Part shown: positions 1 through 32,642 of the stretch, one piece after another
Numbering within the stretch: the stretch's first letter is position 1
How the letters are laid out: every line of letters begins with the position of its first letter
Virus record (IMG/VR): IMGVR_UViG_2778261268_000005
Length of the DNA stretch: 32,642 nucleotides
Origin: a virus
Taxonomy: Duplodnaviria > Heunggongvirae > Uroviricota > Caudoviricetes
Direction: 5' to 3' (one strand)
Position numbers and translations under genes: made by a program
The notes under the pieces: generated by a model
What the model saw: the letters and a program-made list of their open reading frames with translations, nothing else
Database searches by the model: none
Told to the model about the DNA's origin: nothing

Positions 1-348
1 TCATACCGGCACCTGCGTCCGGTAACTGGTCCCATTAAAAAACACAACATCGATGTTATAGGTGGGGTTATCTGCTCCATCTACCTTTGAAATTGCCAGT
101 GATGCAAAATACCCAGCAAACTGTTGCTGAACCATGTTCACATAGTAGTCTGGGTAAATCTGCTGCACGATGCACTGCTGTGCAGGAATACCGTAATTCG
201 CGTAAAACGGCGACTCCCCCAATCCCAGCTTTAACGTCTGAATGAGCGTCGTCAGCCAGCCGTAGGAGAAATCACCGTTGGCGTCAGATTCTACTGCAAC
301 CCATTTTTTGTTGCCGTTCGCGTCGGTGACGCGGCCCGATGTTCTCAT
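1..348 (-). CDS. hypothetical tail/baseplate-associated protein, 115 aa, complete (stop at 1-3)
   Basis: ATG at 348 overlaps the stop of the upstream small ORF (ATGA); position distal to baseplate genes; no family recognised. Confidence 0.4.
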   Translation of the reverse strand: MRTSGRVTDANGNKKWVAVESDANGDFSYGWLTTLIQTLKLGLGESPFYANYGIPAQQCIVQQIYPDYYVNMVQQQFAGYFASLAISKVDGADNPTYNIDVVFFNGTSYRTQVPV

Positions 349-533
349 CGTGCCCCCATCACTTTAACTAACTCTGTCAGTACTGGTGAAAAGGCAAATG
401 CTAAAGCTACGAGTGCAGCGGTGTAATACATGCGTCGTAAGGTATTGCTTTTTGCCACTAATTTTAAGGCTTTCACAATCCAGTCTCCTCCGCTAAAATT
501 AATCACGGAAGACCTCCAAACATACGTAATCAT
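345..533 (-). CDS. small hypothetical protein (62 aa from ATG 533; track start 548 is TTG) with hydrophobic C-terminal segment
   Basis: ORF whose stop is coupled to the next gene start; weak Shine-Dalgarno, start uncertain. Confidence 0.3.
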   Translation of the reverse strand: MITYVWRSSVINFSGGDWIVKALKLVAKSNTLRRMYYTAALVALAFAFSPVLTELVKVMGAR

Positions 534-562
534 CCCTTGCGTATTCAAGGTGAGAAACAGAA

Positions 563-600
563 CCCCCCGACTGGGCCAACAGTCGGGGGGTTCGTTTTAT
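563..600. terminator. GC-rich hairpin (11 bp stem CCCCCCGACTG/CAGTCGGGGGG, 6 nt loop) with T-rich flanks on both strands
   Basis: Perfect inverted repeat read directly; lies between the 237 aa baseplate gene and the small downstream ORFs. Confidence 0.4.
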
Positions 601-630
601 GGTTAGAATTTAAAGTGAAATGAACCGGTA

Positions 631-1344
631 TTAACCAGGATTTGGTTTCTTCGACGTAATCGTGCTGCTGCCGCTTTGAACACCAGTCACATCGTGGCTG
701 TGGCCGCTGACGCTCACGCCGTTGATAACTGCATCCATCTCGACATTAAGAGGACCAATCAGCGAAGCGGTTGTATCCTTCATCTGGGCTTTGTCCTGGA
801 CGATCGGTCCGTTGAGGTGAATTTTCCCGTTCAGGAAAATATCTTCGGCCTCGAGGTAAACAGCTTTCGACTTTTGCCTGATTTCTTCCAGAGCCACCAT
901 TACCGAGCTACTGCCGTCCTCTGTTTTGAGGATCGCGCCATCCGGACCGTACAAAACGATTTTTTGCGGATCTTCGTCGGACCACTCCTTGTTTGCCAGT
1001 GGCACGAAAAACAGGGGAGTGAGCGACATCGAGTAAGAAAGCGTTGCCATACCGGTTCCCAATCCGGACACACCGCGCAGTGATACATCAGCGGCAATTG
1101 TTACTCCTCGATCGCCCGGCTGTATCGGGTAACGGATATACGGGAATGTGGCGACAGGGATTGTTATCTGCGGGAAGTTGATCCCCTCCGGCAGCATATC
1201 AAACTGAACTGTCACTATTTGCCCGCAGATATCGACAACATGGCAGGGCAATTCGCGGCCTTTAAGCTCGGCTTGCTGGTTACCAGAACTGGTCATCATC
1301 TCCGACAGTGTTCGGAGAAACGGTAATTTTTGAGCGTTTGACAT
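631..1344 (-). CDS. putative baseplate spike / central baseplate protein (237 aa)
   Basis: Position after the hub-like gene; Gly/Ser-rich C-terminal tip with GHSH motif; ATG overlaps upstream stop. Confidence 0.4.
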   Translation of the reverse strand: MSNAQKLPFLRTLSEMMTSSGNQQAELKGRELPCHVVDICGQIVTVQFDMLPEGINFPQITIPVATFPYIRYPIQPGDRGVTIAADVSLRGVSGLGTGMATLSYSMSLTPLFFVPLANKEWSDEDPQKIVLYGPDGAILKTEDGSSSVMVALEEIRQKSKAVYLEAEDIFLNGKIHLNGPIVQDKAQMKDTTASLIGPLNVEMDAVINGVSVSGHSHDVTGVQSGSSTITSKKPNPG

Positions 1345-2351
1345 TACACCCTCGCCCAGTTCTCAGCATATGCCTCAAATACCGTCACCCAGGCATCGCC
1401 ATCGGCTGTCAGATACGAACCAATGTGTCTGACTGATTTCACAAGAAATTTCCCGGTGAACGTGGTCGAATTTTTTGCGATAACGCTGGGTACCGTTGTA
1501 TTAGCCATCACAATCGACGCAGCGCCAGAATATAGCCCCTCCGGCAGTTTAACCACATCACCACATCTGATATCGCCTCTCATAGGGCATTTGAAACTGA
1601 CGGTAAACGGCGCTATCCATGTCGGCTGCCCGACCAGTTCATGGGCATGAATTGTTTTTGGCTCACCCCACTTTGCCGATGCGTTATCGTAGATTCGTAT
1701 TCTGTCGGAAAGAATACTGATGGCGATTCCGCTATACCTTTCATTACGCATCATCGCAATAGAGGCGTTTTTTACGACCATAGCCAGCGAACCAATCTCC
1801 GTATATTTGCCCGTCCACGGCTCTGGCAAAACCAGGTTGTCGCTGACTGTGCAATCAATAAGTTTATTGGGATATGCTTTTTGCAAAGCGCGGACTAAAA
1901 CATCGCCCACCCTTTCCCCTGCTTCCCCCTGCCCCTCAATTGAAAAAGGTTTACCGTCATCGGTTTTGCGTATGCTTGGATTTATTACCAGGTTTAAAGT
2001 CTGGTTCGTGCCGATCCAGTTGGCATAGGCCAGATAAATTTCACCATAGATTACCTCCCCCTGTTGATCCTTATTTGCCAGTGGTAACCCCTGAACAAAG
2101 CCTGCTTTCATACGTACCAGACAACCCTGCAAACTTACGCTTTGCTTCAGCATGTCAATTGGTAATCCATAGATCGTCAGCATCGTACCCGAACAGACTA
2201 CATCCAGGCCGGTTACTTCAAAGTCAAATTCAACATGCAACCCACATCCTGGTGTTTCATTGGTATCAAAAGGTCCAATGGGTTTTCCATTGCTATCCAC
2301 TGGCGGCTTGCCTGTTTTAGGATTAATAATTTCCAGTCGGTAATAACGCAT
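1344..2351 (-). CDS. putative baseplate hub / tail protein (335 aa)
   Basis: Size and position two genes downstream of the tape measure gene; TAATG coupling to upstream gene. Confidence 0.4.
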   Translation of the reverse strand: MRYYRLEIINPKTGKPPVDSNGKPIGPFDTNETPGCGLHVEFDFEVTGLDVVCSGTMLTIYGLPIDMLKQSVSLQGCLVRMKAGFVQGLPLANKDQQGEVIYGEIYLAYANWIGTNQTLNLVINPSIRKTDDGKPFSIEGQGEAGERVGDVLVRALQKAYPNKLIDCTVSDNLVLPEPWTGKYTEIGSLAMVVKNASIAMMRNERYSGIAISILSDRIRIYDNASAKWGEPKTIHAHELVGQPTWIAPFTVSFKCPMRGDIRCGDVVKLPEGLYSGAASIVMANTTVPSVIAKNSTTFTGKFLVKSVRHIGSYLTADGDAWVTVFEAYAENWARV

Positions 2352-2617
2352 TACGAAACCTCAAACTGATTCGTACTTTTGCGAAAAACAAGTTTCCCCG
2401 GTGAGCAAGGCAGCGCCAGATTGATGTCGTAACTGTCAGGTGACGCGATCAAAGGCATGTATACAATCACGTCGCCTGAACTGTCTTTCAGTTCCAGGTA
2501 GTAACGATTTGCATACAGATTAAACGGAACGCGGGCGAATGTTTCATATTCTCCGATTCTGGCCGTGAACTGAAATGGTCCTCGCCCGTCAGGTTTGAAA
2601 GGAATTAACGTTGTCAT
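2351..2617 (-). CDS. hypothetical tail protein (88 aa)
   Basis: Translationally coupled ORF (ATGA overlap) inside the tail operon. Confidence 0.4.
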   Translation of the reverse strand: MTTLIPFKPDGRGPFQFTARIGEYETFARVPFNLYANRYYLELKDSSGDVIVYMPLIASPDSYDINLALPCSPGKLVFRKSTNQFEVS

Positions 2618-3282
2618 AAGCCAAAACCAAACTCCTGCACGACCTGGTTCTTAATACCTGACCACGATAGCGCCCCGTCTGACGGCATCCCTTTATCAAA
2701 TTTATCCAGAACGCTCGCCAGCGTTTTTACCGTTTGTTCGACAGACGACAATGGTTGCTCAAACTCAATCTGCCAGGTGTGCTGAACCTGCTTGTTCTGC
2801 TCAGAGAAACCGGATGTATCGATAAACGACCGCATCAGACAGCGCGTGTAGATGAAAGATGGCGTCATTACGGTGTAACAACCGCCATACTGGTTATGCA
2901 TATCGAGCGCCATTTTCAGCGCCGTGAATGTCATCCCCTTAGTGATGTAGCCACCGTCCTCCGTTGATGCCGGACGGATCATCTGCATGACTACCCGGTT
3001 AGGCTTCTTGACGGTCGCATTCGCTGCCGTTACCTGGTTATAGAAATTCAGGTTGCAAATATCCTGCTGAACCAACGTTGTCCCCGCCATCGGGGTAAAT
3101 GCCGCCATCGAGCGTGTACGAATCTCGCCATGCAGCAGACCGTTCACAATGCTTAGGCCTTCGGTCAAAACAGCAATCGGCATCACCCCGCCGGGAATTT
3201 TCGACGCTATGCCATCAACTAAAAGAATGGGCGATACTTCAAACGCCAGTTTGAAAGCTTGTCCAAAGTAATTAAGTGACAT
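2614..3282 (-). CDS. hypothetical tail protein (222 aa) immediately downstream of tape measure
   Basis: ATG start 3 nt after the tape measure stop; operon context. Confidence 0.4.
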   Translation of the reverse strand: MSLNYFGQAFKLAFEVSPILLVDGIASKIPGGVMPIAVLTEGLSIVNGLLHGEIRTRSMAAFTPMAGTTLVQQDICNLNFYNQVTAANATVKKPNRVVMQMIRPASTEDGGYITKGMTFTALKMALDMHNQYGGCYTVMTPSFIYTRCLMRSFIDTSGFSEQNKQVQHTWQIEFEQPLSSVEQTVKTLASVLDKFDKGMPSDGALSWSGIKNQVVQEFGFGL

Positions 3283-3285
3283 GGT

Positions 3286-5361
3286 TTACCCCGGTATTTG
3301 TTGCATTCCGGCGAGTTGTGCCAGTATGTCGGAACCTGGTTTTTGTTGAACGTCGAGCCTGATTACCTGAGAAGTATTATTTGGTGAATATACGTTTCCC
3401 CGGTTCATTGCCAGCGCCCGCATCACATCATCGCCACTTACTGCACGAGCGGCGTCCCCATTTTCATGGTTAATAATGCCCTGAATTAGCTTTCTCATTA
3501 TCTCAAAATTAGAACCATCGATTTTCTCCTTAACACCTAATCCGGTGTACTGAGAGAGATAGCTTTTATAGGACGATGTGTTATTTCCATCAGATGAAGG
3601 GGCATAAATATCAATAATCTGATCAATCGTATTTTTGCCGCGTTTCAGGTATAGCATTACCTGCCGATCTAAGGCAGCAATGCCTTCCAGCATCGTCGGG
3701 AAGCTGGCAAAACGGGCATTTGGCCCCGATTCCAGGGTAGCCCCTTTTTGTCCTGCGAAATTAAGATTTCCGGGATTGTTATTCCTGATCCCTCTGGATA
3801 AATATGCAGATCTGTTTACTTGATTTGAAAATCCCTGCAATCCTCCAGGCCAGACCTTACCCGGATTGTTTTTTTGCCACTCCTGCACTTCGTTAAAATA
3901 ATCAAAGTTGAAACGCCCCTCCAGCCCTTTCATTTCCTCACTGGTGGTAGGTGTGTCATTTGTAGGAATAGCCAATCCAGCTACTGTTCCGGCTGTAGCC
4001 CCAAGAAGACTTCCACCAACAACACGGGCGGCAACTCCGGTCGTTGTGGCTGCCACAGCACCAACTCTCGATGGTCCAGCAAGTACTGCGGCCCCAAAAA
4101 GCCAGGGATGTTCAACCGCAAAACCAACAAACCCGCTAAGTGCCTTAACAACCTTTGCAACATTTTCGGCAAAATTATTCAGGTCGTTATTAAAATCCGG
4201 GCCATTTACATACTTACCAAGTTTATCCAGACCTGTTTCAACATCAGTCAAAATTCTTTTAAAGTTCTCACCGTTAAGGAAATTTAGACCAGCATTCTTT
4301 ACACCATTAGATATTCTAATTAGCTGTACAGAGTTACCCGACATTACCCCCTGAAATCCGCTGGTAAGTTGATCCCAGTTATTTTCTAAGTTGCTGGTAA
4401 GATTCTGATACTGGCTTGTATGTCCAGAGGTGAGCAACGAGTCATTCTGAGAAGCTCGCGATAAAAACTCTTTGTTGAGTTCAGGTATTTTGTCCTGATA
4501 TTTGACTAACTGGTTAGCAATACCAAAATTTACCCATCCAAGGCCACGACCTCTGAGCATGCTCTGAGTAAGTCCAGTTCCCTCATACTCCTTTGCAAGA
4601 GCAGCAACTCTTTCTAACAATACAGGAAGATTTTCTGCTGCCCCTTTTTTAGGATTTATCCCTAATCCAATTAGCCCGTTGTAGGCAGGATGCTGAGTGT
4701 CATTTTGCGCGGCTGCCAGTGTATTGAGCAAATTACCAACACCGGAAAAATAAGGCGAATAAGTGCTTTCTGCCGCCTTTAACTCTCCTGGCGTTGCCTG
4801 CAATTCATCAGCATTTTTCTGTTTCTCTACAACATTACGAGCCATCATGCCAAAGCCAAACGGCCCGGCAACACCCATAACCGCAAGTTTTGTCCCCCAC
4901 GATACGGTGGTTTTAAACAGGTTGTTTAATCTCGAAGTCGTCGTCCGTAGCGTAGAATTGATCTGCTTGTAAGTTTTCAGCGTCTGTTTGGCGTTTTTCC
5001 CCAGCCCGCTGAGGTACTTATCAAACATCGTTTCGCCGCGACCTTTATAGTTGCTCACCAGCGAATCAGGTGTTTTCCCGCTGCCAACAAAGCGCCATTT
5101 TTCATCCCTTAAACGTCCATCAGTGGAAGCAGCCAGAACTGGCGCGGGTGAAGATGGTTTCCTGGGAGCCTGATTGGCTTCTCCGCCTGTGGTTGTCTGC
5201 CAAGAGCCACCTCCCGGACCGGTATTTGAAGGTATTTTAAGCGGCGTACCGGCAGGGCCAATCATCAGTCCGTTGCGATACTTTTCAAATATCGCCTCAA
5301 GCCGCCTGAGGTGTTCTTCATTAACATCCAGCGTCAGAACTGGCATCTGGTTACCAGCCAT
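3286..5361 (-). CDS. tail tape measure protein (691 aa from ATG 5361)
   Basis: Largest tail ORF, directly after the chaperone pair; Gly/Ala-rich hydrophobic stretch; start overlaps the stop of the frameshift-extension ORF (TGATG). Confidence 0.6.
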   Translation of the reverse strand: MAGNQMPVLTLDVNEEHLRRLEAIFEKYRNGLMIGPAGTPLKIPSNTGPGGGSWQTTTGGEANQAPRKPSSPAPVLAASTDGRLRDEKWRFVGSGKTPDSLVSNYKGRGETMFDKYLSGLGKNAKQTLKTYKQINSTLRTTTSRLNNLFKTTVSWGTKLAVMGVAGPFGFGMMARNVVEKQKNADELQATPGELKAAESTYSPYFSGVGNLLNTLAAAQNDTQHPAYNGLIGLGINPKKGAAENLPVLLERVAALAKEYEGTGLTQSMLRGRGLGWVNFGIANQLVKYQDKIPELNKEFLSRASQNDSLLTSGHTSQYQNLTSNLENNWDQLTSGFQGVMSGNSVQLIRISNGVKNAGLNFLNGENFKRILTDVETGLDKLGKYVNGPDFNNDLNNFAENVAKVVKALSGFVGFAVEHPWLFGAAVLAGPSRVGAVAATTTGVAARVVGGSLLGATAGTVAGLAIPTNDTPTTSEEMKGLEGRFNFDYFNEVQEWQKNNPGKVWPGGLQGFSNQVNRSAYLSRGIRNNNPGNLNFAGQKGATLESGPNARFASFPTMLEGIAALDRQVMLYLKRGKNTIDQIIDIYAPSSDGNNTSSYKSYLSQYTGLGVKEKIDGSNFEIMRKLIQGIINHENGDAARAVSGDDVMRALAMNRGNVYSPNNTSQVIRLDVQQKPGSDILAQLAGMQQIPG

Positions 5362-5669
5362 CACAATACTCCTGCGGGATTTTTGAATTTGAGCAGCTCA
5401 CGAAACTGAGCTGCTGTTTTTACATTTAGGCCGGAATCTGCACAGATGTCTCTGAATCCGGCTCCGGCTGAGTAGTCGAGGATGTCGCTGATGACGTGTT
5501 CGCCGTCGCGCCAGAACTGGCGGCTGATTTCAATGTCGGCAATGAAGCGATCCATTCCGTAAGATTCAATAACGAGCATTGAGTGCTCCATACTCCATTG
5601 ACCACATCCATAGTCCCCTTCGCCTGCTCCGGTGAATTTATCGACGAGACGCATGTAAAAAAAATGAGC
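5361..5669 (-). CDS. -1 frame extension ORF of the tail assembly chaperone (GT-like C-terminal part of a frameshift product)
   Basis: Open in the -1 frame relative to the 205 aa chaperone, overlapping it by about 230 nt; begins just after a T-run slippery site and ends exactly at the tape measure start. Confidence 0.45.
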   Translation of the reverse strand, partial: AHFFYMRLVDKFTGAGEGDYGCGQWSMEHSMLVIESYGMDRFIADIEISRQFWRDGEHVISDILDYSAGAGFRDICADSGLNVKTAAQFRELLKFKNPAGVL

Positions 5670-6043
5670 TCACCCGCCACTTCATCCAAATCAATGATTT
5701 CACGCTCCAGCGCCATATCGAGAGGGATTGTGTCGTAGCCTTTACCCTCCACTGGGTAAACAAGATTTGCCAGGCGAATGACCTCATTAACAAGTGTATT
5801 ACGGACCCCTTTATCACCTTCCCAGATATTAGAATCACGCGAGATCCGCTCCAGCATCAAAAAAGCGATACGCGGACCCGCAACGACGCCAAGACCTTCT
5901 GAAAAAATGGCAGAAAAAGTTTTACTCAGAATGAAGAAATGCTCTTTAAACACCTCTTTGCTAATCGGCGTGGCATGGATCCAGCCATTATCCTTTTCTG
6001 TCCGGACAGGAATAATCAGGTTTAAATTTCGCGCGATTTTCAT
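5426..6043 (-). CDS. tail assembly chaperone (205 aa from ATG 6043; track start 6055 is GTG)
   Basis: Sits between tube and tape measure; ATG overlaps tube stop (ATGA); overlapped by a -1 frame ORF. Confidence 0.5.
   Translation of the reverse strand: MKIARNLNLIIPVRTEKDNGWIHATPISKEVFKEHFFILSKTFSAIFSEGLGVVAGPRIAFLMLERISRDSNIWEGDKGVRNTLVNEVIRLANLVYPVEGKGYDTIPLDMALEREIIDLDEVAGELIFFTCVSSINSPEQAKGTMDVVNGVWSTQCSLLNLTEWIASLPTLKSAASSGATANTSSATSSTTQPEPDSETSVQIPA
5657..5664 (-). other. putative -1 programmed ribosomal frameshift slippery run (TTTTTTTT on the coding strand, read as T TTT TTT in the chaperone frame)
   Basis: Homopolymeric heptamer at the point where the -1 frame opens (after a TGA at 5670-5672). 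Confidence 0.4.
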
Positions 6044-6483
6044 ACCAGATCCCACATTTCAGAGTTGATGTAATACGTACCAGTAATGGTGATGGCCACA
6101 CCCGGCTCGCCCCCGGCGAAGGTCATATCCTGCACGTTGGTGATCGCCGTGTTATAGATATCGAAGTCACCGAACACCGTGCTGTCGCTATACACTTTTG
6201 CGTCGCCGATCGTGGCATTCTTTTCCCATTGCGTCTTGAATTGTTTTCCCAGCGCCTGGCTACGCAGCAGATGAACACGCGCCTGTAAAATCATGTATGG
6301 CTGCGGCGACTGCACGGCTCCCGTCATAGCGGGTAAAAACTCCGTGATATTGCCCTGAAAGGACAATTCGACGCCTTCTTTTGCCAGAAAAGAGGCGGAC
6401 ACATTCAGTTCAGAATGGGAGGTAAATTTAACGCTGGCGCGAACCCGGTTAAGGGTGCCAACGGGGATCATTGGATTAGGCAC
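6040..6483 (-). CDS. tail tube protein (147 aa, GTG start with GAGGGA Shine-Dalgarno 7 nt upstream)
   Basis: Small ORF directly downstream of the sheath-sized gene and upstream of the chaperone pair. Confidence 0.5.
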   Translation of the reverse strand: MPNPMIPVGTLNRVRASVKFTSHSELNVSASFLAKEGVELSFQGNITEFLPAMTGAVQSPQPYMILQARVHLLRSQALGKQFKTQWEKNATIGDAKVYSDSTVFGDFDIYNTAITNVQDMTFAGGEPGVAITITGTYYINSEMWDLV

Positions 6484-6494
6484 GGTTCAGTCCC

Positions 6495-7832
6495 TCACGA
6501 AAGCTGCATTGTCACATTGATGTTAAAAATGATTTCGACAAATCCGCGCATCGGCGTATAGGAGGCCGAAAGGCCTGCATAACGCCCGATACCGTAATCA
6601 TTGGGATTAGTGTTGATATACTGGCGGAAAGGCACTGCATCGACGACAGGCTGACCGTTGACCAGGCCGTAAGATACGCCCGTATTGAACACCGCCTGTG
6701 CGACCTGCTGCAGACGGTCGATCCCGTCCTGGTTGTAGTAAAGCGGGTTAATTGGGTTATTGCTACCGTTGATCACCGTGTTGGCGAGCTGCATATCGAC
6801 ATTAATCTGCACCCAGTCCACGGAATACCAGTACGTCATATCGTTACCGTCACTGGTAACGCCTTTCACCAGAATCGTGTTGGAAATTCCCCCCTCAGCC
6901 CCCGTGTCGACGTAGTTAATATTCTGCTTCGTCATCGTGACCAGAATTGAATTTTTGCCCTTGTGGGCGTTTACCGCCTGTAGATAACGAAATGCCATCG
7001 GCGGCACCTTGTTGATTTCTGAAGGTGATGCGGAAACATAGTTCCACATTACGGCTGCTGCCGCGTTTGTCGCCGGGTACGTATCATCCGCCGTTGCAAT
7101 AACCGACTTAATACCGGCATAAGGCGAAACGTAATTCGTGTCGTCCGGCGTTTTCGTCAGCACGAAGAAATACTGCATCGCTTCGTTGGCGGTGTGGAGT
7201 TTTGCCAGACTGATAAATTCTGCGTCACCATCCCACCGCTGCGGCACCAGATACGCATAAAACCGCAGGAGCGGATCTTCCATATAAGCTTTCAGTGCAG
7301 CGATTTCCTTACTGACCCCGCCTTTCTGTACTCCCAGCTCCAGCAGGTAAATCCCAACTGAATTTCCCTGGGCAAAAAACGTGTTTACTGCCGTCACCAG
7401 ATTTTCACTGCCGACAATGGAAAACTGCCCCAGTGTCACTGGCGAACCGGAAAGCTGAGAATCAGCAATCGTCCAGGTCAGTGTTTTTTCATCCGTGACG
7501 GTAGCAGTATATTCGCCATTCCACGCGTCGGGCGAACACCCGGAAACAACAATTTTCACCTCAGAACTGTTTTCGCGTCGGATGTTGCTCCCTTCCGGAA
7601 GCGTCATCGTAACGGTGACGTTTGCCGCAGATTTTCCTGCGGCAGCCGCCGACAACGCAGCAATCGGATTTTTAACCAGATCGTTAATATCCTGATTGCT
7701 GGTGAGTAATACAGGCTTCCCCGGCTCATGAGTCGTGGAGCCAAACGAGAGAACCGCAGACATCTGCTGCAGATTCGAGGGTATGGCCCCGATGGTCTGG
7801 GACACATTCACCGTGACGATATTAAACCCCAT
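6495..7832 (-). CDS. contractile tail sheath protein (445 aa)
   Basis: Size and position immediately upstream of the tube, chaperone and tape measure genes; call is by synteny, not sequence. Confidence 0.5.
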   Translation of the reverse strand: MGFNIVTVNVSQTIGAIPSNLQQMSAVLSFGSTTHEPGKPVLLTSNQDINDLVKNPIAALSAAAAGKSAANVTVTMTLPEGSNIRRENSSEVKIVVSGCSPDAWNGEYTATVTDEKTLTWTIADSQLSGSPVTLGQFSIVGSENLVTAVNTFFAQGNSVGIYLLELGVQKGGVSKEIAALKAYMEDPLLRFYAYLVPQRWDGDAEFISLAKLHTANEAMQYFFVLTKTPDDTNYVSPYAGIKSVIATADDTYPATNAAAAVMWNYVSASPSEINKVPPMAFRYLQAVNAHKGKNSILVTMTKQNINYVDTGAEGGISNTILVKGVTSDGNDMTYWYSVDWVQINVDMQLANTVINGSNNPINPLYYNQDGIDRLQQVAQAVFNTGVSYGLVNGQPVVDAVPFRQYINTNPNDYGIGRYAGLSASYTPMRGFVEIIFNINVTMQLS

Positions 7833-8776
7833 TATTTAACCTCATATTTACAAATGACTTTTTCAATCAACTGCCGGGATATTTCCCGGGCGGTGCTCTG
7901 GTAGTAATTCACGTCAAAATCGACAATCTTTTTCTTCGCCAGAGCGTTGATTTCAACCTGTCCCGACTTTGCGTCCTGAACCACCGGAATATTGGTTACA
8001 CCAAACTTTTCCTCCTCCAGCGCCCTGTTCACCACCGAGTCGACAAGATCCAGCGCCATTTTGTTGCTGAATCCGTAAAGCGTCAGGCGAACCGAATCCT
8101 GGACGAGCTGGAATCGCTCACCACCGAAAACAACGGGAGCCATCTGCAAAGGAATACTGTTGCGAACATCCACCGCGATATACGGAGGGCGAAGGTTCTG
8201 CGGTACCAGGTAAGACGGATACACGGTCGCGGCATCTTTCATTTGCAGCCAGATCGGGATGCTGTTGGATATGATCTGCTCGTCGCTGATATCCTCCTCG
8301 CAGTCGATAATCTGGGAACGCATGGTTGGCAAAATCGCCATGCCGCGATAATGAAAAATACCCGACTGCTGATAGCGGCTCTCCATTCGAGAAAAAGCGA
8401 ACTGGACGCCGCCGTACTCACCGAGATAGATCGCATCGGGATTTTCCACATTAAAATCATCAACCTGCTGAACAGGCGTGAAAATAATGTTGTTCACATC
8501 CTTCGAGACAGACTCGTCCTGAATCGCAATAACCTGACGATGCAGGCTGCCTTTGATTTTCAGACGAGTTGGTGACTCAATATTCAGACGACACAGTTCA
8601 TCGCAACTGATGATTTCCGCATTAACCCAATAGACAAAACCATCCAGCGGCAGAACCTGCCGGACATAGAGCCTGAACGTGATTTCCTGGTCTGACGAGA
8701 TGGTTTCAACTGCGGATTTAAGAACGGACGAGAGCTGCGAACTGTGCTGTCCGGCTAATTCTTCAAGACTCGGCAT
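7832..8776 (-). CDS. hypothetical virion protein (314 aa), head-tail joining region
   Basis: Coupled ORF (TAATG) between head and tail modules. Confidence 0.4.
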   Translation of the reverse strand: MPSLEELAGQHSSQLSSVLKSAVETISSDQEITFRLYVRQVLPLDGFVYWVNAEIISCDELCRLNIESPTRLKIKGSLHRQVIAIQDESVSKDVNNIIFTPVQQVDDFNVENPDAIYLGEYGGVQFAFSRMESRYQQSGIFHYRGMAILPTMRSQIIDCEEDISDEQIISNSIPIWLQMKDAATVYPSYLVPQNLRPPYIAVDVRNSIPLQMAPVVFGGERFQLVQDSVRLTLYGFSNKMALDLVDSVVNRALEEEKFGVTNIPVVQDAKSGQVEINALAKKKIVDFDVNYYQSTAREISRQLIEKVICKYEVK

Positions 8777-9203
8777 TGTTATCTATCCACGCTATAAAGC
8801 TGCCCTTAAACAGGCCGCCATCTATGAATGACGGGCGCCGCTCCCCGGTATATTTGTCCTTAAGCCTTGAGTTAACACCCTGTAACGCAGCCTGGGTTGG
8901 GACCTGATTTCCGTTGATCGTCATTCCGGCCATTTCTTCGGTTTCAAGAAATATATGGAAAATCTTCCCGGTCCCTTCCAGAAAATGCTCGCCAGGTAGC
9001 GGAGCCTTATACTTGAAGTGATTGACCAACTGGTACGCCAGTTCAGTACCTGCCTCCTGGATAATCTCGTCCTTATGCATTTCCCAGAAGTGCGTAAAAA
9101 TTTCGTATCGCTCCTCGAGGTCACAGGCCACGTCAAACGTGGTTTTTCCCGGTTCGTCGCCGTAGTCATACGGCTGGTCGATAACCCCAAAACAAAGTTT
9201 CAT
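8763..9203 (-). CDS. hypothetical virion protein (146 aa from ATG 9203)
   Basis: ATG 9203 overlaps upstream stop (ATGA); track start 9218 is an in-frame upstream ATG. Confidence 0.4.
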   Translation of the reverse strand: MKLCFGVIDQPYDYGDEPGKTTFDVACDLEERYEIFTHFWEMHKDEIIQEAGTELAYQLVNHFKYKAPLPGEHFLEGTGKIFHIFLETEEMAGMTINGNQVPTQAALQGVNSRLKDKYTGERRPSFIDGGLFKGSFIAWIDNNAES

Positions 9204-9640
9204 GGCGTGTAACCCCATACCGTGCCCATCTGCATCAGCACCGCAACAACCTGTCGTCCATACGGATCCTGTAACATCTGCAAATCCAGCAAAGACAGAT
9301 TACTCAGCGCGTCGCTGATGGTGATCGAACCCGATGTCCCCTGGTCTGCTGCCGCGCTGACAAGCCCGGTAGCCAGTTTCCCAAGGTTGAGTTTTTTTCT
9401 CAGGTCGGCAAACCACGAGCCGGGAGCGAAATTCAGGAGAAATGAGGCGGCAGCGTTATAAACCGTTCGCACATAGATGATGGGTAAACGCTCCAGCCCC
9501 TGATCGTGAGGGATTAGCTCCATCGCAGACTGAAAGCAACATTCCAGTGTCGGATCATCGTCAGCAATAGCGTGAACCGGTACTTTCATGTCGTCACGAA
9601 CAAAGCGAATAAACCCCTCCAGTGACGGACGCAGGGTCAT
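9200..9640 (-). CDS. hypothetical virion protein (146 aa)
   Basis: TAATG coupling to upstream gene; head-tail connector region. Confidence 0.4.
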   Translation of the reverse strand: MTLRPSLEGFIRFVRDDMKVPVHAIADDDPTLECCFQSAMELIPHDQGLERLPIIYVRTVYNAAASFLLNFAPGSWFADLRKKLNLGKLATGLVSAAADQGTSGSITISDALSNLSLLDLQMLQDPYGRQVVAVLMQMGTVWGYTP

Positions 9641-10110
9641 TATTTTTTAACCTTAATATTTCGCTTTGTGCTGGGCGGATTTTCCTGTTCGGTGTTAACC
9701 GCTTCCCCGGTGATTTCCATTTCAATACCACCTGGTTGAGGTTTTTCGCCACTCTGAATCACTGCCTGATCCACTGCGTTATTCAGCGATACGGCGCTGG
9801 CTGCGAGAATTTCTTCTGACAGGGATTCCAGATTTTCCGTTTTCTGCTCCGCGCAATCCTCAATGCGACCAACGCTCACAGGTTTATCGATGGAATAGCA
9901 GATACCAGAAAAATTCTTGTCCACCTTGTCACAACGCTGGAATCCGTAAGGCTCATGCTGTCGGATGATGTGGTCGATAATATCGGACTGATTTTCGATC
10001 ATATGCTGACGTCCGGACGGAATTGTCACACCGAACGACTGCGTTTTTTCGGGGAGTTTGTAGTTGAACGTGTGCGGCTGACGTGAGCAGTTAGCGATGT
10101 AGAGCTTCAT
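9640..10110 (-). CDS. hypothetical virion protein (156 aa from ATG 10110; track start 10125 is TTG)
   Basis: First gene after the capsid gene; start moved to the first ATG. Confidence 0.4.
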   Translation of the reverse strand: MKLYIANCSRQPHTFNYKLPEKTQSFGVTIPSGRQHMIENQSDIIDHIIRQHEPYGFQRCDKVDKNFSGICYSIDKPVSVGRIEDCAEQKTENLESLSEEILAASAVSLNNAVDQAVIQSGEKPQPGGIEMEITGEAVNTEQENPPSTKRNIKVKK

Positions 10111-10167
10111 AAATTTTTCCCACAAAAAAGGGGAGCATTTAGCTCCCCGCGTTATCAGGTTGAACGT

Positions 10168-11196
10168 TTATGCGTATTTGGCAGACAACAGGGTGATCCC
10201 CTCAGGGCGGAAGTTCCAGCCCGGCGTCGCGCGCATGGTATACAACGTGGTCAGGCCACCATCCGGCATAGGGGATGGTATTTCCGTCGGCGCTGCCATA
10301 TCACAGAACATCACGTTGACGGCCTGCTGGTTAGGAACCAGCGTGGAGAAAATATTGGTGTTAATGGTATGACGCACTTCCGGAACCTCAATCGTCGGGT
10401 TCGTAACGATGATCAGGTCATTACCACCAGCGCCTTTACCGATCAGCGTGTCGTCCTGGCAGAAAATGATGTCGTCGCCTGTCGCCTTATCGGCGACATC
10501 TTTAACCATCGTTCCCACCGTTCCGGTACCACCACCAGGACGCTGATAACTGGTCAGCTCAACAATTCCTGTCCACTCCAGCGCCTTCATGAATCGCTGT
10601 GGACTCAGAATAACAGTCGTTAATGGCTGCCCCAGCAGCAACATGCGGGTTTTCTGGTCAGCAATCAGGCCAAGCATAAATTTAGCCATCTCGCCGGAAT
10701 CCCAGGTGGTGTACGAATCGTTACCTTTGCTGTCGTTGCCCAGATTCAGCGTCACTGCATTCGGGGAGTTGGTGATCCCTTCGTTATTCTTCGCTTCAAC
10801 ACCGTACAGCAGCATATTACGCAACATTTGAGCGTGTCCCTGGCGGTTAGCCAAGCGCAGGCCTTCAATCAGAGAATAGCCCCAGCGATCTGCTGCATCA
10901 GTATCGAGATAGCTGTATTGCGAGCGGGAAGAAATTCGATAAGTCATCATCCCGTCATAGCCACCAGAGATACTGGAAGACGGTAACTGGCCCGGCAGAG
11001 ACTGGCTGACCTGCGCCTGCGAGGTCATGCGCAGATATTTCTGATAGACCATCAAATCACTGGAACTGATTTTTACTGCCGGAGCACCACCAGCCAGGAC
11101 TTCAAACGCCCCGGAAGCCATGCTCTGTTGCACGATCATTTCCGGCAGCACCATTGACGGCGACACAATAGTAGTCGCAGGAGTAAATGCGCTCAT
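10168..11196 (-). CDS. putative major capsid protein (342 aa)
   Basis: Size and position downstream of the scaffold/protease gene; call by synteny. Confidence 0.5.
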   Translation of the reverse strand: MSAFTPATTIVSPSMVLPEMIVQQSMASGAFEVLAGGAPAVKISSSDLMVYQKYLRMTSQAQVSQSLPGQLPSSSISGGYDGMMTYRISSRSQYSYLDTDAADRWGYSLIEGLRLANRQGHAQMLRNMLLYGVEAKNNEGITNSPNAVTLNLGNDSKGNDSYTTWDSGEMAKFMLGLIADQKTRMLLLGQPLTTVILSPQRFMKALEWTGIVELTSYQRPGGGTGTVGTMVKDVADKATGDDIIFCQDDTLIGKGAGGNDLIIVTNPTIEVPEVRHTINTNIFSTLVPNQQAVNVMFCDMAAPTEIPSPMPDGGLTTLYTMRATPGWNFRPEGITLLSAKYA

Positions 11197-11210
11197 TAAT
11201 TAATATCCCC

Positions 11211-11828
11211 TTAAATTAAAAACAGGCCGCACGGTTTGCCGATTTCCCAGACAACGTTACCGCCATCCTCTTTTTTCACCGTCAGGTTTCCGTCAACTGA
11301 AACCATCAGCAGCTTAATATCCACTTTCGGATTAGTGCCGGGTGATCCCGAATAAACATCAATCATGTTTTTCGTCAGATCCCACACAAAACCACAGGCA
11401 GCAACGGTGTTATTTCCATCAGCCAGCGCAACAACTTCTGCACTGACAGGGAGAGGAATGCGGGCACCTGAACCGACGCGGTAATAGTGAACAAAGCCAC
11501 CCGCGAGATATAACGGCACCGGATTATCCGGCGTGGTAATGCCATGAAATGCCTGATTAAAGACAGTAAAGGCGTTACAGGCGTCATTCGTGGCCTGCTT
11601 GATAACCGCCCCGTTAACGCTGTCTTTCGCGGGAGCGATGCACTCGATAACACCGACACCACCCCATACCGGTTCACTGATTTTGCTGTCCAGTCGTCCG
11701 GAGCAAAGTTGCAGACGAATTGCCGGATCATCCTGCGCATCCCCCTGCATCAGCCCACGGGATTCGACGTTAAAAAGGCCACCAAATGCTCCACGGTTTT
11801 TAAACGGATGAAAGTTAATATCAGCCAT
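11211..11828 (-). CDS. hypothetical head protein (205 aa), between scaffold and capsid genes
   Basis: ATG overlaps upstream stop (ATGA). Confidence 0.4.
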   Translation of the reverse strand: MADINFHPFKNRGAFGGLFNVESRGLMQGDAQDDPAIRLQLCSGRLDSKISEPVWGGVGVIECIAPAKDSVNGAVIKQATNDACNAFTVFNQAFHGITTPDNPVPLYLAGGFVHYYRVGSGARIPLPVSAEVVALADGNNTVAACGFVWDLTKNMIDVYSGSPGTNPKVDIKLLMVSVDGNLTVKKEDGGNVVWEIGKPCGLFLI

Positions 11829-13143
11829 TGTTCAGGCTCCCTTGAGTGTTAATTTTTGCCAGACGACGCCCCGGAATTTTGAAGGCACTCAGCCAGACGT
11901 TCGGATCGCCCTGATATTCAGTAATGCGACGCCCGGCTTCATCGTTGCGGATACGTTTATGCAGTTGCCCCTGCGTACTCATCATTTCTTTTTCGATGGA
12001 CTGACGGGCGGCACTGAAAATTGCGTCCTCAAGCACAGCCAGAGTTGCAGAATCCGCAATCGCGCGAATATTGACGTCCTTATGTGCCGGAGAGTGTTTC
12101 TGCATAGCGATAAGCGCACGCTTGCGGTAGTCCAGCGCATTTTCTCCAGAAAACGGTGCTGGCGCGTTTTTACCGCAGGCACTGAATGCGGAGTCGGCTT
12201 TTGCCTGTGCTTCGGCCAGGGCAGAGTCATTGCGTTCTTTTTCTGCCTCCTCGTCAGCTTTACGCTGTTCTTCCGCTTCGGAATCAGCCTTTGCTTTCTC
12301 CTCAGCGTCTTTGGCTGCCGCCTCGTCAGCTTTGGCTTTTTCTTCCGCCTCCTTTGCCGCAGCTTCATCAGCTTTACGCTGTTCCTCTGCGGCTTCATCG
12401 GCTTTGGCCTTTTCTTCGGCCTCTTTTTTCGCCTGCTCTTCGGCATCCGCCCGCGCTTTGTCCCGCTGTTCCAGTGAGTCCATGCGCGTGACTACTCCAT
12501 CGATTTTCTGATTAATTCCGCTCATGGCATCGTTCACCACCCCCTGTAACAGGGCCTGGAGTTCTTCTTTTTCCATCTCAATTTCACCTGTATTTGTCAC
12601 TTCAACCCCTGCGGGGATCCGGTCTTTATCCCACACGCCCAGCGAGCCGTGGTCTTTCGTCACCAGGGCGATGTGATCAACAAGGAAAGGAACGCCTTCG
12701 ATTAAAAAATTGGTGTCACCTTCCTGTACTTCCACATTTCCTGATGTGCTGTTGAACACCACCGACGGGCTTGTCGAAACATCCCCCTCAGTGATTTCTT
12801 CAACAATGCTCTGGAGGTAAACGCGGCACACCGCCCATACCTCATCACCCCGGATATACGGCAGCATGACGCTACCGACGATCCGCGATTTAAAGTCCTC
12901 CTCCGTCAGAACTGCGTCGTCAGGATGGTTTGCGATAACCGGAAGGCCATTGCATCGCCTTAAAAACTCCTCGTTAAGATAGAGCTTTGGATCACGCCAG
13001 ACGTGCTCTTTCAGCCCGGCGCGATAGGCAAGCCCGGTTCCGGTTATTCGCAAATTCACCAGCCACATGTTGGAGAATTTCACCGGAGACGGTACGGTTC
13101 CGTCCCTGATGCGTTCTGCCACTTCAAGCTCGGTTAAACTCAC
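11821..13143 (-). CDS. putative prohead scaffold/protease protein with central Ala/Glu/Lys-rich coiled-coil repeat (440 aa, GTG start)
   Basis: GGAGAAGGG Shine-Dalgarno upstream of GTG; repetitive KADEAAxEQ units typical of scaffold proteins. Confidence 0.5.
   Translation of the reverse strand: MSLTELEVAERIRDGTVPSPVKFSNMWLVNLRITGTGLAYRAGLKEHVWRDPKLYLNEEFLRRCNGLPVIANHPDDAVLTEEDFKSRIVGSVMLPYIRGDEVWAVCRVYLQSIVEEITEGDVSTSPSVVFNSTSGNVEVQEGDTNFLIEGVPFLVDHIALVTKDHGSLGVWDKDRIPAGVEVTNTGEIEMEKEELQALLQGVVNDAMSGINQKIDGVVTRMDSLEQRDKARADAEEQAKKEAEEKAKADEAAEEQRKADEAAAKEAEEKAKADEAAAKDAEEKAKADSEAEEQRKADEEAEKERNDSALAEAQAKADSAFSACGKNAPAPFSGENALDYRKRALIAMQKHSPAHKDVNIRAIADSATLAVLEDAIFSAARQSIEKEMMSTQGQLHKRIRNDEAGRRITEYQGDPNVWLSAFKIPGRRLAKINTQGSLNNG
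12230..12450 (-). repeat. imperfect in-frame tandem repeats encoding the (E/A/K)-rich coiled coil of the scaffold protein
   Basis: Repeated gcttt/ctttgg/cttcgg motifs on the plus strand; protein shows repeated EEKAKADEAA units. Confidence 0.6.
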
Positions 13144-13483
13144 GTTTGCCCTTCTCCGTTAAAAATTCGTCGGGTAGTTTCTGAGGGGCGTAGATCGGCA
13201 GTGCATCGCAACTGCAATAAACCTCCTCCCCAGCAGCAGTGATTTCGTCATAAAAACCATATACGGGCTTAATCAGCCCCTGCTCCAGCGCCCACGAATT
13301 GCGGAGGAGATAAATTTTCTCGTCGCGCTCTTTGTGGTCCTGTCGGTATTTGTAGCCCGGACGCCGCCAGTTAGAATGCCAGCGCAGAGCAATCGCTCCA
13401 CTCTGAACAGCCAGCAGATACTTAACGTTGCTTGCCAGCTTATGCCCCTGGTCAATTGCCACCCGGCGACTGATAAAATCCAT
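13124..13483 (-). CDS. small head-morphogenesis-region protein (about 120 aa) or 3' remnant of a larger head gene; start uncertain
   Basis: Track ORF 13124-13858 reads through three intrinsic terminators, so only the part downstream of the 13596-13624 terminator can be coding; candidate starts ATG 13483 or GTG 13540, both with poor Shine-Dalgarno. Confidence 0.3.
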   Translation of the reverse strand: MDFISRRVAIDQGHKLASNVKYLLAVQSGAIALRWHSNWRRPGYKYRQDHKERDEKIYLLRNSWALEQGLIKPVYGFYDEITAAGEEVYCSCDALPIYAPQKLPDEFLTEKGKREFNRA

Positions 13484-13595
13484 ATCCTTCACGGACTTAT
13501 GAAAACCGGACTTCACTTCCCAGCGATCAATTTCGCTCACCCCGTCAGGCGGAATGGACGTAACCGGATAAGGGTTCAGACATGCTTTTTCCTCC

Positions 13596-13624
13596 CACAA
13601 ATAAAAAAGGGCCGCCAGCGGCCC
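13596..13624 (-). terminator. intrinsic terminator (GGGCCG-CTGG-CGGCCC followed by TTTTTTATTT on the minus strand)
   Basis: Hairpin plus T-run read directly. Confidence 0.6.
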
Positions 13625-13708
13625 GTAAAAACACCCTGTCAAAGGCACCCGCAGATGCCTTTTGTGTGGTGTTATCTGATGTGATGTGCGCCGGGCGTGG
13701 CGCGGATA

Positions 13709-13775
13709 TGAAAAAGGCCCGCCGGAGCGAGCCATAAAAAACTGAATAAAAAAAAACCGCCAGGTGCGGCGGTTA
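13709..13775 (-). terminator. tandem pair of intrinsic terminators, copy A of a duplicated ~65 bp module
   Basis: Two hairpins each followed by a T-run on the minus strand; near-identical module at 14389-14453. Confidence 0.55.
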
Positions 13776-14028
13776 AGGATGTATTTCCGGGCTTGGCTTA
13801 GTATATGACCAATCACAGTTTTGTTTTTGTCGATGTTTACAACATCAGAATAATGCATTTAAAGTAGTAAAAATATTTGCTAATAATGCATTATTCCGAT
13901 GGTGTAAAAAATGGCACTGGAACCGCAACGAATATCACTCATTACAGAACAGGGGGCGCAAGGAACCATAAAAAACACCCTACATATATTATGTCAGTGC
14001 CTAACACAATCTCGCCTTAGTTACTGTT

Positions 14029-14101
<73 letters not shown>

Positions 14102-14388
14102 ATACTGTGCTGGCCCCCGGAATAACACGAATTACCAAGAGAGCCCGCACTGGTCTTTCCGGTGGCAAACAGCACCCCTGCTAACATAAAAGATAAACAC
14201 CTTCCAGACGCAAAAATACTAACAACTGTTTTTCAGATATCCAAAATATATTTGGTTTTTATTTTTGAAAATATGTATACATATGTATCATAAATATACA
14301 AGCCATATCATAACCGAATTAAAAATCTTTAGTTATCTCTTTTGCCGTCTGATCACCACCCACCGGCAGCTGAGAATTCCGGCACACA

Positions 14389-14453
14389 ATGAAAAAGGCC
14401 CGCCAGGGCGAGCCATAAAAACTGAATAAAAAAACCGCCCGGGGCGGCGGCTA
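14389..14453 (-). terminator. tandem pair of intrinsic terminators, copy B of the duplicated module
   Basis: Same two-hairpin architecture and flanking sequence as copy A, with point differences. Confidence 0.55.
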
Positions 14454-14815
14454 AAACGATAAAAGGACACAATATTATAATGATTATTGGGTTTGGGGCA
14501 TCGGGTGCCTCCCGAAGTATTCCACTTTACGTGGATACTGTGGTTTCCCGCTAAACCGACTCTATAAACCACCCTCGCACTGAGGAACGCCCCAATTCAT
14601 GTTTTCCGACACAGAGATGGCGCATCACTGGTTACTCCACGCTAAATCCTGCTTCCTTTCGTGGGCAATGCGCCATTTCTGTGTCATAAAAAATACAGCA
14701 CTGAGTCTGTAACCGATCTCCATTACAGAATGAGGGACGATAAAGGTATTAAAGAGATCTGTTCCTCACGAAAACCGCCAGTGCTGTAAAAACTTGTCCA
14801 AAAAACAATGAAGTT

Positions 14816-14884
14816 GCGGAGAACAGGAATCGAACCGGCATTACCAACCTAAGGCTGATGTAATAACCACTATACGATACCTGC
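14816..14884 (-). pseudogene. tRNA-like element, probably a degenerate paralogue of the tRNA-Gly gene
   Basis: 5' half nearly identical to the Gly tRNA (GTATCGTATAGTGGTTATTAC) and a TTCGATTCC T-loop, but anticodon, T and acceptor stems do not pair properly. Confidence 0.4.
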
Positions 14885-15406
14885 ATATAGAGCAGGCCTC
14901 CGTAACCACAATAATGACACTGATACTGATAACAGCCCTTCATTATGATTAAACGGATGCCAGCAATGACCCGCAAGACAGCGGGTAACACCCCTGTGAA
15001 CAGAAACTTGCTGCCTTTCGGGTCGAGAGTAATATTACCGATAATTTATATGACATCAAAAACTAATTAGTTTTCATATTTAAACATATGTATAAATATG
15101 TATCAGACGCATACAATTTATGTTATTTCATCCAGACTTCTGATTTCTCACAGGAAATTGCGAAAAAAAAACAACATAAAAATGAACAAATTGGGAGTAC
15201 GCTAACTCCGTTGTCGCAATAAATCACAGTAAGCTCTTCAGAAATAACAGTTCACAAGACTTACATCAACAGTAGTTTTTGTAATGATTAATGTTAACTG
15301 TAGCGTTGAAAAGAAAAGTTTTGACGAAATATGGTGAACTAACAGAGCCTAACGAATAGCCCTATTACGCCGAGCTAATAGCGCTGCCAGCTAAACTTGC
15401 ATGGAA

Positions 15407-15483
15407 TGGTCCGCCACCGAGGACTCGAACCTCGCACAATCAACTTAGAAGGTTGATGCTCTATCCCGATGAGCTAGTGGCGG
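15407..15483 (-). tRNA. tRNA-Arg(UCU), CCA encoded
   Basis: Acceptor CCGCCAC/GTGGCGG, anticodon loop CTTCTAA (anticodon TCT), T-loop TTCGAGT, 3' ACCA. Confidence 0.8.
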
Positions 15484-15485
15484 AA

Positions 15486-15561
15486 TGGTGGCCCTTGCTG
15501 GATTTGAACCAGCGACCTGGCGATTATGAGTCGCTCGCTCTCACCACTGAGCTAAAGGGCC
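15486..15561 (-). tRNA. tRNA with CAU anticodon, ileX/ileZ-like (Ile2 if lysidine-modified, otherwise Met), CCA encoded
   Basis: GGCCCTTTAGCTCAGTGG...ACTCATAATCGC...GGTTCAAATCCAGCAAGGGCCACCA; closely resembles E. coli ileX as recalled; 2 nt from the Arg tRNA. Confidence 0.8.
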
Positions 15562-15701
15562 GATTGAAAAATATTGACTGAATCAGTTTAGCGCTGTAAT
15601 CCACCCAACACAACCGTTTAAATCTTGTATGTCAGCTACAATCAAGTAAAAATATCTGAACAACAAGCAGAAAAGTCTATATCCCGGTTACTCATAATGT
15701 T

Positions 15702-16415
15702 TTAGCGCACTTTGACTATATTAATTTCAAATTCATCTGTATGTGCGCTATTAAGTATAACGAAATTCGTACTACCGTGCCTGTACGATTTTGATAAAAC
15801 CAAGCGATCACCATAGCGAGCAAGAACGTAATACCAAACGCTCTCATAGTGAAGTGTCTGATACTCCTTCTTAAACTGAGGTTTGTACCATCCAGCAATA
15901 AGCGAAAACAACCAGAAATAGAGCATGAATCCGGCCATAACACACTCAATCTTGTGATGCCGAATAAAAGACACTTCAGAAATACATTTAACGTAAATAA
16001 ACTTCCTGCCCGTTCTGACGAACATGGTAATTATTAATGCCACAATAGCGCATAAAACCAATGCATCTGGTACAAAGTGCTGATGAATTACCGAAAACTC
16101 CAGAGCCGGAGGAACAAAAAGCAACAATATCGCAAGAAAAAGCCTGACAGCACTCAAATCCTTCATATTATTTTTTTGTTTGATCCCCAGAAAGAAGACA
16201 ATACCGATCCCCCATCCAGCCAAGAATATAACGATAACTGTGACAGCATAAAACAGGCTTCTGGCCACATCATCAACACCGGCCCCGACAACCCACCATG
16301 GAAAGCCATAGTAAAAGGAAGTACCCCAGCCATAGAAATAAGCACTTCCCCACCCAAGACACCCCATGTAAGCAACAAAAAGTGAAGAATTCCTGAGCAG
16401 AGTACTGTCACTCAT
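15702..16415 (-). CDS. hypothetical polytopic membrane protein (237 aa from the second ATG; about 5 hydrophobic segments); late-region cargo gene
   Basis: AT-rich ORF between the Q terminator and the tRNA cluster; AGAGG Shine-Dalgarno 6 nt before ATG 16415; W/F/G/Y-rich hydrophobic helices; no family recognised. Confidence 0.6.
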   Translation of the reverse strand: MSDSTLLRNSSLFVAYMGCLGWGSAYFYGWGTSFYYGFPWWVVGAGVDDVARSLFYAVTVIVIFLAGWGIGIVFFLGIKQKNNMKDLSAVRLFLAILLLFVPPALEFSVIHQHFVPDALVLCAIVALIITMFVRTGRKFIYVKCISEVSFIRHHKIECVMAGFMLYFWLFSLIAGWYKPQFKKEYQTLHYESVWYYVLARYGDRLVLSKSYRHGSTNFVILNSAHTDEFEINIVKVR

Positions 16416-16453
16416 AATCATCCTCTAACAACTTAACAACATTAACTCGCTTT

Positions 16454-16482
16454 ACATAACAAAGAAAATTCCATGTAGTCAA
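16454..16482 (-). promoter_or_regulatory. candidate sigma70 promoter for the membrane-protein gene (-35 TTGACT, 17 nt spacer, -10 TTATGT)
   Basis: Hexamers read on the minus strand about 35 nt upstream of the start codon. Confidence 0.3.
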
Positions 16483-16749
16483 GAGGGTTCAGGAAAGGAG
16501 AAACTAAAATTGCATAGCCATCATAAAGTTTAACGTACCAACCTGCTTTTTCAGGTATAAAAAAACCAACCTCAAGGAAAGGCTGGCATAAGAAAAGTAA
16601 ATAATGATTCCACTAAAACTTCGTCGCAGGAGGAATCCTGTGCCGCTTAACATACATAAAATTTAGACAACTAACAATCACAATATAAAATATTTAAGAT
16701 TTCGTTATCAAAATACCAGTCAGTAGAGCGCCAGCTCTCCCGTAGATGG

Positions 16750-16783
16750 TTAAACATAACAACAAAACCCGCTCAATGGCGGG
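16750..16783 (-). terminator. intrinsic terminator about 85 nt downstream of Q (tR'-like position)
   Basis: CCCGCC-ATTGA-GCGGG hairpin followed by TTTTGTTGTTATGTTT on the minus strand. Confidence 0.55.
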
Positions 16784-16868
16784 TTCTGGTGAAGTTCATG
16801 CGATTAATTCGCCACGCGATACAGCTTTGCGAAGCGTATCGGAATTGAAGCAGTTTATGCGTAAGAAA

Positions 16869-17411
16869 TCAAGCCATTTTTTGAGCAAATGATTCTCGCA
16901 TGGGAATGTATAGCGCACACTCAGCAACAGCCAACCAATTAGCAATTCGCTTTTCGCATGTGCTAAAACAACACTCTGGATACTGTTCGTTTAGTAACCC
17001 GGCCATCCTTCTCTTACTCATTCCTCGCCCCTCATACCGTTGTCGGAGGATGCTAATCAATCCCGGATGTTCTGCCAGCACCTCACTTATAACCCGATCA
17101 ATACATAACGCCTCTGCATCAGTACAATGCGCCAGCCAGCTCTTTTGCTTACCATTGATCATCTCTCGCAAAAACGCTTCCAGCTCAGGTTTCTCTATTC
17201 CCGCTTTTTTCATTCTGCGCAGGGCTTCATTGATGGCTGTTTTCGTCAATTTTTTGGATGCCAACAACTGATTGAACATATTTCCTGACCTGCCACCACC
17301 AATATATGACCAGCGCCCCCACATACGTAGTTTTCCCTGAATCCAGACACTTTCCAGCGTAGTGAGACGAAGGTGTTCTCCGCTTTTTCCTGTATTCGTT
17401 GGGTAAATCAT
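16869..17411 (-). CDS. late-gene antitermination protein Q (180 aa)
   Basis: Recalled similarity to lambdoid Q proteins of E. coli prophages; position upstream of the late region; ATGA coupling to the DUF1364 gene. Confidence 0.75.
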   Translation of the reverse strand: MIYPTNTGKSGEHLRLTTLESVWIQGKLRMWGRWSYIGGGRSGNMFNQLLASKKLTKTAINEALRRMKKAGIEKPELEAFLREMINGKQKSWLAHCTDAEALCIDRVISEVLAEHPGLISILRQRYEGRGMSKRRMAGLLNEQYPECCFSTCEKRIANWLAVAECALYIPMRESFAQKMA

Positions 17412-17698
17412 AAATATCCCTCCTTTCTCCAGATTTCTTGTGTGCGAAAAACACCTTCTGCATGCATCAGGCGTAATTCTTCTTTGGTGTAATCACTGGT
17501 TTTTACCCGCCCGTCGATTAAATCGTGGCACGATCTACAGGCAATCGCTGCCTGCATATCGTGTGGTTTTGCCGCTGTTCCGCACGTCCCCGCCAGTCGG
17601 TAATGCGCCAGCACAGAAGTTTCGGGATTGTGATTGCAGTAGCCAGGAATTCTGACGGTGCACATCTGCCCCCGCGCCGCTTTACGTAAATCCACCAT
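17408..17698 (-). CDS. DUF1364 / YbcO-like protein (96 aa, Cys-rich putative metal-binding nuclease)
   Basis: Recalled similarity to DLP12 YbcO (VRIPGxCNxNPETSVLAH...ACxxCHD motifs); nin-region position next to Q. Confidence 0.7.
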   Translation of the reverse strand: MVDLRKAARGQMCTVRIPGYCNHNPETSVLAHYRLAGTCGTAAKPHDMQAAIACRSCHDLIDGRVKTSDYTKEELRLMHAEGVFRTQEIWRKEGYL

Positions 17699-18297
17699 TA
17701 CGCAAACTCCAGTAACTGTGCGACCACATTTTCGACTTCCTCCGGAGAGGAAAATTTACGGAACAGGATCCAGTTCCACAGCACATTCAGTACAGATTTA
17801 TAAACCTGCTGAAACTCGGTTTCGTCCATATTCGCAAAAGCGATGGATTTCGCCCGGCGTCCACGGCTACCGTCCGGATAAAAATGCTCGGTGTAAAATC
17901 CGGCCTGAATGGTTATCCATTCGCGAAAAGCGTCAAATGACTTGAGTAAGGCCGTATCCCGGGTTCTGCGAGTCGCAACGGTGTTAAGGTATTGCTCTGC
18001 AGCATCACTAAGGGCTGGCGTATGTTCCCGACCTACTGATTCGCACAGGAAATCAACGAAACCGGACACCAGTTCTCGTTCGCGAGGCGTGATCACCCCA
18101 CCGACCGGAGTCCAGTAATCGAATCCCAGTTGCAGGAGTTTGAAAAAACGCTTGTGGAATGAGTAGTTACGCACACGCTTAAAGTCTGCGTGTATCCACT
18201 CACCTATTTTGATTTGATGCAAAAAATCGCAACTCTCCGGCGTCGCCGGGAGAAGTAATCCGGAAGAGGTTTGTTTGACCAGTTGTATATGCGCCAT
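17698..18297 (-). CDS. DUF1367-like nin-region protein (199 aa from ATG 18297; track start 18309 is TTG)
   Basis: GGAGA Shine-Dalgarno 5 nt before ATG 18297; family assignment from memory is tentative. Confidence 0.5.
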   Translation of the reverse strand: MAHIQLVKQTSSGLLLPATPESCDFLHQIKIGEWIHADFKRVRNYSFHKRFFKLLQLGFDYWTPVGGVITPRERELVSGFVDFLCESVGREHTPALSDAAEQYLNTVATRRTRDTALLKSFDAFREWITIQAGFYTEHFYPDGSRGRRAKSIAFANMDETEFQQVYKSVLNVLWNWILFRKFSSPEEVENVVAQLLEFA

Positions 18298-18356
18298 TGC
18301 TGTCTCCAATGGCGCTGTAGGTTGCCAGTTGTTCAGGCTGGCTTACGAATTATAAC

Positions 18357-18530
18357 TCATTCCCGAATCACCTTGAAACCGAGCCTTTCAAGATATTCAA
18401 TGAATGCCTCGATAGATAAAATTACATGATTATCAGGGATTAACGTTGCGTAGATAACTTCCCCATTCTCAACGCGCACAGCAAAGAGGCCATTTTCACT
18501 AAAAATTTCACGTAATTCTTCAATTTTCAT
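18357..18530 (-). CDS. small acidic hypothetical protein (57 aa), first gene of the operon leading to Q; below the ORF-track length cutoff
   Basis: ATG with GGAAGGA Shine-Dalgarno 8 nt upstream; lies between the hok terminator and the DUF1367 gene. Confidence 0.45.
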   Translation of the reverse strand: MKIEELREIFSENGLFAVRVENGEVIYATLIPDNHVILSIEAFIEYLERLGFKVIRE

Positions 18531-18644
18531 CAACAGAATCCTTCCAGATAAATAGCCCCCCCCTGTTCGGGGTCCATCCCTCTTCTCCCTGCGCGCTACT
18601 TAAGTATTTTTGATTCTATTCCGGCATCGTCCATAACTTCAAAC

Positions 18645-18681
18645 GTATTGAAAATAAAAACAAAAACCCGCCGAAGCGGGT
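18645..18681 (-). terminator. intrinsic terminator at the 3' end of the hok transcript
   Basis: CCCGC-TTCG-GCGGG hairpin followed by TTTTTGTTTTTATTTT on the minus strand, about 70 nt after the hok stop. Confidence 0.6.
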
Positions 18682-18750
18682 TAAGTGCGGGTGCGTTGAA
18701 GATGCCTGACACATCATAGGCGGCGAGGGATTTCTCCCTCGCCTGGTCTC

Positions 18751-18906
18751 TTACTCCTCAGGTTCGTAAGCTGTGAAGACAGCGACCTCCGTCTGGCCGG
18801 TTCGGATTCGTACCTCGCAGAGGTCTTTCCTCGTTACCAGTGCCGTCACTATGACGGTTAAACAGATGACGATCAGGGCGATTAACATCGCCTTTTGCTG
18901 CTTCAT
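18751..18906 (-). CDS. hokD: Hok/Gef-family type I toxin (51 aa); an in-frame upstream start at 18963 gives a 70 aa Mok-like form
   Basis: Translation MKQQKAMLIALIVICLTVIVTALVTRKDLCEVRIRTGQTEVAVFTAYEPEE matches HokD/RelF as recalled; structured leader and 3' terminator. Confidence 0.85.
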   Translation of the reverse strand: MKQQKAMLIALIVICLTVIVTALVTRKDLCEVRIRTGQTEVAVFTAYEPEE

Positions 18907-19116
18907 AGCCTGCTTCTCCTTGCCTTTCGGCACGTAAGAGGCTAACCTACATTTGTGAGACATAGATTGGGCCTCAGATTAATGTTAAGCGTCTTGCAGG
19001 ACGCGTAATGTTAACTGGGGCTTTTCTCTATCTGCCTTTGGTGTTCATGCCCGAGGCAGATAGCCTCAAGCACCCGCAGCAATTCTACTTAACTCTCCTT
19101 TTCCCGCAAACCGTTT

Positions 19117-19200
19117 TTATCCCCAGCGGCAAATCGAATACACCACCAGCGCCACCGCCATCGCAATTCCTACCGTGGTGAATGCCTCAGGCCGGGTCAT
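19117..19200 (-). CDS. candidate 27 aa hydrophobic peptide (MTRPEAFTTVGIAMAVALVVYSICRWG), coupled to the DUF551 gene stop
   Basis: ATG overlaps the upstream TGA (ATGA); single predicted transmembrane segment; no other support. Confidence 0.25.
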   Translation of the reverse strand: MTRPEAFTTVGIAMAVALVVYSICRWG

Positions 19201-19901
19201 TGATTCACCTCCTGCGGCGGTTCTGGTAGCGGCATCCAGTGAGTTGAGCTCTCTACTTCGACGCCGTCTTTGTCTACAAAAGCCATCTTATTCCCGCCAC
19301 GAGTGGGGCAAAAAACCTTATCCCAGGAACCGGGGAATACATTCCCGAGATCATCGAGAAGAATCACATCGCAATATTCAGCAGGAACTGCATCACTACA
19401 GCTTATCCAGCCAGCCGGAGTTCCCGGAGAGCTGGTTGACGTTTCCGAGATTTCCCGAAAATTGTTGGTTGACGAATTCTTACTTTCCCGAAAGTTTTCG
19501 GCCTGAAGCATGGCGACACGGCAGGCGTTCCAGCCATCAGCATATGTTTCAGTTACACCGTCGAGATGGCAGGTAAGCAAATCCATTTCATCAGGCACTA
19601 CCATCGCTGGCGGCGCTGCGTAAAGCGGTGTTATTTCTGCCCGAAAATCACCTACTTTATGCAGTCGCACCCACCGTTCGATTTCTGCTTTGTCAGAATT
19701 CATAAGGGTGAACGTATTACATTCATGGTTAATTTGCGTGAAGGTTGCCTTCCACGCCACCGGCTCTGCTTCCAGTGATGCCAGTGCAATTTTGAATAAC
19801 TCGCCCTCTACCTGCGCCATCCCTGAATTTGAGTGGCATTTCGCAATCGCTATTTTTAATTTGGCTTCTTCGATTAATTGCTCTTTGGTTAATTCAGTCA
19901 T
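19197..19901 (-). CDS. DUF551-domain phage protein (234 aa)
   Basis: C-terminal region with the ...THWMPLPEPP motif characteristic of DUF551 proteins, as recalled. Confidence 0.55.
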   Translation of the reverse strand: MTELTKEQLIEEAKLKIAIAKCHSNSGMAQVEGELFKIALASLEAEPVAWKATFTQINHECNTFTLMNSDKAEIERWVRLHKVGDFRAEITPLYAAPPAMVVPDEMDLLTCHLDGVTETYADGWNACRVAMLQAENFRESKNSSTNNFREISETSTSSPGTPAGWISCSDAVPAEYCDVILLDDLGNVFPGSWDKVFCPTRGGNKMAFVDKDGVEVESSTHWMPLPEPPQEVNQ

Positions 19902-20031
19902 TTTTCATTACCGCCCTTTCAGGCGGCCTCCTGATGTTCTGAGGGTGCAGAAATCCCTCCGGTTAAGGATTTAATAAAATTCACTTCTGATTTAAATTTT
20001 CAGTATTTTGTTGTCAGGTGGTTTATCGCCT

Positions 20032-20343
20032 TTATGCTTCAGTCTTATTTCTCAGCCATACACAAACAGGACCATCTTCAGTGTCATGAATGGAACCAAT
20101 GAACCAGCCTTCACCTTCCGGGCGCTCCGGTTTCCAAGAGGCAATATCGGGACCATCTGCGTCCAGATTAAAATCATCTTCATCCATAGTTCTGATGGTC
20201 CATTGAAGATTATTTTCCTCCATCCATGCGTTAAACTCTTCCGTTGAAATATGTTCTCTACCATCACAGAATTTTTCATATTCAGGATGCGTCCAGCAGC
20301 CATATTCATCACGTACTACTGGTATTTCTTTAATTTCATTCAT
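20032..20343 (-). CDS. hypothetical acidic protein (103 aa), last gene of a coupled four-gene cassette
   Basis: ATG overlaps the upstream stop; Trp/Asp/Glu-rich; no family recognised. Confidence 0.5.
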   Translation of the reverse strand: MNEIKEIPVVRDEYGCWTHPEYEKFCDGREHISTEEFNAWMEENNLQWTIRTMDEDDFNLDADGPDIASWKPERPEGEGWFIGSIHDTEDGPVCVWLRNKTEA

Positions 20344-20590
20344 TTCTGTTCTCCCACGTTTTCAGACTTTCACCACAGAACGGACAAAATGAAACCCGCA
20401 CTGGTAATTTAGAAAATTCACCGGAACGCAACATCACCAAATCATGGTCGCGAGTTAAATTCTCATTCCAGATTTTGTATATCAGCAGACCTTTTCGCGT
20501 CGTGTATTCAGCATCATGCTCAAGGGCTTTTGCCAGTACCGCACATGGTTCTATCTGATTGCTATTAACCTGACATTTTGATTCGCTCAC
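20336..20590 (-). CDS. hypothetical protein (84 aa, GTG start) with a C-terminal Cys cluster (CPFCG), possible zinc ribbon
   Basis: GTGA overlap with the upstream stop; no internal ATG before residue 53. Confidence 0.45.
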   Translation of the reverse strand: MSESKCQVNSNQIEPCAVLAKALEHDAEYTTRKGLLIYKIWNENLTRDHDLVMLRSGEFSKLPVRVSFCPFCGESLKTWENRNE

Positions 20591-21009
20591 AGCATCACCT
20601 CCTGAAATTCCCCCTGATAAAACGCCAGCACTCGCTGCATAACCTCACTCTTCCGGCACTCGCGACAGATTATGTTCTGACGCCTGTCGTAGCGGCGTAT
20701 TTCTCCGTCAGGTAATGACCTGATAAGGTCCGGATCAACCACAGCCGTTTTCTTCACCTTTGCCCTCGATAGTTTTTTGCGGGCGTTTTGCCAGTCCTTA
20801 CGAGCCTGTTCAGAGGGAAATAGCCCGTAGCCGGAGTTATATACATCGCCACTGGCAACCAGCTCTCTGGCGAGAACGCTCATTAAATATCTTGTCGCAC
20901 CTGTCTTAGCTTCAAGTTGTCGTAACGTCTCGCGCCCATTCTGGCGCACGAGTTCAACAACCTGCCCCTTAATTTTTTCCCGCTCTTCTTGTGTAAATAC
21001 TTTTGCCAT
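20587..21009 (-). CDS. hypothetical protein (140 aa from ATG 21009; track start 21024 is TTG) with an N-terminal helix-turn-helix-like segment and a CRECRK Cys pair
   Basis: GGAGG Shine-Dalgarno 5 nt before ATG 21009. Confidence 0.5.
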   Translation of the reverse strand: MAKVFTQEEREKIKGQVVELVRQNGRETLRQLEAKTGATRYLMSVLARELVASGDVYNSGYGLFPSEQARKDWQNARKKLSRAKVKKTAVVDPDLIRSLPDGEIRRYDRRQNIICRECRKSEVMQRVLAFYQGEFQEVML

Positions 21010-21024
21010 AAGCGCCTCCGGCAA

Positions 21025-21786
21025 TCACTTTTCCGATACAACACAGCGGGAAGAATCAGTAATCTGGCGAACAATATCCCGGTGCTTGTTCAACTCCCGC
21101 AGCGCGGCGCAGACACGCTCCCACTTCTGGACATGGCTTTTCGCCCGACGCAGTTTGCGGTTTGCCAGATGCAGCGATGGCAAAATCAAATCATCCGCCC
21201 GCGTTTCGGTAAACGATGGCAACGACTGCACAATGTCCGCTACAGTATCTGTTTTAATTTCTTCCTGTGTTGCAGCCTCCTGTACTGGTAACGCAACACC
21301 TGCGGGCTGAGGAAAAGCCTTACCATCAGTTTCCGCTACCGATGCTGCTTTCGGCTCTGCTGGTAAATTATCGCCCGGTATGCAGTAACGAAATTTACCG
21401 CCCTGATTTACGCGAATCAGACGACCTTTGCTGATTGCCATTGCCAGCGTTGAAGCCACTTTGCGTGATGTGGTACCAAACAATGTAGCCAGTTCATCCG
21501 CCGTTTGTGGTCCGCGTTGTTCAATCGTCGCGGTTAAATCGCACTCTGAGATTTTCGCTACTGTCGCCGTGCTGGTTTCTTCCGGCTGTTCTTCTGGCGC
21601 TGGCTGTTCCTGCTGAACGTTGTTATCAGCCACACGCCAGGTGTATGCGCTTTTATCAACGAAGCCAGCCTTTTTCAGTTCCCACAGCTCGTTCAGTACT
21701 TCTTCACGACTGATATCAAGTCGCGCAGCCAGCTCTACCGACGTGGCTTTTCCCATCGCTTTCAGTGCGTCAAAAACAGTCTCCAT
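21025..21786 (-). CDS. hypothetical protein (253 aa) with two winged-helix-like segments, a low-complexity acidic linker and a basic C-terminus
   Basis: ORF 20 nt downstream of the DnaC-like gene; two HTH-like motifs ([15 protein letters not shown] and [16 protein letters not shown]). Confidence 0.5.
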
Positions 21787-21806
21787 AAATTTCCTCCCGG
21801 TAAAAA

Positions 21807-22553
21807 TTACTTTTCAATACCTGGCTGACCAACATTCGGGCGCCAGCTCTCCCAGTTAAAATTCACCCAGCGCCCGCCGTTCATGGTCATGCGATCCATA
21901 ATCCGCTCGCCGAGCAATGTTTTCATGGCCTCATAGTTCAGGTTTGTCAGCATTCCCACGCTACGCATCGACGCTGTCCGTCGATCAATAATCTGGTGCA
22001 GTACCACCTGCTCGTTTTTCGTCTCGCGCTGAATGCCAATTTCATCAAGAACCAGCAGATCCACTTCGCACAGTTCCCGCAAAAATTTTTCGCCTGACTG
22101 CCCGTCGTCATAGCTGGCGTGCAGGGCGCTCATAACATCAGCCACGGTAACCACAATCACTGTCTGACCGTCTTTCAGCAGGCGATTCCCGATAGCTGCC
22201 GCTAAGTGATTCTTCCCGGTACCAGGTTTTCCGCTGAACGCAAAATTTGTACACCCGGTCATCAGTTCATCGGCGATGGATTTCGCCTGGCTTAACGCGT
22301 ATCGCTGGCCGTCGTTCTGCACCTGGTAATTCGCAAACGAGCATTTACGGTGCAACGGCTGGATGCCTGAGCGATTCAGAATTTTTTCCACCCGCAACTG
22401 GCGATTCAGGCGGTTGATCTCCTCGCTACGTTTCTGGCCTTCAGCAAGTTGCCACTCGCGCCACTCCGCAACCGTTCTGAATGGGGCGGTTACATGTGGT
22501 GGGGTCAGTCTGCGGATACGCTCCAGAACGCCTCCTGTCGCAATATTTTTCAT
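21807..22553 (-). CDS. DnaC-like replicative helicase loader (IstB-type AAA+ ATPase), YdaV-like
   Basis: Walker A GKPGTGKN and Walker B LLVLDEIG motifs; position after the YdaU-like gene. Confidence 0.8.
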
Positions 22554-22559
22554 GGTCTG

Positions 22560-23348
22560 TTACCCCCTGAAGCCTGGCGGGATCGCACTGTCCGGCAACG
22601 AGACGGTGTTAACCTGTCGGAGCAACGTCTCAGGCCGAACACCTTTCGGCGCGAACAGGCCCTGGTATTCATTGGCGATGCTGTGTCGAATCACCTGCTC
22701 AGGTGTAAACCCCTGCTGACGGAATTTTTCCAGTTCCCGTATCGCCCCGTTAGCGCCCTGCTCCGTTCGAATCGGTTTTCGCAATGCCTGTCTGAACCGG
22801 ACCCACTCATGCCAGAGTGTTTCCGGCAACCAATCGGGCAGCTCAATAGCCTCCGGCTCGAATTTTTTAGACGCTCGTTTTTGGCGAGGGGGATTTAGGG
22901 GGAGATCAGTATTTAGATCTTCCTCTTCCTCTTCCTCTGGTAGCGCTTTTTGATCCGTTTGTGTAACGCCGGCAGCGTTACCTTTTCGTTTCAGTTCACG
23001 TATTTTTGTAACTCGCTCGTTTGTAACCGCCCGTTTTTTAGAGCTTTTTCCGTTATGGCGTTCAAAGTTAGGTAGAGAAAGCCCAACGTCATTTTCGACC
23101 AGCCATCCAACCTGAATTAACGCATCAGCAAAACCAGCCATAAAAGTGATGCGATCTATTGCACTTTTTGTAACGCCGCGAGCGTTACAATCTGCATTAC
23201 CGTCTATCATTTGTTGATCCGCCCATGCCCAGAAGCGAATAACCTTCCCTAATGCGGCATCTGGATCAATATTCAGAATCTCAGCAAGCCTGAATATTTC
23301 CGGCTTATCCGGCGTAATAACCTCGAGCTTTATCCAGTTTGAAGCCAT
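22560..23348 (-). CDS. putative replication initiation protein, YdaU-like (262 aa)
   Basis: Position between the immunity region and the DnaC-like gene; acidic EEEEEED linker; family call by synteny. Confidence 0.5.
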   Translation of the reverse strand: MASNWIKLEVITPDKPEIFRLAEILNIDPDAALGKVIRFWAWADQQMIDGNADCNARGVTKSAIDRITFMAGFADALIQVGWLVENDVGLSLPNFERHNGKSSKKRAVTNERVTKIRELKRKGNAAGVTQTDQKALPEEEEEEDLNTDLPLNPPRQKRASKKFEPEAIELPDWLPETLWHEWVRFRQALRKPIRTEQGANGAIRELEKFRQQGFTPEQVIRHSIANEYQGLFAPKGVRPETLLRQVNTVSLPDSAIPPGFRG

Positions 23349-23425
23349 TTGTTTTCACCTTGTAACGCTCGCAGCGTTACATTTAACTGATACCGAACAA
23401 AACAATCCGGCACGATTAATTTCAA

Positions 23426-23848
23426 TCAATGCACTACGACAGAATCACCGGGCGACCCACCACCGCTGAAATGTGCTTTCCGGTAAACGGCCTGGACTGC
23501 ATCATCATGCGCATCAATTGCCGTACTCAACGCTTCCTGCGCCGCCAGTAATGCACGGCGTTCCAGGGTATCGAAGATGCAGAGTCGGTGACGCAGCTCG
23601 CGCGGAAGAATTGCCAGAACCGCAGGGATCAGTGTCTGAATTTTTTCCCTTTGCGCTTTCGTTTCACCTTTTAACCAACGGTGATAGATGTTCTGCTGAT
23701 TATTCCAGTCCTTGCCTGGTACCAGGGGCAATTCGCCGCCCCCCTGGCGCAGATATTCTTCAGTAATTGCATTGGCTACCCATGCCTGCCCTTTTTCAGC
23801 GGCCAGGGCTAACAGCACTGATTCGATGTGCTCATGCCTGATTTTCAT
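23426..23848 (-). CDS. YdaT-like protein (140 aa), cII-like regulator / putative toxin family
   Basis: Same size and position as Rac YdaT; C-terminal HFSGGGSPGDSVVVH resembles the YdaT tail as recalled. Confidence 0.55.
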   Translation of the reverse strand: MKIRHEHIESVLLALAAEKGQAWVANAITEEYLRQGGGELPLVPGKDWNNQQNIYHRWLKGETKAQREKIQTLIPAVLAILPRELRHRLCIFDTLERRALLAAQEALSTAIDAHDDAVQAVYRKAHFSGGGSPGDSVVVH

Positions 23849-24107
23849 GAATCAACTCCTGTGCATTTTGTGTGTTAGCCTTACATCCAACAGGTAAACC
23901 ATCGGTCGGATTCGGGTAGATATCAGGCCGGAGTTCATGAGGTGTAACCTCGAAATTCGTAGCCTCTGCGATACGCAATACCTTTTCAGGGCTTAACTGA
24001 CTACGTCCAGTAGCAACGAGGCTAATCATTGATTGCGAACAACCAGCCAGCGCGGCCAAACAAGACTGTCGTACACGATTTTTTTTCAAATATTCATCTA
24101 ATGTCAT
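23832..24107 (-). CDS. Cro-like HTH protein, YdaS-like (91 aa from ATG 24107; track start 24134 is TTG)
   Basis: AAGGTGA Shine-Dalgarno 5 nt before ATG 24107; divergent from the repressor gene; HTH motif QSCLAALAGCSQSMISLVATG. Confidence 0.6.
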   Translation of the reverse strand: MTLDEYLKKNRVRQSCLAALAGCSQSMISLVATGRSQLSPEKVLRIAEATNFEVTPHELRPDIYPNPTDGLPVGCKANTQNAQELIHENQA

Positions 24108-24211
24108 AAGGGTCACCTTAGTAATGTTCGCCAAAATATTAACTATACTAATTTAAATGATCAATACTTATATCAGTTTGAGATTATGAGCTGTGTTCAT
24201 AAGATGGTGGT

Positions 24212-24676
24212 ATGAGAAGAAAACGCGAAGAAATCGCATCGCCAGAAGCTACGCAGCGTCTACGCGGAATCTGGGATGCAAAAAAAAGAGAGCTCAAATT
24301 GACTCAGGAGCTTGCTGCCGAGCTAATGGGCTTTGAGACGCAATCTACGGTTAGCCACTATCTCAACGGAAAGGCTCCACTTAACACTGATGCGGCATTA
24401 AAATTCGCAGTATTGCTAAGAGTTAAGCCTGAAGACTTGAGGCCTGATTTAGCTGATCTGATGAATTACGTCCGTTCCTCTGGAACTTATGACGAAAGTT
24501 TCGAAGGCGAAGGGTGGCGGATGGTTAACAAGCAACAAGCTGATTTACTGGATCTTTTTGATATCCTCCCCGAATCAGAAAAAGCAAAACTAATCGAAAG
24601 GCTTAAAGGCCAGAATGAACTCTACAAAGAAGCGTTTGAAAATATGCTGGCAGCTCAGAAACGCATAAAGAAATAG
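24212..24676 (+). CDS. prophage repressor, RacR/DicA-like HTH protein (154 aa)
   Basis: HTH LTQELAAELMGFETQSTVSHYLNG; C-terminal LDLFDILPESEKAKL resembles DicA-type repressors; divergent to the cro-like gene. Confidence 0.7.
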   Translation: MRRKREEIASPEATQRLRGIWDAKKRELKLTQELAAELMGFETQSTVSHYLNGKAPLNTDAALKFAVLLRVKPEDLRPDLADLMNYVRSSGTYDESFEGEGWRMVNKQQADLLDLFDILPESEKAKLIERLKGQNELYKEAFENMLAAQKRIKK

Positions 24677-24698
24677 CCCCCACTACCTCGTAACTAAA

Positions 24699-24722
24699 CC
24701 GCCATCCCTGGCGGTTTTTTTG
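24699..24722 (+). terminator. intrinsic terminator after the repressor gene
   Basis: CCGCC-ATCCCT-GGCGG followed by TTTTTTTTG. Confidence 0.7.
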
Positions 24723-24739
24723 TCCCCTGCGCCCCCATC

Positions 24740-24905
24740 GCCTTACTTTTTTATCAAAAAAAACACTAAAATTTTCATTAGGATAGTACATTTTTATCAA
24801 CAAAATGCATATTTATGTTGATCATCAATATGAATATAACTAATATTATTGCAGAAGCAGCACGGCGCTGTAGGTTTTAGTTCCGCCACCCGGCGTTAAG
24901 GGGAG
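24740..24905 (+). promoter_or_regulatory. AT-rich promoter/operator region of the early-left operon, with inverted repeat ATCAACA-N13-TGTTGAT around an ATGCAT core
   Basis: Palindrome and repeated TTATCAA/TTGATCA motifs read directly; located between terminator and first early-left gene. Confidence 0.4.
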
Positions 24906-24912
24906 AGATAAG

Positions 24913-25047
24913 ATGGTGCATTACGAAGTAGTTCAGTATTTGATGGATTGTTGCGGTATCACTTACAACCAGGCTGTGCAGGCTTTACGCAGCAACGACT
25001 GGGATCTCTGGCAGGCAGAAGCCTCTATCCGCAACAACAAAATGTGA
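24913..25047 (+). CDS. small early protein, YdaF/YdaG-like (44 aa)
   Basis: GGGGAGAG Shine-Dalgarno; below the ORF-track cutoff; sequence resembles a small Rac early protein as recalled. Confidence 0.5.
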   Translation: MVHYEVVQYLMDCCGITYNQAVQALRSNDWDLWQAEASIRNNKM

Positions 25048-25057
25048 GGTGCGAAAA

Positions 25058-25210
25058 ATGCAAAAAATCGACCTCGGCAATAACGAATCCCTGGGGTGCG
25101 GCGTGTTCCCCAACCAGGATGGAACGTTCACTGCCATGACTTATACCAAAAGCAAGACATTCAAAACTGAAACGGGCGCACGTCGCTGGCTTGCCAGAAA
25201 TACTTGCTAA
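25058..25210 (+). CDS. small early protein, YdaF/YdaG-like (50 aa)
   Basis: ATG 10 nt after the previous stop; below the ORF-track cutoff. Confidence 0.5.
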   Translation: MQKIDLGNNESLGCGVFPNQDGTFTAMTYTKSKTFKTETGARRWLARNTC

Positions 25211-25630
25211 TCCATTATTTGGATTAATTCAATATTCTCGCTGTAGGGGTATAGCAGAAACCACCAAAGCCCGGAGGTGGTGAAATAAAACCGGGCACAA
25301 CACGAAGTCGCATTTCCGATATCCATAAAGAGTCGGTCTTGTCTGTTAAATTTAAATGGTGGGAGTGCGCCTCCGGTTGTGGATAACAACACTGCTGTGT
25401 GTAGTCTTGGCGGCATCAGTTTTTTCTTGAAGTTCGACTGATGTCCGCCCTTTTTAAAGTGAATTTTGTGATGCGGTGAATGCGGCTAAGCGCACGCGGC
25501 ACAGTTAAAAGTCATGTTAGTCCTTATTGGTTTGGGTGGGAAAGCCGACTGTAATTGTTAACTGGTTGCAGTCACCTGGAGGCACTAGGCACCGCATCAA
25601 CAAAGTTCATTTGTAAAAATGGAGATAATT

Positions 25631-25852
25631 ATGATTGCACATCACTTCGGAACTGATGAAATACCACGTCAGTGTGTGACTCCTGGTGACTATATTCTTC
25701 ATGAAGGCCGGACATATATTGCCTCGGCAAACAATATTAAAAAGCGAAAACTTTATATTCGTAACCTGACTACAAAAACATGCATTACTGACTGCATGAT
25801 TAAAGTCTTCCTCGGTCGTGATGGTTTACCTGTAAAGGCGGAGTCATGGTGA
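25631..25852 (+). CDS. kilR: KilR, FtsZ-targeting cell-division inhibitor (73 aa from ATG 25631)
   Basis: Translation [21 protein letters not shown]...[12 protein letters not shown] matches Rac KilR as recalled; GGAGA Shine-Dalgarno 5 nt upstream. Confidence 0.8.
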
Positions 25853-26022
25853 TGACTAAGAAAATAAAATGTGCTTACCACCTTTGCAATAAAGAAATTG
25901 AAGAAAGCAAAAGTATTAAAAGACCACTTCATTTCATGCGTGGAGTTATCCCAACGACGGAAATGAAAAAATATTGTAGTGAAAGTTGTGCCGAAAAAGA
26001 CCAGATGGCACACGAACTTTAA
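25852..26022 (+). CDS. YdaE-like small Cys-rich protein (56 aa)
   Basis: ATG overlaps the kilR stop (TGATG); CxxC...CxxxC pattern. Confidence 0.55.
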   Translation: MTKKIKCAYHLCNKEIEESKSIKRPLHFMRGVIPTTEMKKYCSESCAEKDQMAHEL

Positions 26023-26096
26023 TTAACTGACTATTCGAAACTGAATTTATGCCAGCAATGGCAGGGATTCGCTCAACCTTAATTAAGGAGAAAAAC

Positions 26097-26372
26097 ATGA
26101 TTACCAATTATGAAGCCACTGTTGTAACTACCGATGACATTGTTCACGAGGTTAATCTGGAAGGAAAGCGTATTGGCTACGTGATTAAAACAGAAAATAA
26201 AGAAACCCCATTCACTGTGGTTGATATCGACGGTCCATCAGGCAACGTAAAAACACTTGATGAAGGTGTCACAAAAATGTGCCTGGTTCACATCGGAAAG
26301 AATCTGCCCGCAGAAAAAAAAGCCGGATTTCTGGCAACTCTGATTGCAATGAAATTAGGCGGTGAAATCTGA
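26097..26372 (+). CDS. racC: RacC (91 aa from ATG 26097)
   Basis: AAGGAG Shine-Dalgarno 6 nt before ATG; sequence and position immediately upstream of recE match Rac racC as recalled. Confidence 0.65.
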   Translation: MITNYEATVVTTDDIVHEVNLEGKRIGYVIKTENKETPFTVVDIDGPSGNVKTLDEGVTKMCLVHIGKNLPAEKKAGFLATLIAMKLGGEI

Positions 26373-26473
26373 AAGAAATAGCCTGCGCCATACGCAGGCT
26401 ATGAACAGTGTGTATCCGGCAAGATCATTCACTGAACAAAACGAATTTTAATCTGAGTTGAGGTTAAAAAACA

Positions 26474-29400
26474 ATGAGCACAAAACCACTCTTCCTGTTA
26501 CGGAAAGCGAAAAAATCATCCGGTGAACCTGACGTCGTCCTGTGGGCAAGCGACGATTTTGAATCGACCTGTGCCACTCTGGACTACCTGATCGTTAAGT
26601 CAGGTAAAAAACTGAGCAGCTATTTTAAAGCTGTTGCCACGAATTTTCCTGTCGTTAATGACCTGCCCGCTGAAGGTGAGATCGATTTTACCTGGAGTGA
26701 ACGCTATCAACTCAGCAAAGACTCCATGACATGGGAACTAAAACCGGGAGCAGCACCAGACAACGCTCACTATCAAGGCAATACCAACGTCAACGGCGAA
26801 GACATGACTGAGATTGAGGAGAATATGCTACTCCCAATTTCTGGCCAGGAACTGCCCATTCGTTGGCTTGCTCAACACGGCAGCGAAAAACCGGTAACGC
26901 ACGTTTCACGCGACGGACTCCAGGCATTACACATTGCTCGGGCTGAAGAACTACCGGCTGTTACTGCCCTGGCTGTTTCCCACAAAACCAGCCTGCTCGA
27001 CCCGCTGGAAATTCGCGATCTCCACAAACTGGTTCGTGACACTGACAAAGTTTTCCCTAATCCTGGTAATTCAAACCTGGGACTGATAACTGCTTTTTTC
27101 GAAGCATACCTGAACGCTGACTACACCGATCGAGGACTGCTGACAAAAGAGTGGATGAAGGGTAATCGTGTTTCACACATCACTCGCACGGCTTCCGGTG
27201 CTAATGCTGGCGGCGGAAACCTCACCGATCGCGGCGAAGGTTTCGTACACGATCTGACGTCACTGGCGCGCGACGTAGCCACTGGCGTACTGGCCCGTTC
27301 AATGGATCTGGACATCTATAACCTTCATCCGGCACACGCTAAACGCATTGAGGAAATTATCGCTGAAAATAAACCGCCCTTTTCTGTTTTCCGCGACAAA
27401 TTCATCACCATGCCTGGCGGGCTGGATTATTCCCGCGCCATCGTGGTTGCGTCCGTAAAAGAAGCACCAATTGGGATCGAGGTCATCCCCGCGCACGTCA
27501 CTGAATATCTGAACAAAGTACTGACTGAAACCGATCATGCCAACCCTGATCCGGAAATCGTGGATATTGCCTGCGGTCGCTCCTCTGCCCCGATGCCGCA
27601 GCGAGTAACAGAAGAAGGAAAACAGGATGATGAAGAAAAACCGCAACCATCTGGAACAACGGCAGTTGAACAGGGAGAGGCTGAAACAATGGAACCGGAC
27701 GCAACTGAACATCATCAGGACACGCAGCCGCTGGATGCTCAGTCACAGGTAAATTCTGTTGATGCGAAATATCAGGAACTGCGGGCAGAACTCCATGAAG
27801 CCCGGAAAAACATTCCATCAAAAAATCCTGTCGATGCCGATAAATTGCTTGCTGCATCACGTGGTGAATTTGTTGACGGAATTAGCGACCCGAACGATCC
27901 GAAATGGGTTAAGGGGATCCAGACTCGCGATTCTGTGTACCAGAACCAGCCAGAAACGGAAAAAACCAGCCCGGATGTGAAACAACCTGAGGCAGTAGTG
28001 CAACAGGAACCGGAAATAGTCTGCAATGCCTGCGGTCAGACTGGCGGAGATAACTGCCCTGACTGTGGGGCGGTGACGGGCGACGCAACATACCAGGAAA
28101 CATTCGATGAAGAGAATCAGGTTGAAGCTAAGGAAAAAGATCCGGTGGAAATGGAAGGCGCTGAACATCCGCACAATGAGAATGCTGGCAGCGATCCGCA
28201 TCGTGATTGCAGTGATGAAACTGGTGAAGCGTCAGCTCCTGTAGCAACTGAAATCATGTGGCCGTCATATTTCGAGCCTGGCCGCTATGAAAACCTCCCG
28301 AACGAGGTTTATCACTCCGCCAACGGAATAAGCAGCACGATGCTGAAGGATGCCCGTATCAGCCTGATGTATTACCACGGGCGGCACATTGCCGGAACTA
28401 TTCCGAACGAGGAAAGTGATGCACTGCTGCGTGGGCGGATCATTCACAGCTATGTTCTGGAAACGGATAAATTCGCTGATGAATATGCCATTCCGGTACC
28501 GGTTCCTGAATATGTGGTTACTACTTCTAACGAACTGATCGCCATCATTAAAAAACACAATGCCAGTCTGCCAGCACTGATGACACCAGAGCAGATGAAA
28601 GAGTGGATCGAAAGCTACAACAGCACTCTTATACAGCCACTGTCTGTAAGTGCTGGGGCCGAAGAAACAGGCATCCTTTACGGTTCGCTTCCGGTGGAAT
28701 TTCGGCGTATTCCTGAGGGGGAAAAACATACAGCATCAGCAATGAAAGCCTGTATTAAAGAATACAACGCAAGCCTCCCTCCTCTGTTGAAAACCAGTGG
28801 AGCACGGGAGCAGCTTCTGGATCAAATTGAAACTGTAGACCCAGAACTGGCAAAAAAAGAACGTGCTAAATCTTTGCCTTACAACATCAGTGGCACAAAA
28901 GAGCAATTAACCGAAATCGCACGGAAAATTCGCCCGGAACTGGTGACACTGGAGGACTGGCAAAAACGCCAGCAAGAAGAAAACGCCGGGAAAACGTTTA
29001 TCAGTCCGGATATGTATGAACAGGCAAAAAATATTCACGCTGCAATGCAAAACAATACTGATGCAGCAAGGCTACTCAACCACCCGGATCGCAAATCTGA
29101 AATCAGCTATTTCGGGTTTGATGAAGAAACCGGGCTGGAAATCAGGGTCCGTCCTGATATCGAAATCCGGCTGCCATACGAAAGCATTTGCGCTGACGTG
29201 AAGTCAGTCAGCCTCGGTTATGTGCGGCAGGAACGACTTAAAGATCGCCTGCACCGTGAAATTATTGAGCGTGATTATCACCTCAGCGCCGCAATGTATT
29301 GCGATGTGGCAAACCTGGACAAATTTTTCTGGATCTTCGTCAACAAAGATGCTGGCTATCACTGGGTGGCTGTCGTGGAAGCCTCGCAGGAACTCCTGGA

Positions 29401-29548
29401 ACTTGGTCGACAGGAATATCGCCGGACGCTACGCCAGATAAACGAAGCCCTAGAGACAAACAACTGGCCAGCACCGATTACCGAAAGTTATACCGACGAA
29501 TTAAACGACTTTGATCTTCGTCGTCTTGAAGCACTGCATCTGGCTTAA
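26474..29548 (+). CDS. recE: exodeoxyribonuclease VIII, RecE (1024 aa)
   Basis: N-terminus [26 protein letters not shown]... matches RecE as recalled; C-terminal PD-(D/E)xK-like nuclease region (RPDIEIR...ADVKSV). Confidence 0.85.
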
Positions 29549-29562
29549 TGGAGAACCTGACC

Positions 29563-30651
29563 ATGCAAAATACCAATATCATCACGACAGAGCAGACACC
29601 AAATACCATTTCTGCCAGTAACACTATTTTTAACGTTCAGGCGTTGACGCAACTTCAGGCAGTAGCCGGGTTGATGTCACAGGCCACCGTCACAGTTCCC
29701 GATCACCTTCGCGGAAATCCTGCCGACTGCATGGCAATCATCATGCAAGCCATGCAATGGGGCATGAACCCCTACGCTGTGGCTCAGAAAACACACCTGG
29801 TAAACGGAGTTCTGGGTTATGAAGCACAACTGGTTAACGCTGTGATCTCTAGCTCAAGTGCAATTGTAGGCCGCTTCCATTACAAGTACGAGGGAGACTG
29901 GGAGAAATGCTCTCGCACCCGAGTGGAGACCGTTAAGAAAACGGCCAAAGGAGGCGGAATCTATGAGAAAAAAGAAACGATCCCATGTTGGACCAGTGAA
30001 GATGAGTATGGTCTCTCAGTTCGAGTTGGTGCAGTTCTTCGCGGTGAAAGTGAGATTACCTGGGGAGAACCGGTGTTTCTTTCCAGCGTGATTACGCGTA
30101 ATTCTCCTTTATGGACCTCAAACCCGAAACAACAGCTCGCCTATCTGGCGTTGAAATACTGGGCTCGCCTTTATTGTCCTGACGTCATCCTGGGCGTGTA
30201 TACCCCGGACGAACTGGAAGAGCCACAGGAAAAAATCATCAATCCTGTGCCGGTACAGAATTATAGCGAGGTAAGCGAGCAGCGAACAGAAACCATCGAA
30301 CAGCGTATTGACGAAGCGTGGATTGATGAATTCCGGCAGCGTGTCGAAAGCGCGGCCACGACTGAGGAAACCACTGCATTACGCCAAGAGATAGAGGATC
30401 AGAAAAACCAGATCGGCGAATTCTTTGCCGAGCTTAAAGGAAAAGTGGTTCGGCGTCATCACCGTCTCAATGCTATTGCCAGTATCGAGAAGATGATAAA
30501 TGACCTTCCTTCATCAGGTGATCCAGAAGCAGAACAAAAATTTACTGCTCTGGAAAATACGCTGAATGCTGCCCGGCCACATCTGGGTGAATTATATGAG
30601 GCGTATAAAACGACACTGACAGATATGAAACCAGAATATATCGGCTCCTGA
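29563..30651 (+). CDS. single-strand annealing protein, Redbeta/RecT superfamily (362 aa from ATG 29563; an earlier ATG at 29548 overlaps the recE stop)
   Basis: Motifs QWGMNPY and PKQQLAYLALKYWARLY resemble lambda Bet (QYGLNPW, PKRMLRHKAMIQCARLA) as recalled; occupies the recT slot. Confidence 0.6.
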   Translation: MQNTNIITTEQTPNTISASNTIFNVQALTQLQAVAGLMSQATVTVPDHLRGNPADCMAIIMQAMQWGMNPYAVAQKTHLVNGVLGYEAQLVNAVISSSSAIVGRFHYKYEGDWEKCSRTRVETVKKTAKGGGIYEKKETIPCWTSEDEYGLSVRVGAVLRGESEITWGEPVFLSSVITRNSPLWTSNPKQQLAYLALKYWARLYCPDVILGVYTPDELEEPQEKIINPVPVQNYSEVSEQRTETIEQRIDEAWIDEFRQRVESAATTEETTALRQEIEDQKNQIGEFFAELKGKVVRRHHRLNAIASIEKMINDLPSSGDPEAEQKFTALENTLNAARPHLGELYEAYKTTLTDMKPEYIGS

Positions 30652-30714
30652 TATTGACTTTGGCGGTGTAGCCTCACCGCCATCACAAAATTTTATTATA
30701 TGAGAGAAAAAACA

Positions 30715-30909
30715 ATGCGGTATGAAAAAGTCAAACCATGCCCTTTTTGTGGTTGTCCATCAGTAACGGTGAAAGCCATTTCAGGATATTACCGCGCGAA
30801 GTGTAACGGATGCGAATCCCGAACCGGCTATGGTGGAAGTGAAAAAGAAGCACTCGAACGATGGAATAAACGAACCACTGGAAATAATAATGGAGGTGTT
30901 CATGTATAA
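30715..30909 (+). CDS. ralR: restriction alleviation protein RalR/Lar (64 aa)
   Basis: Translation MRYEKVKPCPFCGCPSVTVKAISGYYRAKCNGCESRTGYGG... matches RalR as recalled. Confidence 0.8.
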   Translation: MRYEKVKPCPFCGCPSVTVKAISGYYRAKCNGCESRTGYGGSEKEALERWNKRTTGNNNGGVHV

Positions 30910-31090
30910 AATTACCGCCACTATTGAAAAGGAAGGTGGCACTCCTACTAACTGGACAAGGTACTCAAAAACAAAGTTAACCAAATCGGAATGCGAAAAA
31001 ATGCTCTCAGGGAAAAAAGAAGCAGGCGTTTCCAGAGAGCAGAAAGTAAAACTGATAAATTTTAATTGCGAGAAACTTCAGTCCTCGTGA
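30902..31090 (+). CDS. YdaC-like small protein (62 aa)
   Basis: GGAGGTG Shine-Dalgarno; overlaps the ralR stop; position between ralR and xis. Confidence 0.5.
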   Translation: MYKITATIEKEGGTPTNWTRYSKTKLTKSECEKMLSGKKEAGVSREQKVKLINFNCEKLQSS

Positions 31091-31189
31091 ATTGCATTGT
31101 ATTCAAATTAAAACTTCATAGCTGATTATTAATAATCAACATCGGGCGTCAATTTCAGTCTAACATTGGCGCCTGCCAGAGGTGATGCG

Positions 31190-31405
31190 ATGGCACAAGT
31201 GATCTTTAATGAAGAGTGGATGGTTGAATACGGTCTGATGCTTCGTACTGGTCTGGGGGCCAGACAAATTGAAGCATACCGCCAGAACTGTTGGGTGGAA
31301 GGCTTCCACTTCAAACGAGTATCTCCTTTAGGTAAGCCAGACAGCAAGCGAGGGATTATCTGGTACAACTATCCGAAGATAAATCAGTTTATCAAAGACT
31401 CATGA
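31190..31405 (+). CDS. excisionase-like protein (71 aa from ATG 31190; track start 31166 is TTG)
   Basis: GAGGTGA Shine-Dalgarno; stop 1 nt before the integrase start; xis position. Confidence 0.55.
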
Positions 31406-31406
31406 T

Positions 31407-32642
31407 ATGTCTAAATTACCAACAGGTGTCGAGATTCGGGGAAAATACATTCGCATCTGGTTCATGTTTCGAGGAAAACGATGTCGGGAAACATTGAAAG
31501 GCTGGGAGGTTACTAACAGTAATATTAAAAAGGCCGGGAATTTAAGAGCGTTGATAGTTCACGAAATCAATTCCGGCGAATTCGAGTATTTAAGACGTTT
31601 TCCCCAGTCCAGCACTGGGGCAAAAATGGTGACAACGAAGGTCATAAAAACATTCGGGGAGCTTTGTGATATCTGGACAAAAATTAAAGAGACAGAGTTA
31701 ACAACAAACACAATGAAGAAAACGAAATCACAATTAAAAACACTCAGGATAATAATTTGTGAGAGTACCCCAATATCACATATTCGTTATAGCGATATCT
31801 TAAACTACCGGAATGAACTGCTGCATGGAGAAACGCTTTACCTGGATAATCCAAGATCCAACAAAAAAGGAAGAACCGTGCGCACAGTTGATAACTATAT
31901 CGCCCTGCTCTGTTCATTGTTACGTTTTGCGTATCAGTCGGGATTTATATCAACCAAACCATTTGAAGGAGTAAAAAAATTACAGCGAAACAGAATAAAG
32001 CCTGATCCGTTATCTAAAACAGAATTCAATGCATTAATGGAAAGTGAAAAAGGACAGAGCCAGAACTTGTGGAAATTTGCCGTTTACTCCGGGCTTCGTC
32101 ACGGGGAACTGGCTGCTCTGGCATGGGAGGATGTGGATTTCGAGAAGGGAATTGTGAATGTCAGAAGAAACCTGACGATACTTGATATGTTCGGTCCCCC
32201 AAAAACAAATGCCGGGATCCGGACGGTAACATTACTGCAGCCGGCTCTTGAAGCACTGAAGGAGCAATACAAACTGACCGGGCATCATCGCAAAAGTGAA
32301 ATCACTTTTTATCATCGGGAGTACGGCAGAACTGAAAAGCAAAAACTGCATTTTGTTTTCATGCCCAGGGTGTGTAACGGAAAACAGAAACCTTATTACT
32401 CGGTAAGCAGTTTGGGAGCGAGATGGAATGCAGCTGTAAAACGTGCTGGTATTCGCCGCCGTAATCCGTACCATACGCGACATACTTTTGCCTGCTGGCT
32501 GTTGACGGCAGGAGCGAACCCGGCATTTATAGCCAGCCAGATGGGGCATGAAACTGCGCAGATGGTGTATGAAATTTACGGTATGTGGATTGATGACATG
32601 AACGACGAACAGGTAGCTATGTTGAATGCGCGGTTACCGTAG
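31407..32642 (+). CDS. intR: tyrosine-type phage integrase (411 aa), Rac IntR-like
   Basis: Terminal gene of the early-left operon; C-terminal catalytic-domain motifs (R...HTxRHT...Y); size and N-terminus consistent with Rac integrase as recalled. Confidence 0.8.
   Translation: MSKLPTGVEIRGKYIRIWFMFRGKRCRETLKGWEVTNSNIKKAGNLRALIVHEINSGEFEYLRRFPQSSTGAKMVTTKVIKTFGELCDIWTKIKETELTTNTMKKTKSQLKTLRIIICESTPISHIRYSDILNYRNELLHGETLYLDNPRSNKKGRTVRTVDNYIALLCSLLRFAYQSGFISTKPFEGVKKLQRNRIKPDPLSKTEFNALMESEKGQSQNLWKFAVYSGLRHGELAALAWEDVDFEKGIVNVRRNLTILDMFGPPKTNAGIRTVTLLQPALEALKEQYKLTGHHRKSEITFYHREYGRTEKQKLHFVFMPRVCNGKQKPYYSVSSLGARWNAAVKRAGIRRRNPYHTRHTFACWLLTAGANPAFIASQMGHETAQMVYEIYGMWIDDMNDEQVAMLNARLP

Follow-up and report, generated by a model that had tools for sequence, protein, structure and literature searches.

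The cryptic Rac prophage of Escherichia coli K-12 has an early region consisting of intR, ralR/ralA, recET, kilR and ydaSTUV, and is defective through late-gene loss, with nearly the whole of its lysis and structural region gone. Rac-SA53 (KU052037.1) is a prophage carrying LT-IIa enterotoxin genes. Its late genes run in the order Q, eplBA, holin1, holin, endolysin, eltIIaAB, small terminase, large terminase, rac41, rac42, 'TolA', rac44, rac45; the protein annotated there as 'TolA' is the counterpart of the DUF2213 protein treated below. R-type tailocins such as the R-pyocins have no capsid or scaffold genes, carry a lysis cassette of their own, and are conserved across strains. Here we describe a 32,642-nt stretch of viral DNA (IMGVR_UViG_2778261268_000005), termed the window, in which a single ∼7.73-kb deletion at a 4-bp microhomology very probably left a Rac-type prophage defective.

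Prophage type and closest relative

At its right end the window carries an early region of the Rac type, in which Pfam and Rfam found RecE, RecT, an integrase, the RalA sRNA and sok. The Pfam matches were to integrase domains, RecT and Exonuc_VIII; RalA matched RF02694 in Rfam at 218 bits. The integrase is an IntR-type tyrosine integrase. The genes kilR, ydaT, ydaV and recE are annotated in the ∼99.97% identical DNA of the closest relative, described next. The late operon is Q-dependent (Q belongs to PHROG 753) and collinear with that of Rac-SA53, the structural module being 95-98% identical. By its early region and Q-dependent late operon, the window is a Rac-type lambdoid prophage; its tail is contractile, of the myovirus type.

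The closest relative found was the Rac-site prophage of E. coli O45:H16 RM11911 (NZ_CP044313.1), to which window positions 1-27801 are ∼99.97% identical. RM11911 is an environmental STEC O45:H16 strain (PMC7285328); the literature mentioning it does not discuss this prophage by name. Three alignments cover the shared DNA: window 7292-13565 with L003 1-6275 of RM11911 (99.968%), window 13559-27801 with L003 13998-28239 (99.972%), and window 1-8180 with L005 8180-1, the adjoining DNA (99.976%). Setting aside a 7.7-kb block, the differences across window 1-27801 amount to five substitutions and two single-base indels. Both indels fall in genes flagged as frameshifted in the RM11911 record, one a tail gene and the other a small early gene, and neither is broken in the window. 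RM11911 should be taken as a close relative rather than as a demonstrated ancestor.

The late region from Q to the holin leader

The leftward order that the earlier note had read, from Q through a cargo gene and tRNAs to a small ORF and then scaffold and capsid genes, was recovered in full, with each feature at its coordinates. The late-gene antiterminator Q lies at 16869-17411 on the minus strand, matching PHROG 753 'anti-termination protein Q-like' with E = 1.3e-77; its RM11911 orthologue is annotated as a DUF1133 protein. Q marks the beginning of the leftward-reading late operon. Downstream of it, the terminator/promoter scan picked out a sigma-70-like site at 16711-16682, a candidate late promoter, with terminators after it at 16587-16565. 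Between Q and the tRNAs is an ORF for a 239-aa membrane protein (15702-16421, minus strand; PHROG 1521, function unknown), a cargo gene also present in RM11911. The tRNA cluster as a whole occupies 14029-15561 on the minus strand, as located by ARAGORN, Rfam and the RM11911 annotation. All of its members are on that strand: a tRNA with anticodon CAT (15486-15561), tRNA-Arg (TCT) (15407-15483), a decayed tRNA-like copy (14815-14884) and tRNA-Gly (TCC) (14029-14101).

To the left of the tRNAs, the terminator scan together with repeat families D3 and D5 identified three intrinsic-terminator-like hairpins with T-runs on the minus strand, at 13774-13755, 13733-13716 and 13624-13609. A sister copy of the twin terminator, found by the same scan and repeat families, lies at 14452-14397, also on the minus strand. 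In the terminator scan of 12800-17500 there were 12 sites, all on the minus strand, compared with 4.9 ± 2.5 in shuffled sequence. We considered whether the three terminators were abnormal and rejected the idea: in relatives they stand upstream of an intact holin, and in four of these (RM11911, RM13745, RM13752 and VG48B2) the leader of that holin is 100% identical to window 13562-13800. These terminators are the normal late leader of the holin gene, terminator-rich and read through under Q.

The deletion junction and its flanking genes

An ORF of 244 aa is present at 13124-13858 on the minus strand. It contains the whole hairpin set (13609-13774) on its own strand, and the earlier note was thus right that the ORF crosses three intrinsic terminators. 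The ORF is genuine coding sequence only up to 13565, the rest being a chance open frame across the holin leader. The same note had judged it unreal upstream of ∼13590; the upstream part is indeed spurious, but the true boundary is 13565.

To the right of that boundary is the stub of the first holin gene (13562-13596, minus strand), comprising its ribosome-binding site GGGAGG (13596-13591), its ATG (13583-13581) and codons 1-7 (MSEPLSG). The window sequence there, GGGAGG-aaaaagc-ATGTCTGAACCCTTATCCGGTT, corresponds to holin1 from its ribosome-binding site to its seventh codon. In RM11911 the N-terminus of the first holin, of family PF16931 Phage_holin_8, is MSEPLSGSGT, and holin1 of Rac-SA53 begins identically to the stub. 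The junction puts the holin start in a different frame from the head-morphogenesis remnant, and all that this start now opens is an accidental frame of 12 codons (13545-13583, minus strand), MSEPLSGYVHSA followed by a stop, as translation and frame comparison showed.

To the left of the boundary, 13124-13565 on the minus strand is the 3' remnant of a head-morphogenesis gene, a homologue of rac42, encoding residues 132-277 of 277. The remnant is identical to residues 132-277 of the RM11911 protein at 146 of 146 positions. It matches PHROG 324 'head morphogenesis' (E = 3.6e-25) over profile positions 196-345 only, while the full-length 277-aa RM11911 protein matches the same family with E = 4.2e-36; Pfam gave no family for either the remnant or the full-length protein, which are placed by PHROGs only. 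The remnant lacks a ribosome-binding site because its own start was lost, and 13124-13565 is a pseudogene fragment with no start codon of its own.

The small ORF was also examined as a complete gene. The strong ribosome-binding site and the ATG at 13583 were tried as its own start and rejected, being out of frame, leading to a stop after 12 codons, and constituting the holin start. The earlier note's remark that the small ORF has no good ribosome-binding site therefore holds for the remnant, which has none of its own, but not for the DNA around it, where the strong GGGAGG at 13596-13591 and the ATG belong to the out-of-frame holin start. Nor is the small ORF the complete, conserved head gene that would have counted against the earlier note's reading: of 277 residues just the last 146 are left, and the sole ribosome-binding site and ATG nearby are those of the holin.

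The junction itself was placed by three-way base comparison at 13562-13565, in a 4-bp microhomology that reads AACC on the plus strand and GGTT on the gene strand. Around it six of seven bases match, as CGNAACC, and the three-way alignment puts the switch of parentage inside AACC. Alignment with intact relatives, which the earlier note had proposed for locating breakpoints, thus fixed them to the base. Between window positions 13565 and 13566, 7,729 bp of RM11911 are missing (L003 6276-14004, equivalent to NZ_CP044313.1 497885-505613), and holin codon 7 is joined to head-morphogenesis codon 132, out of frame. The genes on both sides of the junction are truncated in the window, the holin to seven codons and the head-morphogenesis gene to residues 132-277, so it is the window that lost DNA and not the relatives that gained it. 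One of the readings offered in the earlier note, a defective prophage left by a deletion, is borne out by the 7,729 bp that RM11911 holds exactly at the junction and by the truncation of both junction genes.

We searched for other instances of the junction. In megablast against phage records, window 12900-13565 matched rac42 and 'TolA' of Escherichia phage Rac-SA53 at 98.6% identity, with the match ending abruptly at 13565 within rac42; no phage record covered the junction. A 451-nt query across the junction was compared with 5,426 complete E. coli genomes. It split at query positions 213-216, its left part matching rac42 homologues and its right part matching the leader and start of a 'putative holin', and in none of the 5,426 genomes did any match span the junction. 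The exact junction 35-mer was likewise absent from GTDB species representatives, IMG/VR and JGI metagenome contigs. Absence from all the collections searched indicates that the deletion is private to the window sequence, and the mere seven differences from RM11911 in 27.8 kb indicate that it is very recent.

The lost block in intact relatives

The gene content of the lost block was read from the PGAP annotation of RM11911 and from Pfam. Its main order is holin, holin, endolysin, TAGT, small terminase, large terminase, portal and the 5' half of the head-morphogenesis gene. The window has thus lost all but the first seven codons of holin 1 (Phage_holin_8), holin 2 (Phage_holin_3_7), an M15 endolysin (Peptidase_M15_4), a small ORF of 60 aa downstream of the endolysin, a ParB-like pseudogene (ParB/ynaK), a 310-aa TET-associated glycosyltransferase (TAGT), a 69-aa ORF, the small terminase subunit (Terminase_2), the large terminase subunit (Terminase_6N), a 478-aa portal protein (Phage_portal_3, named 'anti-CBASS Acb1 family' by PGAP), and codons 1-131 of the 277-aa head-morphogenesis protein (PHROG 324). 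In RM11911 the holin, endolysin, terminase and portal genes are confined to this segment that the window is without.

The intact order is widespread among relatives. A comparable order, also intact, is found in E. coli C5. In 56 complete genomes of the species, strain W among them, one match covers 80% or more of the 8.3-kb intact segment. We also read 24 contigs encoding a 440-aa DUF2213 protein identical to that of the window, and all 24 keep the intact order; they fall into three arrangements, in each of which the small and large terminase, portal and 277-aa genes lie upstream.

Head and tail genes retained

The first intact head gene in the window encodes the DUF2213 protein (11821-13143, minus strand; 440 aa; PF09979). 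It has weak matches to two head-maturation-protease families, PHROG 2229 and PHROG 12864, and by these sequence matches is probably a scaffold/prohead protease. Its GTG start at 13143 is preceded by GGAGAAGGG, and the gene shares 20 nt with the end of the remnant, an overlap annotated identically in RM11911. To its left are genes for a 205-aa protein and for a 342-aa major capsid-like protein (10168-11196, minus strand), the latter matching PHROG 6671 with E = 8.9e-184 and, more weakly, PHROG 264 'major head protein' (6.9e-9). Further left are genes for a 445-aa tail sheath, a tape-measure-like protein and baseplate proteins. The tape-measure-like tail protein (3286-5364; 692 aa) contains a transglycosylase domain, the only lysis-like domain in the window.

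In window 1-27801 the near-identity to annotated RM11911 leaves no holin, endolysin, terminase or portal gene, and what lies beyond 27801 is, by Pfam, RecE, RecT and integrase. The observation behind the earlier note, that the head module begins after the tRNAs with no terminase, portal or lysis genes, is therefore confirmed both by the gene content of the window and by comparison with RM11911.

Alternative explanations for the missing genes

The first alternative to a deletion is that the junction is an assembly or sequencing artefact, from a chimeric read or a collapsed assembly, and that the real prophage is intact. Its single occurrence is what an artefact would also be expected to give, the junction having been found in no other public sequence searched. 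Against this, the breakpoints share only 4 bp, far below the overlap or k-mer length of an assembler. A shared sequence so short could not have misled an assembler, so reads spanning the junction must exist. Nothing at the breakpoints is repetitive in a way that would cause collapse, and a microhomology junction is typical of real deletions by illegitimate recombination. We regard an artefact as improbable.

A second alternative is that the lysis, terminase and portal genes were relocated, either beyond the left edge of the window or elsewhere in the genome, in an unusual order, the first of which the earlier note had raised. Beyond the point corresponding to window position 1, RM11911 has genes for a type I restriction-endonuclease-like protein, baseplate J, and tail-fibre and fibre-assembly proteins, with a few small genes; after the prophage tail genes come the host genes uspF, ompN and nifJ. 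No terminase, portal or lysis genes occur in this RM11911 DNA beyond the left edge, and the idea of an unusual order there did not survive the comparison. Moreover, at least holin 1 and the head-morphogenesis gene have been destroyed, both being truncated at the junction, and in every relative examined the block follows the holin leader and precedes the DUF2213 gene. Relocation has nothing positive in its favour and is very unlikely.

The third alternative is that the deletion derivative is a domesticated particle producer, tailocin-like or making empty capsids, that selection has kept. All of the tail genes (sheath, baseplate and tape measure among them) are open, as are the capsid and scaffold genes, and the tail gene that carries a frameshift in the record of RM11911 is unbroken in the window, all of which such a producer would share. 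Yet the particle or tailocin-like remnant envisaged in the earlier note is to be dismissed as extremely unlikely, given that the window has none of three features of R-type tailocins (absence of capsid and scaffold genes, a dedicated lysis cassette, and an arrangement conserved across strains), keeping instead the head genes for the DUF2213 scaffold/protease-like and capsid-like proteins, which tailocins do without, and offering no holin or endolysin for particle release, and given that the junction is an out-of-frame accident, private and very recent, its flanks only seven changes in 27.8 kb from an intact relative, which leaves neither time nor spread indicating selection.

Origin and consequences of the deletion

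The single deletion remains by far the best explanation. The lysis, packaging and portal genes of a close intact relative are absent from the window, and genes are truncated on both sides of the breakpoint, as in a defective prophage. RecA-independent illegitimate recombination at a short repeat is the likely route of such a deletion. Here it would have acted at the 4-bp repeat, through replication slippage or microhomology-mediated joining.

Once the prophage is induced, RNA polymerase modified by Q would start at the late promoter downstream of Q and carry on past the terminator-rich leader, transcribing the cargo gene and the tRNAs on the way. The holin ribosome-binding site would then drive synthesis of a 12-residue peptide only. 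The DUF2213, capsid and tail genes should still be expressible from their own starts, perhaps with less translational coupling. Having neither portal nor terminase, the prophage would make no DNA-filled heads, and having neither holin nor endolysin, it would be unable to lyse its host. From these two losses together we infer that the element is a cryptic prophage that does not propagate and has barely begun to decay.

It is conceivable, though very improbable, that the deletion derivative is kept as a non-lytic element. In such a case the tRNAs and the membrane-protein cargo would be expressed in a Q-dependent manner, and capsid-like shells or free contractile tails made on induction would be released only through lysis by a co-resident lambdoid prophage. 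If true, this would be an early snapshot of prophage domestication.

Under the deletion reading, the window resolves to the base a first step of decay, in which one microhomology deletion took the lysis, packaging and portal genes together and left the rest nearly as in an intact relative. Defective prophages arising by such deletions are common and well understood, and this is an ordinary defective prophage, a further instance of a well-known kind that brings no new biology. Its practical bearing is on annotation: the 244-aa ORF should not be called a gene, 13124-13565 should be recorded as a pseudogene fragment, and the prophage as defective. The junction could also serve as a strain-specific marker.

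Comparison with known systems

The O45:H16 prophages of RM11911, RM13745 and RM13752 resemble the window in gene order, cargo gene, tRNAs, leader, and head and tail genes; unlike the window, they carry the 7,729-bp block. Rac-SA53 has the same late-operon order from Q and a head and tail module 95-98% identical, but differs in its intact block of holin, endolysin, terminase and portal genes and in its toxin cargo, eplBA and eltIIaAB. With R-type tailocins the window shares contractile-tail genes that stand without terminase or portal; unlike them it has kept head genes and lost lysis genes, in an arrangement that is private. The early region is of the same type as that of K-12 Rac, whereas the losses differ in extent, the window having lost one 7.7-kb block and kept its capsid, scaffold and tail genes. 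Since only that one block has gone, the window represents a much earlier stage of decay than K-12 Rac.

Genes of the deleted segment

The 7,729-bp segment of the RM11911 prophage that is missing from the window at 13565/13566 carries more than lysis and terminase genes. In intact relatives, a gene for a TET-associated glycosyltransferase (PF20691 match, E = 1e-33) lies beside a ParB/ynaK-like gene, a short distance upstream of the gene for the small terminase subunit. The pair falls within the deleted segment, at 10667–11599 and 12126–12383 of L003, the RM11911 locus aligned to window 7292–27801, and was removed from the window along with it. In RM11911 the ParB-like gene is a pseudogene; its versions in other contigs carry a ParB_N domain. 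Together the two genes look like a DNA-modification module. The 478-aa protein encoded in the portal position (L003 6612–8048) is named "anti-CBASS protein Acb1 family protein" by RefSeq/PGAP, but Pfam disagrees, matching it to Phage_portal_3 (PF06381, E = 1.6e-12). Screens that rely on annotation will probably be misled by the name.

Tail module and differences from RM11911

Indels between the window and RM11911 occur at two positions only, window 9142 and 26314. They fall in the gene for a 146-aa tail protein and in a small early gene, both recorded as "frameshifted" in RM11911; the reading frames at both positions are intact in the window. Sequencing errors, or mutations particular to that strain, may account for the frameshifts in the RM11911 record.

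A different kind of frameshift may operate at window 5361–6055 (minus strand), where the sequence suggests a programmed −1 event of the tail-assembly-chaperone (G/GT) type. A 205-aa ORF on the minus strand, lying between the post-sheath 147-aa ORF and the tape-measure gene, contains a slippery TTTTTTT at 5663–5657, from which the −1 frame stays open to 5361, adjoining the tape-measure start at 5364.

At its left end the window has a 115-aa ORF (1–348). Next to this ORF in RM11911, just past the window's left edge at 8330–9490 of L005, the adjoining RM11911 DNA, is a gene whose annotation reads type I restriction endonuclease. There it is flanked by baseplate genes of the tail module, and it has the look of an added cargo or defence gene.

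tRNAs and duplication in the late leader

The late leader, the terminator-rich stretch upstream of the first holin gene, contains a degenerate tandem duplication at window 13708–15116 (minus strand), whose module consists of a tRNA and twin terminators. Paired copies, all on the minus strand, are 14816–14846 with 14031–14061 (77%), 15057–15116 with 14242–14301 (78%) and 14389–14454 with 13708–13776 (83–89%). Inside the upstream copy, a decayed tRNA-like sequence at 14815–14884 scores 31.8 bits with Rfam (gathering score 29); ARAGORN makes no call for it.

The CAT-anticodon tRNA at 15486–15561 (minus strand) is tRNA-Met according to ARAGORN, whereas PGAP labels its RM11911 counterpart tRNA-Ile. 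It resembles the ileZ-type tRNA found in lambdoid phages, Stx phages among them.

Antitoxin RNAs

Two antitoxin RNAs were identified on the minus strand: sok at 18901–19075 (RF01794, 117.7 bits), whose partner hok gene is annotated in RM11911, and RalA of the RalR/RalA system at 30908–31086 (RF02694, 218.5 bits). Both are typical of Rac-type prophages.

Follow-up and report, generated by a model that had tools for sequence, protein, structure and literature searches.

A TfpB/STM1630-family membrane protein gene behind the Q-like antiterminator gene of a prophage

A further copy of a catalogued gene

The gene at 15702–16415 on the minus strand of the window, the whole stretch of 32,642 nucleotides that was analysed, is a gene that has already been catalogued, here in one further copy, and does not constitute a new system. 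A preliminary description, made from the sequence alone, had found no recognisable family for its product. This does not hold: the protein is a member of Pfam PF27470 (TfpB), of the NCBI 'STM1630 family' and of PHROG 1521, the profile of which is matched at 221 of 222 positions (E = 1.7e-85). All of the homologues that we found (103/103) carry the flag for PF27470, the family named TfpB. The product is 79% identical to a protein which NCBI names 'STM1630 family' and which is located in the same slot, and, in a full-length comparison, 48% identical to the orthologue that adjoins sseJ in S. arizonae. Even the M. bovis ORF between inverted pilin segments (TfpB) is matched over nearly its full length (28% identity, E = 3e-21). 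The family motif, NSSMLLAYLGGLGWG, is also encoded by the published STM1630 deletion primer.

Members of the family share an architecture of several membrane helices with a C-terminal β-domain that contains YY(V/I)L, and have the aromatic/glycine motif AY.YGWG..YYG.PWW..ARSL in their N-terminal part, as judged from four alignments (A1 to A4) and from an AF2 model computed from the family alignment; the narrower alignment A4 served as query for the locus scan. A direct Pfam-A scan returned noise only (best Microp_apicomplexa_18, E = 0.013), as the Pfam-A copy used predates the PF27470 model. The scan of NCBIfam release 20 yielded no family match either, not even for the protein that carries the name 'STM1630 family' at NCBI. 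As PF27470 is absent from these direct scans, membership is derived from precomputed matches of the homologues, together with similarity in pairwise and profile comparisons. The literature search retrieved no papers on PF27470. In open papers, the name 'TfpB' refers to an unrelated PilB-like ATPase of Acinetobacter.

The ORF as listed (15702–16421, minus strand, 239 aa) begins at the first in-frame ATG at 16421, to which the sequence AGAGG (16422–16426, minus strand) is immediately adjacent with zero gap. The second ATG at 16415 lies 6 nt downstream of GAGG, so that AGAGG, found by direct reading of the sequence, is suitably placed as its ribosome-binding site. Alignments of the homologues begin at this second ATG, and a start at 16421 is unlikely. 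Use of ATG 16415 gives the 237 aa of the preliminary description (CDS 15702–16415, stop codon included), in agreement with the RefSeq annotation of an identical locus; the product is identical to WP_001285363.1. The strand had been left unstated in that description.

The dN/dS ratio is 0.14–0.20 for the whole gene and 0.03–0.10 for residues 1–78. By these sequence comparisons the gene is genuine, conserved and under purifying selection. It is AT-rich as described before, with a GC content of 41.0% vs 47.8% for the window, and GC values of 34–45% extend across the whole stretch from 13.6 to 16.8 kb.

Context behind the Q-like gene and a candidate promoter

The location between a Q terminator and phage tRNAs could be confirmed, since the flanking Q-like gene, hairpins and tRNA pair were all located. 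The gene for the Q-like antiterminator (16869–17411, minus strand) belongs to the DUF1133 family according to RefSeq and matches PHROG 753, 'anti-termination protein Q-like', with E = 1.3e-77. About 80 nt past its stop codon, a scan detected an intrinsic-terminator-like hairpin (16763–16788, minus strand) with 10 pairs, six of them G-C, and a T-rich tail. The hairpin is kept in a locus with the same Q type (L042), and we infer it to be a candidate for tR' of the late promoter unit.

Between this first terminator and the gene module lies an insert of 200 bp (16555–16760, minus strand), which is missing in L042 despite the identical Q type and is present in only five of 5426 E. coli genomes (fold z-score −1.97). 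It holds a strong promoter-like site, TTGATA-18-TATATT (16711–16682), with matches at 10 of the 12 positions scored. A second terminator-like hairpin is also located in it (16587–16565, minus strand). Probably, the insert is not part of the gene's own unit.

On the other side, a phage tRNA pair (15407–15561, minus strand; ARAGORN, Rfam, RefSeq) follows directly. It consists of a tRNA with a CAU anticodon, annotated as tRNA-Ile (ileZ-like; 15561–15486), and a tRNA-Arg(UCU) (15483–15407). The terminator scan of the minus strand from the gene's stop to the tRNA (15562–15701) revealed no terminator-like site.

The sigma-70-like promoter proposed earlier, TTGACT-17-TTATGT, is found at 16482–16454 on the minus strand. 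This candidate comprises a −35 element TTGACT (16482–16477), a 17-nt spacer and TTATGT (16459–16454). It may alternatively be read as TTGACT, an 18-nt spacer, TG (16461–16460) and TATGTA (16458–16453), i.e. with an extended −10 element. TTGACT-17-TTATGT occurs once in the window, 0.09 occurrences being expected by chance. It fails a generic promoter scan because the −10 hexamer has no A at position 2. All 10 fetched Escherichia-type loci have the exact form CTTGAC-N14-TTTGTTATG, as do 72 of the 80 IMG/VR prophage loci; its spacer varies in sequence but is fixed in length. From this sequence comparison, the candidate promoter motif is phylogenetically conserved with fixed spacing. Its −10 element is weak, and the motif is absent from the copies in Enterobacter, Cronobacter, Yersinia, Klebsiella, Citrobacter, Salmonella and pINV, so that the conservation may simply reflect a young, shared upstream module.

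Distribution of the family gene

Copies of the family gene are present in 1197 of 5426 complete E. coli genomes (~22%), and the O157:H7 genomes listed have two each. Among 50,697 phage records three hold the gene, just 434 and 2B8 (one phage under two accessions). A Q gene is located upstream in 79 of 80 IMG/VR prophage loci. These Q genes represent five unrelated families, and most sequenced lambdoid phages lack the family gene, which agrees with its earlier description as accessory cargo in a slot downstream of Q. The 3' neighbours vary and include tRNAs, a DNA methyltransferase, DUF3927, NanS-p esterase and toxin genes. A fixed partner gene was considered and rejected, as DUF3927 follows in 12 of the 80 loci only. 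A literature search on TciA, TciB and DUF3927 retrieved mainly unrelated T. cruzi genotype papers, with a few on P1-like phage-plasmids, and nothing on this gene. Being carried by many E. coli prophages behind the late-gene switch, the gene is a common accessory gene and no new kind of system.

The slot had also been described as that of stx and other cargo, and homologues do at times co-occur there with genes for Stx2, Stx1e, LT-II-like and ArtAB-like toxins. Such AB5 toxin genes adjoin the family gene in six of the 80 IMG/VR loci and in the loci L047 and L048; most copies have no toxin gene close by. In L075 and L088 the order is Q – gene – ileZ/argN/argO – stx2AB, and in two Enterobacter loci (L047 and L117) the gene is located immediately after stx1e. 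In some prophages its place on the late transcript is between Q and stx2.

A phage counterpart is CPT_434_68 of phage 434 ('putative membrane protein'). It is 57% identical, is located directly after Q and tR' and shares the promoter-like motif; the same arrangement is seen for WP_001302581.1, an O157:H7 prophage protein. In phage 434, however, the upstream Q is Q82-like or lambda-like instead of the DUF1133 type of the window, and a DUF3927 protein (TciB-like) and the NanS-p esterase follow in place of tRNAs.

Comparison with lambdoid morons and conversion genes (stx in the same slot, bor and lom at other sites) reveals the same features of late-region cargo, deviating composition and patchy presence, together with an expression that may occur in the lysogen as well as through late read-through. 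Two properties by which morons are recognised are seen here, presence/absence polymorphism and a deviating GC content (41% vs 47.8% in the window). A third, an own downstream terminator, was not found, and there is no sequence or fold relation between the gene and stx, bor or lom.

Outside prophages, copies are found in Salmonella and Citrobacter chromosomes and on the Shigella plasmid pINV (106 plasmid records). The C. rodentium homologue adjoins lpxR, and that of K. quasipneumoniae is on an island which also bears STb. Pasteurellaceae and Conchiformibius have solitary chromosomal homologues amid housekeeping genes. The family gene persists in defective prophages, in chromosomal islets and on virulence plasmids. 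Wherever an organism is named for the genome, plasmid and annotated loci, it is an animal-associated bacterium; the most distant family members are on metagenome contigs.

Predicted structure and possible functions

The preliminary description of a polytopic membrane protein is supported by a Kyte–Doolittle analysis, which revealed four strong hydrophobic segments and a weak one, corresponding to helix 1. The AF2 model (pLDDT 80.5, pTM 0.74) consists of five long helices (residues 5–36, 47–82, 88–111, 116–138 and 155–181) followed by a five-stranded C-terminal β-domain (strands across 184–235). With close homologues alone in the alignment the pLDDT was 60.5, and it rose to 80.5 when distant members were added. 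From the model and the positive-inside rule, we predict an inner membrane protein with five helices, a cytoplasmic N-terminus and a periplasmic SH3-like β-domain of ~55 residues. The best-conserved part (YGWG..YYGFPWW..DDVARSL) is aromatic and glycine-rich and runs from the end of helix 1 through the loop to where helix 2 starts; it should face the periplasm. In the broad alignment, Gly-175 is the sole invariant residue and no polar residue is conserved family-wide.

A sequence-profile search of the PDB gave nothing at E <= 10, and Foldseek found no significant structural match there. SH3-like matches for the C-terminal domain are weak and serve as a lead. The top Foldseek matches in the PDB were chains of the MscS family, in which membrane helices also precede a β-domain, and which would suggest a mechanosensitive-channel-like or other channel protein. 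With E-values of at least 0.26, probabilities of at most 0.23 and TM-scores of 0.15–0.19, the similarity to the MscS fold is not significant. Moreover, the β-domain is cytoplasmic in MscS but would be periplasmic here by the positive-inside rule. An MscS-type channel is therefore effectively rejected, and any channel function is highly improbable.

We tentatively favour, at somewhat less than even chances, a non-enzymatic accessory envelope protein which would be transcribed in two ways and would benefit the lysogen in the animal host. The gene would be a moron-like module, inserted directly after tR' of a lambdoid late promoter unit. In the lysogen, the conserved TTGAC-N17/18-TTATG candidate promoter would provide low or conditional transcription; after induction, Q-antiterminated read-through from pR' would result in high transcription, continuing into the tRNAs. 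The protein may bind or organise another envelope component, a non-enzymatic action being suggested by the lack of family-wide conserved polar residues. Such a role would serve lysogenic conversion and not phage multiplication.

The proposed role in an animal host draws on the animal-associated bacteria in which the family is found and on STM1630 (SL1560) of Salmonella Typhimurium, the name-giver of the 'STM1630 family protein', which has the same length (237–238 aa) and the same N-terminal motif. Its gene is likewise AT-rich and horizontally acquired, and is flanked by virulence cargo, the effector genes steB and sseJ. It differs by its chromosomal location outside a prophage, with no Q gene upstream, and by another promoter, about 170 nt upstream, with SPI-2 co-regulation and H-NS silencing. 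STM1630 has a promoter of its own and is H-NS-bound; expression occurs in macrophages and in SPI-2-inducing medium (PMC6785131 S1 Text), and the gene is co-regulated with the SPI-2 virulence regulon (PMC2639726). Deletion in strain 4/74 led to higher intramacrophage replication, and attenuation of mutants in calves and chickens is cited as well (PMC6785131 S1 Text). Hypermotility was reported in one screen (PMC4219756) and is missing from the altered phenotypes in the follow-up (PMC4534456). The Salmonella phenotypes are mild and partly inconsistent. By analogy, these published data would indirectly support lysogenic conversion over superinfection exclusion or abortive infection, and it is through them only that it appears the better supported reading.

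Superinfection exclusion or abortive infection, both raised in the preliminary description, would require that the protein of the lysogen blocks DNA entry at the inner membrane or aborts infection. The gene is prophage-borne, its predicted product is an inner membrane protein and a conserved promoter-like element is located 5' of it. It is retained in defective prophages, among them the source prophage of the window, which is without lysis and packaging genes and has the family gene intact. One distant member is located beside AAA_23/AAA_21 genes in a setting that resembles a defence island, and in the Sakai prophage Sp4, which has no family gene, the same slot is occupied by a CAAX/Abi-type membrane protein. 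However, no PADLOC family was matched at E <= 1, NCBIfam gave no match, and the PHROG search returned four families in all, each of unknown function and none annotated as exclusion, immunity or holin. P22 SieA, HK97 gp15 and T4 Imm, which are also small prophage-encoded inner membrane proteins, are alike in kind only: PHROGs and PADLOC indicate no homology, and the TfpB/STM1630 family, unlike these, also occurs in non-phage chromosomes. The solitary homologues amid housekeeping genes (Pasteurellaceae, Conchiformibius) also stand against this reading, and neither the Moraxella pilin locus nor the SPI-2 co-regulation in Salmonella hints at phage defence. We consider an anti-phage function unlikely.

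The Moraxella homologues suggest another alternative, an accessory factor of type IV pili or pseudopilins that acts on pilin-like proteins in the inner membrane. TfpB of M. bovis and M. lacunata, the name-giver of PF27470, is an ORF in an invertible pilin segment and has the layout of helices plus β-domain in common with the window protein. It differs in its non-phage location between the tfpQ/tfpI pilin segments beside piv. The homologues of M. bovis, M. lacunata, M. equi and M. oblonga are located inside or beside the pilin locus; that of M. bovis is flanked by the two inverted pilin segments and has the orientation of one of these. Early descriptions of the Moraxella tfpB ORF are reportedly those of Fulks et al. 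1990 and of Rozsa and Marrs 1991, J Bacteriol. The search of open papers found none on the Moraxella tfpQ/I region.

Lambdoid hosts rarely express type IV pili. A prepilin motif search of the whole window was negative, and outside Moraxella no pilin gene is within 6 kb of the scanned loci; pilin adjacency as a general trait of the family was rejected as Moraxella-only. The M. lacunata copy (L018) is interrupted after 195 codons. TfpY/TfpX/TfpZ/FimB-like proteins resemble the window protein in their size of ~240 aa, odd number of membrane helices and periplasmic C-terminal domain, and their genes are located downstream of a pilin gene, as is that of the Moraxella family member (PMC11841053). 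Compared by description, however, TfpY/FimB-like proteins have three helices and a mixed α/β domain (PMC11841053), whereas five helices and an all-β domain are modelled here. A role as an accessory factor of type IV pili or pseudopilins is very unlikely for the window protein.

We also considered that the family may be an unrecognised class of phage-spread envelope factor with one defined activity, either as a new inner membrane protein of exclusion or defence or on pilin-like or periplasmic cargo. In the latter case the release of AB5 toxins, Shiga toxin among them, would be influenced from the very transcript that carries the toxin genes. This appears quite unlikely. If true, the late-operon slot of E. 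coli, the SPI-2 regulon of Salmonella, pINV of Shigella and the pilin switch of Moraxella would be linked through this family. Assigning a function, be it in phage exclusion, toxin release or envelope remodelling in the host, would close a gap that recurs as 'hypothetical protein' in the annotation of Stx phages and prophages. The old Moraxella tfpB ORF and the STM1630 phenotypes of Salmonella would then be accounted for as well.

A late phage function would consist in modulating lysis timing, envelope breakdown or the release of periplasmic cargo (AB5 toxin) at the end of the lytic cycle. The gene is always the first or nearly the first past Q/pR'/tR', is on the strand of the late operon upstream of the holin and endolysin genes, and no terminator was found between it and the tRNAs. 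The repeated adjacency of AB5 toxin genes and, weakly, the SH3-like character of the predicted periplasmic β-domain point in the same direction. On the other hand, the gene is absent in nearly all sequenced lambdoid and Stx phages, and phage 434B still forms plaques although the whole region including the homologue is replaced by DLP12 sequence (PMC9119081). It is also conserved where there is no lysis cassette, namely in the window, Salmonella, Citrobacter, pINV and Pasteurellaceae, and most copies have no toxin gene nearby. Taken together, a late function is quite unlikely. A holin or lysis protein, for which a small size with one to four membrane helices would be expected, was rejected, as no holin or lysis family of PHROG or Pfam was matched by this protein of 237 aa with five helices and a β-domain. 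In related prophages, separate holins and endolysins are annotated downstream of the family gene.

Gene call and family membership

Positions 15702..16421 hold a single long ORF, encoded on the minus strand. Its first ATG (16421) directly adjoins AGAGG, and the second (16415) lies 6 nt downstream of GAGG and is the position at which the homologues start; the product therefore has 237 residues. In RefSeq, the identical locus of Escherichia coli RM11911 has this annotation too (WP_001285363.1, 'hypothetical protein'). The gene has a GC content of 41.0%, compared with 47.8% for the window, and is surrounded by a 3-kb AT-rich stretch, so that the preliminary description of a single AT-rich gene for a 237-residue product is correct. 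Comparison with four homologues (68–82% protein identity) gave dN/dS values of 0.14–0.20 overall and 0.03–0.10 for residues 1–78. The gene is under purifying selection.

No family match for the protein was obtained in the local Pfam, NCBIfam and PADLOC libraries. The earlier statement that it has no recognisable family nevertheless has to be revised. A PHROGs search assigns it to family 1521 (annotated as unknown function; E=1.7e-85), all 103 homologues from a large protein collection have a precomputed match to PF27470, named 'TfpB', and a 79% identical protein from the same slot in E. coli E7-1N7 is annotated as 'STM1630 family protein'. The TfpB family is small, with only 70 members among 1.84 billion representative proteins that were searched exhaustively by profile. 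The gene adds another copy to a family that is widespread, already catalogued and of unknown function, and it does not constitute a new kind of system.

In published tables STM1630 is a 717-bp 'putative membrane protein' gene adjoining sseJ. The published STM1630 deletion primer encodes the family motif NSSMLLAYLGGLGWG, and the Salmonella arizonae protein adjoining sseJ shares 48% identity with the window protein. STM1630 is bound by H-NS and, in strain 4/74, has a promoter of its own that drives expression in macrophages and in SPI-2-inducing medium; in ST313 strains the gene is silenced by two SNPs in the −10 element. Its deletion in 4/74 increases intramacrophage replication, and attenuation of mutants is cited for calves and chickens (PMC6785131 S1 Text). 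The gene is co-regulated with the SPI-2 virulence regulon (PMC2639726). A deletion mutant was hypermotile in one screen (PMC4219756), a trait that a follow-up study does not list among the altered phenotypes (PMC4534456).

Predicted structure and the Moraxella relatives

An AF2 model based on close homologues alone was poor (pLDDT 60.5). Addition of distant members, giving the broad family alignment A3, resulted in pLDDT 80.5 and pTM 0.74. The modelled helices span residues 5–36, 47–82, 88–111, 116–138 and 155–181, the first being weakly hydrophobic, and are followed by five β-strands across 184–235. As lysine and arginine are concentrated in loops 79–91 and 134–160, the positive-inside rule predicts a cytoplasmic N-terminus and a periplasmic β-domain. 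The only invariant residue in A3 is G175, and the lack of any family-wide conserved polar residue in this alignment argues against an enzyme. Within the Enterobacteriaceae, the segment YGWG..YYGFPWW..DDVARSL is nearly invariant. The β-domain weakly resembles SH3-like barrels. An MscS-like channel was rejected, the structural matches being weak (TM-scores 0.15–0.19). The product would be a non-enzymatic inner-membrane protein, in which the conserved, presumably periplasm-facing end of helices 1 and 2 and the small β-domain probably bind another envelope component.

A genome scan revealed family members in Moraxella bovis, M. lacunata, M. equi and M. oblonga. The M. bovis homologue is a 261-aa ORF flanked by two inverted pilin 3′ segments; that of M. 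lacunata is flanked by a complete pilin gene and, on its other side, by piv together with a pilin segment. This locus is the classical pilin-inversion region, and its ORF is tfpB. The M. bovis product and the window protein share 28% identity in an alignment that covers nearly the full length (E=3e-21). In M. lacunata NCTC10359 (L018, 6001–6733) the ORF is broken after 195 codons, with similarity running to residue 235, which suggests that tfpB is dispensable in this strain. A type IV pilus or pilin accessory role, supported in Moraxella only, is very improbable for the window protein, the modelled five helices and β-strands of which differ from the three helices and mixed α/β domain described for TfpY-type pilin accessory proteins (PMC11841053).

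The slot behind Q and its transcription

Upstream of the gene, on the same strand, lies a gene for a 180-aa protein (16869–17411) annotated as DUF1133 and matching PHROG 753, 'anti-termination protein Q-like' (E=1e-77). It is followed by a terminator-like hairpin, the candidate tR′ (16788–16763), and two tRNAs lie downstream of the membrane-protein gene (15561–15407), as expected from the proposed location between the Q terminator and a tRNA cluster. The tRNA at 15486–15561(−) is called Met (CAT) by ARAGORN and tRNA-Ile (ileZ-like, lysidine type) by RefSeq.

A scan of IMG/VR yielded 187 confirmed loci, of which the best 80 were analysed. Among these, 79 have an intact ORF and 79 a co-oriented Q gene upstream, ending 210–460 nt ahead of the gene in 74 of the 79. 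In the prophage loci inspected individually, the gene was always preceded by a Q-type antiterminator, and the type of Q varies: DUF1133 in this window and locus L042, PF06530-type in APEC O1, O22:H8 and Yersinia, lambda-like in O157 and O111, Q82-like in phage 434, and PF03589 in Enterobacter. Downstream neighbours are also variable (tRNAs in 38/80, DUF3927 in 12/80), and include DNA methyltransferase or NanS-p esterase genes. The genome paper of phage 434 annotates the homologue merely as 'putative membrane protein' and describes a variant, 434B, with DLP12 sequence in place of the whole Q-to-lysis region (PMC9119081).

In several loci the slot is shared with toxin genes, which directly confirms that this is where stx is found. 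AB5 operons directly adjoin homologues in Enterobacter, Cronobacter and E. coli prophages. Two E. coli loci (L075, L088) have the order Q, gene, ileZ/argN/argO, stx2AB (toxin operon of L075, 4642–5918); in Stx phages, stx is preceded by a tRNA cluster of this type. An stx1e-like AB operon precedes the gene in Enterobacter (L047, 2540–3766; L117, 2040–3266), and LT-like or ArtAB-like genes follow it in two further loci (L074, 4329–5471; L115, 4394–5420). In Cronobacter (L048) the gene is flanked by two different toxin operons, LT-II before it (1655–2773) and ArtAB-like (pertussis-like) after it (4885–6091). In the Sakai prophage Sp4 of E. coli O157:H7 (L135, 12239–14391), the slot downstream of Q holds a different membrane protein, ECs_1085 of the CAAX/CPBP ('Abi') family, and an AraC-type regulator, both ahead of ileZ/argN/argO; the slot thus collects varied membrane-protein cargo.

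The proposed sigma70-like promoter, TTGACT-17-TTATGT at 16482–16454(−), is the one match in the window, compared with 0.09 expected by chance. Upstream of the Escherichia-type copies, the sequences align between the start codon and the T-tract of the terminator that precedes them. CTTGAC and TTTGTTATG show no variation in this stretch, and the 14 nt that separate them differ in sequence at constant length, the footprint expected of a promoter. The exact pattern CTTGAC-N14-TTTGTTATG occurs in all 10 fetched Escherichia-type loci and in 72 among the best 80 of the 187 IMG/VR loci. This candidate element can also be read as TTGACT-18 with a TG-extended TATGnn. While presence, conservation and fixed spacing of the motif thus speak for the proposal, the −10 is weak, a generic promoter scan does not call the element, and copies in other genera lack it. 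As the terminator scan found no terminator after the gene, transcription passing tR′ should continue through it into the tRNAs. In the lysogen, the gene's own promoter would probably provide low or conditional expression; after induction, expression would probably be strong via read-through from pR′.

A 200-bp insert (16555–16760, minus strand) separates the gene module from the Q terminator; it lies outside the conserved module and is present in only 5/5426 E. coli genomes. It has a strong promoter-like site (TTGATA-18-TATATT, 10/12 positions) and, about 110 nt later, a terminator-like hairpin. The insert has no Rfam match and a fold z-score of −1.97; it could encode a small RNA or a 13-codon micro-ORF.

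Distribution and the host prophage

The gene is present in about 22% of complete E. coli genomes (1197/5426); among 50,697 phage records only 434 and 2B8 do (one phage, two accessions). It also occurs on pINV of Shigella and EIEC (106 Shigella plasmid records), next to lpxR in Citrobacter rodentium, on an island also bearing STb in Klebsiella quasipneumoniae, between steB and sseJ in Salmonella, and as a solitary chromosomal gene in Pasteurellaceae and Conchiformibius. Such non-phage homologues speak against superinfection exclusion or another anti-phage function, which was among the proposals of the preliminary description; homology lends this no support either, and we consider it unlikely. 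The preliminary interpretation is supported in part, notably for the stx slot and the assignment as accessory cargo. On the reading favoured here, the gene would benefit the lysogen in an animal host. Its abundance, its position on the late (stx) transcript and its recurring association with virulence loci make the gene a reasonable target for experiments.

Apart from 7.7 kb missing from the window (L001, 6538–14259), the window and the RM11911 prophage are 99.97% identical. The missing part comprises both holins, the M15 endolysin, both terminase subunits and a gene annotated by RefSeq as 'anti-CBASS protein Acb1 family'; the window prophage is therefore defective. The junction lies at 13559–13565 (7-nt overlap) within a fusion ORF (13124–13858, minus strand). 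The membrane-protein gene is intact. Its position would suit a role late in the phage cycle, possibly linked to the release of toxin, but most phages lack the gene and it persists without lysis genes, so that this explanation is rather improbable. We favour accessory cargo.

Very distant members occur beside SRAP genes at the edge of a P2-like prophage. Members with 13–17% identity directly follow an SRAP (YedK-like) gene in two independent contexts (L133, 4262–5711; L010–L012, 5276–6741), and the pairing may be conserved; in L133 the pair adjoins umuDC and P2-like tail-fibre genes. Decayed copies were seen in E. coli UTI89 (L004, 5001–5632; frameshifted and truncated, with a lone tRNA-Arg, beside the iro (salmochelin) island) and in O111:NM (L046, 3407–4161; frameshifted in an otherwise typical prophage).

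According to the annotation of the identical L001 for window positions 19000–32642, the prophage is Rac-like, being integrated beside ttcA and carrying intR/xisR, recE/recT, ralR, kilR, ydaT/ydaV and hokD; it thus combines a Rac-type early region with a Q–tRNA late region. A fourth tRNA-like element at 14815–14884(−), scored by Rfam at 31.8 bits (gathering score 29) and not called by ARAGORN, may be a degenerate tRNA. It lies between tRNA-Arg and tRNA-Gly in a 1.3-kb AT-rich stretch (14100–15400) without credible ORFs.

Follow-up and report, generated by a model that had tools for sequence, protein, structure and literature searches.

In phage lambda, the nin region encodes NinB (Orf) and NinG (Rap) upstream of Q, and the nin genes and Q are expressed from pR by antiterminated read-through. 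In Stx2 phages and in Gifsy-2, a DUF1367 protein occupies the NinB slot, adjoining NinG and ahead of Q. Small antirepressor genes have been described in related prophages. The dinI-gfoA/gftA-irsA loci of the Gifsy prophages consist of a terminator, a promoter of their own and a small antirepressor gene upstream of irsA (Lemire et al. 2011, PMC3121763). [quoted passage not shown] 2023, PMC10448788). [quoted passage not shown] 2016, PMC4825925).

Here we analyzed a 32,642-nucleotide stretch of DNA, referred to as the window, in which four minus-strand genes occupy the same genome place as the lambda nin region. The gene order was confirmed as a 57-codon ORF (18357..18530), a DUF1367 gene (17698..18297), a YbcO/DUF1364 gene (17408..17698) and a gene for a Q-like late antiterminator (16869..17411). 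The block is an ordinary and widespread part of Rac/Qin-type E. coli prophages, and parts of its 2.4 kb were matched in 4820 of 5426 complete genomes. The order itself is not new, since Rac-SA53 (KU052037) has already been annotated as hok-rem-irsA-ybcO-q, with identical gene order and families. The deposited Rac-SA53 record is presented as the complete genome of a phage, and the copy in the window is that of a prophage. Its DUF1367, YbcO and Q proteins are 91%, 88% and 76% identical to those of the window, and its 58-residue Rem is 70% identical and belongs to a different allele group (MKSFEKL... N-terminus).

K-12 Qin carries a Rem of the same family in the same place, between hokD and the nuclease and Q genes, and its promoter and leader upstream of rem are nearly identical to those of the window. 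Both prophages have a short non-cleavable repressor. The two differ in the length of Rem, 83 residues in K-12 and 57 in the window, and in the partner, DicA as opposed to the window-type repressor. Similarly, in the Gifsy loci the antirepressor gene lies outside the immunity region; it follows a terminator and directly precedes irsA (DUF1367), a nuclease gene and Q come next (in the Gifsy-2 record), and the repressors of these prophages are short and uncleaved. Unlike the Gifsy loci, the window lacks both a LexA box and dinI, and its nuclease is YbcO rather than NinG. The best joint explanation, which we consider somewhat probable, takes the block as the early region on the right-hand side of a lambdoid prophage of Rac/Qin type, organized as a single transcription unit between two terminators and encoding a short-form antirepressor, a recombination or DNA-processing pair and Q.

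The 57-residue protein is not an orphan. The full protein matched phrog_340 end to end (residues 1-56, E 1.7e-17), K-12 Rem matched the same positions of this profile, and PF27490 was present in all 63 homologues. The N- and C-terminal segments align in both proteins, and the short form is without an internal segment of roughly 20-25 residues that lies between the second strand and the C-terminal helix of the 83-residue Rem. Within the N-terminal 26 residues, BLASTP gave 65% identity to K-12 Rem (E 9e-11). By sequence comparison, the first small gene is thus a short relative of Rem, a known family whose K-12 member is a published antirepressor. Two features that the original prediction ascribed to the ORF were borne out, namely its acidic product (net charge about -5) and a good Shine-Dalgarno sequence (AAGGA 9 nt ahead of the ATG). 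The family is narrow, with 38 clusters when 1.84 billion representatives were scanned in full with HMMER and, in a scan of one genome per species, members only in Escherichia, Shigella, Salmonella and one MAG; a wider Rem family is ruled out by these results. Comparison of the window Rem with GftA gave an hhalign probability of 0.8% (E 0.072) and no detectable sequence link, and the published link between Rem and GftA runs only via a PSI-BLAST intermediate (PMC10448788). The predicted structure is alpha-beta-beta-alpha (pLDDT 77), and a Foldseek search of this model against the PDB returned no match with E below 0.9.

An intrinsic terminator on the minus strand (18665..18682; a 7-bp stem with 5 GC pairs, followed by a T-run) lies just upstream of the four genes, where the hok transcript ends. 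Its sequence does not vary between the window, an O157-like locus and K-12 Qin when the three are aligned. On the other side, a sequence scan found a terminator-like hairpin directly after Q (16763..16788, minus strand), which would close the unit. A scan combined with motif conservation located a candidate sigma-70 promoter, P_rem (18613..18642, minus strand), that comprises a -35 element TTGAAG (18642-18637), an 18-nt spacer and a -10 element TAGAAT (18618-18613), with a predicted start near 18606. The two hexamers match at 9 of 12 positions. TAGAATC is invariant although the flank upstream of it is mosaic, the conserved block starts exactly at the -10 element, and TTG occurs 16 or 18 nt upstream of TAGAAT in all eight of the dissimilar flank groups (background 0.12, binomial P 4e-8). 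Two of the three gene junctions also have the stop codon of one gene overlapping the start codon of the next, in TAATG (17700-17696) and ATGA (17411-17408). The preceding terminator and the comparatively conserved promoter support the proposal that a separate transcription unit opens at the small ORF, in which the sigma-70 promoter at 18642-18613 would drive short Rem, DUF1367/IrsA, the YbcO-type protein and Q.

These features could also be read without a separate operon, with pR as the sole source of rem, DUF1367, YbcO and Q expression through antiterminated read-through of the hok terminator, and with the TAGAAT/TTG motif kept for some other reason, for instance as a recombination boundary or a protein binding site. 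The lambda nin genes and Q are expressed by such read-through, the P_rem hexamers match at only nine positions, and constitutive transcription into Q would do harm. However, the fixed TTG spacing across all eight dissimilar flanks and the start of the conserved block exactly at the -10 element argue for a promoter, and so do two precedents, the antQ operon of Gifsy-1, transcribed from a start site of its own that lies 1.6 kb ahead of antQ (PMC4825925), and the Gifsy antirepressor loci with their own promoter after a terminator (PMC3121763). We consider expression by read-through alone unlikely.

The separate transcription unit that we favor has a difficulty of its own, in that transcription of Q from this promoter would endanger a lysogen; some further factor must therefore keep the promoter under tight control. 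LexA control is ruled out by the lack of a box, as allowing up to three mismatches to the 20-nt consensus gave no match, and CTGT-N8-ACAG with up to one mismatch is absent from 18540-18700. Expression of rem is probably gated, and the leader is predicted to bury the ribosome binding site.

Over positions -75 to -31, conservation of the 5′ leader of rem (18534..18606, minus strand) is 87-98% among 46 distinct sequences. The leader contains a G-rich element, an upstream ATG (18577-18575), a G8 run (18563-18556) and the Shine-Dalgarno sequence GGAAGGA (18545-18539). Folding of the leader with the start of rem gave a minimum free energy of -45.7 kcal/mol (z -3.73), and none of 200 shuffled sequences was as stable. 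In the predicted structure, a long-range helix joins a 5′ arm (UAGCGCGCAGGG...AGAGG, 18579..18598, minus strand), where conservation of the leader peaks (94-98%), to a 3′ arm within rem codons 14-21 (CCUCUUUGCUGUGCGCGUUG, 18470..18489, minus strand), enclosing the ribosome site. The helix is retained in the consensus of 17 sequences, in which 98% of cells are paired and five pairs each carry a single one-sided change that preserves pairing. This 17-sequence alignment held no compensatory double changes in the helix, covariation is weak, and the alignment varies too little for covariation to furnish proof; the 3′ arm is also under protein-coding constraint. Within the G-rich element, a small hairpin of the form CCC(C)-loop-(G)GGG (18561..18571, minus strand) is 100% paired in the 17 sequences, with one pair showing one compensatory change (CG to UA) and three wobble changes, and with loops that vary among GAACA, GAGA, GAA, TGAA and TAA. 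Thus the structured G-rich element previously noted at 18545-18570 is real, lies on the transcribed strand and includes a hairpin, but it is not free-standing, since it forms part of the loop region in a longer, conserved leader.

The leader resembles the isrK system in its comparable predicted helix and in an upstream ORF, which in the window spans 15 codons and ends in TGATG. Unlike in Gifsy-1, the frame of the upstream ORF is not conserved. Relative to rem, the frame of the upstream ATG is 0, 1 or 2 according to the allele, which rules this ATG out as the true start or as the start of a conserved leader peptide. Nor did Rfam isrK (RF01394) match above threshold (26.7 bits against a threshold of 50), and the match that was scored covers the hok 3′ hairpin and terminator (18661-18742); IsrK homology is ruled out by the low score and by this location.

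Whether the short rem is a functional gene must be considered in light of its annotation. The ORF is unannotated in the window, as the original prediction stated, but elsewhere the same gene is named hypothetical protein or 'rem', and in the RefSeq record of the identical genome PGAP treats 18453-18530 as a 26-codon pseudogene fragment that is 'incomplete, missing C-terminus'. A corresponding alternative is that the 57-residue ORF is a functionless, decayed remnant of a longer rem and that the unit is DUF1367-YbcO-Q, read from pR. In addition to the RefSeq call, the restriction of the BLASTP match with K-12 Rem to the first 26 residues and the missing internal segment would fit such decay. However, each of the 27 distinct alleles is intact at 57 codons, pooled pN/pS is 0.26, and variable sites are distributed 24/9/36 over the three codon positions, a third-position excess. 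The gene is present on more than 1000 contigs and is kept in Rac-SA53, a genome deposited as that of a complete phage. Furthermore, the C-terminal part aligns with long Rem as well, the whole protein spans phrog_340, and the form of Rem tracks the type of repressor, as described below. These observations make the remnant quite improbable. We conclude that the 57-residue ORF is a real coding sequence under purifying selection. Codons 1-26 show less synonymous diversity than codons 27-57, which counts in favor of the predicted leader helix. An ORF dropped by an annotation pipeline as a pseudogene is a conserved Rem variant. Since the short form is missing residues of the tested K-12 protein, it may act differently or have lost activity.

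The proposed target of the Rem-like protein is the 154-residue prophage repressor (24212..24676, plus strand), encoded about 6 kb from rem. Its only Pfam match is HTH_3, and it is without a peptidase or cleavage domain. The C-terminal 50 residues are 30% identical to the C-terminus of DicA (E 7e-7). Repressors of the window type belong to the YdaS/YdaT-associated class, which has no cleavage domain. The form of Rem co-varies with the type of repressor. Among 50 loci, short Rem was found with a window-type repressor in 43 and with a DicA type in two, whereas long Rem was found with a DicA type in five and never with a window type (Fisher P 1e-5, a value that overstates the association, as the loci are related prophages rather than independent samples). 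Ten further short-Rem loci have neither repressor type. Both forms of Rem occur with both of the downstream modules described below, so the form does not track the downstream module.

By analogy with K-12 Rem, which acts on DicA, and with Gifsy GfoA and GftA, which act on their own repressors, the short-form Rem would most likely bind and inactivate the short non-cleavable repressor of its own prophage. A more specific joint reading is that short Rem is the cognate antirepressor of window-type short repressors and that its production is controlled by the conserved non-SOS promoter together with leader pairing to codons 14-21, which hides the ribosome site. We offer this combination tentatively, as a possibility that is less likely than not. 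If true, it would provide a testable way into the question of which signal induces Rac/Qin-type prophages. Most E. coli genomes contain such prophages, which encode toxins and inhibitors of cell division and whose repressors escape cleavage in the SOS response. In addition, co-transcription of Q with an antirepressor would amount to a one-step commitment module. The small ORF, the conserved promoter and the structured leader are specific sequences to mutate.

The second gene encodes a 199-residue IrsA-type protein that matches DUF1367 (PF07105) over profile positions 1-198 of 198 (E 2.5e-97; score 324.8 bits, cut-off 25). Conservation places its start at the ATG at 18297, which yields the 199 residues, rather than at the TTG at 18309. 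PHROGs (phrog_319) labels the protein NinB/Orf, and the short 'NinB' of Stx2 phages is itself a DUF1367 protein. Comparison of the window protein with lambda NinB (PF05772) gave an hhalign probability of 0.1%, for the single sequence and for a 31-sequence profile alike, and sequence homology was also not found between the short Stx2-phage DUF1367 protein and NinB. Homology to lambda NinB in sequence is ruled out by these single-sequence and profile-profile comparisons. A profile search of the PDB returned noise only. At the level of fold, similarity is weak. The DUF1367 model (pLDDT 76) matched 1pc6_A with a probability of 0.66 (TM 0.36/0.47, E 0.59), and matched BFVD proteins named NinB with probabilities of 0.80-0.97 and TM scores of 0.23-0.41, again weakly.

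The third gene encodes a 96-residue YbcO/DUF1364 protein (Pfam E 4.2e-44) that aligned over its full length with YbcO of prophage DLP12 (PDB 3G27, E 1e-30), and residues C13, C21, H32, C54, C57 and H58 are aligned and identical. Proteins of this type are predicted to be metal-dependent treble-clef His-Me finger nucleases, placed in group 7 with DUF968, in two papers that report no assay (PMC4999995, PMC5714182). The earlier description of YbcO-like proteins as putative metal-dependent nucleases agrees with this published prediction, in which the window protein would be a zinc-bound enzyme. Relatives include YdfU/DUF968 and Ref of phage P1. YbcO is related to recombination nucleases (PMC4999995, PMC5714182), and the Pfam matches of YdfU agree with this. 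YdfU as a fusion of DUF1367 and DUF1364 is ruled out, since BLASTP finds no DUF1367-like part and only the HNH motif aligns with YbcO. In the proposed scheme, DUF1367/IrsA would fill the place of lambda NinB (Orf) and the YbcO-type nuclease that of lambda NinG (Rap) or RusA, and together they would most likely serve as a recombination or DNA-processing pair during lytic growth.

The original prediction grouped the 57-residue protein, DUF1367 and YbcO as a cassette. Carried further, the three proteins could form one dedicated defence, anti-defence or toxin-antitoxin system, in which the acidic protein inhibits or partners the YbcO nuclease. The genes are indeed tightly linked, with stop/start overlaps, YbcO weakly matches HNH effector models (E about 2e-3), and the order small gene-DUF1367-DUF1364-Q is kept in 51 of 80 IMG/VR loci sampled for co-occurrence. 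Yet in about 22 of the 80 loci Rem precedes YdfU and QuuQ, with YdfU replacing DUF1367 and YbcO, and in Gifsy-2 and Stx2 phages DUF1367 is paired with NinG without YbcO or Rem. The position between the replication genes and Q is that of the classical nin region. PADLOC matched the proteins to no defence system, giving only weak matches to the YbcO HNH motif (E 0.002-0.009), and membership in a defence system is ruled out by this result. Thus rem, DUF1367 and YbcO are neither an obligate trio nor a fixed functional cassette, and a dedicated three-protein system is very unlikely. The practical lesson for annotation is that the DUF1367/YbcO pair is best read as a stand-in for NinB/NinG, outside any three-gene system. 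Least credible of all is a HicA-like RNA-binding or mRNA-interferase identity for the 57-residue protein, for which a similar size, the alpha-beta-beta-alpha topology and one JGI record naming the homologue P0029 'predicted RNA binding protein YcfA (HicA-like)' might speak, but which is ruled out by the Foldseek result, by the lack of a Pfam HicA match at E below 0.1 and by an hhalign probability of 6.9% over 21 columns (against an approximate E. coli HicA sequence), and no HicB-like partner adjoins the gene.

The fourth gene of the unit, the Q-like antiterminator, matches DUF1133 (E 1e-104), Phage_antitermQ (PF06530; 28.4 bits against a cut-off of 26) and phrog_753 (E 1.3e-77). With it, the family assignments originally given to DUF1367, DUF1364/YbcO and Q were all upheld. 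Q would turn on the late genes. Past the post-Q hairpin, the sequence scan found a pR′-like promoter (16711-16682, minus strand) and, further on, a second terminator (16587-16565, minus strand). These promoter- and terminator-like sites are followed, further downstream, by holin genes and an endolysin gene.

The four genes lie on the minus strand in the arrangement of the original prediction: a 57-aa rem-like ORF (18530-18357), a 199-aa DUF1367 gene (18297-17698, with the ATG used in RefSeq and nearly all homologues), a YbcO/DUF1364 gene (17698-17408) and a Q-like antiterminator gene (17411-16869) matching Q family profiles. The families assigned to DUF1367, DUF1364/YbcO and Q were borne out by profile matches, and the junctions were verified, with overlapping stop and start codons at DUF1367-YbcO (TAATG) and YbcO-Q (ATGA).

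The small protein had been regarded as unannotated and of unclear role; our results place it in a characterised antirepressor family. No match was found in the Pfam and NCBIfam libraries searched. The protein matches phrog_340 in PHROGs (E 1.7e-17), and PF27490, a newer Pfam family, is carried by 63/63 of its database homologues. In the Qin prophage of K-12, rem holds the equivalent place, between hokD and the next gene, and its product matches the same phrog_340 profile positions. Over its N-terminal 26 aa, K-12 Rem shares 65% identity with the window protein, and its C-terminus also aligns in a multiple alignment; a stretch of roughly 20-25 internal residues is absent from the window protein. 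K-12 Rem is an antirepressor of DicA that derepresses dicBp 165-fold, and its inducing signal is unknown (Ragunathan et al. 2023, PMC10448788). Since the same block is already annotated hok-rem-irsA-ybcO-q in phage Rac-SA53, the ORF is a known gene with a name.

The Rem family is small: scanning all 1.84 billion representatives yielded 38 clusters, and among one genome per species it occurs only in Escherichia, Shigella, Salmonella and one MAG. One protein of the representative library (P0321, 1184 aa) matches Rem residues 9-26 in seven separate places. The AlphaFold model of the 57-aa protein is alpha-beta-beta-alpha (pLDDT 77), and its structural search returned no informative neighbour. A HicA-like name given by one source was unsupported by a Pfam search and by alignment to HicA.

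Could the short form be a decaying fragment of the longer K-12 type? All 27 distinct short alleles have 57 codons, with a pooled pN/pS of 0.26 and 24/9/36 variable sites at the three codon positions, which argues against decay. In the identical genome, PGAP/RefSeq cuts the rem-like gene to a 26-codon pseudogene (18453-18530); the window ORF is intact at 57 aa. The same annotation splits the DUF551 region (19197-19901) into partial or frameshifted pieces, where the window has an intact 234-aa ORF. Longer database versions of rem (72-74 and 95 aa) start at an upstream ATG (18577-18575, minus strand). A G8 run in the leader (within 18556-18577, minus strand) carries 1-nt indels among alleles, placing this ATG in frame 0, 1 or 2 with rem. 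This variation explains the 72-95-aa versions and indicates that the upstream extension is not conserved coding sequence. In the window allele the upstream ORF has 15 codons, and its stop overlaps the rem start (TGATG).

The short form and its tie to the repressor class of the window are modestly new. The window repressor (24212-24676) is a 154-aa HTH protein without a peptidase domain. Its last 50 aa are similar to the C-terminus of DicA, and its flanking genes are YdaS-like and YdaT-like. When Rem form was scored against repressor type with 10-kb flanks, short Rem occurred with the window-type repressor at 43 loci, with a DicA-type repressor at 2 and with neither found at 10; long Rem occurred with DicA-type repressors at 5 loci and in neither other class (0 and 0). 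The Fisher P of 1e-5 is generous because the loci are related prophages. Both downstream modules were found with both Rem forms. Even so, Rem form tracks repressor type, the pattern that would be expected of a cognate antirepressor-repressor pair in mosaic phages. The YdaS-family protein occupies the Cro position and is followed by the YdaT-family protein (23426-24107, minus strand); both are toxins by Pfam name, yet here they open the early right operon.

A complete hok/mok toxin gene with sok antisense RNA (18751-19075, minus strand; Pfam HOK_GEF; Rfam sok 117.7 bits) lies directly 5' of the unit and is followed by an intrinsic terminator (18682-18665, minus strand). In some relatives a doc-type toxin module sits between hok and rem. 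On the other side, Q is followed by a terminator-like hairpin, a promoter-like site and a second terminator, so that terminators bound rem-DUF1367-YbcO-Q on both sides. An invariant TAGAATC marks the exact start of the conserved block, and the sequence upstream is mosaic. Once these flanks were sorted into 8 groups sharing <60% identity, all 8 had a TTG near TAGAAT, at a distance of 16 nt in 7 groups and 18 nt in the other, against a background of 0.12 per three-offset window (binomial P 4e-8). Motif conservation points to a putative promoter upstream of rem and, with the terminators, supports a discrete unit opening at the small ORF, as was originally proposed. There is precedent in the antQ operon of Gifsy-1, which has its start site 1.6 kb 5' of antQ (PMC4825925).

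The anatomy matches that of the Gifsy antirepressor loci, where a small gene for an antirepressor is located outside the immunity region, after a terminator and its own promoter, directly 5' of irsA (Lemire et al. 2011, PMC3121763). Unlike those loci, the window rem promoter region has no LexA box by consensus scan, and profile alignment gave no sequence link between the 57-aa Rem and GftA. The putative conserved non-SOS promoter is likewise modestly new.

The G-rich element had been described as structured and lying upstream. Its small hairpin (about 18571-18561) keeps its pairing in 17/17 compared sequences, with one compensatory and three wobble changes and variable loops; the element is part of the rem 5' leader, which has a longer predicted helix. 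In this predicted helix, the leader segment of highest conservation (18598-18579) would pair with rem codons 14-21 (18489-18470) and so enclose the Shine-Dalgarno sequence and ATG. The leader-rem fold has an MFE of -45.7 kcal/mol (z -3.73; 0/200 shuffles as stable). The long-range helix persists in the consensus fold. Five of its pairs each have a single one-sided change with pairing preserved; variation in the alignment is too low to give real covariation. Codons 1-26 have less synonymous diversity than codons 27-57. The helix is a candidate translational gate on rem, again modestly new, resembling in principle but not homologous to the isrK-orf45-anrP gate of Gifsy-1 (PMC4825925). The Rfam isrK match (18661-18742, minus strand; 26.7 bits against a threshold of 50; E 5e-4 in a 301-nt search) is below threshold and covers the hok 3' hairpin and terminator, so the rem leader is not an isrK homologue; the match is probably a generic two-hairpin resemblance.

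Rem, DUF1367 and YbcO are a mosaic and not one system, contrary to the proposed three-gene cassette. Among 80 IMG/VR loci, Rem is followed by DUF1367+DUF1364+Q(DUF1133) in 51 and by YdfU(DUF968)+QuuQ in about 22. DUF1367 adjoins NinG without Rem or YbcO in Stx2 phages, whose 149-aa 'NinB' is a short DUF1367 (hhalign 99.3%), and in Gifsy-2 (dinI, 73-aa ORF, 200-aa DUF1367, NinG, Q). PADLOC found no defence system. In two loci (L090 and L091, about 10327 and 11914; E. coli ECMA0423 and Shigella flexneri) the DUF1367 match is broken into two parts separated by 1.6 kb, probably through an insertion; at both loci Rem is long and the repressor DicA-like.

YbcO is closely homologous to the DLP12 protein 3G27, whose structure has been solved. 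It is classed as a treble-clef His-Me finger and predicted nuclease related to phage P1 Ref and DUF968/YdfU, and a recombination role like that of NinG has been suggested (PMC4999995, PMC5714182). PHROGs labels DUF1367 NinB/Orf; profile alignments, including the short Stx2 DUF1367, found no sequence homology to lambda NinB, and its fold weakly resembles 1pc6_A (probability 0.66, TM 0.36/0.47) and BFVD proteins named NinB (probability 0.80-0.97). By position, DUF1367 occupies the NinB slot and YbcO the NinG slot, and the best available inference is therefore that they would act as a recombination mediator and a structure-specific nuclease.

As a nin/Q region of a Rac/Qin-type prophage, the block is ordinary. 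E. coli RM11911 carries a prophage identical to the window sequence, and 4820/5426 complete E. coli genomes match parts of the 2.4-kb block. Beyond the Q-proximal terminators lie a membrane-protein ORF, tRNA genes, holins and an endolysin. The stretch between Q/pR' and the lysis genes is the usual position of cargo genes; here it holds a 239-aa multi-pass membrane ORF (15702-16421, minus strand) with no family match and a tRNA cluster (14030-15561, minus strand; Ile, Arg and Gly in RefSeq) with a weak fourth match (14815-14884, 31.8 bits). The left arm is Rac-like, since it contains the RalA antitoxin sRNA of the RalR/RalA type I system (30908-31086, minus strand; 218.5 bits).

What the first reader, a model, noticed from the sequence alone, without database searches (positions are those of the whole stretch)
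18751..19100. hokD-like type I toxin locus inside the prophage, with in-frame Mok-like extension and a structured leader
The 51 aa product matches the Hok/Gef family, HokD-like. An in-frame upstream start at 18963 would give a 70 aa Mok-like form, and the leader contains a 9 bp inverted repeat (19007-19043) plus a 3' terminator. A Sok-like antisense RNA is expected on the plus strand near 18930-19010 but cannot be defined by eye. Hok/Sok loci can act as phage-exclusion modules, so this may be a resident defence element.
Basis: partly seen in the sequence, partly recalled or inferred. Interest (0 to 1): 0.4.

Follow-up and report, generated by a model that had tools for sequence, protein, structure and literature searches.

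The report
Intact prophage hok/mok/sok toxin-antitoxin locus
This is a complete copy of the well-known hok/sok "host-killing" toxin–antisense RNA module, of the hokD/hokW type that lambdoid prophages of E. coli carry in thousands of genomes. It is real and well built but ordinary, and its nearest tested relative helps the phage lyse its host rather than defending against other phages.

Summary
The finding is real, but it is already known. Window 19110–18662 (minus strand) holds a complete type I toxin-antitoxin locus.

- **Toxin:** the 51-aa Hok ORF (18906–18751) is 100% identical to K-12 HokD and 92% identical to HokW of phage 933W/Sp5.
- **mok:** an in-frame mok start lies at 18963.
- **Long-range pairing:** the mRNA 5' end (tac, 19075–19064) pairs with a 3'-UTR element (fbi, 18701–18689). 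This pairing holds in about 100 homologues, with compensatory changes.
- **Terminator:** 18682–18665.
- **Sok:** the antisense gene maps to 18955–19025 (plus strand). Its promoter region is identical in sequence to that of sokW, whose -10 element was shown by mutation to be needed for antitoxin activity.
- **Database status:** RefSeq annotates the identical DNA as hokD, and 4731 of 5426 complete E. coli genomes have a match.

- There is no 9-bp inverted repeat at 19007–19043. The only perfect one is 10 bp, at 19028–37/19054–63.
- The locus runs about 90 nt beyond the stated 3' limit.
- The "defence element" reading lacks support. hokW-sokW aids prophage-induced lysis, hok genes are not enriched near defence systems, and PADLOC gives no hit.

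The most interesting side observation is a sharply hypervariable patch at the site where the Sok 5' tail meets the mok start.

The parts
19082..19109 (-). Putative hok promoter: -35 TTGCGG (19109-19104), 16-nt spacer, -10 TAGAAT (19087-19082). The predicted +1 is the G at 19075.
   Evidence: Read from the sequence. The stretch is identical in phage 933W. The +1 coincides with the first position of the Rfam RF01794 match. The consensus scan missed it because the -35 matches only 3 of 6. The start site is inferred, not mapped.
18662..19075 (-). Full-length hok mRNA, about 414 nt.
   Evidence: MFE -171.3 kcal/mol, z = -7.5 against 100 shuffles. In the MFE structure the 5' end pairs with the 3' UTR.
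19064..19075 (-). tac element (mRNA nt 1-12, GGGUGCUUGAGG).
   Evidence: A 9-nt perfect complement lies 375 nt away (I6). The duplex with the 3' UTR is found in nearly all of 108 unique homologues.
19047..19057 (-). Local partner of tac (mRNA nt 19-29). It forms the alternative 5' hairpin, equivalent to the metastable hairpin of nascent R1 hok mRNA.
   Evidence: RNAalifold pairs columns 3-13 with 20-30; pair 4-29 is UA in 43 sequences and CG in 11. This hairpin is the MFE once fbi is removed.
19028..19063 (-). 10-bp perfect stem-loop (CUAUCUGCCU / AGGCAGAUAG) in the leader.
19017..19021 (-). ucb / anti-SD (GCCCC, mRNA nt 55-59). It pairs with the mok SD in the closed form and can pair with tac in the open form.
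   Evidence: RNAalifold pairs columns 57-67 with 96-107, with compensatory changes (62-102 AU to GC in 11 sequences; 66-97 AU to GC in 25). With tac/ucb enforced, the truncated RNA lies only 2.7 kcal/mol above its MFE, against 7.6 kcal/mol for the full-length RNA.
18972..18975 (-). mok Shine-Dalgarno GAGG, 8 nt upstream of the mok ATG.
   Evidence: Sequence. The columns are invariant in 56 homologues.
18751..18963 (-). mok ORF, 70 codons, in frame with hok, so the product would be an N-terminally extended Hok.
   Evidence: The arrangement matches the annotated mokW/hokW of 933W. 85 of 108 unique relatives have the in-frame form.
18948..18971 (.). Hypervariable patch: mok start codon hairpin on the hok mRNA, which is the 5' single-stranded tail of Sok on the other strand.
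   Evidence: Among 65 homologues at least 88% identical, mean entropy is 0.91 bit per position at 18965-18956, against 0.1 or less over most of the locus. There are 15 variants, and all keep a hairpin of -11.5 to -15.5 kcal/mol.
18920..18948 (+). Sok promoter: -35 TTGCCT (18920-18925), 17-nt spacer, -10 TAACCT (18943-18948). It lies inside mok and overlaps the hok SD on the other strand.
   Evidence: Sequence. The region is identical in 933W. Mutations around the sokW -10 abolished antitoxin activity (PMC8621323). The columns are almost invariant among close homologues.
18955..19025 (+). Sok antisense RNA, about 71 nt: a 5' tail of about 14 nt, a long terminator hairpin (18969-19020), then CUUUU.
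   Evidence: Coordinates transferred from the sokW misc_RNA of AF125520. The fold is -32.7 kcal/mol, z = -5.3. Neither end is mapped for this copy.
18916..18920 (-). hok Shine-Dalgarno AGGAG.
   Evidence: Sequence. It is conserved in the alignment.
18751..18906 (-). hok ORF: a 51-aa membrane toxin.
   Evidence: Pfam HOK_GEF E=3e-23. 100% identical to K-12 HokD and 47/51 identical to HokW.
18766..18768 (-). Tyr47 codon UAC inside the invariant UUACGAA loop of a covarying hairpin. This is the known TadA A-to-I editing site (Tyr to Cys) of hokC, hokD and hokE.
   Evidence: TTACGAA is invariant in 56 sequences. The stem, columns 317-319 with 329-331, shows compensatory changes in 17 and 23 sequences. 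K-12 hokD mRNA, whose coding sequence is identical, is edited at 6% (PMC12214031).
18722..18743 (-). 9-bp perfect 3'-UTR hairpin. It is the likely protective 3' end of the processed (truncated) mRNA.
   Evidence: I7. It covaries in RNAalifold, columns 349-356 with 368-380. Its role is inferred from R1 (PMC9841398).
18689..18701 (-). fbi (fold-back inhibitory) element, UCUUCAACGCACC plus C. It pairs with tac.
   Evidence: 90.9% of cells are paired, against 39-61% in slid controls, and U4-A changes to C-G in 10 sequences.
18665..18682 (-). Intrinsic terminator of the hok mRNA.

Best explanation
This is a complete, probably functional hok/mok/sok type I toxin-antitoxin module of the hokD/hokW subtype. 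It sits in the nin region of a Rac-like lambdoid prophage integrated at ttcA, and it points the same way as the flanking early-right genes.

**Shown at sequence level**
1. A weak promoter would yield an mRNA of about 414 nt.
2. The first 12 nt of that mRNA (tac) pair with a 3'-UTR element (fbi).
3. The mok Shine-Dalgarno is held in a stem by an upstream anti-SD (ucb).
4. A Sok gene of about 71 nt is transcribed convergently from a promoter inside mok. It is complementary to the mok translation-initiation region.

**Inferred from plasmid R1 hok/sok and from hokW-sokW**
1. The full-length mRNA is stable but is neither translated nor bound by Sok.
2. Slow 3' trimming removes fbi, and the 5' end refolds.
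3. The mok SD opens, and ribosomes reading mok allow hok to be translated.
4. While Sok is present, it pairs with the processed mRNA and the duplex is degraded, partly through RNase III.
5. When the short-lived Sok is no longer made, the stored mRNA yields Hok.
6. Hok inserts into the inner membrane and collapses it.

**Most likely biological role**
By analogy with hokW-sokW, the module is coupled to prophage induction or loss. Either it damages the membrane early and so assists lysis, or it kills cells that lose the element.
For: **Identity**
- Pfam HOK_GEF E=3e-23.
- The Hok protein is 100% identical to K-12 HokD and 92% identical to HokW.
- Rfam RF01794 scores 117.7 bits.
- DNA that is 100% identical over the 601-nt locus query is annotated hokD in four RefSeq genomes. 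4731 of 5426 complete E. coli genomes have a match.

**Anatomy**
- The locus aligns end to end with the annotated mokW/hokW/sokW of phage 933W at 93% identity.
- The tac-fbi duplex sits at a constant 48-49 nt after the stop codon in most homologues. It shows compensatory changes: GGGUGC/GCACCC to GGGCGC/GCGCCC, and GAGG/CCUC to GAGA/UCUC.
- 90.9% of cells are paired, against 39-61% in slid controls.
- The same 5' nucleotides also covary with a local partner. This is the coupled-covariation signature of a conformational switch.
- The mok-SD/ucb stem covaries as well.
- Deleting fbi in silico moves the 5' end into the local hairpin. It also brings the tac/ucb form to within 2.7 kcal/mol of the MFE, against 7.6 kcal/mol in the full-length RNA.

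**Experiments on relatives**
- hokW-sokW: HokW is toxic, sokW made from its own promoter neutralises it, and RNase III and Hfq contribute. sokW disappears and HokW appears after mitomycin C in a RecA-dependent way. Phage release is halved without the locus (PMC8621323).
- The R1 mechanism is summarised in PMC9841398.

**Context**
- The window is 99.98% identical to the RM11911 prophage, which carries intR, xisR, ralR, recET and kilR, then DUF551, hokD, DUF1367, DUF1364 and DUF1133, then tRNAs.
Against: - Nothing has been measured for this copy. The transcript ends, 3' processing, Sok expression and toxicity are all transferred from relatives.
- Thermodynamic folding did not show a clear rise in accessibility of the mok or hok SD after truncation.
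- Both promoters match the consensus poorly. The hok -35 matches 3 of 6 and the Sok -10 matches 3 of 6, and neither passed the scan.
- Chromosomal hok loci of K-12, C and ECOR strains were reported unable to mediate post-segregational killing (cited in bioRxiv 10.1101/2025.08.07.668861).
- Compared with its closest relatives, the prophage in this window lacks about 7.7 kb that include the lysis and terminase genes. A lysis-assisting role like that of hokW may therefore be irrelevant here.
Confidence: 0.87

Rival explanations
1. The locus is mainly an anti-phage abortive-infection module. An infecting lytic phage shuts off host transcription, Sok decays, Hok is made, and the cell dies before the phage completes its cycle.
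For: R1 hok/sok on a high-copy plasmid cut T4 efficiency of plating by 42% and plaque size by about 85% (as summarised in PMC8621323). The regulatory logic, an unstable antitoxin RNA set against a stable toxin mRNA, fits in principle. Prophages often carry defence genes.
Against: - The nearest tested relative acts for the phage, not against other phages.
- hok genes are not enriched near defence systems: 12% against 9.4% expected, whereas SymE reaches 96%.
- No PADLOC model matches.
- In R1, activation depends on slow 3' processing of the mRNA, which suits a fast lytic infection poorly. This last point is inference.
Confidence: 0.15
2. The locus is an inactive evolutionary relic, like the K-12 chromosomal hok genes. 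It is carried along passively by the prophage and never produces toxin.
For: - K-12 hokA, hokC and hokE are interrupted by insertion elements, and hokD has lost its regulatory leader (PMC12214031). One search confirms this for hokD: homology with the window starts only 15 nt upstream of the hok ATG.
- Chromosomal hok loci that were tested did not mediate post-segregational killing.
- The promoters match the consensus weakly.
Against: - Unlike K-12 hokD, this copy keeps every element: tac, ucb, mok SD and ATG, Sok promoter and hairpin, fbi and terminator.
- These elements are under visible constraint. There are compensatory changes in four helices, and entropy is near zero outside one patch.
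- The 92-93% identical hokW-sokW locus is active at single copy in a lysogen.
Confidence: 0.08
3. The effective toxin is the 70-aa in-frame Mok-Hok fusion made from the ATG at 18963, not the 51-aa Hok.
For: The in-frame form is the commonest arrangement, in 85 of 108 unique relatives. Many databases annotate the 70-aa protein. The mok SD and ATG are the site that Sok controls.
Against: - The frame is not conserved. In 13 close relatives mok is a 19-codon leader whose stop overlaps the hok ATG, and in 9 it overlaps hok out of frame.
- mok codons 2-5 are the most variable part of the locus.
- The hok SD and ATG are conserved.
- K-12 HokD and HokW are toxic when expressed as the 51-aa form.

Together these fit mok acting as a translational-coupling leader whose peptide sequence does not matter.
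Confidence: 0.1

Closest known systems
hokW-mokW-sokW of Stx2 phage 933W / Sakai prophage 5 (AF125520; Takada et al. 2021, PMC8621323)
   Same: - The layout and size match element for element, and the DNA is 93% identical over about 490 nt.
- Hok is 47/51 identical.
- The promoter regions of hok and Sok, tac, ucb, the hok SD and the fbi core are identical.
- mok is in frame in both.
- Both lie in a lambdoid prophage.
   Different: - Eight to nine substitutions are concentrated in the Sok 5' tail and mok codons 1-5. The peptide reads MSHKC here and MLNTC in 933W.
- There is one change in the Sok hairpin loop.
- The Hok C-terminus differs: TAYEPEE here, VDYESEK in HokW.
- The window has a canonical terminator after fbi, while the 933W sequence diverges there.
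- The host prophage is Rac-like, integrated at ttcA, and appears to lack lysis and terminase genes. It is not an inducible Stx phage.
hokD (relF) of the Qin cryptic prophage, E. coli K-12
   Same: The hok coding sequence is 100% identical in nucleotides and protein. The 3' UTR, including fbi and the terminator, is about 95% identical. PGAP gives this window's gene the same name.
   Different: K-12 hokD has lost everything upstream of position -15: tac, ucb, the mok start, the Sok gene and its own promoter. It sits directly behind relBE. The window holds the intact ancestral-type locus, so 'hokD' describes the protein but not the regulatory state.
hok/mok/sok of plasmid R1 (parB), the paradigm type I toxin-antitoxin
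   Same: The same set of elements occurs in the same order: tac, ucb, mok SD, the Sok target, mok, hok, a 3' hairpin, fbi and a terminator. The mRNA is about 400 nt. The Sok promoter lies inside mok. The long-range 5'-3' pairing is also present (mechanism from PMC9841398).
   Different: - Hok is only about 42% identical. PMC8621323 gives 44% for HokW against R1 Hok.
- From my recollection of the R1 sequence, which I did not verify here, R1 mok is out of frame with hok, whereas it is in frame here.
- The Sok-target hairpin here is about 20 nt longer than in the hokC-type and Photorhabdus homologues.
- The location is a prophage rather than a plasmid, so classical plasmid post-segregational killing does not apply directly.
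hokC(gef)/mokC/sokC-type chromosomal loci of Escherichia
   Same: The family is the same, mok is in frame, and tac-fbi pairing is conserved (loci L015-L022).
   Different: Hok identity is about 80-82% and mRNA identity about 65-69%. The Sok-target hairpin is shorter and the chromosomal context differs.

Membership tests
hok/sok (Hok/Gef) type I toxin-antitoxin family | Small hydrophobic Hok/Gef toxin of about 50 aa with a Pfam PF01848 domain | tested here: met
   E=3e-23, 81.6 bits against a cut-off of 22, full-length profile match 1-42/42. 100% identical to K-12 HokD. NCBIfam Hok models hit but fall below their curated cut-offs: 48.5 bits against 73.
hok/sok (Hok/Gef) type I toxin-antitoxin family | Upstream overlapping leader ORF (mok) with its own SD, starting about 55-60 nt before hok | tested here: met
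   ATG at 18963, with GAGG 8 nt upstream, 57 nt before the hok ATG. A start codon sits at the aligned position in 107 of 108 unique relatives, although the reading frame relative to hok varies.
hok/sok (Hok/Gef) type I toxin-antitoxin family | cis-encoded antisense Sok RNA (about 65-70 nt) complementary to the mok translation-initiation region, with its promoter inside mok | tested here: met
   Met at sequence level only. The promoter region is identical to sokW, whose -10 was shown by mutation to be needed. The predicted RNA has a 5' tail, a terminator hairpin and a U tract, with z = -5.3. Expression cannot be tested here.
hok/sok (Hok/Gef) type I toxin-antitoxin family | Long-range pairing of the mRNA 5' end (tac) with a 3'-UTR element (fbi) | tested here: met
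   A 9-nt perfect complement lies 375 nt away. It is part of the MFE structure. It is conserved with compensatory changes in homologues from Escherichia, Kluyvera, Photorhabdus, Erwinia and others. 90.9% of cells are paired against 39-61% when slid, and no shuffle of 500 reaches the observed paired fraction or covariation score.
hok/sok (Hok/Gef) type I toxin-antitoxin family | Sequestration of the mok SD by an upstream complementary box, and an alternative pairing of tac (metastable hairpin or tac stem) | tested here: met
   RNAalifold predicts both helices, each with pairs changed on both sides. In-silico truncation moves the 5' end into the local hairpin. The tac/ucb form becomes nearly isoenergetic only after fbi is removed. 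The tac/ucb pairs themselves never vary, so covariation says nothing about them.
hok/sok (Hok/Gef) type I toxin-antitoxin family | Match to the curated RNA family for the hok leader/Sok region (Rfam RF01794) | tested here: met
   117.7 bits against a gathering score of 59, full model 1-157. The match is on the hok-sense strand.
hok/sok (Hok/Gef) type I toxin-antitoxin family | Slow 3' exonucleolytic processing that activates the mRNA, and RNase III cleavage of the Sok-mRNA duplex | not testable with these tools
   Known for R1 (PMC9841398). For hokW, RNase III dependence is partial and shorter hokW RNAs were seen but not characterised (PMC8621323).
hok/sok (Hok/Gef) type I toxin-antitoxin family | Toxicity of Hok and its neutralisation by Sok | not testable with these tools
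   The identical HokD protein is listed as a toxic control in the literature. HokW is toxic and sokW neutralises it.
Known anti-phage defence systems (PADLOC-DB v2) | The protein matches a model of a known or candidate defence system | tested here: not met
   No hit at E of 0.01 or better for Hok or for the two neighbouring small ORFs.

The most novel reading that the evidence does not exclude
The about 24-nt patch at 18948-18971 holds the mok start hairpin and, on the other strand, the Sok 5' tail. It is the only strongly variable part of an otherwise 94-100% conserved module. It occurs in at least 15 discrete variants, and all of them keep the hairpin. The most novel reading is that these variants are orthogonal specificity classes, comparable to plasmid incompatibility determinants. 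On this reading each prophage-borne Sok silences only its own hok mRNA, so loss or induction of one prophage triggers its own Hok even when several hok/sok prophages share a cell. The median is 2 places per genome and the maximum 11. Diversifying selection would then act on the RNA-RNA recognition site. I found no mention of this in the papers I read, and the 2026 survey explicitly did not analyse the Sok, mok or mRNA elements.
Probability: 0.35. Interest if true: 0.45.

Novelty: already known. Interest (0 to 1): 0.15.

Why it matters
As a discovery it matters little. The identical sequence is already annotated as hokD in RefSeq, the family has been a textbook model since the 1980s, and the 93%-identical hokW-sokW locus has been tested experimentally.

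The value of this check lies in four corrections and clarifications:

1. The gene name 'hokD' hides the fact that this copy, unlike the K-12 namesake, is a complete regulated module.
2. The 'defence element' label should not be passed on. The available evidence points to a role tied to the prophage's own induction or retention.
3. The Rfam 'sok' hit marks the hok-sense leader, not the antitoxin strand.
4. The sharply localised variability at the Sok recognition site could be tested as a question about cross-talk between co-resident type I toxin-antitoxin copies.

Tried and rejected
1. **RNAalifold on the 56-sequence mRNA alignment** did not return the tac-fbi helix beyond two pairs. It chose the competing local 5' hairpin instead. 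I therefore tested tac-fbi as a named structure and by per-sequence duplex prediction. In A3 the second half of the helix is one column out of register for the Photorhabdus group, which lacks the bulged C. This explains the 12-13 'not paired' cells there.
2. **Base-pair probabilities** of full-length against truncated mRNA showed no convincing opening of the mok or hok SD. I do not claim in-silico support for that step.
3. **Do co-resident copies differ in the hypervariable patch more than chance predicts?** Six of 7 within-genome pairs differ, but random pairs would differ about 88% of the time by my calculation from the counts. The test is uninformative at this sample size.
4. **The consensus promoter scan** found neither the hok nor the Sok promoter. 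Both are assigned by homology and position.
5. **PADLOC** gave no hit. **NCBIfam** gave hits only below the curated cut-offs.
an exhaustive search for perfect repeats of 7 bp or more found none with both arms in that range.
7. **I considered and rejected the idea that the 70-aa fusion is the conserved product,** because the mok frame varies among close relatives.
Full report
**What is there**

The minus strand between about 19110 and 18662 carries a compact locus.
- The 51-aa ORF 18906..18751 matches Pfam HOK_GEF over the whole profile, E=3e-23.
- It is 51/51 identical to K-12 HokD and 47/51 identical to HokW of phage 933W.
- An ATG at 18963, preceded by GAGG, opens a 70-codon frame that runs into hok in frame.
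- Rfam's only family for this system, RF01794, matches 19075..18901 at 117.7 bits against a gathering score of 59.
- An intrinsic terminator lies at 18682..18665.

Two details in the finding are wrong or incomplete.
- No 9-bp inverted repeat has both arms inside 19007-19043. The only perfect repeat of 7 bp or more in the leader is 10 bp, at 19028-19037 and 19054-19063.
- The stated range stops at the hok stop codon, although the 3' UTR down to 18662 is a functional part of the locus.

**Where it sits**

The window is 99.98% identical to a prophage of E. coli RM11911 integrated next to ttcA. That prophage has Rac-type intR, xisR, ralR, recET and kilR. The hok locus lies between a DUF551 gene and DUF1367, DUF1364 and DUF1133 genes. 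It is upstream of the tRNA cluster and points the same way as these early-right genes.

DNA that is 100% identical over the 601-nt locus query is annotated 'hokD' in four RefSeq genomes. 4731 of 5426 complete E. coli genomes have a match, with a median of 2 and up to 11 places per genome. 84 phage records match as well.

**Anatomy by comparison**

The locus aligns end to end, at 93% identity, with the region of 933W annotated mokW, hokW and sokW. Transferring the 71-nt sokW feature places Sok at 18955-19025 on the plus strand.
- Upstream of it lie TTGCCT (18920-25), a 17-nt spacer and TAACCT (18943-48).
- This stretch is identical in 933W. There, mutations around the -10 abolished antitoxin activity and sokW supplied in trans partly restored it (PMC8621323).
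- The predicted Sok has a 5' tail of about 14 nt, a long hairpin and a U tract (-32.7 kcal/mol, z = -5.3).
- The putative hok promoter, TTGCGG-16-TAGAAT at 19109-19082, puts +1 at the G of 19075. That is also the first position of the Rfam match. The start site is inferred.

K-12 hokD shares only the stretch from 15 nt upstream of the hok ATG to beyond the terminator. Its leader is replaced by relBE. The window therefore holds the intact form of a locus whose K-12 namesake is a regulatory stump.

**The RNA switch**

The 414-nt transcript folds far better than shuffles (z = -7.5). Its first 12 nt pair with 18701-18689 in the 3' UTR. Nine of these nucleotides are a perfect complement 375 nt away.

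I fetched 53 genomic and 80 viral loci that encode relatives and reduced them to 108 unique mRNAs with a recognisable 5' end.
- In nearly all of them the 5' end finds its best 3'-UTR duplex at a constant 44-56 nt after the stop codon, mostly 48-49 nt.
- Compensatory changes are seen: GGGUGC/GCACCC to GGGCGC/GCGCCC, and GAGG/CCUC to GAGA/UCUC.
- On a 56-sequence alignment the named tac-fbi helix has 90.9% of cells paired, against 39-61% for slid controls. U-A changes to C-G in 10 sequences.
- RNAalifold preferred a competing local hairpin of the same 5' nucleotides (columns 3-13 with 20-30), in which the same U/C column covaries with another A/G column in 11 sequences. It also recovered the stem that buries the mok SD, with pairs changed on both sides in 11-25 sequences.

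One 5' segment covarying with two alternative partners is the signature of the conformational switch described for R1:
- closed full-length RNA held by tac/fbi;
- a metastable local hairpin during transcription;
- an open tac/ucb form after 3' trimming (PMC9841398).

In silico, deleting fbi moves the 5' end into the local hairpin. It also brings the tac/ucb conformation to within 2.7 kcal/mol of the optimum, against 7.6 kcal/mol in the full-length RNA. Predicted SD accessibility did not change convincingly. That step rests on R1 experiments, not on my computation.

**How it most likely works**

Shown here:
- all sequence elements of a hok/mok/sok module are present, in order, and under structural constraint.

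Inferred from R1 and hokW:
- the full-length mRNA is stable and inert;
- 3' trimming removes fbi, and refolding exposes the mok SD and the Sok target;
- Sok binds and the duplex is degraded, with RNase III and Hfq contributing in hokW;
- when Sok synthesis stops, the stored mRNA is translated through mok, which couples to hok;
- Hok then permeabilises the inner membrane.

In Sp5 lysogens, sokW vanished and HokW appeared after mitomycin C in a RecA-dependent way. HokW appeared about 1 h before the endolysin, and deleting the locus delayed growth arrest by about 40 min and halved phage release.

Because hok here points the same way as the early-right operon, read-through transcription after induction would collide with Sok transcription. 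That is my inference for why Sok is lost, and it is untested.

**Function and the defence idea**

Three things count against extending it here.
- The closest tested relative acts in favour of its own phage.
- PADLOC has no matching model.

I give abortive infection about 0.15. The relic hypothesis gets less, because helices covary and the sequence outside one patch is nearly invariant.

One caveat applies. Relative to RM11911, the window lacks about 7.7 kb covering the holins, the endolysin, the terminase and part of the portal-side genes. No complete E. coli genome in the collection carries this junction. If the junction is real, the prophage is defective. A lysis-assisting role would then be moot, which leaves retention or addiction, or no current role.

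**Mok**

The in-frame extension is the common arrangement, in 85 of 108 relatives.
- In 13 close relatives mok is a 19-codon ORF whose stop overlaps the hok ATG.
- In 9 it overlaps hok out of frame.
- One relative lacks the ATG.

The first mok codons are also the most variable part of the locus. This fits mok acting as a ribosome-delivery leader rather than as a conserved protein.

**Side observation worth a test**

Among 65 mRNAs at least 88% identical to the window, per-position entropy is about 0-0.1 bit over most of the locus. It reaches 0.91 bit at 18965-18956. The patch at 18948-18971 occurs in at least 15 discrete variants, and each still folds into the mok-start hairpin (-11.5 to -15.5 kcal/mol).

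This patch is exactly the Sok 5' tail and its target. It may define non-cross-reacting Sok/hok pairs among co-resident copies. My small co-residency check was uninformative: 6 of 7 pairs differ, against about 88% expected by chance.

**Verdict**

This is a correct identification of a known, widely annotated element. The functional speculation about defence is not supported. Novelty: already known. Interest: low.

Noticed in passing
window 18948-18971 (both strands): Variation among otherwise 94-100% identical hokD/hokW-type loci is concentrated in a patch of about 24 nt. The patch covers the mok start codon hairpin and the Sok 5' tail. It has at least 15 variants, and all of them keep the hairpin. 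These may be Sok/hok specificity classes.
   Followed up: partly
window 18907-18963, and loci L080, L011, L029 and others: The mok reading frame relative to hok is not conserved among close relatives. Of 108 unique relatives, 85 have an in-frame fusion, 13 have a 19-codon leader whose stop overlaps the hok ATG, and 9 overlap hok out of frame.
   Followed up: yes
window 18901-19075 (-): The Rfam family RF01794, named 'sok antitoxin', matches the hok-sense strand. Its first position is the predicted hok mRNA +1 and its last three are the hok AUG. The hit therefore marks the hok leader. Sok itself is the reverse complement of an internal part of the model.
   Followed up: yes
window 18766-18768 (-), hairpin about 18757-18775: The hok Tyr47 codon UAC lies in an invariant UUACGAA loop closed by a covarying 3-bp stem. 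This is the TadA A-to-I editing context (Tyr to Cys) reported for hokC, hokD and hokE. K-12 hokD mRNA, whose coding sequence is identical, is edited at 6% (PMC12214031).
   Followed up: partly
window 13562-13565; ORF 13124..13858 (-): Relative to the 99.98%-identical RM11911 prophage, the window skips about 7.7 kb (L002 24640-32364). That stretch holds the holins, an M15 endolysin, the terminase subunits and part of the next gene. The result is a 244-aa fusion ORF across the junction. No complete E. coli genome in the collection carries this junction. It is either a real deletion that makes the prophage defective, or an assembly join.
   Followed up: partly
window 30908-31086 (-): A second type I toxin-antitoxin system lies in the same prophage. 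RalA antitoxin RNA matches at 218.5 bits, and ralR is annotated on the opposite strand in the matching RM11911 region.
   Followed up: no
window 19117-19200 (-): A 27-aa hydrophobic ORF (MTRPEAFTTVGIAMAVALVVYSICRWG) starts at an ATGA overlap with the stop of the DUF551 gene. It ends about 7 nt before the hok -35. Its 3' end is also present in 933W. It has no Pfam or PADLOC hit.
   Followed up: no
window 18613-18642 (-) and 18357-18533 (-): A promoter-like site (TTGAAG-18-TAGAAT) follows the hok terminator directly. Downstream of it lies a 58-aa ORF with no family hit. RefSeq annotates only a partial pseudogene here.
   Followed up: no
window 14030-15561 (-): A tRNA cluster lies downstream of the Q-like region. 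RM11911 annotates Ile, Arg and Gly tRNAs here. A fourth, weak tRNA match at 14815-14884 (31.8 bits against a gathering score of 29) is not annotated in RM11911.
   Followed up: no
locus L003 (K-12 MG1655 1645119-1645633): K-12 hokD keeps the fbi element and the terminator but has no tac to pair with them. Homology to the intact locus begins 15 nt before the hok ATG, directly after relE.
   Followed up: yes
alignment A3, columns 68-95: hokD/hokW-type and Kluyvera loci carry an extension of about 20 nt in the Sok-terminator / Sok-target hairpin. hokC-type, Photorhabdus and Erwinia homologues lack it.
   Followed up: no

Follow-up and report, generated by a model that had tools for sequence, protein, structure and literature searches.

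The window (the whole 32,642-nt stretch of viral DNA analysed, IMG/VR record IMGVR_UViG_2778261268_000005) contains a block of four consecutive minus-strand ORFs that sits between ydaU/ydaV on one side and hok/sok, NinB and Q on the other, with NinB and Q further downstream within the window. An earlier sequence-only reading had correctly placed the block between the replication genes and the nin region. The features are as follows.

23348..21807, minus strand: replication module, in the same operon and directly upstream of ORF1
23348..22560, minus strand: ydaU-like initiator (phrog_2509 replication initiation protein, E 8.5e-89)
22553..21807, minus strand: DnaC-like YdaV (phrog_50 DnaC-like helicase loader, E 4.6e-84; IstB_IS21, E 5.4e-20)
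21786..21025, minus strand: ORF1, assigned to YdaW, 253 aa, ATG start
21009..20587, minus strand: ORF2, assigned to DUF977/"LygF" and the Ren family, 140 aa, ATG start
20590..20336, minus strand: ORF3, small four-Cys protein (phrog_4030), 84 aa, GTG start
20343..20032, minus strand: ORF4, acidic Trp-rich single-domain protein (phrog_1372), 103 aa, ATG start
20031..19902, minus strand: conserved 130-nt spacer closing the block, upstream of a DUF551 gene
18901-19075: sok (Rfam)

The four ORFs of 253, 140, 84 and 103 aa are confirmed by the NCBI PGAP annotation of an identical copy in Escherichia coli VG48B2, which gives exactly the same four CDS. Their exact protein sequences are already in public databases, and hundreds of contigs carry intact copies. 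By comparison with related alleles all four are real genes under purifying selection, because dN/dS is 0.15 for ORF1, 0.11 for ORF2, 0.33 for ORF3 (n = 5 only) and 0.12 for ORF4; invariant residues are also kept across genera. The DUF551 gene next to the block carries a frameshift in strain VG48B2.

The genes had been described as joined by 4-nt or 1-nt overlaps. The 4-nt overlap stands at the ORF2/ORF3 junction (GTGA; the ORF3 GTG start has AGGAGG 8 nt upstream), but the ORF1 stop and the ORF2 ATG are separated by a 15-nt gap containing GGAGG, ORF3 and ORF4 overlap by 8 nt (ATGAATGA), and no junction has a 1-nt overlap. Each of the four genes has its own Shine-Dalgarno-like site, so translational coupling is possible and not required. 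Tight packing extends beyond these genes, throughout the operon from the cro-like gene to the DUF551 gene. Between 23848 and 20032 we found no promoter-like or terminator-like sites on the minus strand, with site counts not above those in shuffled sequence; the proposed co-expression is therefore likely, and the four genes are probably co-transcribed. An Rfam scan of the window returned only sok and no RNA element inside the four genes. GC content drops at the ORF2/ORF3 boundary, from 0.517 (ORF1) and 0.504 (ORF2) to 0.424 (ORF3) and 0.413 (ORF4).

By its profile matches ORF1 is a full-length YdaW. It covers the whole of PF07789 (DUF1627; E 2.3e-98, 326.8 bits, gathering cut-off 28.1, profile positions 1-155 of 155), matches phrog_630 (E 4.6e-131) and is 95% identical to K-12 YdaW (b1361) over aa 1-151. 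It comprises an N-terminal winged helix (~aa 1-50), an acidic linker, and a second winged helix with a C-terminal region (DUF1627, aa 88-242). The sequence-only reading had recognised both winged-helix segments and the acidic linker, as well as one such segment in ORF2, and all are borne out, with support for the helices ranging from sub-threshold to threshold. In Pfam, aa 4-46 of ORF1 give sub-threshold matches to HTH_20, TrmB, MarR and ArsR, and aa 84-130 a sub-threshold match to FeoC, whose cut-off K-12 YdaW passes. The two winged helices have no detectable similarity to each other. A paralogous origin of ORF1 and ORF2 was also considered and rejected: BLASTP gave no significant match, and the two share only a generic winged-helix pattern. 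A PDB sequence search with both proteins returned only MntR (E 0.44) and H2B (E 0.007); we took the H2B match as spurious. Among PADLOC defence models, ORF1 produced only weak matches of its HTH segment to the HTH regions of Csa3/CARF (E >= 2e-4), and ORF2, ORF3 and ORF4 produced none. Re-tested blockers of the retron-Sen2 toxin RcaT in a published screen include K-12 ydaW; the assay relied on plasmid overexpression of the K-12 protein, which is truncated (bioRxiv 10.1101/2020.06.22.160242).

ORF2 had been judged, like its neighbours, to be no standard O/P/Ren/Nin function, and this claim does not survive the profile comparison, by which ORF2 is a member of the Ren family. Both ORF2 (E 2e-48, profile positions 1-115 of 116) and lambda Ren (E 1.6e-41, positions 11-110 of 116) match phrog_142, "Ren-like exclusion protein". 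ORF2 also spans PF06163 (DUF977; E 4.4e-33, 114.6 bits, gathering cut-off 22.1, profile positions 1-134 of 134), to which lambda Ren has no match at E <= 0.1. BLASTP aligns ORF2 with lambda Ren over the C-terminal 20 aa only (55% identity, E 2e-6); outside these residues the putative kinship rests on common PHROG membership. A published study describes DUF977 as a winged helix (PMC2686095). In ORF2 the winged helix is followed by ~35 aa of basic linker and, at the C-terminus, by the motif NIICRECRKSEVMQRVLAFY. Its position is that of Ren, at the end of the replication module, here after ydaV-ydaW. In our homologue search, all matches among the 120 listed were at least 89% identical to ORF2.

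Lambda Ren counters Rex (RexAB) exclusion, and the ren-minus phenotype was reportedly described by Toothman and Herskowitz in 1980. The Rex proteins contact lambda O and Ren in two-hybrid assays (bioRxiv 10.1101/2021.04.19.439022), a RexB-Ren yeast two-hybrid interaction has been listed (PMC3224144), and Thomason et al. describe ren as "likely involved in DNA replication" (bioRxiv 10.1101/2021.04.19.439022). Hayes and co-workers saw no contribution of Ren to P-lethality or to replicative killing (PMC3640518), and its replication role is thus equally putative.

ORF3 belongs to phrog_4030 (E 1.7e-38) and is named "rac21" in phage Rac-SA53. The CPFCG motif previously noticed in it is real: among 17 homologues C6, C69 and C72 never vary, C16 hardly varies, and an N-terminal MSESKC is conserved. 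An AlphaFold2 model built with the 17 homologues was unusable (pLDDT 39.6), and no Pfam family exceeded its cut-off. Two candidate relatives were rejected, namely DUF6980 (PF22400; 14.4 bits vs a cut-off of 27, E 0.045) and Lar (PF14354), to which there was no Pfam match at E <= 0.1 and for which hhalign of ORF3 against a Lar-ORF4 fusion gave 17% probability with only CPFCG aligned.

ORF4 ("rac22" in Rac-SA53) is acidic and Trp-rich as described (pI 4.24, 6 Trp, 26 D+E vs 9 K+R) and carries the conserved motifs RDxYGxWTHP and GWFIGSIHDTEDGPVCxWLR. Its family, phrog_1372, comprises 953 clusters at 50% identity. The predicted fold is confident and has no solved structural relative, and the domain represents a large uncharacterised phage family whose fold, as modelled, is apparently unclassified. 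ORF4-like domains occur alone or fused to Lar, Tad2-like or 3'-5' exoribonuclease domains; the Lar fusions are represented by three proteins (P0328, P0367 and P0404) and occur in both domain orders. Lar is an anti-restriction protein and Tad2 an anti-Thoeris protein. Across genera we found no consistent Zn-ribbon partner upstream of ORF4.

The four genes assort largely independently. We examined IMG/VR loci anchored on each gene in turn (the 80 closest relatives of each query, which are not phylogenetically independent) by tblastn at coverage >=0.6 and E <=1e-5, at which very divergent alleles could be missed; gaps whose content was inspected held different genes, not divergent copies. Loci anchored on ORF1 (n = 64) contain ORF2 in 63 cases, ORF3 in 9 and ORF4 in 8. 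Those anchored on ORF3 (n = 53) contain ORF2 in 49, ORF4 in 42 and ORF1 in 16, and those anchored on ORF4 (n = 59) contain ORF3 in 27. All four genes occur together in 8/64, 6/55, 12/53 and 7/59 loci anchored on ORF1, ORF2, ORF3 and ORF4, respectively. Complete E. coli genomes show a similar division at >=80% coverage: 967 carry ORF1+ORF2, 252 carry ORF3+ORF4 and 34/5426 carry the whole 2 kb. By megablast, 4630/5426 (~85%) match the ORF1+ORF2 DNA at least partially. In 33 other species, no ORF1-3 homologue lies within 4 kb of the ORF4 homologue. The sequence-only reading had grouped the genes as one cassette and had set their occurrence independently of one another, beforehand, as the criterion against it; independent occurrence is what we observe (for example, the complete set in 7/59 ORF4-anchored loci). 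The four do not travel together: in the same ORF1-anchored loci, ORF1 is followed by ORF2 in 63/64 and by ORF3/ORF4 in ~13%. By co-occurrence and order across related genomes, the genes are not a co-inherited four-gene module. A looser association of ORF2, ORF3 and ORF4 within E. coli prophages is conceivable, because ORF3 has ORF2 before it in 49/53 loci and ORF4 after it in 42/53.

Neighbouring genes show the same interchangeability. The gene before YdaW is a DnaC-like YdaV in 111 loci, a 221-aa protein in 51 (which we take, from inspection by eye, to be lambda-P-like), a DnaB-like helicase in 5 and the initiator in 3, and in 27 loci where YdaW is absent the Ren-like gene directly follows the initiator. 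Immediately upstream of ORF4 we found ORF3 (29 loci), phrog_2358 (17), a 74-aa protein (13), a membrane protein (10) or phrog_1001 (5), and all of these partners join ORF4 at -8 to +13 nt. The same slots elsewhere hold a DNA methyltransferase, a phrog_323 HTH protein, phrog_2358, phrog_667, a 60-aa membrane protein or IS elements. This agrees with the earlier description of the region as variable, since DUF4406, Ead/Ea22, methyltransferase genes or IS elements fill the slots in other prophages. The 130-nt spacer is present in 232/317 related loci, directly after ORF4 in 142, after ORF2 in 17 and after other genes in 69. Its predicted structure is not significant (z = -1.3) and it holds no minus-strand terminator-like site; it recurs as a mosaic junction ahead of the DUF551 gene.

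Together, our results suggest, with a probability of roughly 0.75, that the region is the promoter-distal part of the early rightward operon of a Rac-type lambdoid E. coli prophage and consists of two independently assorting pieces. The first would be YdaW (DUF1627) with the Ren-family DUF977/LygF protein, a conserved winged-helix pair that would close the replication module whichever helicase loader is used and would correspond to lambda ren both in position and in family. The second would be the four-Cys ORF3 and the acidic ORF4, two interchangeable accessory genes probably drawn from a pool of small genes that fill a hypervariable slot before the nin region. Co-expression would follow from read-through of the long operon, and the short overlaps would reflect general operon compaction, not a dedicated four-gene machine. 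We tentatively suggest, at somewhat less than even odds and by analogy, that the YdaW/Ren-like pair acts where the phage replication complex meets abortive-infection systems. There it would protect early phage replication from exclusion, as lambda Ren does against RexAB, while ORF3 and ORF4 would each act alone, as optional accessories in host interaction or counter-defence.

Other readings of the locus differ in how much they ask of the genes jointly. The earlier proposal of a single co-inherited, translationally coupled anti-defence or host-takeover module is very improbable. The genes are contiguous, with 4- and 8-nt overlaps and without an internal promoter-like or terminator-like site, 34 complete E. 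coli genomes and some IMG/VR prophages have the same compact arrangement, and ORF4 is small and acidic. However, the co-occurrence data largely refute this proposal: just a minority of loci in each anchored set hold all four, the same slots hold other genes, GC content breaks at ORF2/ORF3, ORF4 occurs alone in other genera and overlaps are equally tight with alternative neighbours. Still harder to credit is decay, with the small ORFs as functionless relics of a cryptic prophage. Many copies in this prophage family are degraded, K-12 YdaW is truncated and the DUF551 neighbour is frameshifted in VG48B2, but purifying selection already contradicts decay (dN/dS 0.11-0.33 for all four), as do residues invariant across genera, ORFs intact in hundreds of contigs and the confidently predicted ORF4 fold. 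ORF3 and ORF4 might instead be a functional pair, either a Zn-ribbon partner with an acidic Lar-like restriction reliever or a toxin-antitoxin-like pair. Their 8-nt overlap, the presence of ORF4 after ORF3 in 42/53 ORF3-anchored loci, the fusions of ORF4-like domains to Lar-type Zn ribbons in both orders, and the three Cys of phrog_2358, another frequent upstream neighbour of ORF4, are all in keeping with such a pair. It is nonetheless quite improbable, as ORF3 is unlike Lar, 32/59 ORF4-anchored loci and all 33 other species have ORF4 without ORF3, and neither protein matches defence or toxin-antitoxin models; the fusions are themselves weak evidence, as a single mutation could presumably fuse genes with overlapping stop and start codons.

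A more serious alternative, though still somewhat unlikely, is that YdaW and the Ren-like protein are plain DNA-binding accessories of replication or early transcription with no anti-exclusion or defence role, for example as binders of an origin within the initiator gene or as regulators of genes further downstream. Both proteins are winged-helix proteins, the pair always closes the replication module at the 3' end, irrespective of module type, its DNA has at least partial matches across most E. coli genomes (4630/5426) in the manner of core prophage genes, and Thomason et al. regard ren as a probable replication gene. Against this, lambda P-lethality and replicative killing are independent of Ren (PMC3640518), the only reported Ren phenotype and interactions concern Rex, and K-12 YdaW blocked a retron toxin. 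A bolder reading, doubtful although conceivable, makes the ORF4 domain a counter-defence or targeting domain of a new kind and has the YdaW/Ren-like pair generally block abortive-infection toxins (RexAB, retron RcaT); if so, the Rac-type slot would be a small anti-defence island of independent parts.

That genes overlap or adjoin within a lambdoid early operon is thus no evidence that they form a functional module, and the reading that we prefer, two independently assorting pieces, makes the region a textbook mosaic in which a conserved pair at the Ren position is followed by swappable accessory genes. It is an ordinary mosaic prophage region whose parts are already catalogued, with a modest counter-defence lead. 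We agree with the earlier view that the four genes are without demonstrated function; an anti-defence role is a possibility, with a few indirect hints from the Ren-family assignment, the RcaT block by K-12 YdaW and the Lar and Tad2-like fusions of the ORF4 domain. The leads are the screen that ties K-12 YdaW to neutralisation of a retron toxin and the suggestive fusion partners of the ORF4 domain. A further lead is the Ren homologue with its constant partner YdaW, which have at least partial DNA matches in ~85% of complete E. coli genomes; a mechanism for the Ren family would close a gap in lambda biology that dates from the description of the ren phenotype.

The closest known counterparts illustrate both the conservation and the mosaicism. 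Lambda Ren and ORF2 both match phrog_142 over nearly their full length. Each has a winged helix in its N-terminal part and, in its C-terminal part, the motif N-[IL]-[IV]-x-[RK]-E-C-R-[KQ]-S-x-x-M-x-R-V-L-A-x-Y, and each is encoded where the replication module ends on its 3' side. Lambda ren directly follows P, whereas in the window YdaW separates the helicase loader from the Ren-like gene, and ORF2 is longer than lambda Ren (140 vs 96 aa), with a basic insert of ~35 aa. K-12 YdaW of the Rac prophage likewise lies directly after ydaV, but it is 186 aa long, has diverged past residue 151 and stands beside the rzpR pseudogene. The intact 253-aa form in the window retains the C-terminal half of DUF1627 and is followed by a Ren-like gene, both of which K-12 is without. 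ORF3 resembles the Lar restriction-alleviation family (PF14354) in its small size and CPFCG knuckle, which lies at the C-terminus in ORF3 and at the N-terminus in Lar, while the ORF4 domain, like DUF551, occurs alone or fused to variable partners. Although neither ORF3 nor ORF4 has homology to any lambda nin gene, they share with nin-type or "moron-like" accessory genes (e.g., DUF551) a small size, tight packing, a non-essential-looking character, a position between the replication genes and Q, and exchange among lambdoid phages at conserved junctions. Finally, Escherichia phage Rac-SA53 (KU052037) shares the gene families and their order after ydaV at ~90% DNA identity, in the arrangement ydaW-lygF-rac19-ead-rac21-rac22. 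Unlike the window, it carries rac19 (DUF4406) and ead (Ead/Ea22-like) between lygF and rac21, and the block is therefore divisible.

All four genes between 20032 and 21786 are genuine and under purifying selection. Numbered in transcription order, they are:

ORF1, 21786..21025, minus strand: 253 aa, ATG start; YdaW (DUF1627)
ORF2, 21009..20587, minus strand: 140 aa, ATG start; DUF977/LygF, Ren-like
ORF3, 20590..20336, minus strand: 84 aa, GTG start with AGGAGG 8 nt upstream; four-Cys protein
ORF4, 20343..20032, minus strand: 103 aa, ATG start; acidic Trp-rich domain (phrog_1372)

E. coli VG48B2 has an identical copy in a prophage integrated beside ttcA, the Rac site, and NCBI PGAP calls exactly the same four CDS there. 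An alternative TTG start at 21024 would extend ORF2 to 145 aa; homologues and PGAP use the ATG. Median dN/dS, computed against distinct alleles from related prophages, is 0.15 for ORF1, 0.11 for ORF2, 0.33 for ORF3 (5 alleles only) and 0.12 for ORF4. The exact proteins are already in public databases (163, 202, 97 and 299 contigs, respectively) as DUF1627, DUF977, or hypothetical/prophage proteins. The sequence-only reading had joined the genes by 4-nt or 1-nt overlaps, which holds at ORF2/ORF3 (4 nt, GTGA), whereas ORF1 and ORF2 are separated by a 15-nt gap carrying its own GGAGG and ORF3 and ORF4 overlap by 8 nt (ATGAATGA).

These genes assort independently across related prophages and do not form the co-travelling cassette that had been proposed. 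By megablast, 4670/5426 complete E. coli genomes match the 2-kb block in some part and only 34/5426 match over 80% or more of its length, compared with 967 for the ORF1+ORF2 half and 252 for the ORF3+ORF4 half at the same coverage. For IMG/VR, we took the best 80 loci per protein, located all four genes by tblastn, and excluded from the counts any locus with less than 3 kb of flanking sequence on the relevant sides.

Co-occurrence at related IMG/VR loci (raw counts, kinship ignored, dependent on tblastn thresholds)
Anchor ORF1, 64 loci: ORF2 in 63, ORF3 in 9, ORF4 in 8; all four in only 8
Anchor ORF2, 55 loci: ORF1 in 32, ORF3 in 6, ORF4 in 6; all four in only 6
Anchor ORF3, 53 loci: ORF1 in 16, ORF2 in 49, ORF4 in 42; all four in only 12
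Anchor ORF4, 59 loci: ORF1 in 27, ORF2 in 25, ORF3 in 27; all four in only 7

Because these samples are the window's closest relatives, which favors co-occurrence, the low figures are conservative. Gaps at related loci are filled by different genes and not by divergent alleles, including DUF4406, Ead/Ea22-like proteins, a 105-aa HTH protein (phrog_323), a 62-aa Cys-containing protein (phrog_2358), a 60-aa membrane protein, a DNA methyltransferase (phrog_954), phrog_667, phrog_1001, and IS elements. Across 76 loci, the gene upstream of ORF4 is ORF3 (29), phrog_2358 (17), a 74-aa acidic protein (13), the membrane protein (10), phrog_1001 (5), or something else (2). All of these neighbors lie within -8 to +13 nt of ORF4, so tight junctions are generic. 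Linkage of ORF3 and ORF4 is limited to a subset of E. coli prophages. Among 33 other-species genomes with an ORF4 homologue (GTDB, one genome per species; Kosakonia, Atlantibacter, Enterobacter, Pantoea, Erwinia, Serratia, Pseudomonas, Bowmanella, and others), 0/33 carry an ORF1, ORF2 or ORF3 homologue within 4 kb of it (phmmer E <= 1e-3).

Base composition changes sharply at the 20336/20590 boundary, with GC of 0.517 and 0.504 in ORF1 and ORF2 versus 0.424 and 0.413 in ORF3 and ORF4 (GC3 0.48/0.53 versus 0.40/0.32), which fits different origins of the two halves. The 130-nt spacer after ORF4 (19902-20031) is kept in 232/317 related prophage loci, directly after ORF4 in 142, after ORF2 in 17, and after other genes in 69. 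Since it lies behind differing upstream genes, it looks like a preferred, recurrent recombination junction between modules. The spacer is not significantly structured, nor does it qualify as a canonical terminator; in lambda, the equivalent place, after ren, holds tR2.

Co-transcription is likewise not peculiar to ORF1-ORF4. Read along the minus strand, the surrounding features are:

24134..23832, minus strand: cro-like repressor
23848..23426, minus strand: CII/YdaT-like activator
23348..22560, minus strand: ydaU-like replication initiator
22553..21807, minus strand: DnaC-like loader YdaV, just before ORF1-ORF4
19902-20031: 130-nt spacer, between ORF4 and the DUF551 gene
19901..19197, minus strand: DUF551 protein, 234 aa
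18751-19075, minus strand: hok/sok, just downstream of the DUF551 gene

Beyond these follow a phrog_340 protein, NinB, an HNH-like protein, and antiterminator Q, so the block was correctly placed between the replication genes and the nin region. A consensus scan of the coding strand found no promoter-like or terminator-like site from 23848 to 20032, and the earliest terminator-like site is a hairpin at 18682-18665, after hok; co-transcription therefore belongs to the whole early-right operon.

Several neighbors merit description in their own right. The type I toxin-antitoxin locus hok/sok comprises a Hok/Mok ORF (18963..18751, minus strand) and an Rfam sok match at 18901-19075 (117.7 bits, gathering score 59). 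The 234-aa protein at 19197-19901 is composite, its N-terminal part matching phrog_5117 and phrog_660 and its C-terminus (aa 164-230) being the DUF551 domain, a further case in this region of variable N-termini joined to a constant small C-terminal domain. Very different replication initiators (IMG/VR loci L104, L109 and L162, and the window's ydaU-like gene) share a C-terminal tail directly before the next gene (...EPDTEIPPGFRG, or ...DSAIPPGFRG in the window), which may reflect either a tail conserved for interaction or a junction used in recombination. Downstream of Q, the prophage carries three minus-strand tRNA genes (14029-14101, 15407-15483 and 15486-15561), called by ARAGORN as Gly(tcc), Arg(tct) and Met(cat); in VG48B2, the tRNA with the CAT anticodon is listed by RefSeq as tRNA-Ile. 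In VG48B2 (NZ_CP128584), where the four-gene block is 100% identical, the initiator and immunity region are lost, a truncated recE abuts a fragment beside ydaV, and the DUF551 gene is frameshifted, whereas the window's ydaU-like gene, repressor region and DUF551 gene are intact; the block thus persists in decayed and intact prophages alike.

What does hold together is YdaW with the Ren-like gene, a stable pair (63/64 ORF1-anchored IMG/VR loci) that closes replication modules of whatever type. YdaW is preceded by a DnaC-like loader (111 loci), a 221-aa protein that we take, by eye, to be lambda-P-like (51), a DnaB-like helicase (5), or an initiator (3), and in loci without YdaW the Ren-like gene directly follows the initiator. 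ORF1 matches Pfam DUF1627 (E 2.3e-98) and phrog_630 (E 4.6e-131) and is 95% identical over residues 1-151 to the 186-aa K-12 YdaW (b1361), which diverges thereafter. The two winged-helix/HTH-like segments and acidic linker noted from sequence are borne out, residues 4-46 giving consistent sub-threshold matches to ArsR, MarR, TrmB and HTH_20 winged helices and residues 84-130 matching FeoC-type winged helices (above that cut-off in the K-12 copy). ORF2, named LygF or "YdaW family" in phage records, matches DUF977 (E 4.4e-33), to which profile methods had assigned a winged-helix fold (PMC2686095). It also covers the whole phrog_142 profile, "Ren-like exclusion protein" (E 2e-48), which lambda Ren matches at E 1.6e-41. 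BLASTP pairs its C-terminal motif NIICRECRKSEVMQRVLAFY with NLVFKECRQSAAMKRVLAVY of lambda Ren (E 2e-6), and in a multiple alignment the two have an N-terminal winged-helix pattern in common, ORF2 having an additional basic insert of ~35 residues. These similarities identify ORF2 as a Ren-family gene by homology, a kinship that the sequence-only reading had not recognised.

For the other two proteins, fewer leads are available. No family in Pfam or NCBIfam scores above cut-off for ORF3 (phrog_4030; rac21 of phage Rac-SA53), which also shows no detectable membership in Lar or DUF6980; its structure model, at a pLDDT of 39.6, is too poor to use. With Cys6, Cys69 and Cys72 invariant and Cys16 nearly so, the protein is plausibly a zinc binder. 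The ORF4 family comprises 953 clusters at 50% identity and has no solved structural relative. Domain fusions among 54 longer relatives are the only leads to a possible function:

P0328, P0367: Lar restriction-alleviation domain, then ORF4 domain
P0404: ORF4 domain, then Lar domain (reverse order)
P0362: ORF4-like domain and Tad2-like anti-Thoeris domain (80 bits)
P0385: ORF4-like domain and Rv2179c-like 3'-5' exoribonuclease
P0313: ORF4-like domain and Ren/MarR-type winged helix

Since one mutation could fuse neighboring genes with overlapping stop and start codons, these fusions may mirror neighborhood more than function.

Family membership, place in the operon, purifying selection and independent assortment are thus demonstrated for these genes; their function is inferred. 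Ren is known for one phenotype, the exclusion of lambda ren- by Rex+ lysogens, as Toothman and Herskowitz reportedly found in 1980. In two-hybrid data, both Ren and O are connected with the Rex proteins (bioRxiv 10.1101/2021.04.19.439022), a RexB-Ren yeast two-hybrid match is listed (PMC3224144), and overexpressed K-12 ydaW is a re-tested blocker of the retron-Sen2 toxin RcaT (bioRxiv 10.1101/2020.06.22.160242; restated in a review, PMC11951105). Together, these links and the ren- phenotype lead us to favor, at roughly 35-40%, a role in which the YdaW/Ren-like pair would shield early phage replication from abortive-infection systems. The main rival, that the pair is a plain replication or transcription accessory, seems to us only somewhat less likely. 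In its favor, the authors of the Ren/O two-hybrid study suggested a replication role for ren (bioRxiv 10.1101/2021.04.19.439022); against it, P-lethality and replicative killing do not need Ren (PMC3640518).

The window contributes neither a new family nor a new arrangement; everything is catalogued already (Pfam DUF1627 and DUF977; PHROGs 630, 142, 4030 and 1372; RefSeq WP_ accessions; annotated phage Rac-SA53). We regard the region as ordinary mosaic DNA of a Rac-type prophage, with a Ren homologue missed at first reading and two uncharacterised accessory genes, ORF3 and ORF4. The sequenced phage Rac-SA53 has the order ydaV-ydaW-lygF-rac19(DUF4406)-ead-rac21-rac22, and the Ren-like gene at the end of the replication module follows the same logic as O-P-ren in lambda.

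Follow-up and report, generated by a model that had tools for sequence, protein, structure and literature searches.

Does the recE gene of a Rac-type prophage work with an annealing protein that does not belong to it? The question was raised by a preliminary description of the 32,642-nucleotide stretch of viral DNA analysed here (the window), which placed a Bet-like annealing protein in the recT position and regarded the pair as non-cognate and unusual. The window contains a Rac-type (Rac-SA53-like) prophage in full length, structural genes included, and the two genes form its early-left recombination module. Both reading frames were confirmed as described. The recE frame runs from 26474 to 29548 (plus strand) and encodes 1024 aa. 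The annealase frame runs from 29548 to 30651 (plus strand) and encodes 367 aa, or 362 aa from a second ATG at 29563. The recE stop codon overlaps the first annealase ATG in the sequence TAATG. A GGAG lies 9 nt 5' of the second ATG, and a start at 29563 lines up with the N-termini of homologues. Therefore, the 362-aa protein is the likelier product. The TAATG overlap and the GGAG before the second ATG are consistent with a single operon.

A recE gene of two origins

RecE belongs to the exodeoxyribonuclease VIII family. It scored 1525.9 bits against the RecE equivalog model of NCBIfam, NF007259 (cutoff 1269), and Pfam Exonuc_VIII (PF06630) matched aa 2-178 (E=8.2e-98) and DUF3799 (PDDEXK) aa 836-1000. 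Comparison with the K-12 protein revealed a mosaic: identity drops from ~97% to ~28% at about aa 590. The N-terminal ~590 aa (26474..28243, plus strand), with a CxxC...CxxC motif at aa 517-531, match K-12 in both DNA and protein. When the window was compared with K-12 Rac by blastn, positions 25236-28243 and 30661-32642 were 95-97% identical, and the match spanning the RecE N-terminal region reached 96.9%. The right flank (30661..32642, 95.5% DNA identity) carries ralR/lar (30700-30909, Pfam Lar_restr_allev), a DUF1187/rcbA-like gene (30902-31090, Pfam DUF1187), an excisionase gene (31166-31405, Pfam DUF1233) and the integrase gene (31407-32642), all on the plus strand. Positions 28244-30660 gave no DNA match to K-12 Rac in the same blastn search. 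These 2,417 bp (plus strand) hold the nuclease domain and the whole annealase gene; in K-12 Rac the position is filled by 1,640 bp (RecE aa ~590-866 plus recT). Judged from these boundaries, a single cassette stands in for both the RecE nuclease domain and the recT gene found in K-12 Rac.

The exchanged part of RecE is a Gifsy-type PD-(D/E)XK nuclease domain (aa 591-1024; 28244..29548, plus strand). It has the PD-(D/E)XK fold and retains the catalytic D...D-x-K residues (D895, D908 and K910). The RecE nuclease domain suffices for recombination. Without gaps, the domain is 50-51% identical to HK225 gp34 and to Gifsy-1 STM2632. Aligned with K-12 RecE 588-866, it shows 28% identity and an insertion of ~155 aa, and it is thus not of the K-12 type; its DNA had no blastn match to K-12 Rac. 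The insertion (aa ~680-835; 28511..28978, plus strand) is all-helical with an internal repeat, and a Pfam scan of it returned noise only. The preliminary description had noticed that this RecE appears longer than the K-12 form, put there at about 866 aa. K-12 RecE indeed has 866 aa and the window protein 158 aa more, a difference explained by the insertion. Two other sources of the extra length, an extension at the N-terminus and an artefact of start-codon choice, were rejected, since the insertion is internal to the nuclease domain.

Among 5,426 complete E. coli genomes, the K-12-like RecE N-terminal DNA (at least 80% coverage) was found in 1,697, the left junction (28044-28443) in 191 and the nuclease domain (at least 95% identical) in 190. 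Of the Rac-type recE loci, roughly 10% hold the Gifsy-type module. Another prophage, in ETEC1703 and 95JB1, carries the same module fused to an unrelated N-terminus.

The annealase and its C-terminal domain

The annealase gene (29548..30651, plus strand) encodes a member of the RecT/Redbeta superfamily. Pfam PF03837 matched aa 41-227 with 127.3 bits (cutoff 24, E=7.4e-37); K-12 RecT (188.9 bits) and lambda Bet (115.6 bits) match the same model. Direct comparison with K-12 RecT gave no BLASTP similarity (E=38) and an hhalign E-value of 0.59. The NCBIfam RecT models TIGR00616 and NF007351, with which K-12 RecT scores 415-464 bits, did not match the annealase at E<=0.1, and the protein falls into PHROG 561 (phrog_561, E=3.8e-153), not 148. 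By all of these alignments the annealase is evidently not an orthologue of K-12 RecT, and the preliminary description was right that this is no ordinary RecT. The resemblance to Bet that it reported is genuine, though weak. A single BLASTP comparison with lambda Bet gave 22% identity over 249 columns (E=3e-5), and hhalign against Bet (E=7e-4, probability 26%) and phrog_10056 (E=1.7e-4) gave weak signals. The DNA-binding core has a Redbeta-like fold. However, the Bet equivalog TIGR01913, with which lambda Bet scores 169.5 bits, did not match at E<=0.1, so the protein lies outside the Bet family (TIGR01913, PHROG 252). In hhalign the family profile was compared with individual sequences of Bet and RecT, and the weak scores result from low alignment diversity (Neff 1.9). 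A Foldseek search of the PDB with the annealase model gave no significant match, and a PDB sequence-profile search with the family recovered neither Redbeta nor RecT.

The annealase is weakly closer to lambda Bet/Redbeta, yet it represents a third branch of the superfamily, the Gifsy-type "RecT". Over 98-100% of its length it is 62-64% identical to the proteins of Gifsy-1/-2, HK225 and mEp237, and it matches recT of phage Rac-SA53 with 100% identity. Its homologues form more than 6,500 clusters. Homologues 59-65% identical to it bear the name 'enterohemolysin' in NCBI, UniRef and phage records.

The AF2 model divides the annealase into three parts, all encoded on the plus strand. The DNA-binding core covers aa ~29-225 (29632..30222). 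It is followed by a predicted disordered linker, aa ~226-255 (30223..30312), with pLDDT below 50 for aa 214-252, and by an all-helical C-terminal domain, aa 256-367 (30313..30648), with pLDDT 82-90. The protein is ~100 aa longer than K-12 RecT or lambda Bet; linker and helical domain (256-365) lie beyond the core, in agreement with the C-terminal extension of roughly 100 aa described earlier. A Pfam scan of the C-terminal domain returned noise only, and the domain has no detectable similarity to that of Redbeta. Against HK225 the core is 85% and the C-terminal domain 39% identical, so the window allele is itself mosaic within the Gifsy-type family. Rac alleles with only ~59% identity in the core are at least 97% identical over the last ~70 aa. 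The C-terminal domains fall into 25 clusters at 80% identity. Two annealase motifs, GVLGYEAQLVNAV and ELKxKxV, are highly conserved.

A probable cognate pairing and alternative explanations

In 76 of 80 species loci, a nuclease of the same type is encoded directly upstream of the annealase, and this pairing is typical of the family. The combination is kept in Gifsy-1/-2, HK225, mEp237 and Klebsiella prophages, four of the latter with the same two-gene layout. The window pair is probably cognate, and it is well populated, not unusual; physical contact between the partners would be expected from homologues, and the conserved adjacency and the co-variation described below point to it indirectly. 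A survey of recE neighbours, as the preliminary description proposed, cuts both ways: with roughly one Rac-type locus in ten, the module is not the arrangement of most such prophages, but the pairing is still probably cognate.

The window very probably represents a Rac-type prophage in which a Gifsy-type RecE/RecT two-component recombinase has replaced the K-12 version. One crossover would lie in the linker that immediately precedes the RecE nuclease domain, the other ~10 bp past the annealase stop codon. Nuclease domain and annealase would have been exchanged jointly; every flanking Rac gene and the first 590 aa of RecE, which are K-12-like, would have been kept. The RecE-type PD-(D/E)XK domain would then resect the 5' strand at double-stranded DNA ends, and the annealase would be recruited to the emerging 3' single strand via its C-terminal domain. 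It would pair this strand with complementary ssDNA, either in single-strand annealing or in annealing at the replication fork. From homologues we infer exonuclease and annealing activities, physical docking and recombination in vivo. The closest genetic evidence comes from Gifsy-1/-2 recET, whose annealase is 62% identical. According to the summary in PMC3121763 (citing Figueroa-Bossi 1997 and Lemire 2008), activated Gifsy-1/-2 recET orthologues suppress recombination defects. For the activities of K-12 RecET and lambda Red, the source is PMC11611040.

That a K-12-type RecE acquired a foreign Bet-like annealase, the two forming a non-cognate pair that works independently of specific contact or through a new interface, is very hard to credit. 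The missing BLASTP similarity to K-12 RecT, the weak Bet match and the K-12 Rac-like RecE N-terminus and flanking genes would all fit such an acquisition. True cross-type pairs also exist elsewhere: two loci, L063 and L093, combine a K-12-type nuclease domain (54% identity) with a Gifsy-type annealase core. However, domain-level alignment contradicts this reading. The nuclease domain was itself replaced, being far closer to the Gifsy/HK225 type than to K-12; it co-occurs with this annealase family, and the annealase C-terminal domain co-varies with it. The mismatch was proposed because the whole RecE was assumed to be of the K-12 type, while similarity to K-12 ends at about aa 590.

Decay of the module is improbable as well. 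Both genes could be cryptic-prophage remnants with intact frames but no working recombinase pair: K-12 Rac is a cryptic prophage whose recET is silent unless activated, and no promoter-like site was found immediately upstream in the window. A distant pL-type promoter, however, normally drives the early-left genes of lambdoid phages. Besides the intact frames and retained catalytic residues, the recurrence of the nuclease domain in 190 genomes and of a 100% identical annealase in several genomes and in Rac-SA53 argues against decay. Rac-SA53 is a deposited complete phage genome, and the prophage of the window, which is of the Rac-SA53 type, is full-length and has structural genes.

The annealase C-terminal domain is proposed as an adaptor that docks the nuclease, SSB or both. 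Across 63 loci, nuclease-domain identity correlated with C-terminal-domain identity (r=0.72, partial Mantel p=5e-4) and not with core identity (r=0.12, p=0.43). This suggests, at the level of sequence, that the C-terminal domain is a portable adaptor for docking to the partner. The stronger proposal, that partner specificity resides in the ~110-aa C-terminal helical domain plus linker and that the Redbeta-like core is freely exchangeable, we consider evenly balanced. It predicted a K-12 RecT-like tail on annealases beside K-12-type nuclease domains. This was not found at L063 and L093, whose annealases carry a third, shorter tail type without similarity to RecT. The adaptor idea is therefore supported in a weaker form: different nuclease, different tail. 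Co-variation can also arise from repeated replacement of core patches without any physical docking. The pair may also be functional with a C-terminal domain that has a regulatory role or contacts a different factor, such as host SSB, the co-variation reflecting recombination hot spots that flank the core and not an interface; we regard this as unlikely, though less so than decay. The C-terminal domain of Redbeta binds lambda Exo and also SSB, the latter via an overlapping surface (PMC11611040), and in ETfinder (PMC13490951) the extended C-terminal bundles of RecT proteins are proposed as possible contacts for SSB or other factors. The absent RecT-like tail points the same way, and the two conserved motifs could act as crossover points. 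In contrast, the core DNA sits between the nuclease and C-terminal-domain DNA, so that simple linkage predicts a core that tracks the nuclease at least equally well; the correlations show otherwise. All hosts are Enterobacterales, in which SSB C-terminal tails are generally near-identical and would not demand 25 C-terminal-domain clusters at 80% identity.

Comparison with known systems

The alternative RecE/RecT pair is common and catalogued, and it is probably matched. The gene pair is deposited and annotated, in Rac-SA53 and in RefSeq as 'RecT family recombinase'. Through the database-name link to EHAP1, recognition of the family would date from 2002, and genetic evidence indicates that the Salmonella counterpart functions. 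Annotators should note that two or more unrelated modules of nuclease domain and annealase, on the same RecE N-terminus, go under the labels 'recE' and 'recT' in prophages of the Rac type, and that a 'RecT' at this locus is not orthologous to K-12 RecT. A modestly new result is that the C-terminal domain co-varies with the nuclease. Annealases and nucleases of different types occur in many combinations, and one class of lambdoid Rec modules has Gifsy-1 as its prototype; the 2025 survey of these modules explicitly raised and left open the question of how exonuclease-annealase specificity is encoded (PMC12315714). A C-terminal domain that tracks the nuclease while the core shuffles offers a testable handle on it and could guide the design of chimeric recombineering proteins. 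If the adaptor proposal is true, phages in nature exchange the core while nuclease and adaptor stay together, and moving only the adaptor could be enough to re-target a recombineering system.

According to PMC8093625, where Iyer, Koonin and Aravind 2002 is cited, the EHAP1-like proteins of E. coli and Salmonella make up a subgroup of their own within the RecT/Redbeta superfamily; their possible link to the window family is through 'enterohemolysin' database names only. Lambda Exo/Bet (Redalpha/Redbeta) differs from the window pair in its annealase (22% identity, no TIGR01913 match), in its partner nuclease, which is of the lambda Exo and not the RecE type, and in its annealase C-terminal domain; that of the window is larger and dissimilar. 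K-12 Rac shares the flanking genes (kilR, ydaE, racC ... ralR, rcbA, xisR, intR) at 95-97% DNA identity. Other carriers of the Gifsy-type module share the ttcA site with K-12 Rac; the window itself stops short of this site. K-12 RecE/RecT also agrees in the RecE N-terminal region, the PD-(D/E)XK fold, the catalytic residues and the operon order. Unlike K-12 RecE, however, the window protein has a nuclease domain that is 155 aa longer and only ~28% identical, and unlike K-12 RecT, its annealase belongs to phrog_561 and not phrog_148, has no TIGR00616/NF007351 match and carries the extra ~110-aa helical C-terminal domain.

The closest systems are RecE (STM2632) and RecT (STM2633) of Gifsy-1/Gifsy-2 and the pairs of HK225, mEp237, SPN3UB and Klebsiella prophages, the last annotated 'exodeoxyribonuclease VIII / enterohemolysin (RecT)'. 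The window shares with them the two-gene layout in the early-left operon upstream of xis/int, a large RecE with the ~155-aa insertion in a nuclease domain of 50-51% ungapped identity, and an annealase of core, linker and helical C-terminal domain (62-64% over full length). Unlike Gifsy, whose RecE N-terminus is ~41% identical, the window RecE has N-terminal 590 aa of the K-12 Rac type (~97%). Phage Rac-SA53 (KU052037.1) is 95% identical to the window across 70% of 25 kb. Its annotated RecE has 1048 aa and aligns with that of the window at 85% overall identity and with 26 gap columns; the two proteins thus diverge in their N-terminal and middle parts. Their annealases show 100% identity, and the gene order is the same.

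The mosaic recE gene and the adjoining annealase gene

Both reading frames named in the preliminary description were found on the plus strand: a recE-like gene of 1024 aa (26474..29548) and, in the recT position, an annealase gene of 367 aa when read from its first ATG (29548..30651). RecE is indeed longer than the K-12 form (866 aa); K-12 RecT and lambda Bet have 269 and 261 aa. The recE stop codon overlaps the first annealase ATG (TAATG), and inspection of window 29546-29566 revealed no Shine-Dalgarno sequence for this codon. At 29563 a second ATG is preceded, at a distance of 9 nt, by a GGAG, and homologues have N-termini that agree with this start. For these two reasons, a product of 362 aa is likelier than one of 367 aa. 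Databases use both starts, 367 aa in Rac-SA53 and 362 aa in RefSeq and the cluster representative P0001.

The alignment with K-12 RecE divided the protein in two. Likeness to K-12 RecE held from aa 1 to about 590 (approximately 97% identity) and was lost beyond this point, where identity falls to about 28% and is fragmentary. The same picture was obtained with DNA. Window 25236-28243 is 96.9% identical to K-12 Rac and window 30661-32642 is 95.5% identical, with no DNA match to K-12 Rac for the 2,417 bp between them (28244-30660). This unmatched cassette contains the entire nuclease domain and the entire annealase gene. Its K-12 counterpart measures 1,640 bp and comprises RecE aa ~590-866 plus recT.

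On its left side, the cassette starts shortly before the RecE nuclease domain known from the crystal structure, position 5 of the 3H4R chain corresponding to window RecE aa 611. According to a review, the RecE nuclease domain spans residues 564-866 and can replace full-length RecE genetically (PMC11611040). The window nuclease domain (aa 591-1024) matches 3H4R by sequence (E=2.3e-7), and D895, D908 and K910 align with the K-12 RPD...DVK residues. Judged by sequence and catalytic residues, the domain is a genuine RecE-family PD-(D/E)XK nuclease, and the locus is assigned to the RecE family.

Three further features of the window were recorded. The racC-recE intergenic region (26378-26402) contains a perfect 11-bp-stem hairpin, ATAGCCTGCG-CCA-TACGCAGGCTAT, which is conserved in K-12 Rac. 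A T-rich tail is present only on the minus strand, so the hairpin does not readily qualify as a terminator of the recE operon; a role in regulation or processing is possible. The immunity region (23426-24676) is of the Rac type, with an HTH repressor-like ORF on the plus strand (24212-24676) divergent from a ydaS-like HTH ORF (23832-24134) and a YdaT_toxin-domain ORF (23426-23848), both on the minus strand. Window 14000-17000, between the structural genes and a Q-like antiterminator (16869-17411), is low in GC (38-45% vs about 49% elsewhere). It includes a 239-aa ORF on the minus strand (15702-16421) that has no Pfam match and is possibly a cargo ('moron') gene.

Family of the annealase

The annealase matches Pfam PF03837 'RecT family' (127 bits, aa 41-227). 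This family also takes in lambda Bet (116 bits) and K-12 RecT (189 bits), and the match therefore cannot discriminate between them. Narrower models do. K-12 RecT belongs to NCBIfam TIGR00616 / NF007351 and PHROG phrog_148, lambda Bet to TIGR01913 and to phrog_252 and phrog_10056. In the NCBIfam search the window protein matched neither the RecT nor the Bet models, and its PHROG is phrog_561 (E=3.8e-153). BLASTP detected no similarity to K-12 RecT (E=38). Thus the earlier statement that the gene does not encode a RecT orthologue was borne out. So was the leaning towards Bet, with 22% identity in BLASTP (E=3e-5), a family profile that gave a lower E value for Bet (7e-4) than for RecT (0.59), and a weak match to the Bet-related phrog_10056 (E=1.7e-4). 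The annealase thus belongs neither to RecT proper nor to the Bet equivalog family, but to a further, third branch within the RecT/Redbeta superfamily.

Between the protein and the recT product annotated in Escherichia phage Rac-SA53, identity is 100%. Full-length identity is 62-64% to 'RecT' of Gifsy-1, Gifsy-2, HK225, mEp237 and SPN3UB, and 59-61% to Klebsiella prophage proteins named 'enterohemolysin (RecT)'. The family comprises >6,500 clusters at 90% identity, with names including 'recombinase RecT', 'RecT family recombinase', 'Gifsy-2 prophage RecT' and 'Enterohemolysin'. The branch is the Gifsy-type ('enterohemolysin') one; going by database labels, it would correspond to the EHAP1-like subgroup. 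An AF2 model (mean pLDDT 69.8) has a core at aa 30-214 and, beyond a disordered linker (aa 214-252), a C-terminal domain at aa 256-365 that is modelled with confidence and is entirely helical.

The nuclease-annealase pair and its distribution

The preliminary description had regarded the combination of RecE with a Bet-like annealase as mismatched and unusual. This reading did not survive, as the nuclease domain is itself of a non-K-12 type. It aligns ungapped, at 50-51% identity, with the C-terminal parts of HK225 gp34 and Gifsy-1 STM2632, whose genes sit directly upstream of homologous annealases. Four Klebsiella prophages have the same layout. One-genome-per-species contigs yielded 292 annealase relatives; among the best 80 of these, 76 loci carry a homologue of the window-type nuclease domain immediately upstream.

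We also searched 5,426 complete E. coli genomes, with at least 80% coverage of each sequence. K-12-type recT was present in 1,625 and K-12-like RecE N-terminal DNA in 1,697. The window-type nuclease domain was detected in 190 (all at least 95% identical), the left junction in 191 and the exact full-length annealase allele in 32. Most of the 190 genomes have, in Rac prophages at ttcA, a 350-aa annealase allele of the Gifsy-type family. Deposited records already contain and annotate the arrangement, and it is common.

Rac-SA53 matches 70% of 25 kb of the window at 95% identity. Rac-SA53 RecE (2855-6001 of its locus; 1048 aa) is 85% identical overall to the product of 26474-29548, with 26 gap columns, although the annealases are identical; thus modules that are nearly identical elsewhere differ in the N-terminal and middle part of recE. 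In ETEC1703 (2864-7104) and 95JB1 (1651-5864), the nuclease domain and annealase (97-99% identity) belong to another kind of prophage, DicB/Qin-like and inserted near yebY; there, the part of RecE that precedes approximately aa 455 of the window protein is replaced by an unrelated N-terminus of about 450 aa. Therefore, nuclease and annealase travel together, and the large 'RecE' N-terminal region is a variable, exchangeable module. Published work is in line with this. A passage of PMC3121763 reports that the Gifsy-1 and Gifsy-2 recET orthologues, mutationally activated, suppress recombination defects, and in one of PMC12315714 Gifsy-1 stands as prototype for those lambdoid Rec modules that have nuclease and annealase and no anti-RecBCD function. 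The pair is best read as cognate, carried by a Rac-SA53-like prophage.

Co-variation of the annealase C-terminal domain with the nuclease

Compared with a common Rac prophage carrying the 350-aa allele (L007), nuclease domain DNA is about 99% identical, the annealase core 41-74% and the last ~70 codons at least 97%. Comparison with HK225 gave the reverse pattern, with identities of 51% for the nuclease, 85% for the core and 39% for the C-terminal domain. Across 11 loci, nuclease identity correlated with that of the C-terminal domain at r=0.95 and with that of the core at r=0.28. In 63 loci from different species the values were r=0.72 (partial Mantel controlling for core 0.72, p=5e-4) and r=0.12 (controlling for C-terminal domain 0.007, p=0.43), in related sequences that do not represent independent events. 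Clustering of the 63 loci at 60% identity gave an ARI of 0.73 for nuclease/C-terminal domain and -0.08 for nuclease/core. Nucleases at least 85% identical occurred with cores at most 60% identical in 142 locus pairs; no pair among the 63 loci combined C-terminal domains of at least 85% with nucleases of at most 60%. Core-coding DNA sits between the two co-varying segments, and simple linkage therefore cannot explain the pattern. The C-terminal domain, not the core, tracks the nuclease domain, and this quantitative evidence reaches slightly past the literature consulted.

True cross-type combinations were observed in L063 (contig labelled Pseudomonas lundensis) and L093 (Ca. Pantoea formicae), at about 3170-4940, and also in L091 and L092. 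The nuclease domain in these combinations is of the K-12 type (54% identity to K-12 RecE 588-866), short and free-standing, and the annealase after it has a core 61-67% identical to that of the window. For L063 and L093, a RecT-like tail had been predicted beside these nucleases and was not there. The tail is of a third, shorter type, unrelated to the window C-terminal domain and to the K-12 RecT tail.

For the window pair, the analysis established directly to which families the proteins belong, that catalytic residues are retained, how the operon is built, where the mosaic boundaries lie and that the adjacency is conserved. The RecE-type domain would resect 5' strands at double-stranded ends, and the annealase would coat the 3' single strand and anneal it with a complementary strand, by analogy with K-12 RecET, lambda Red and Gifsy recET. 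The co-variation suggests that the annealase may be recruited by way of its C-terminal domain. Similarity between this domain and that of Redbeta was undetectable. In Redbeta, the C-terminal domain has both lambda Exo and SSB as docking partners (PMC11611040); the co-variation parallels this docking and also agrees with recent predictions for RecT C-termini (PMC13490951).
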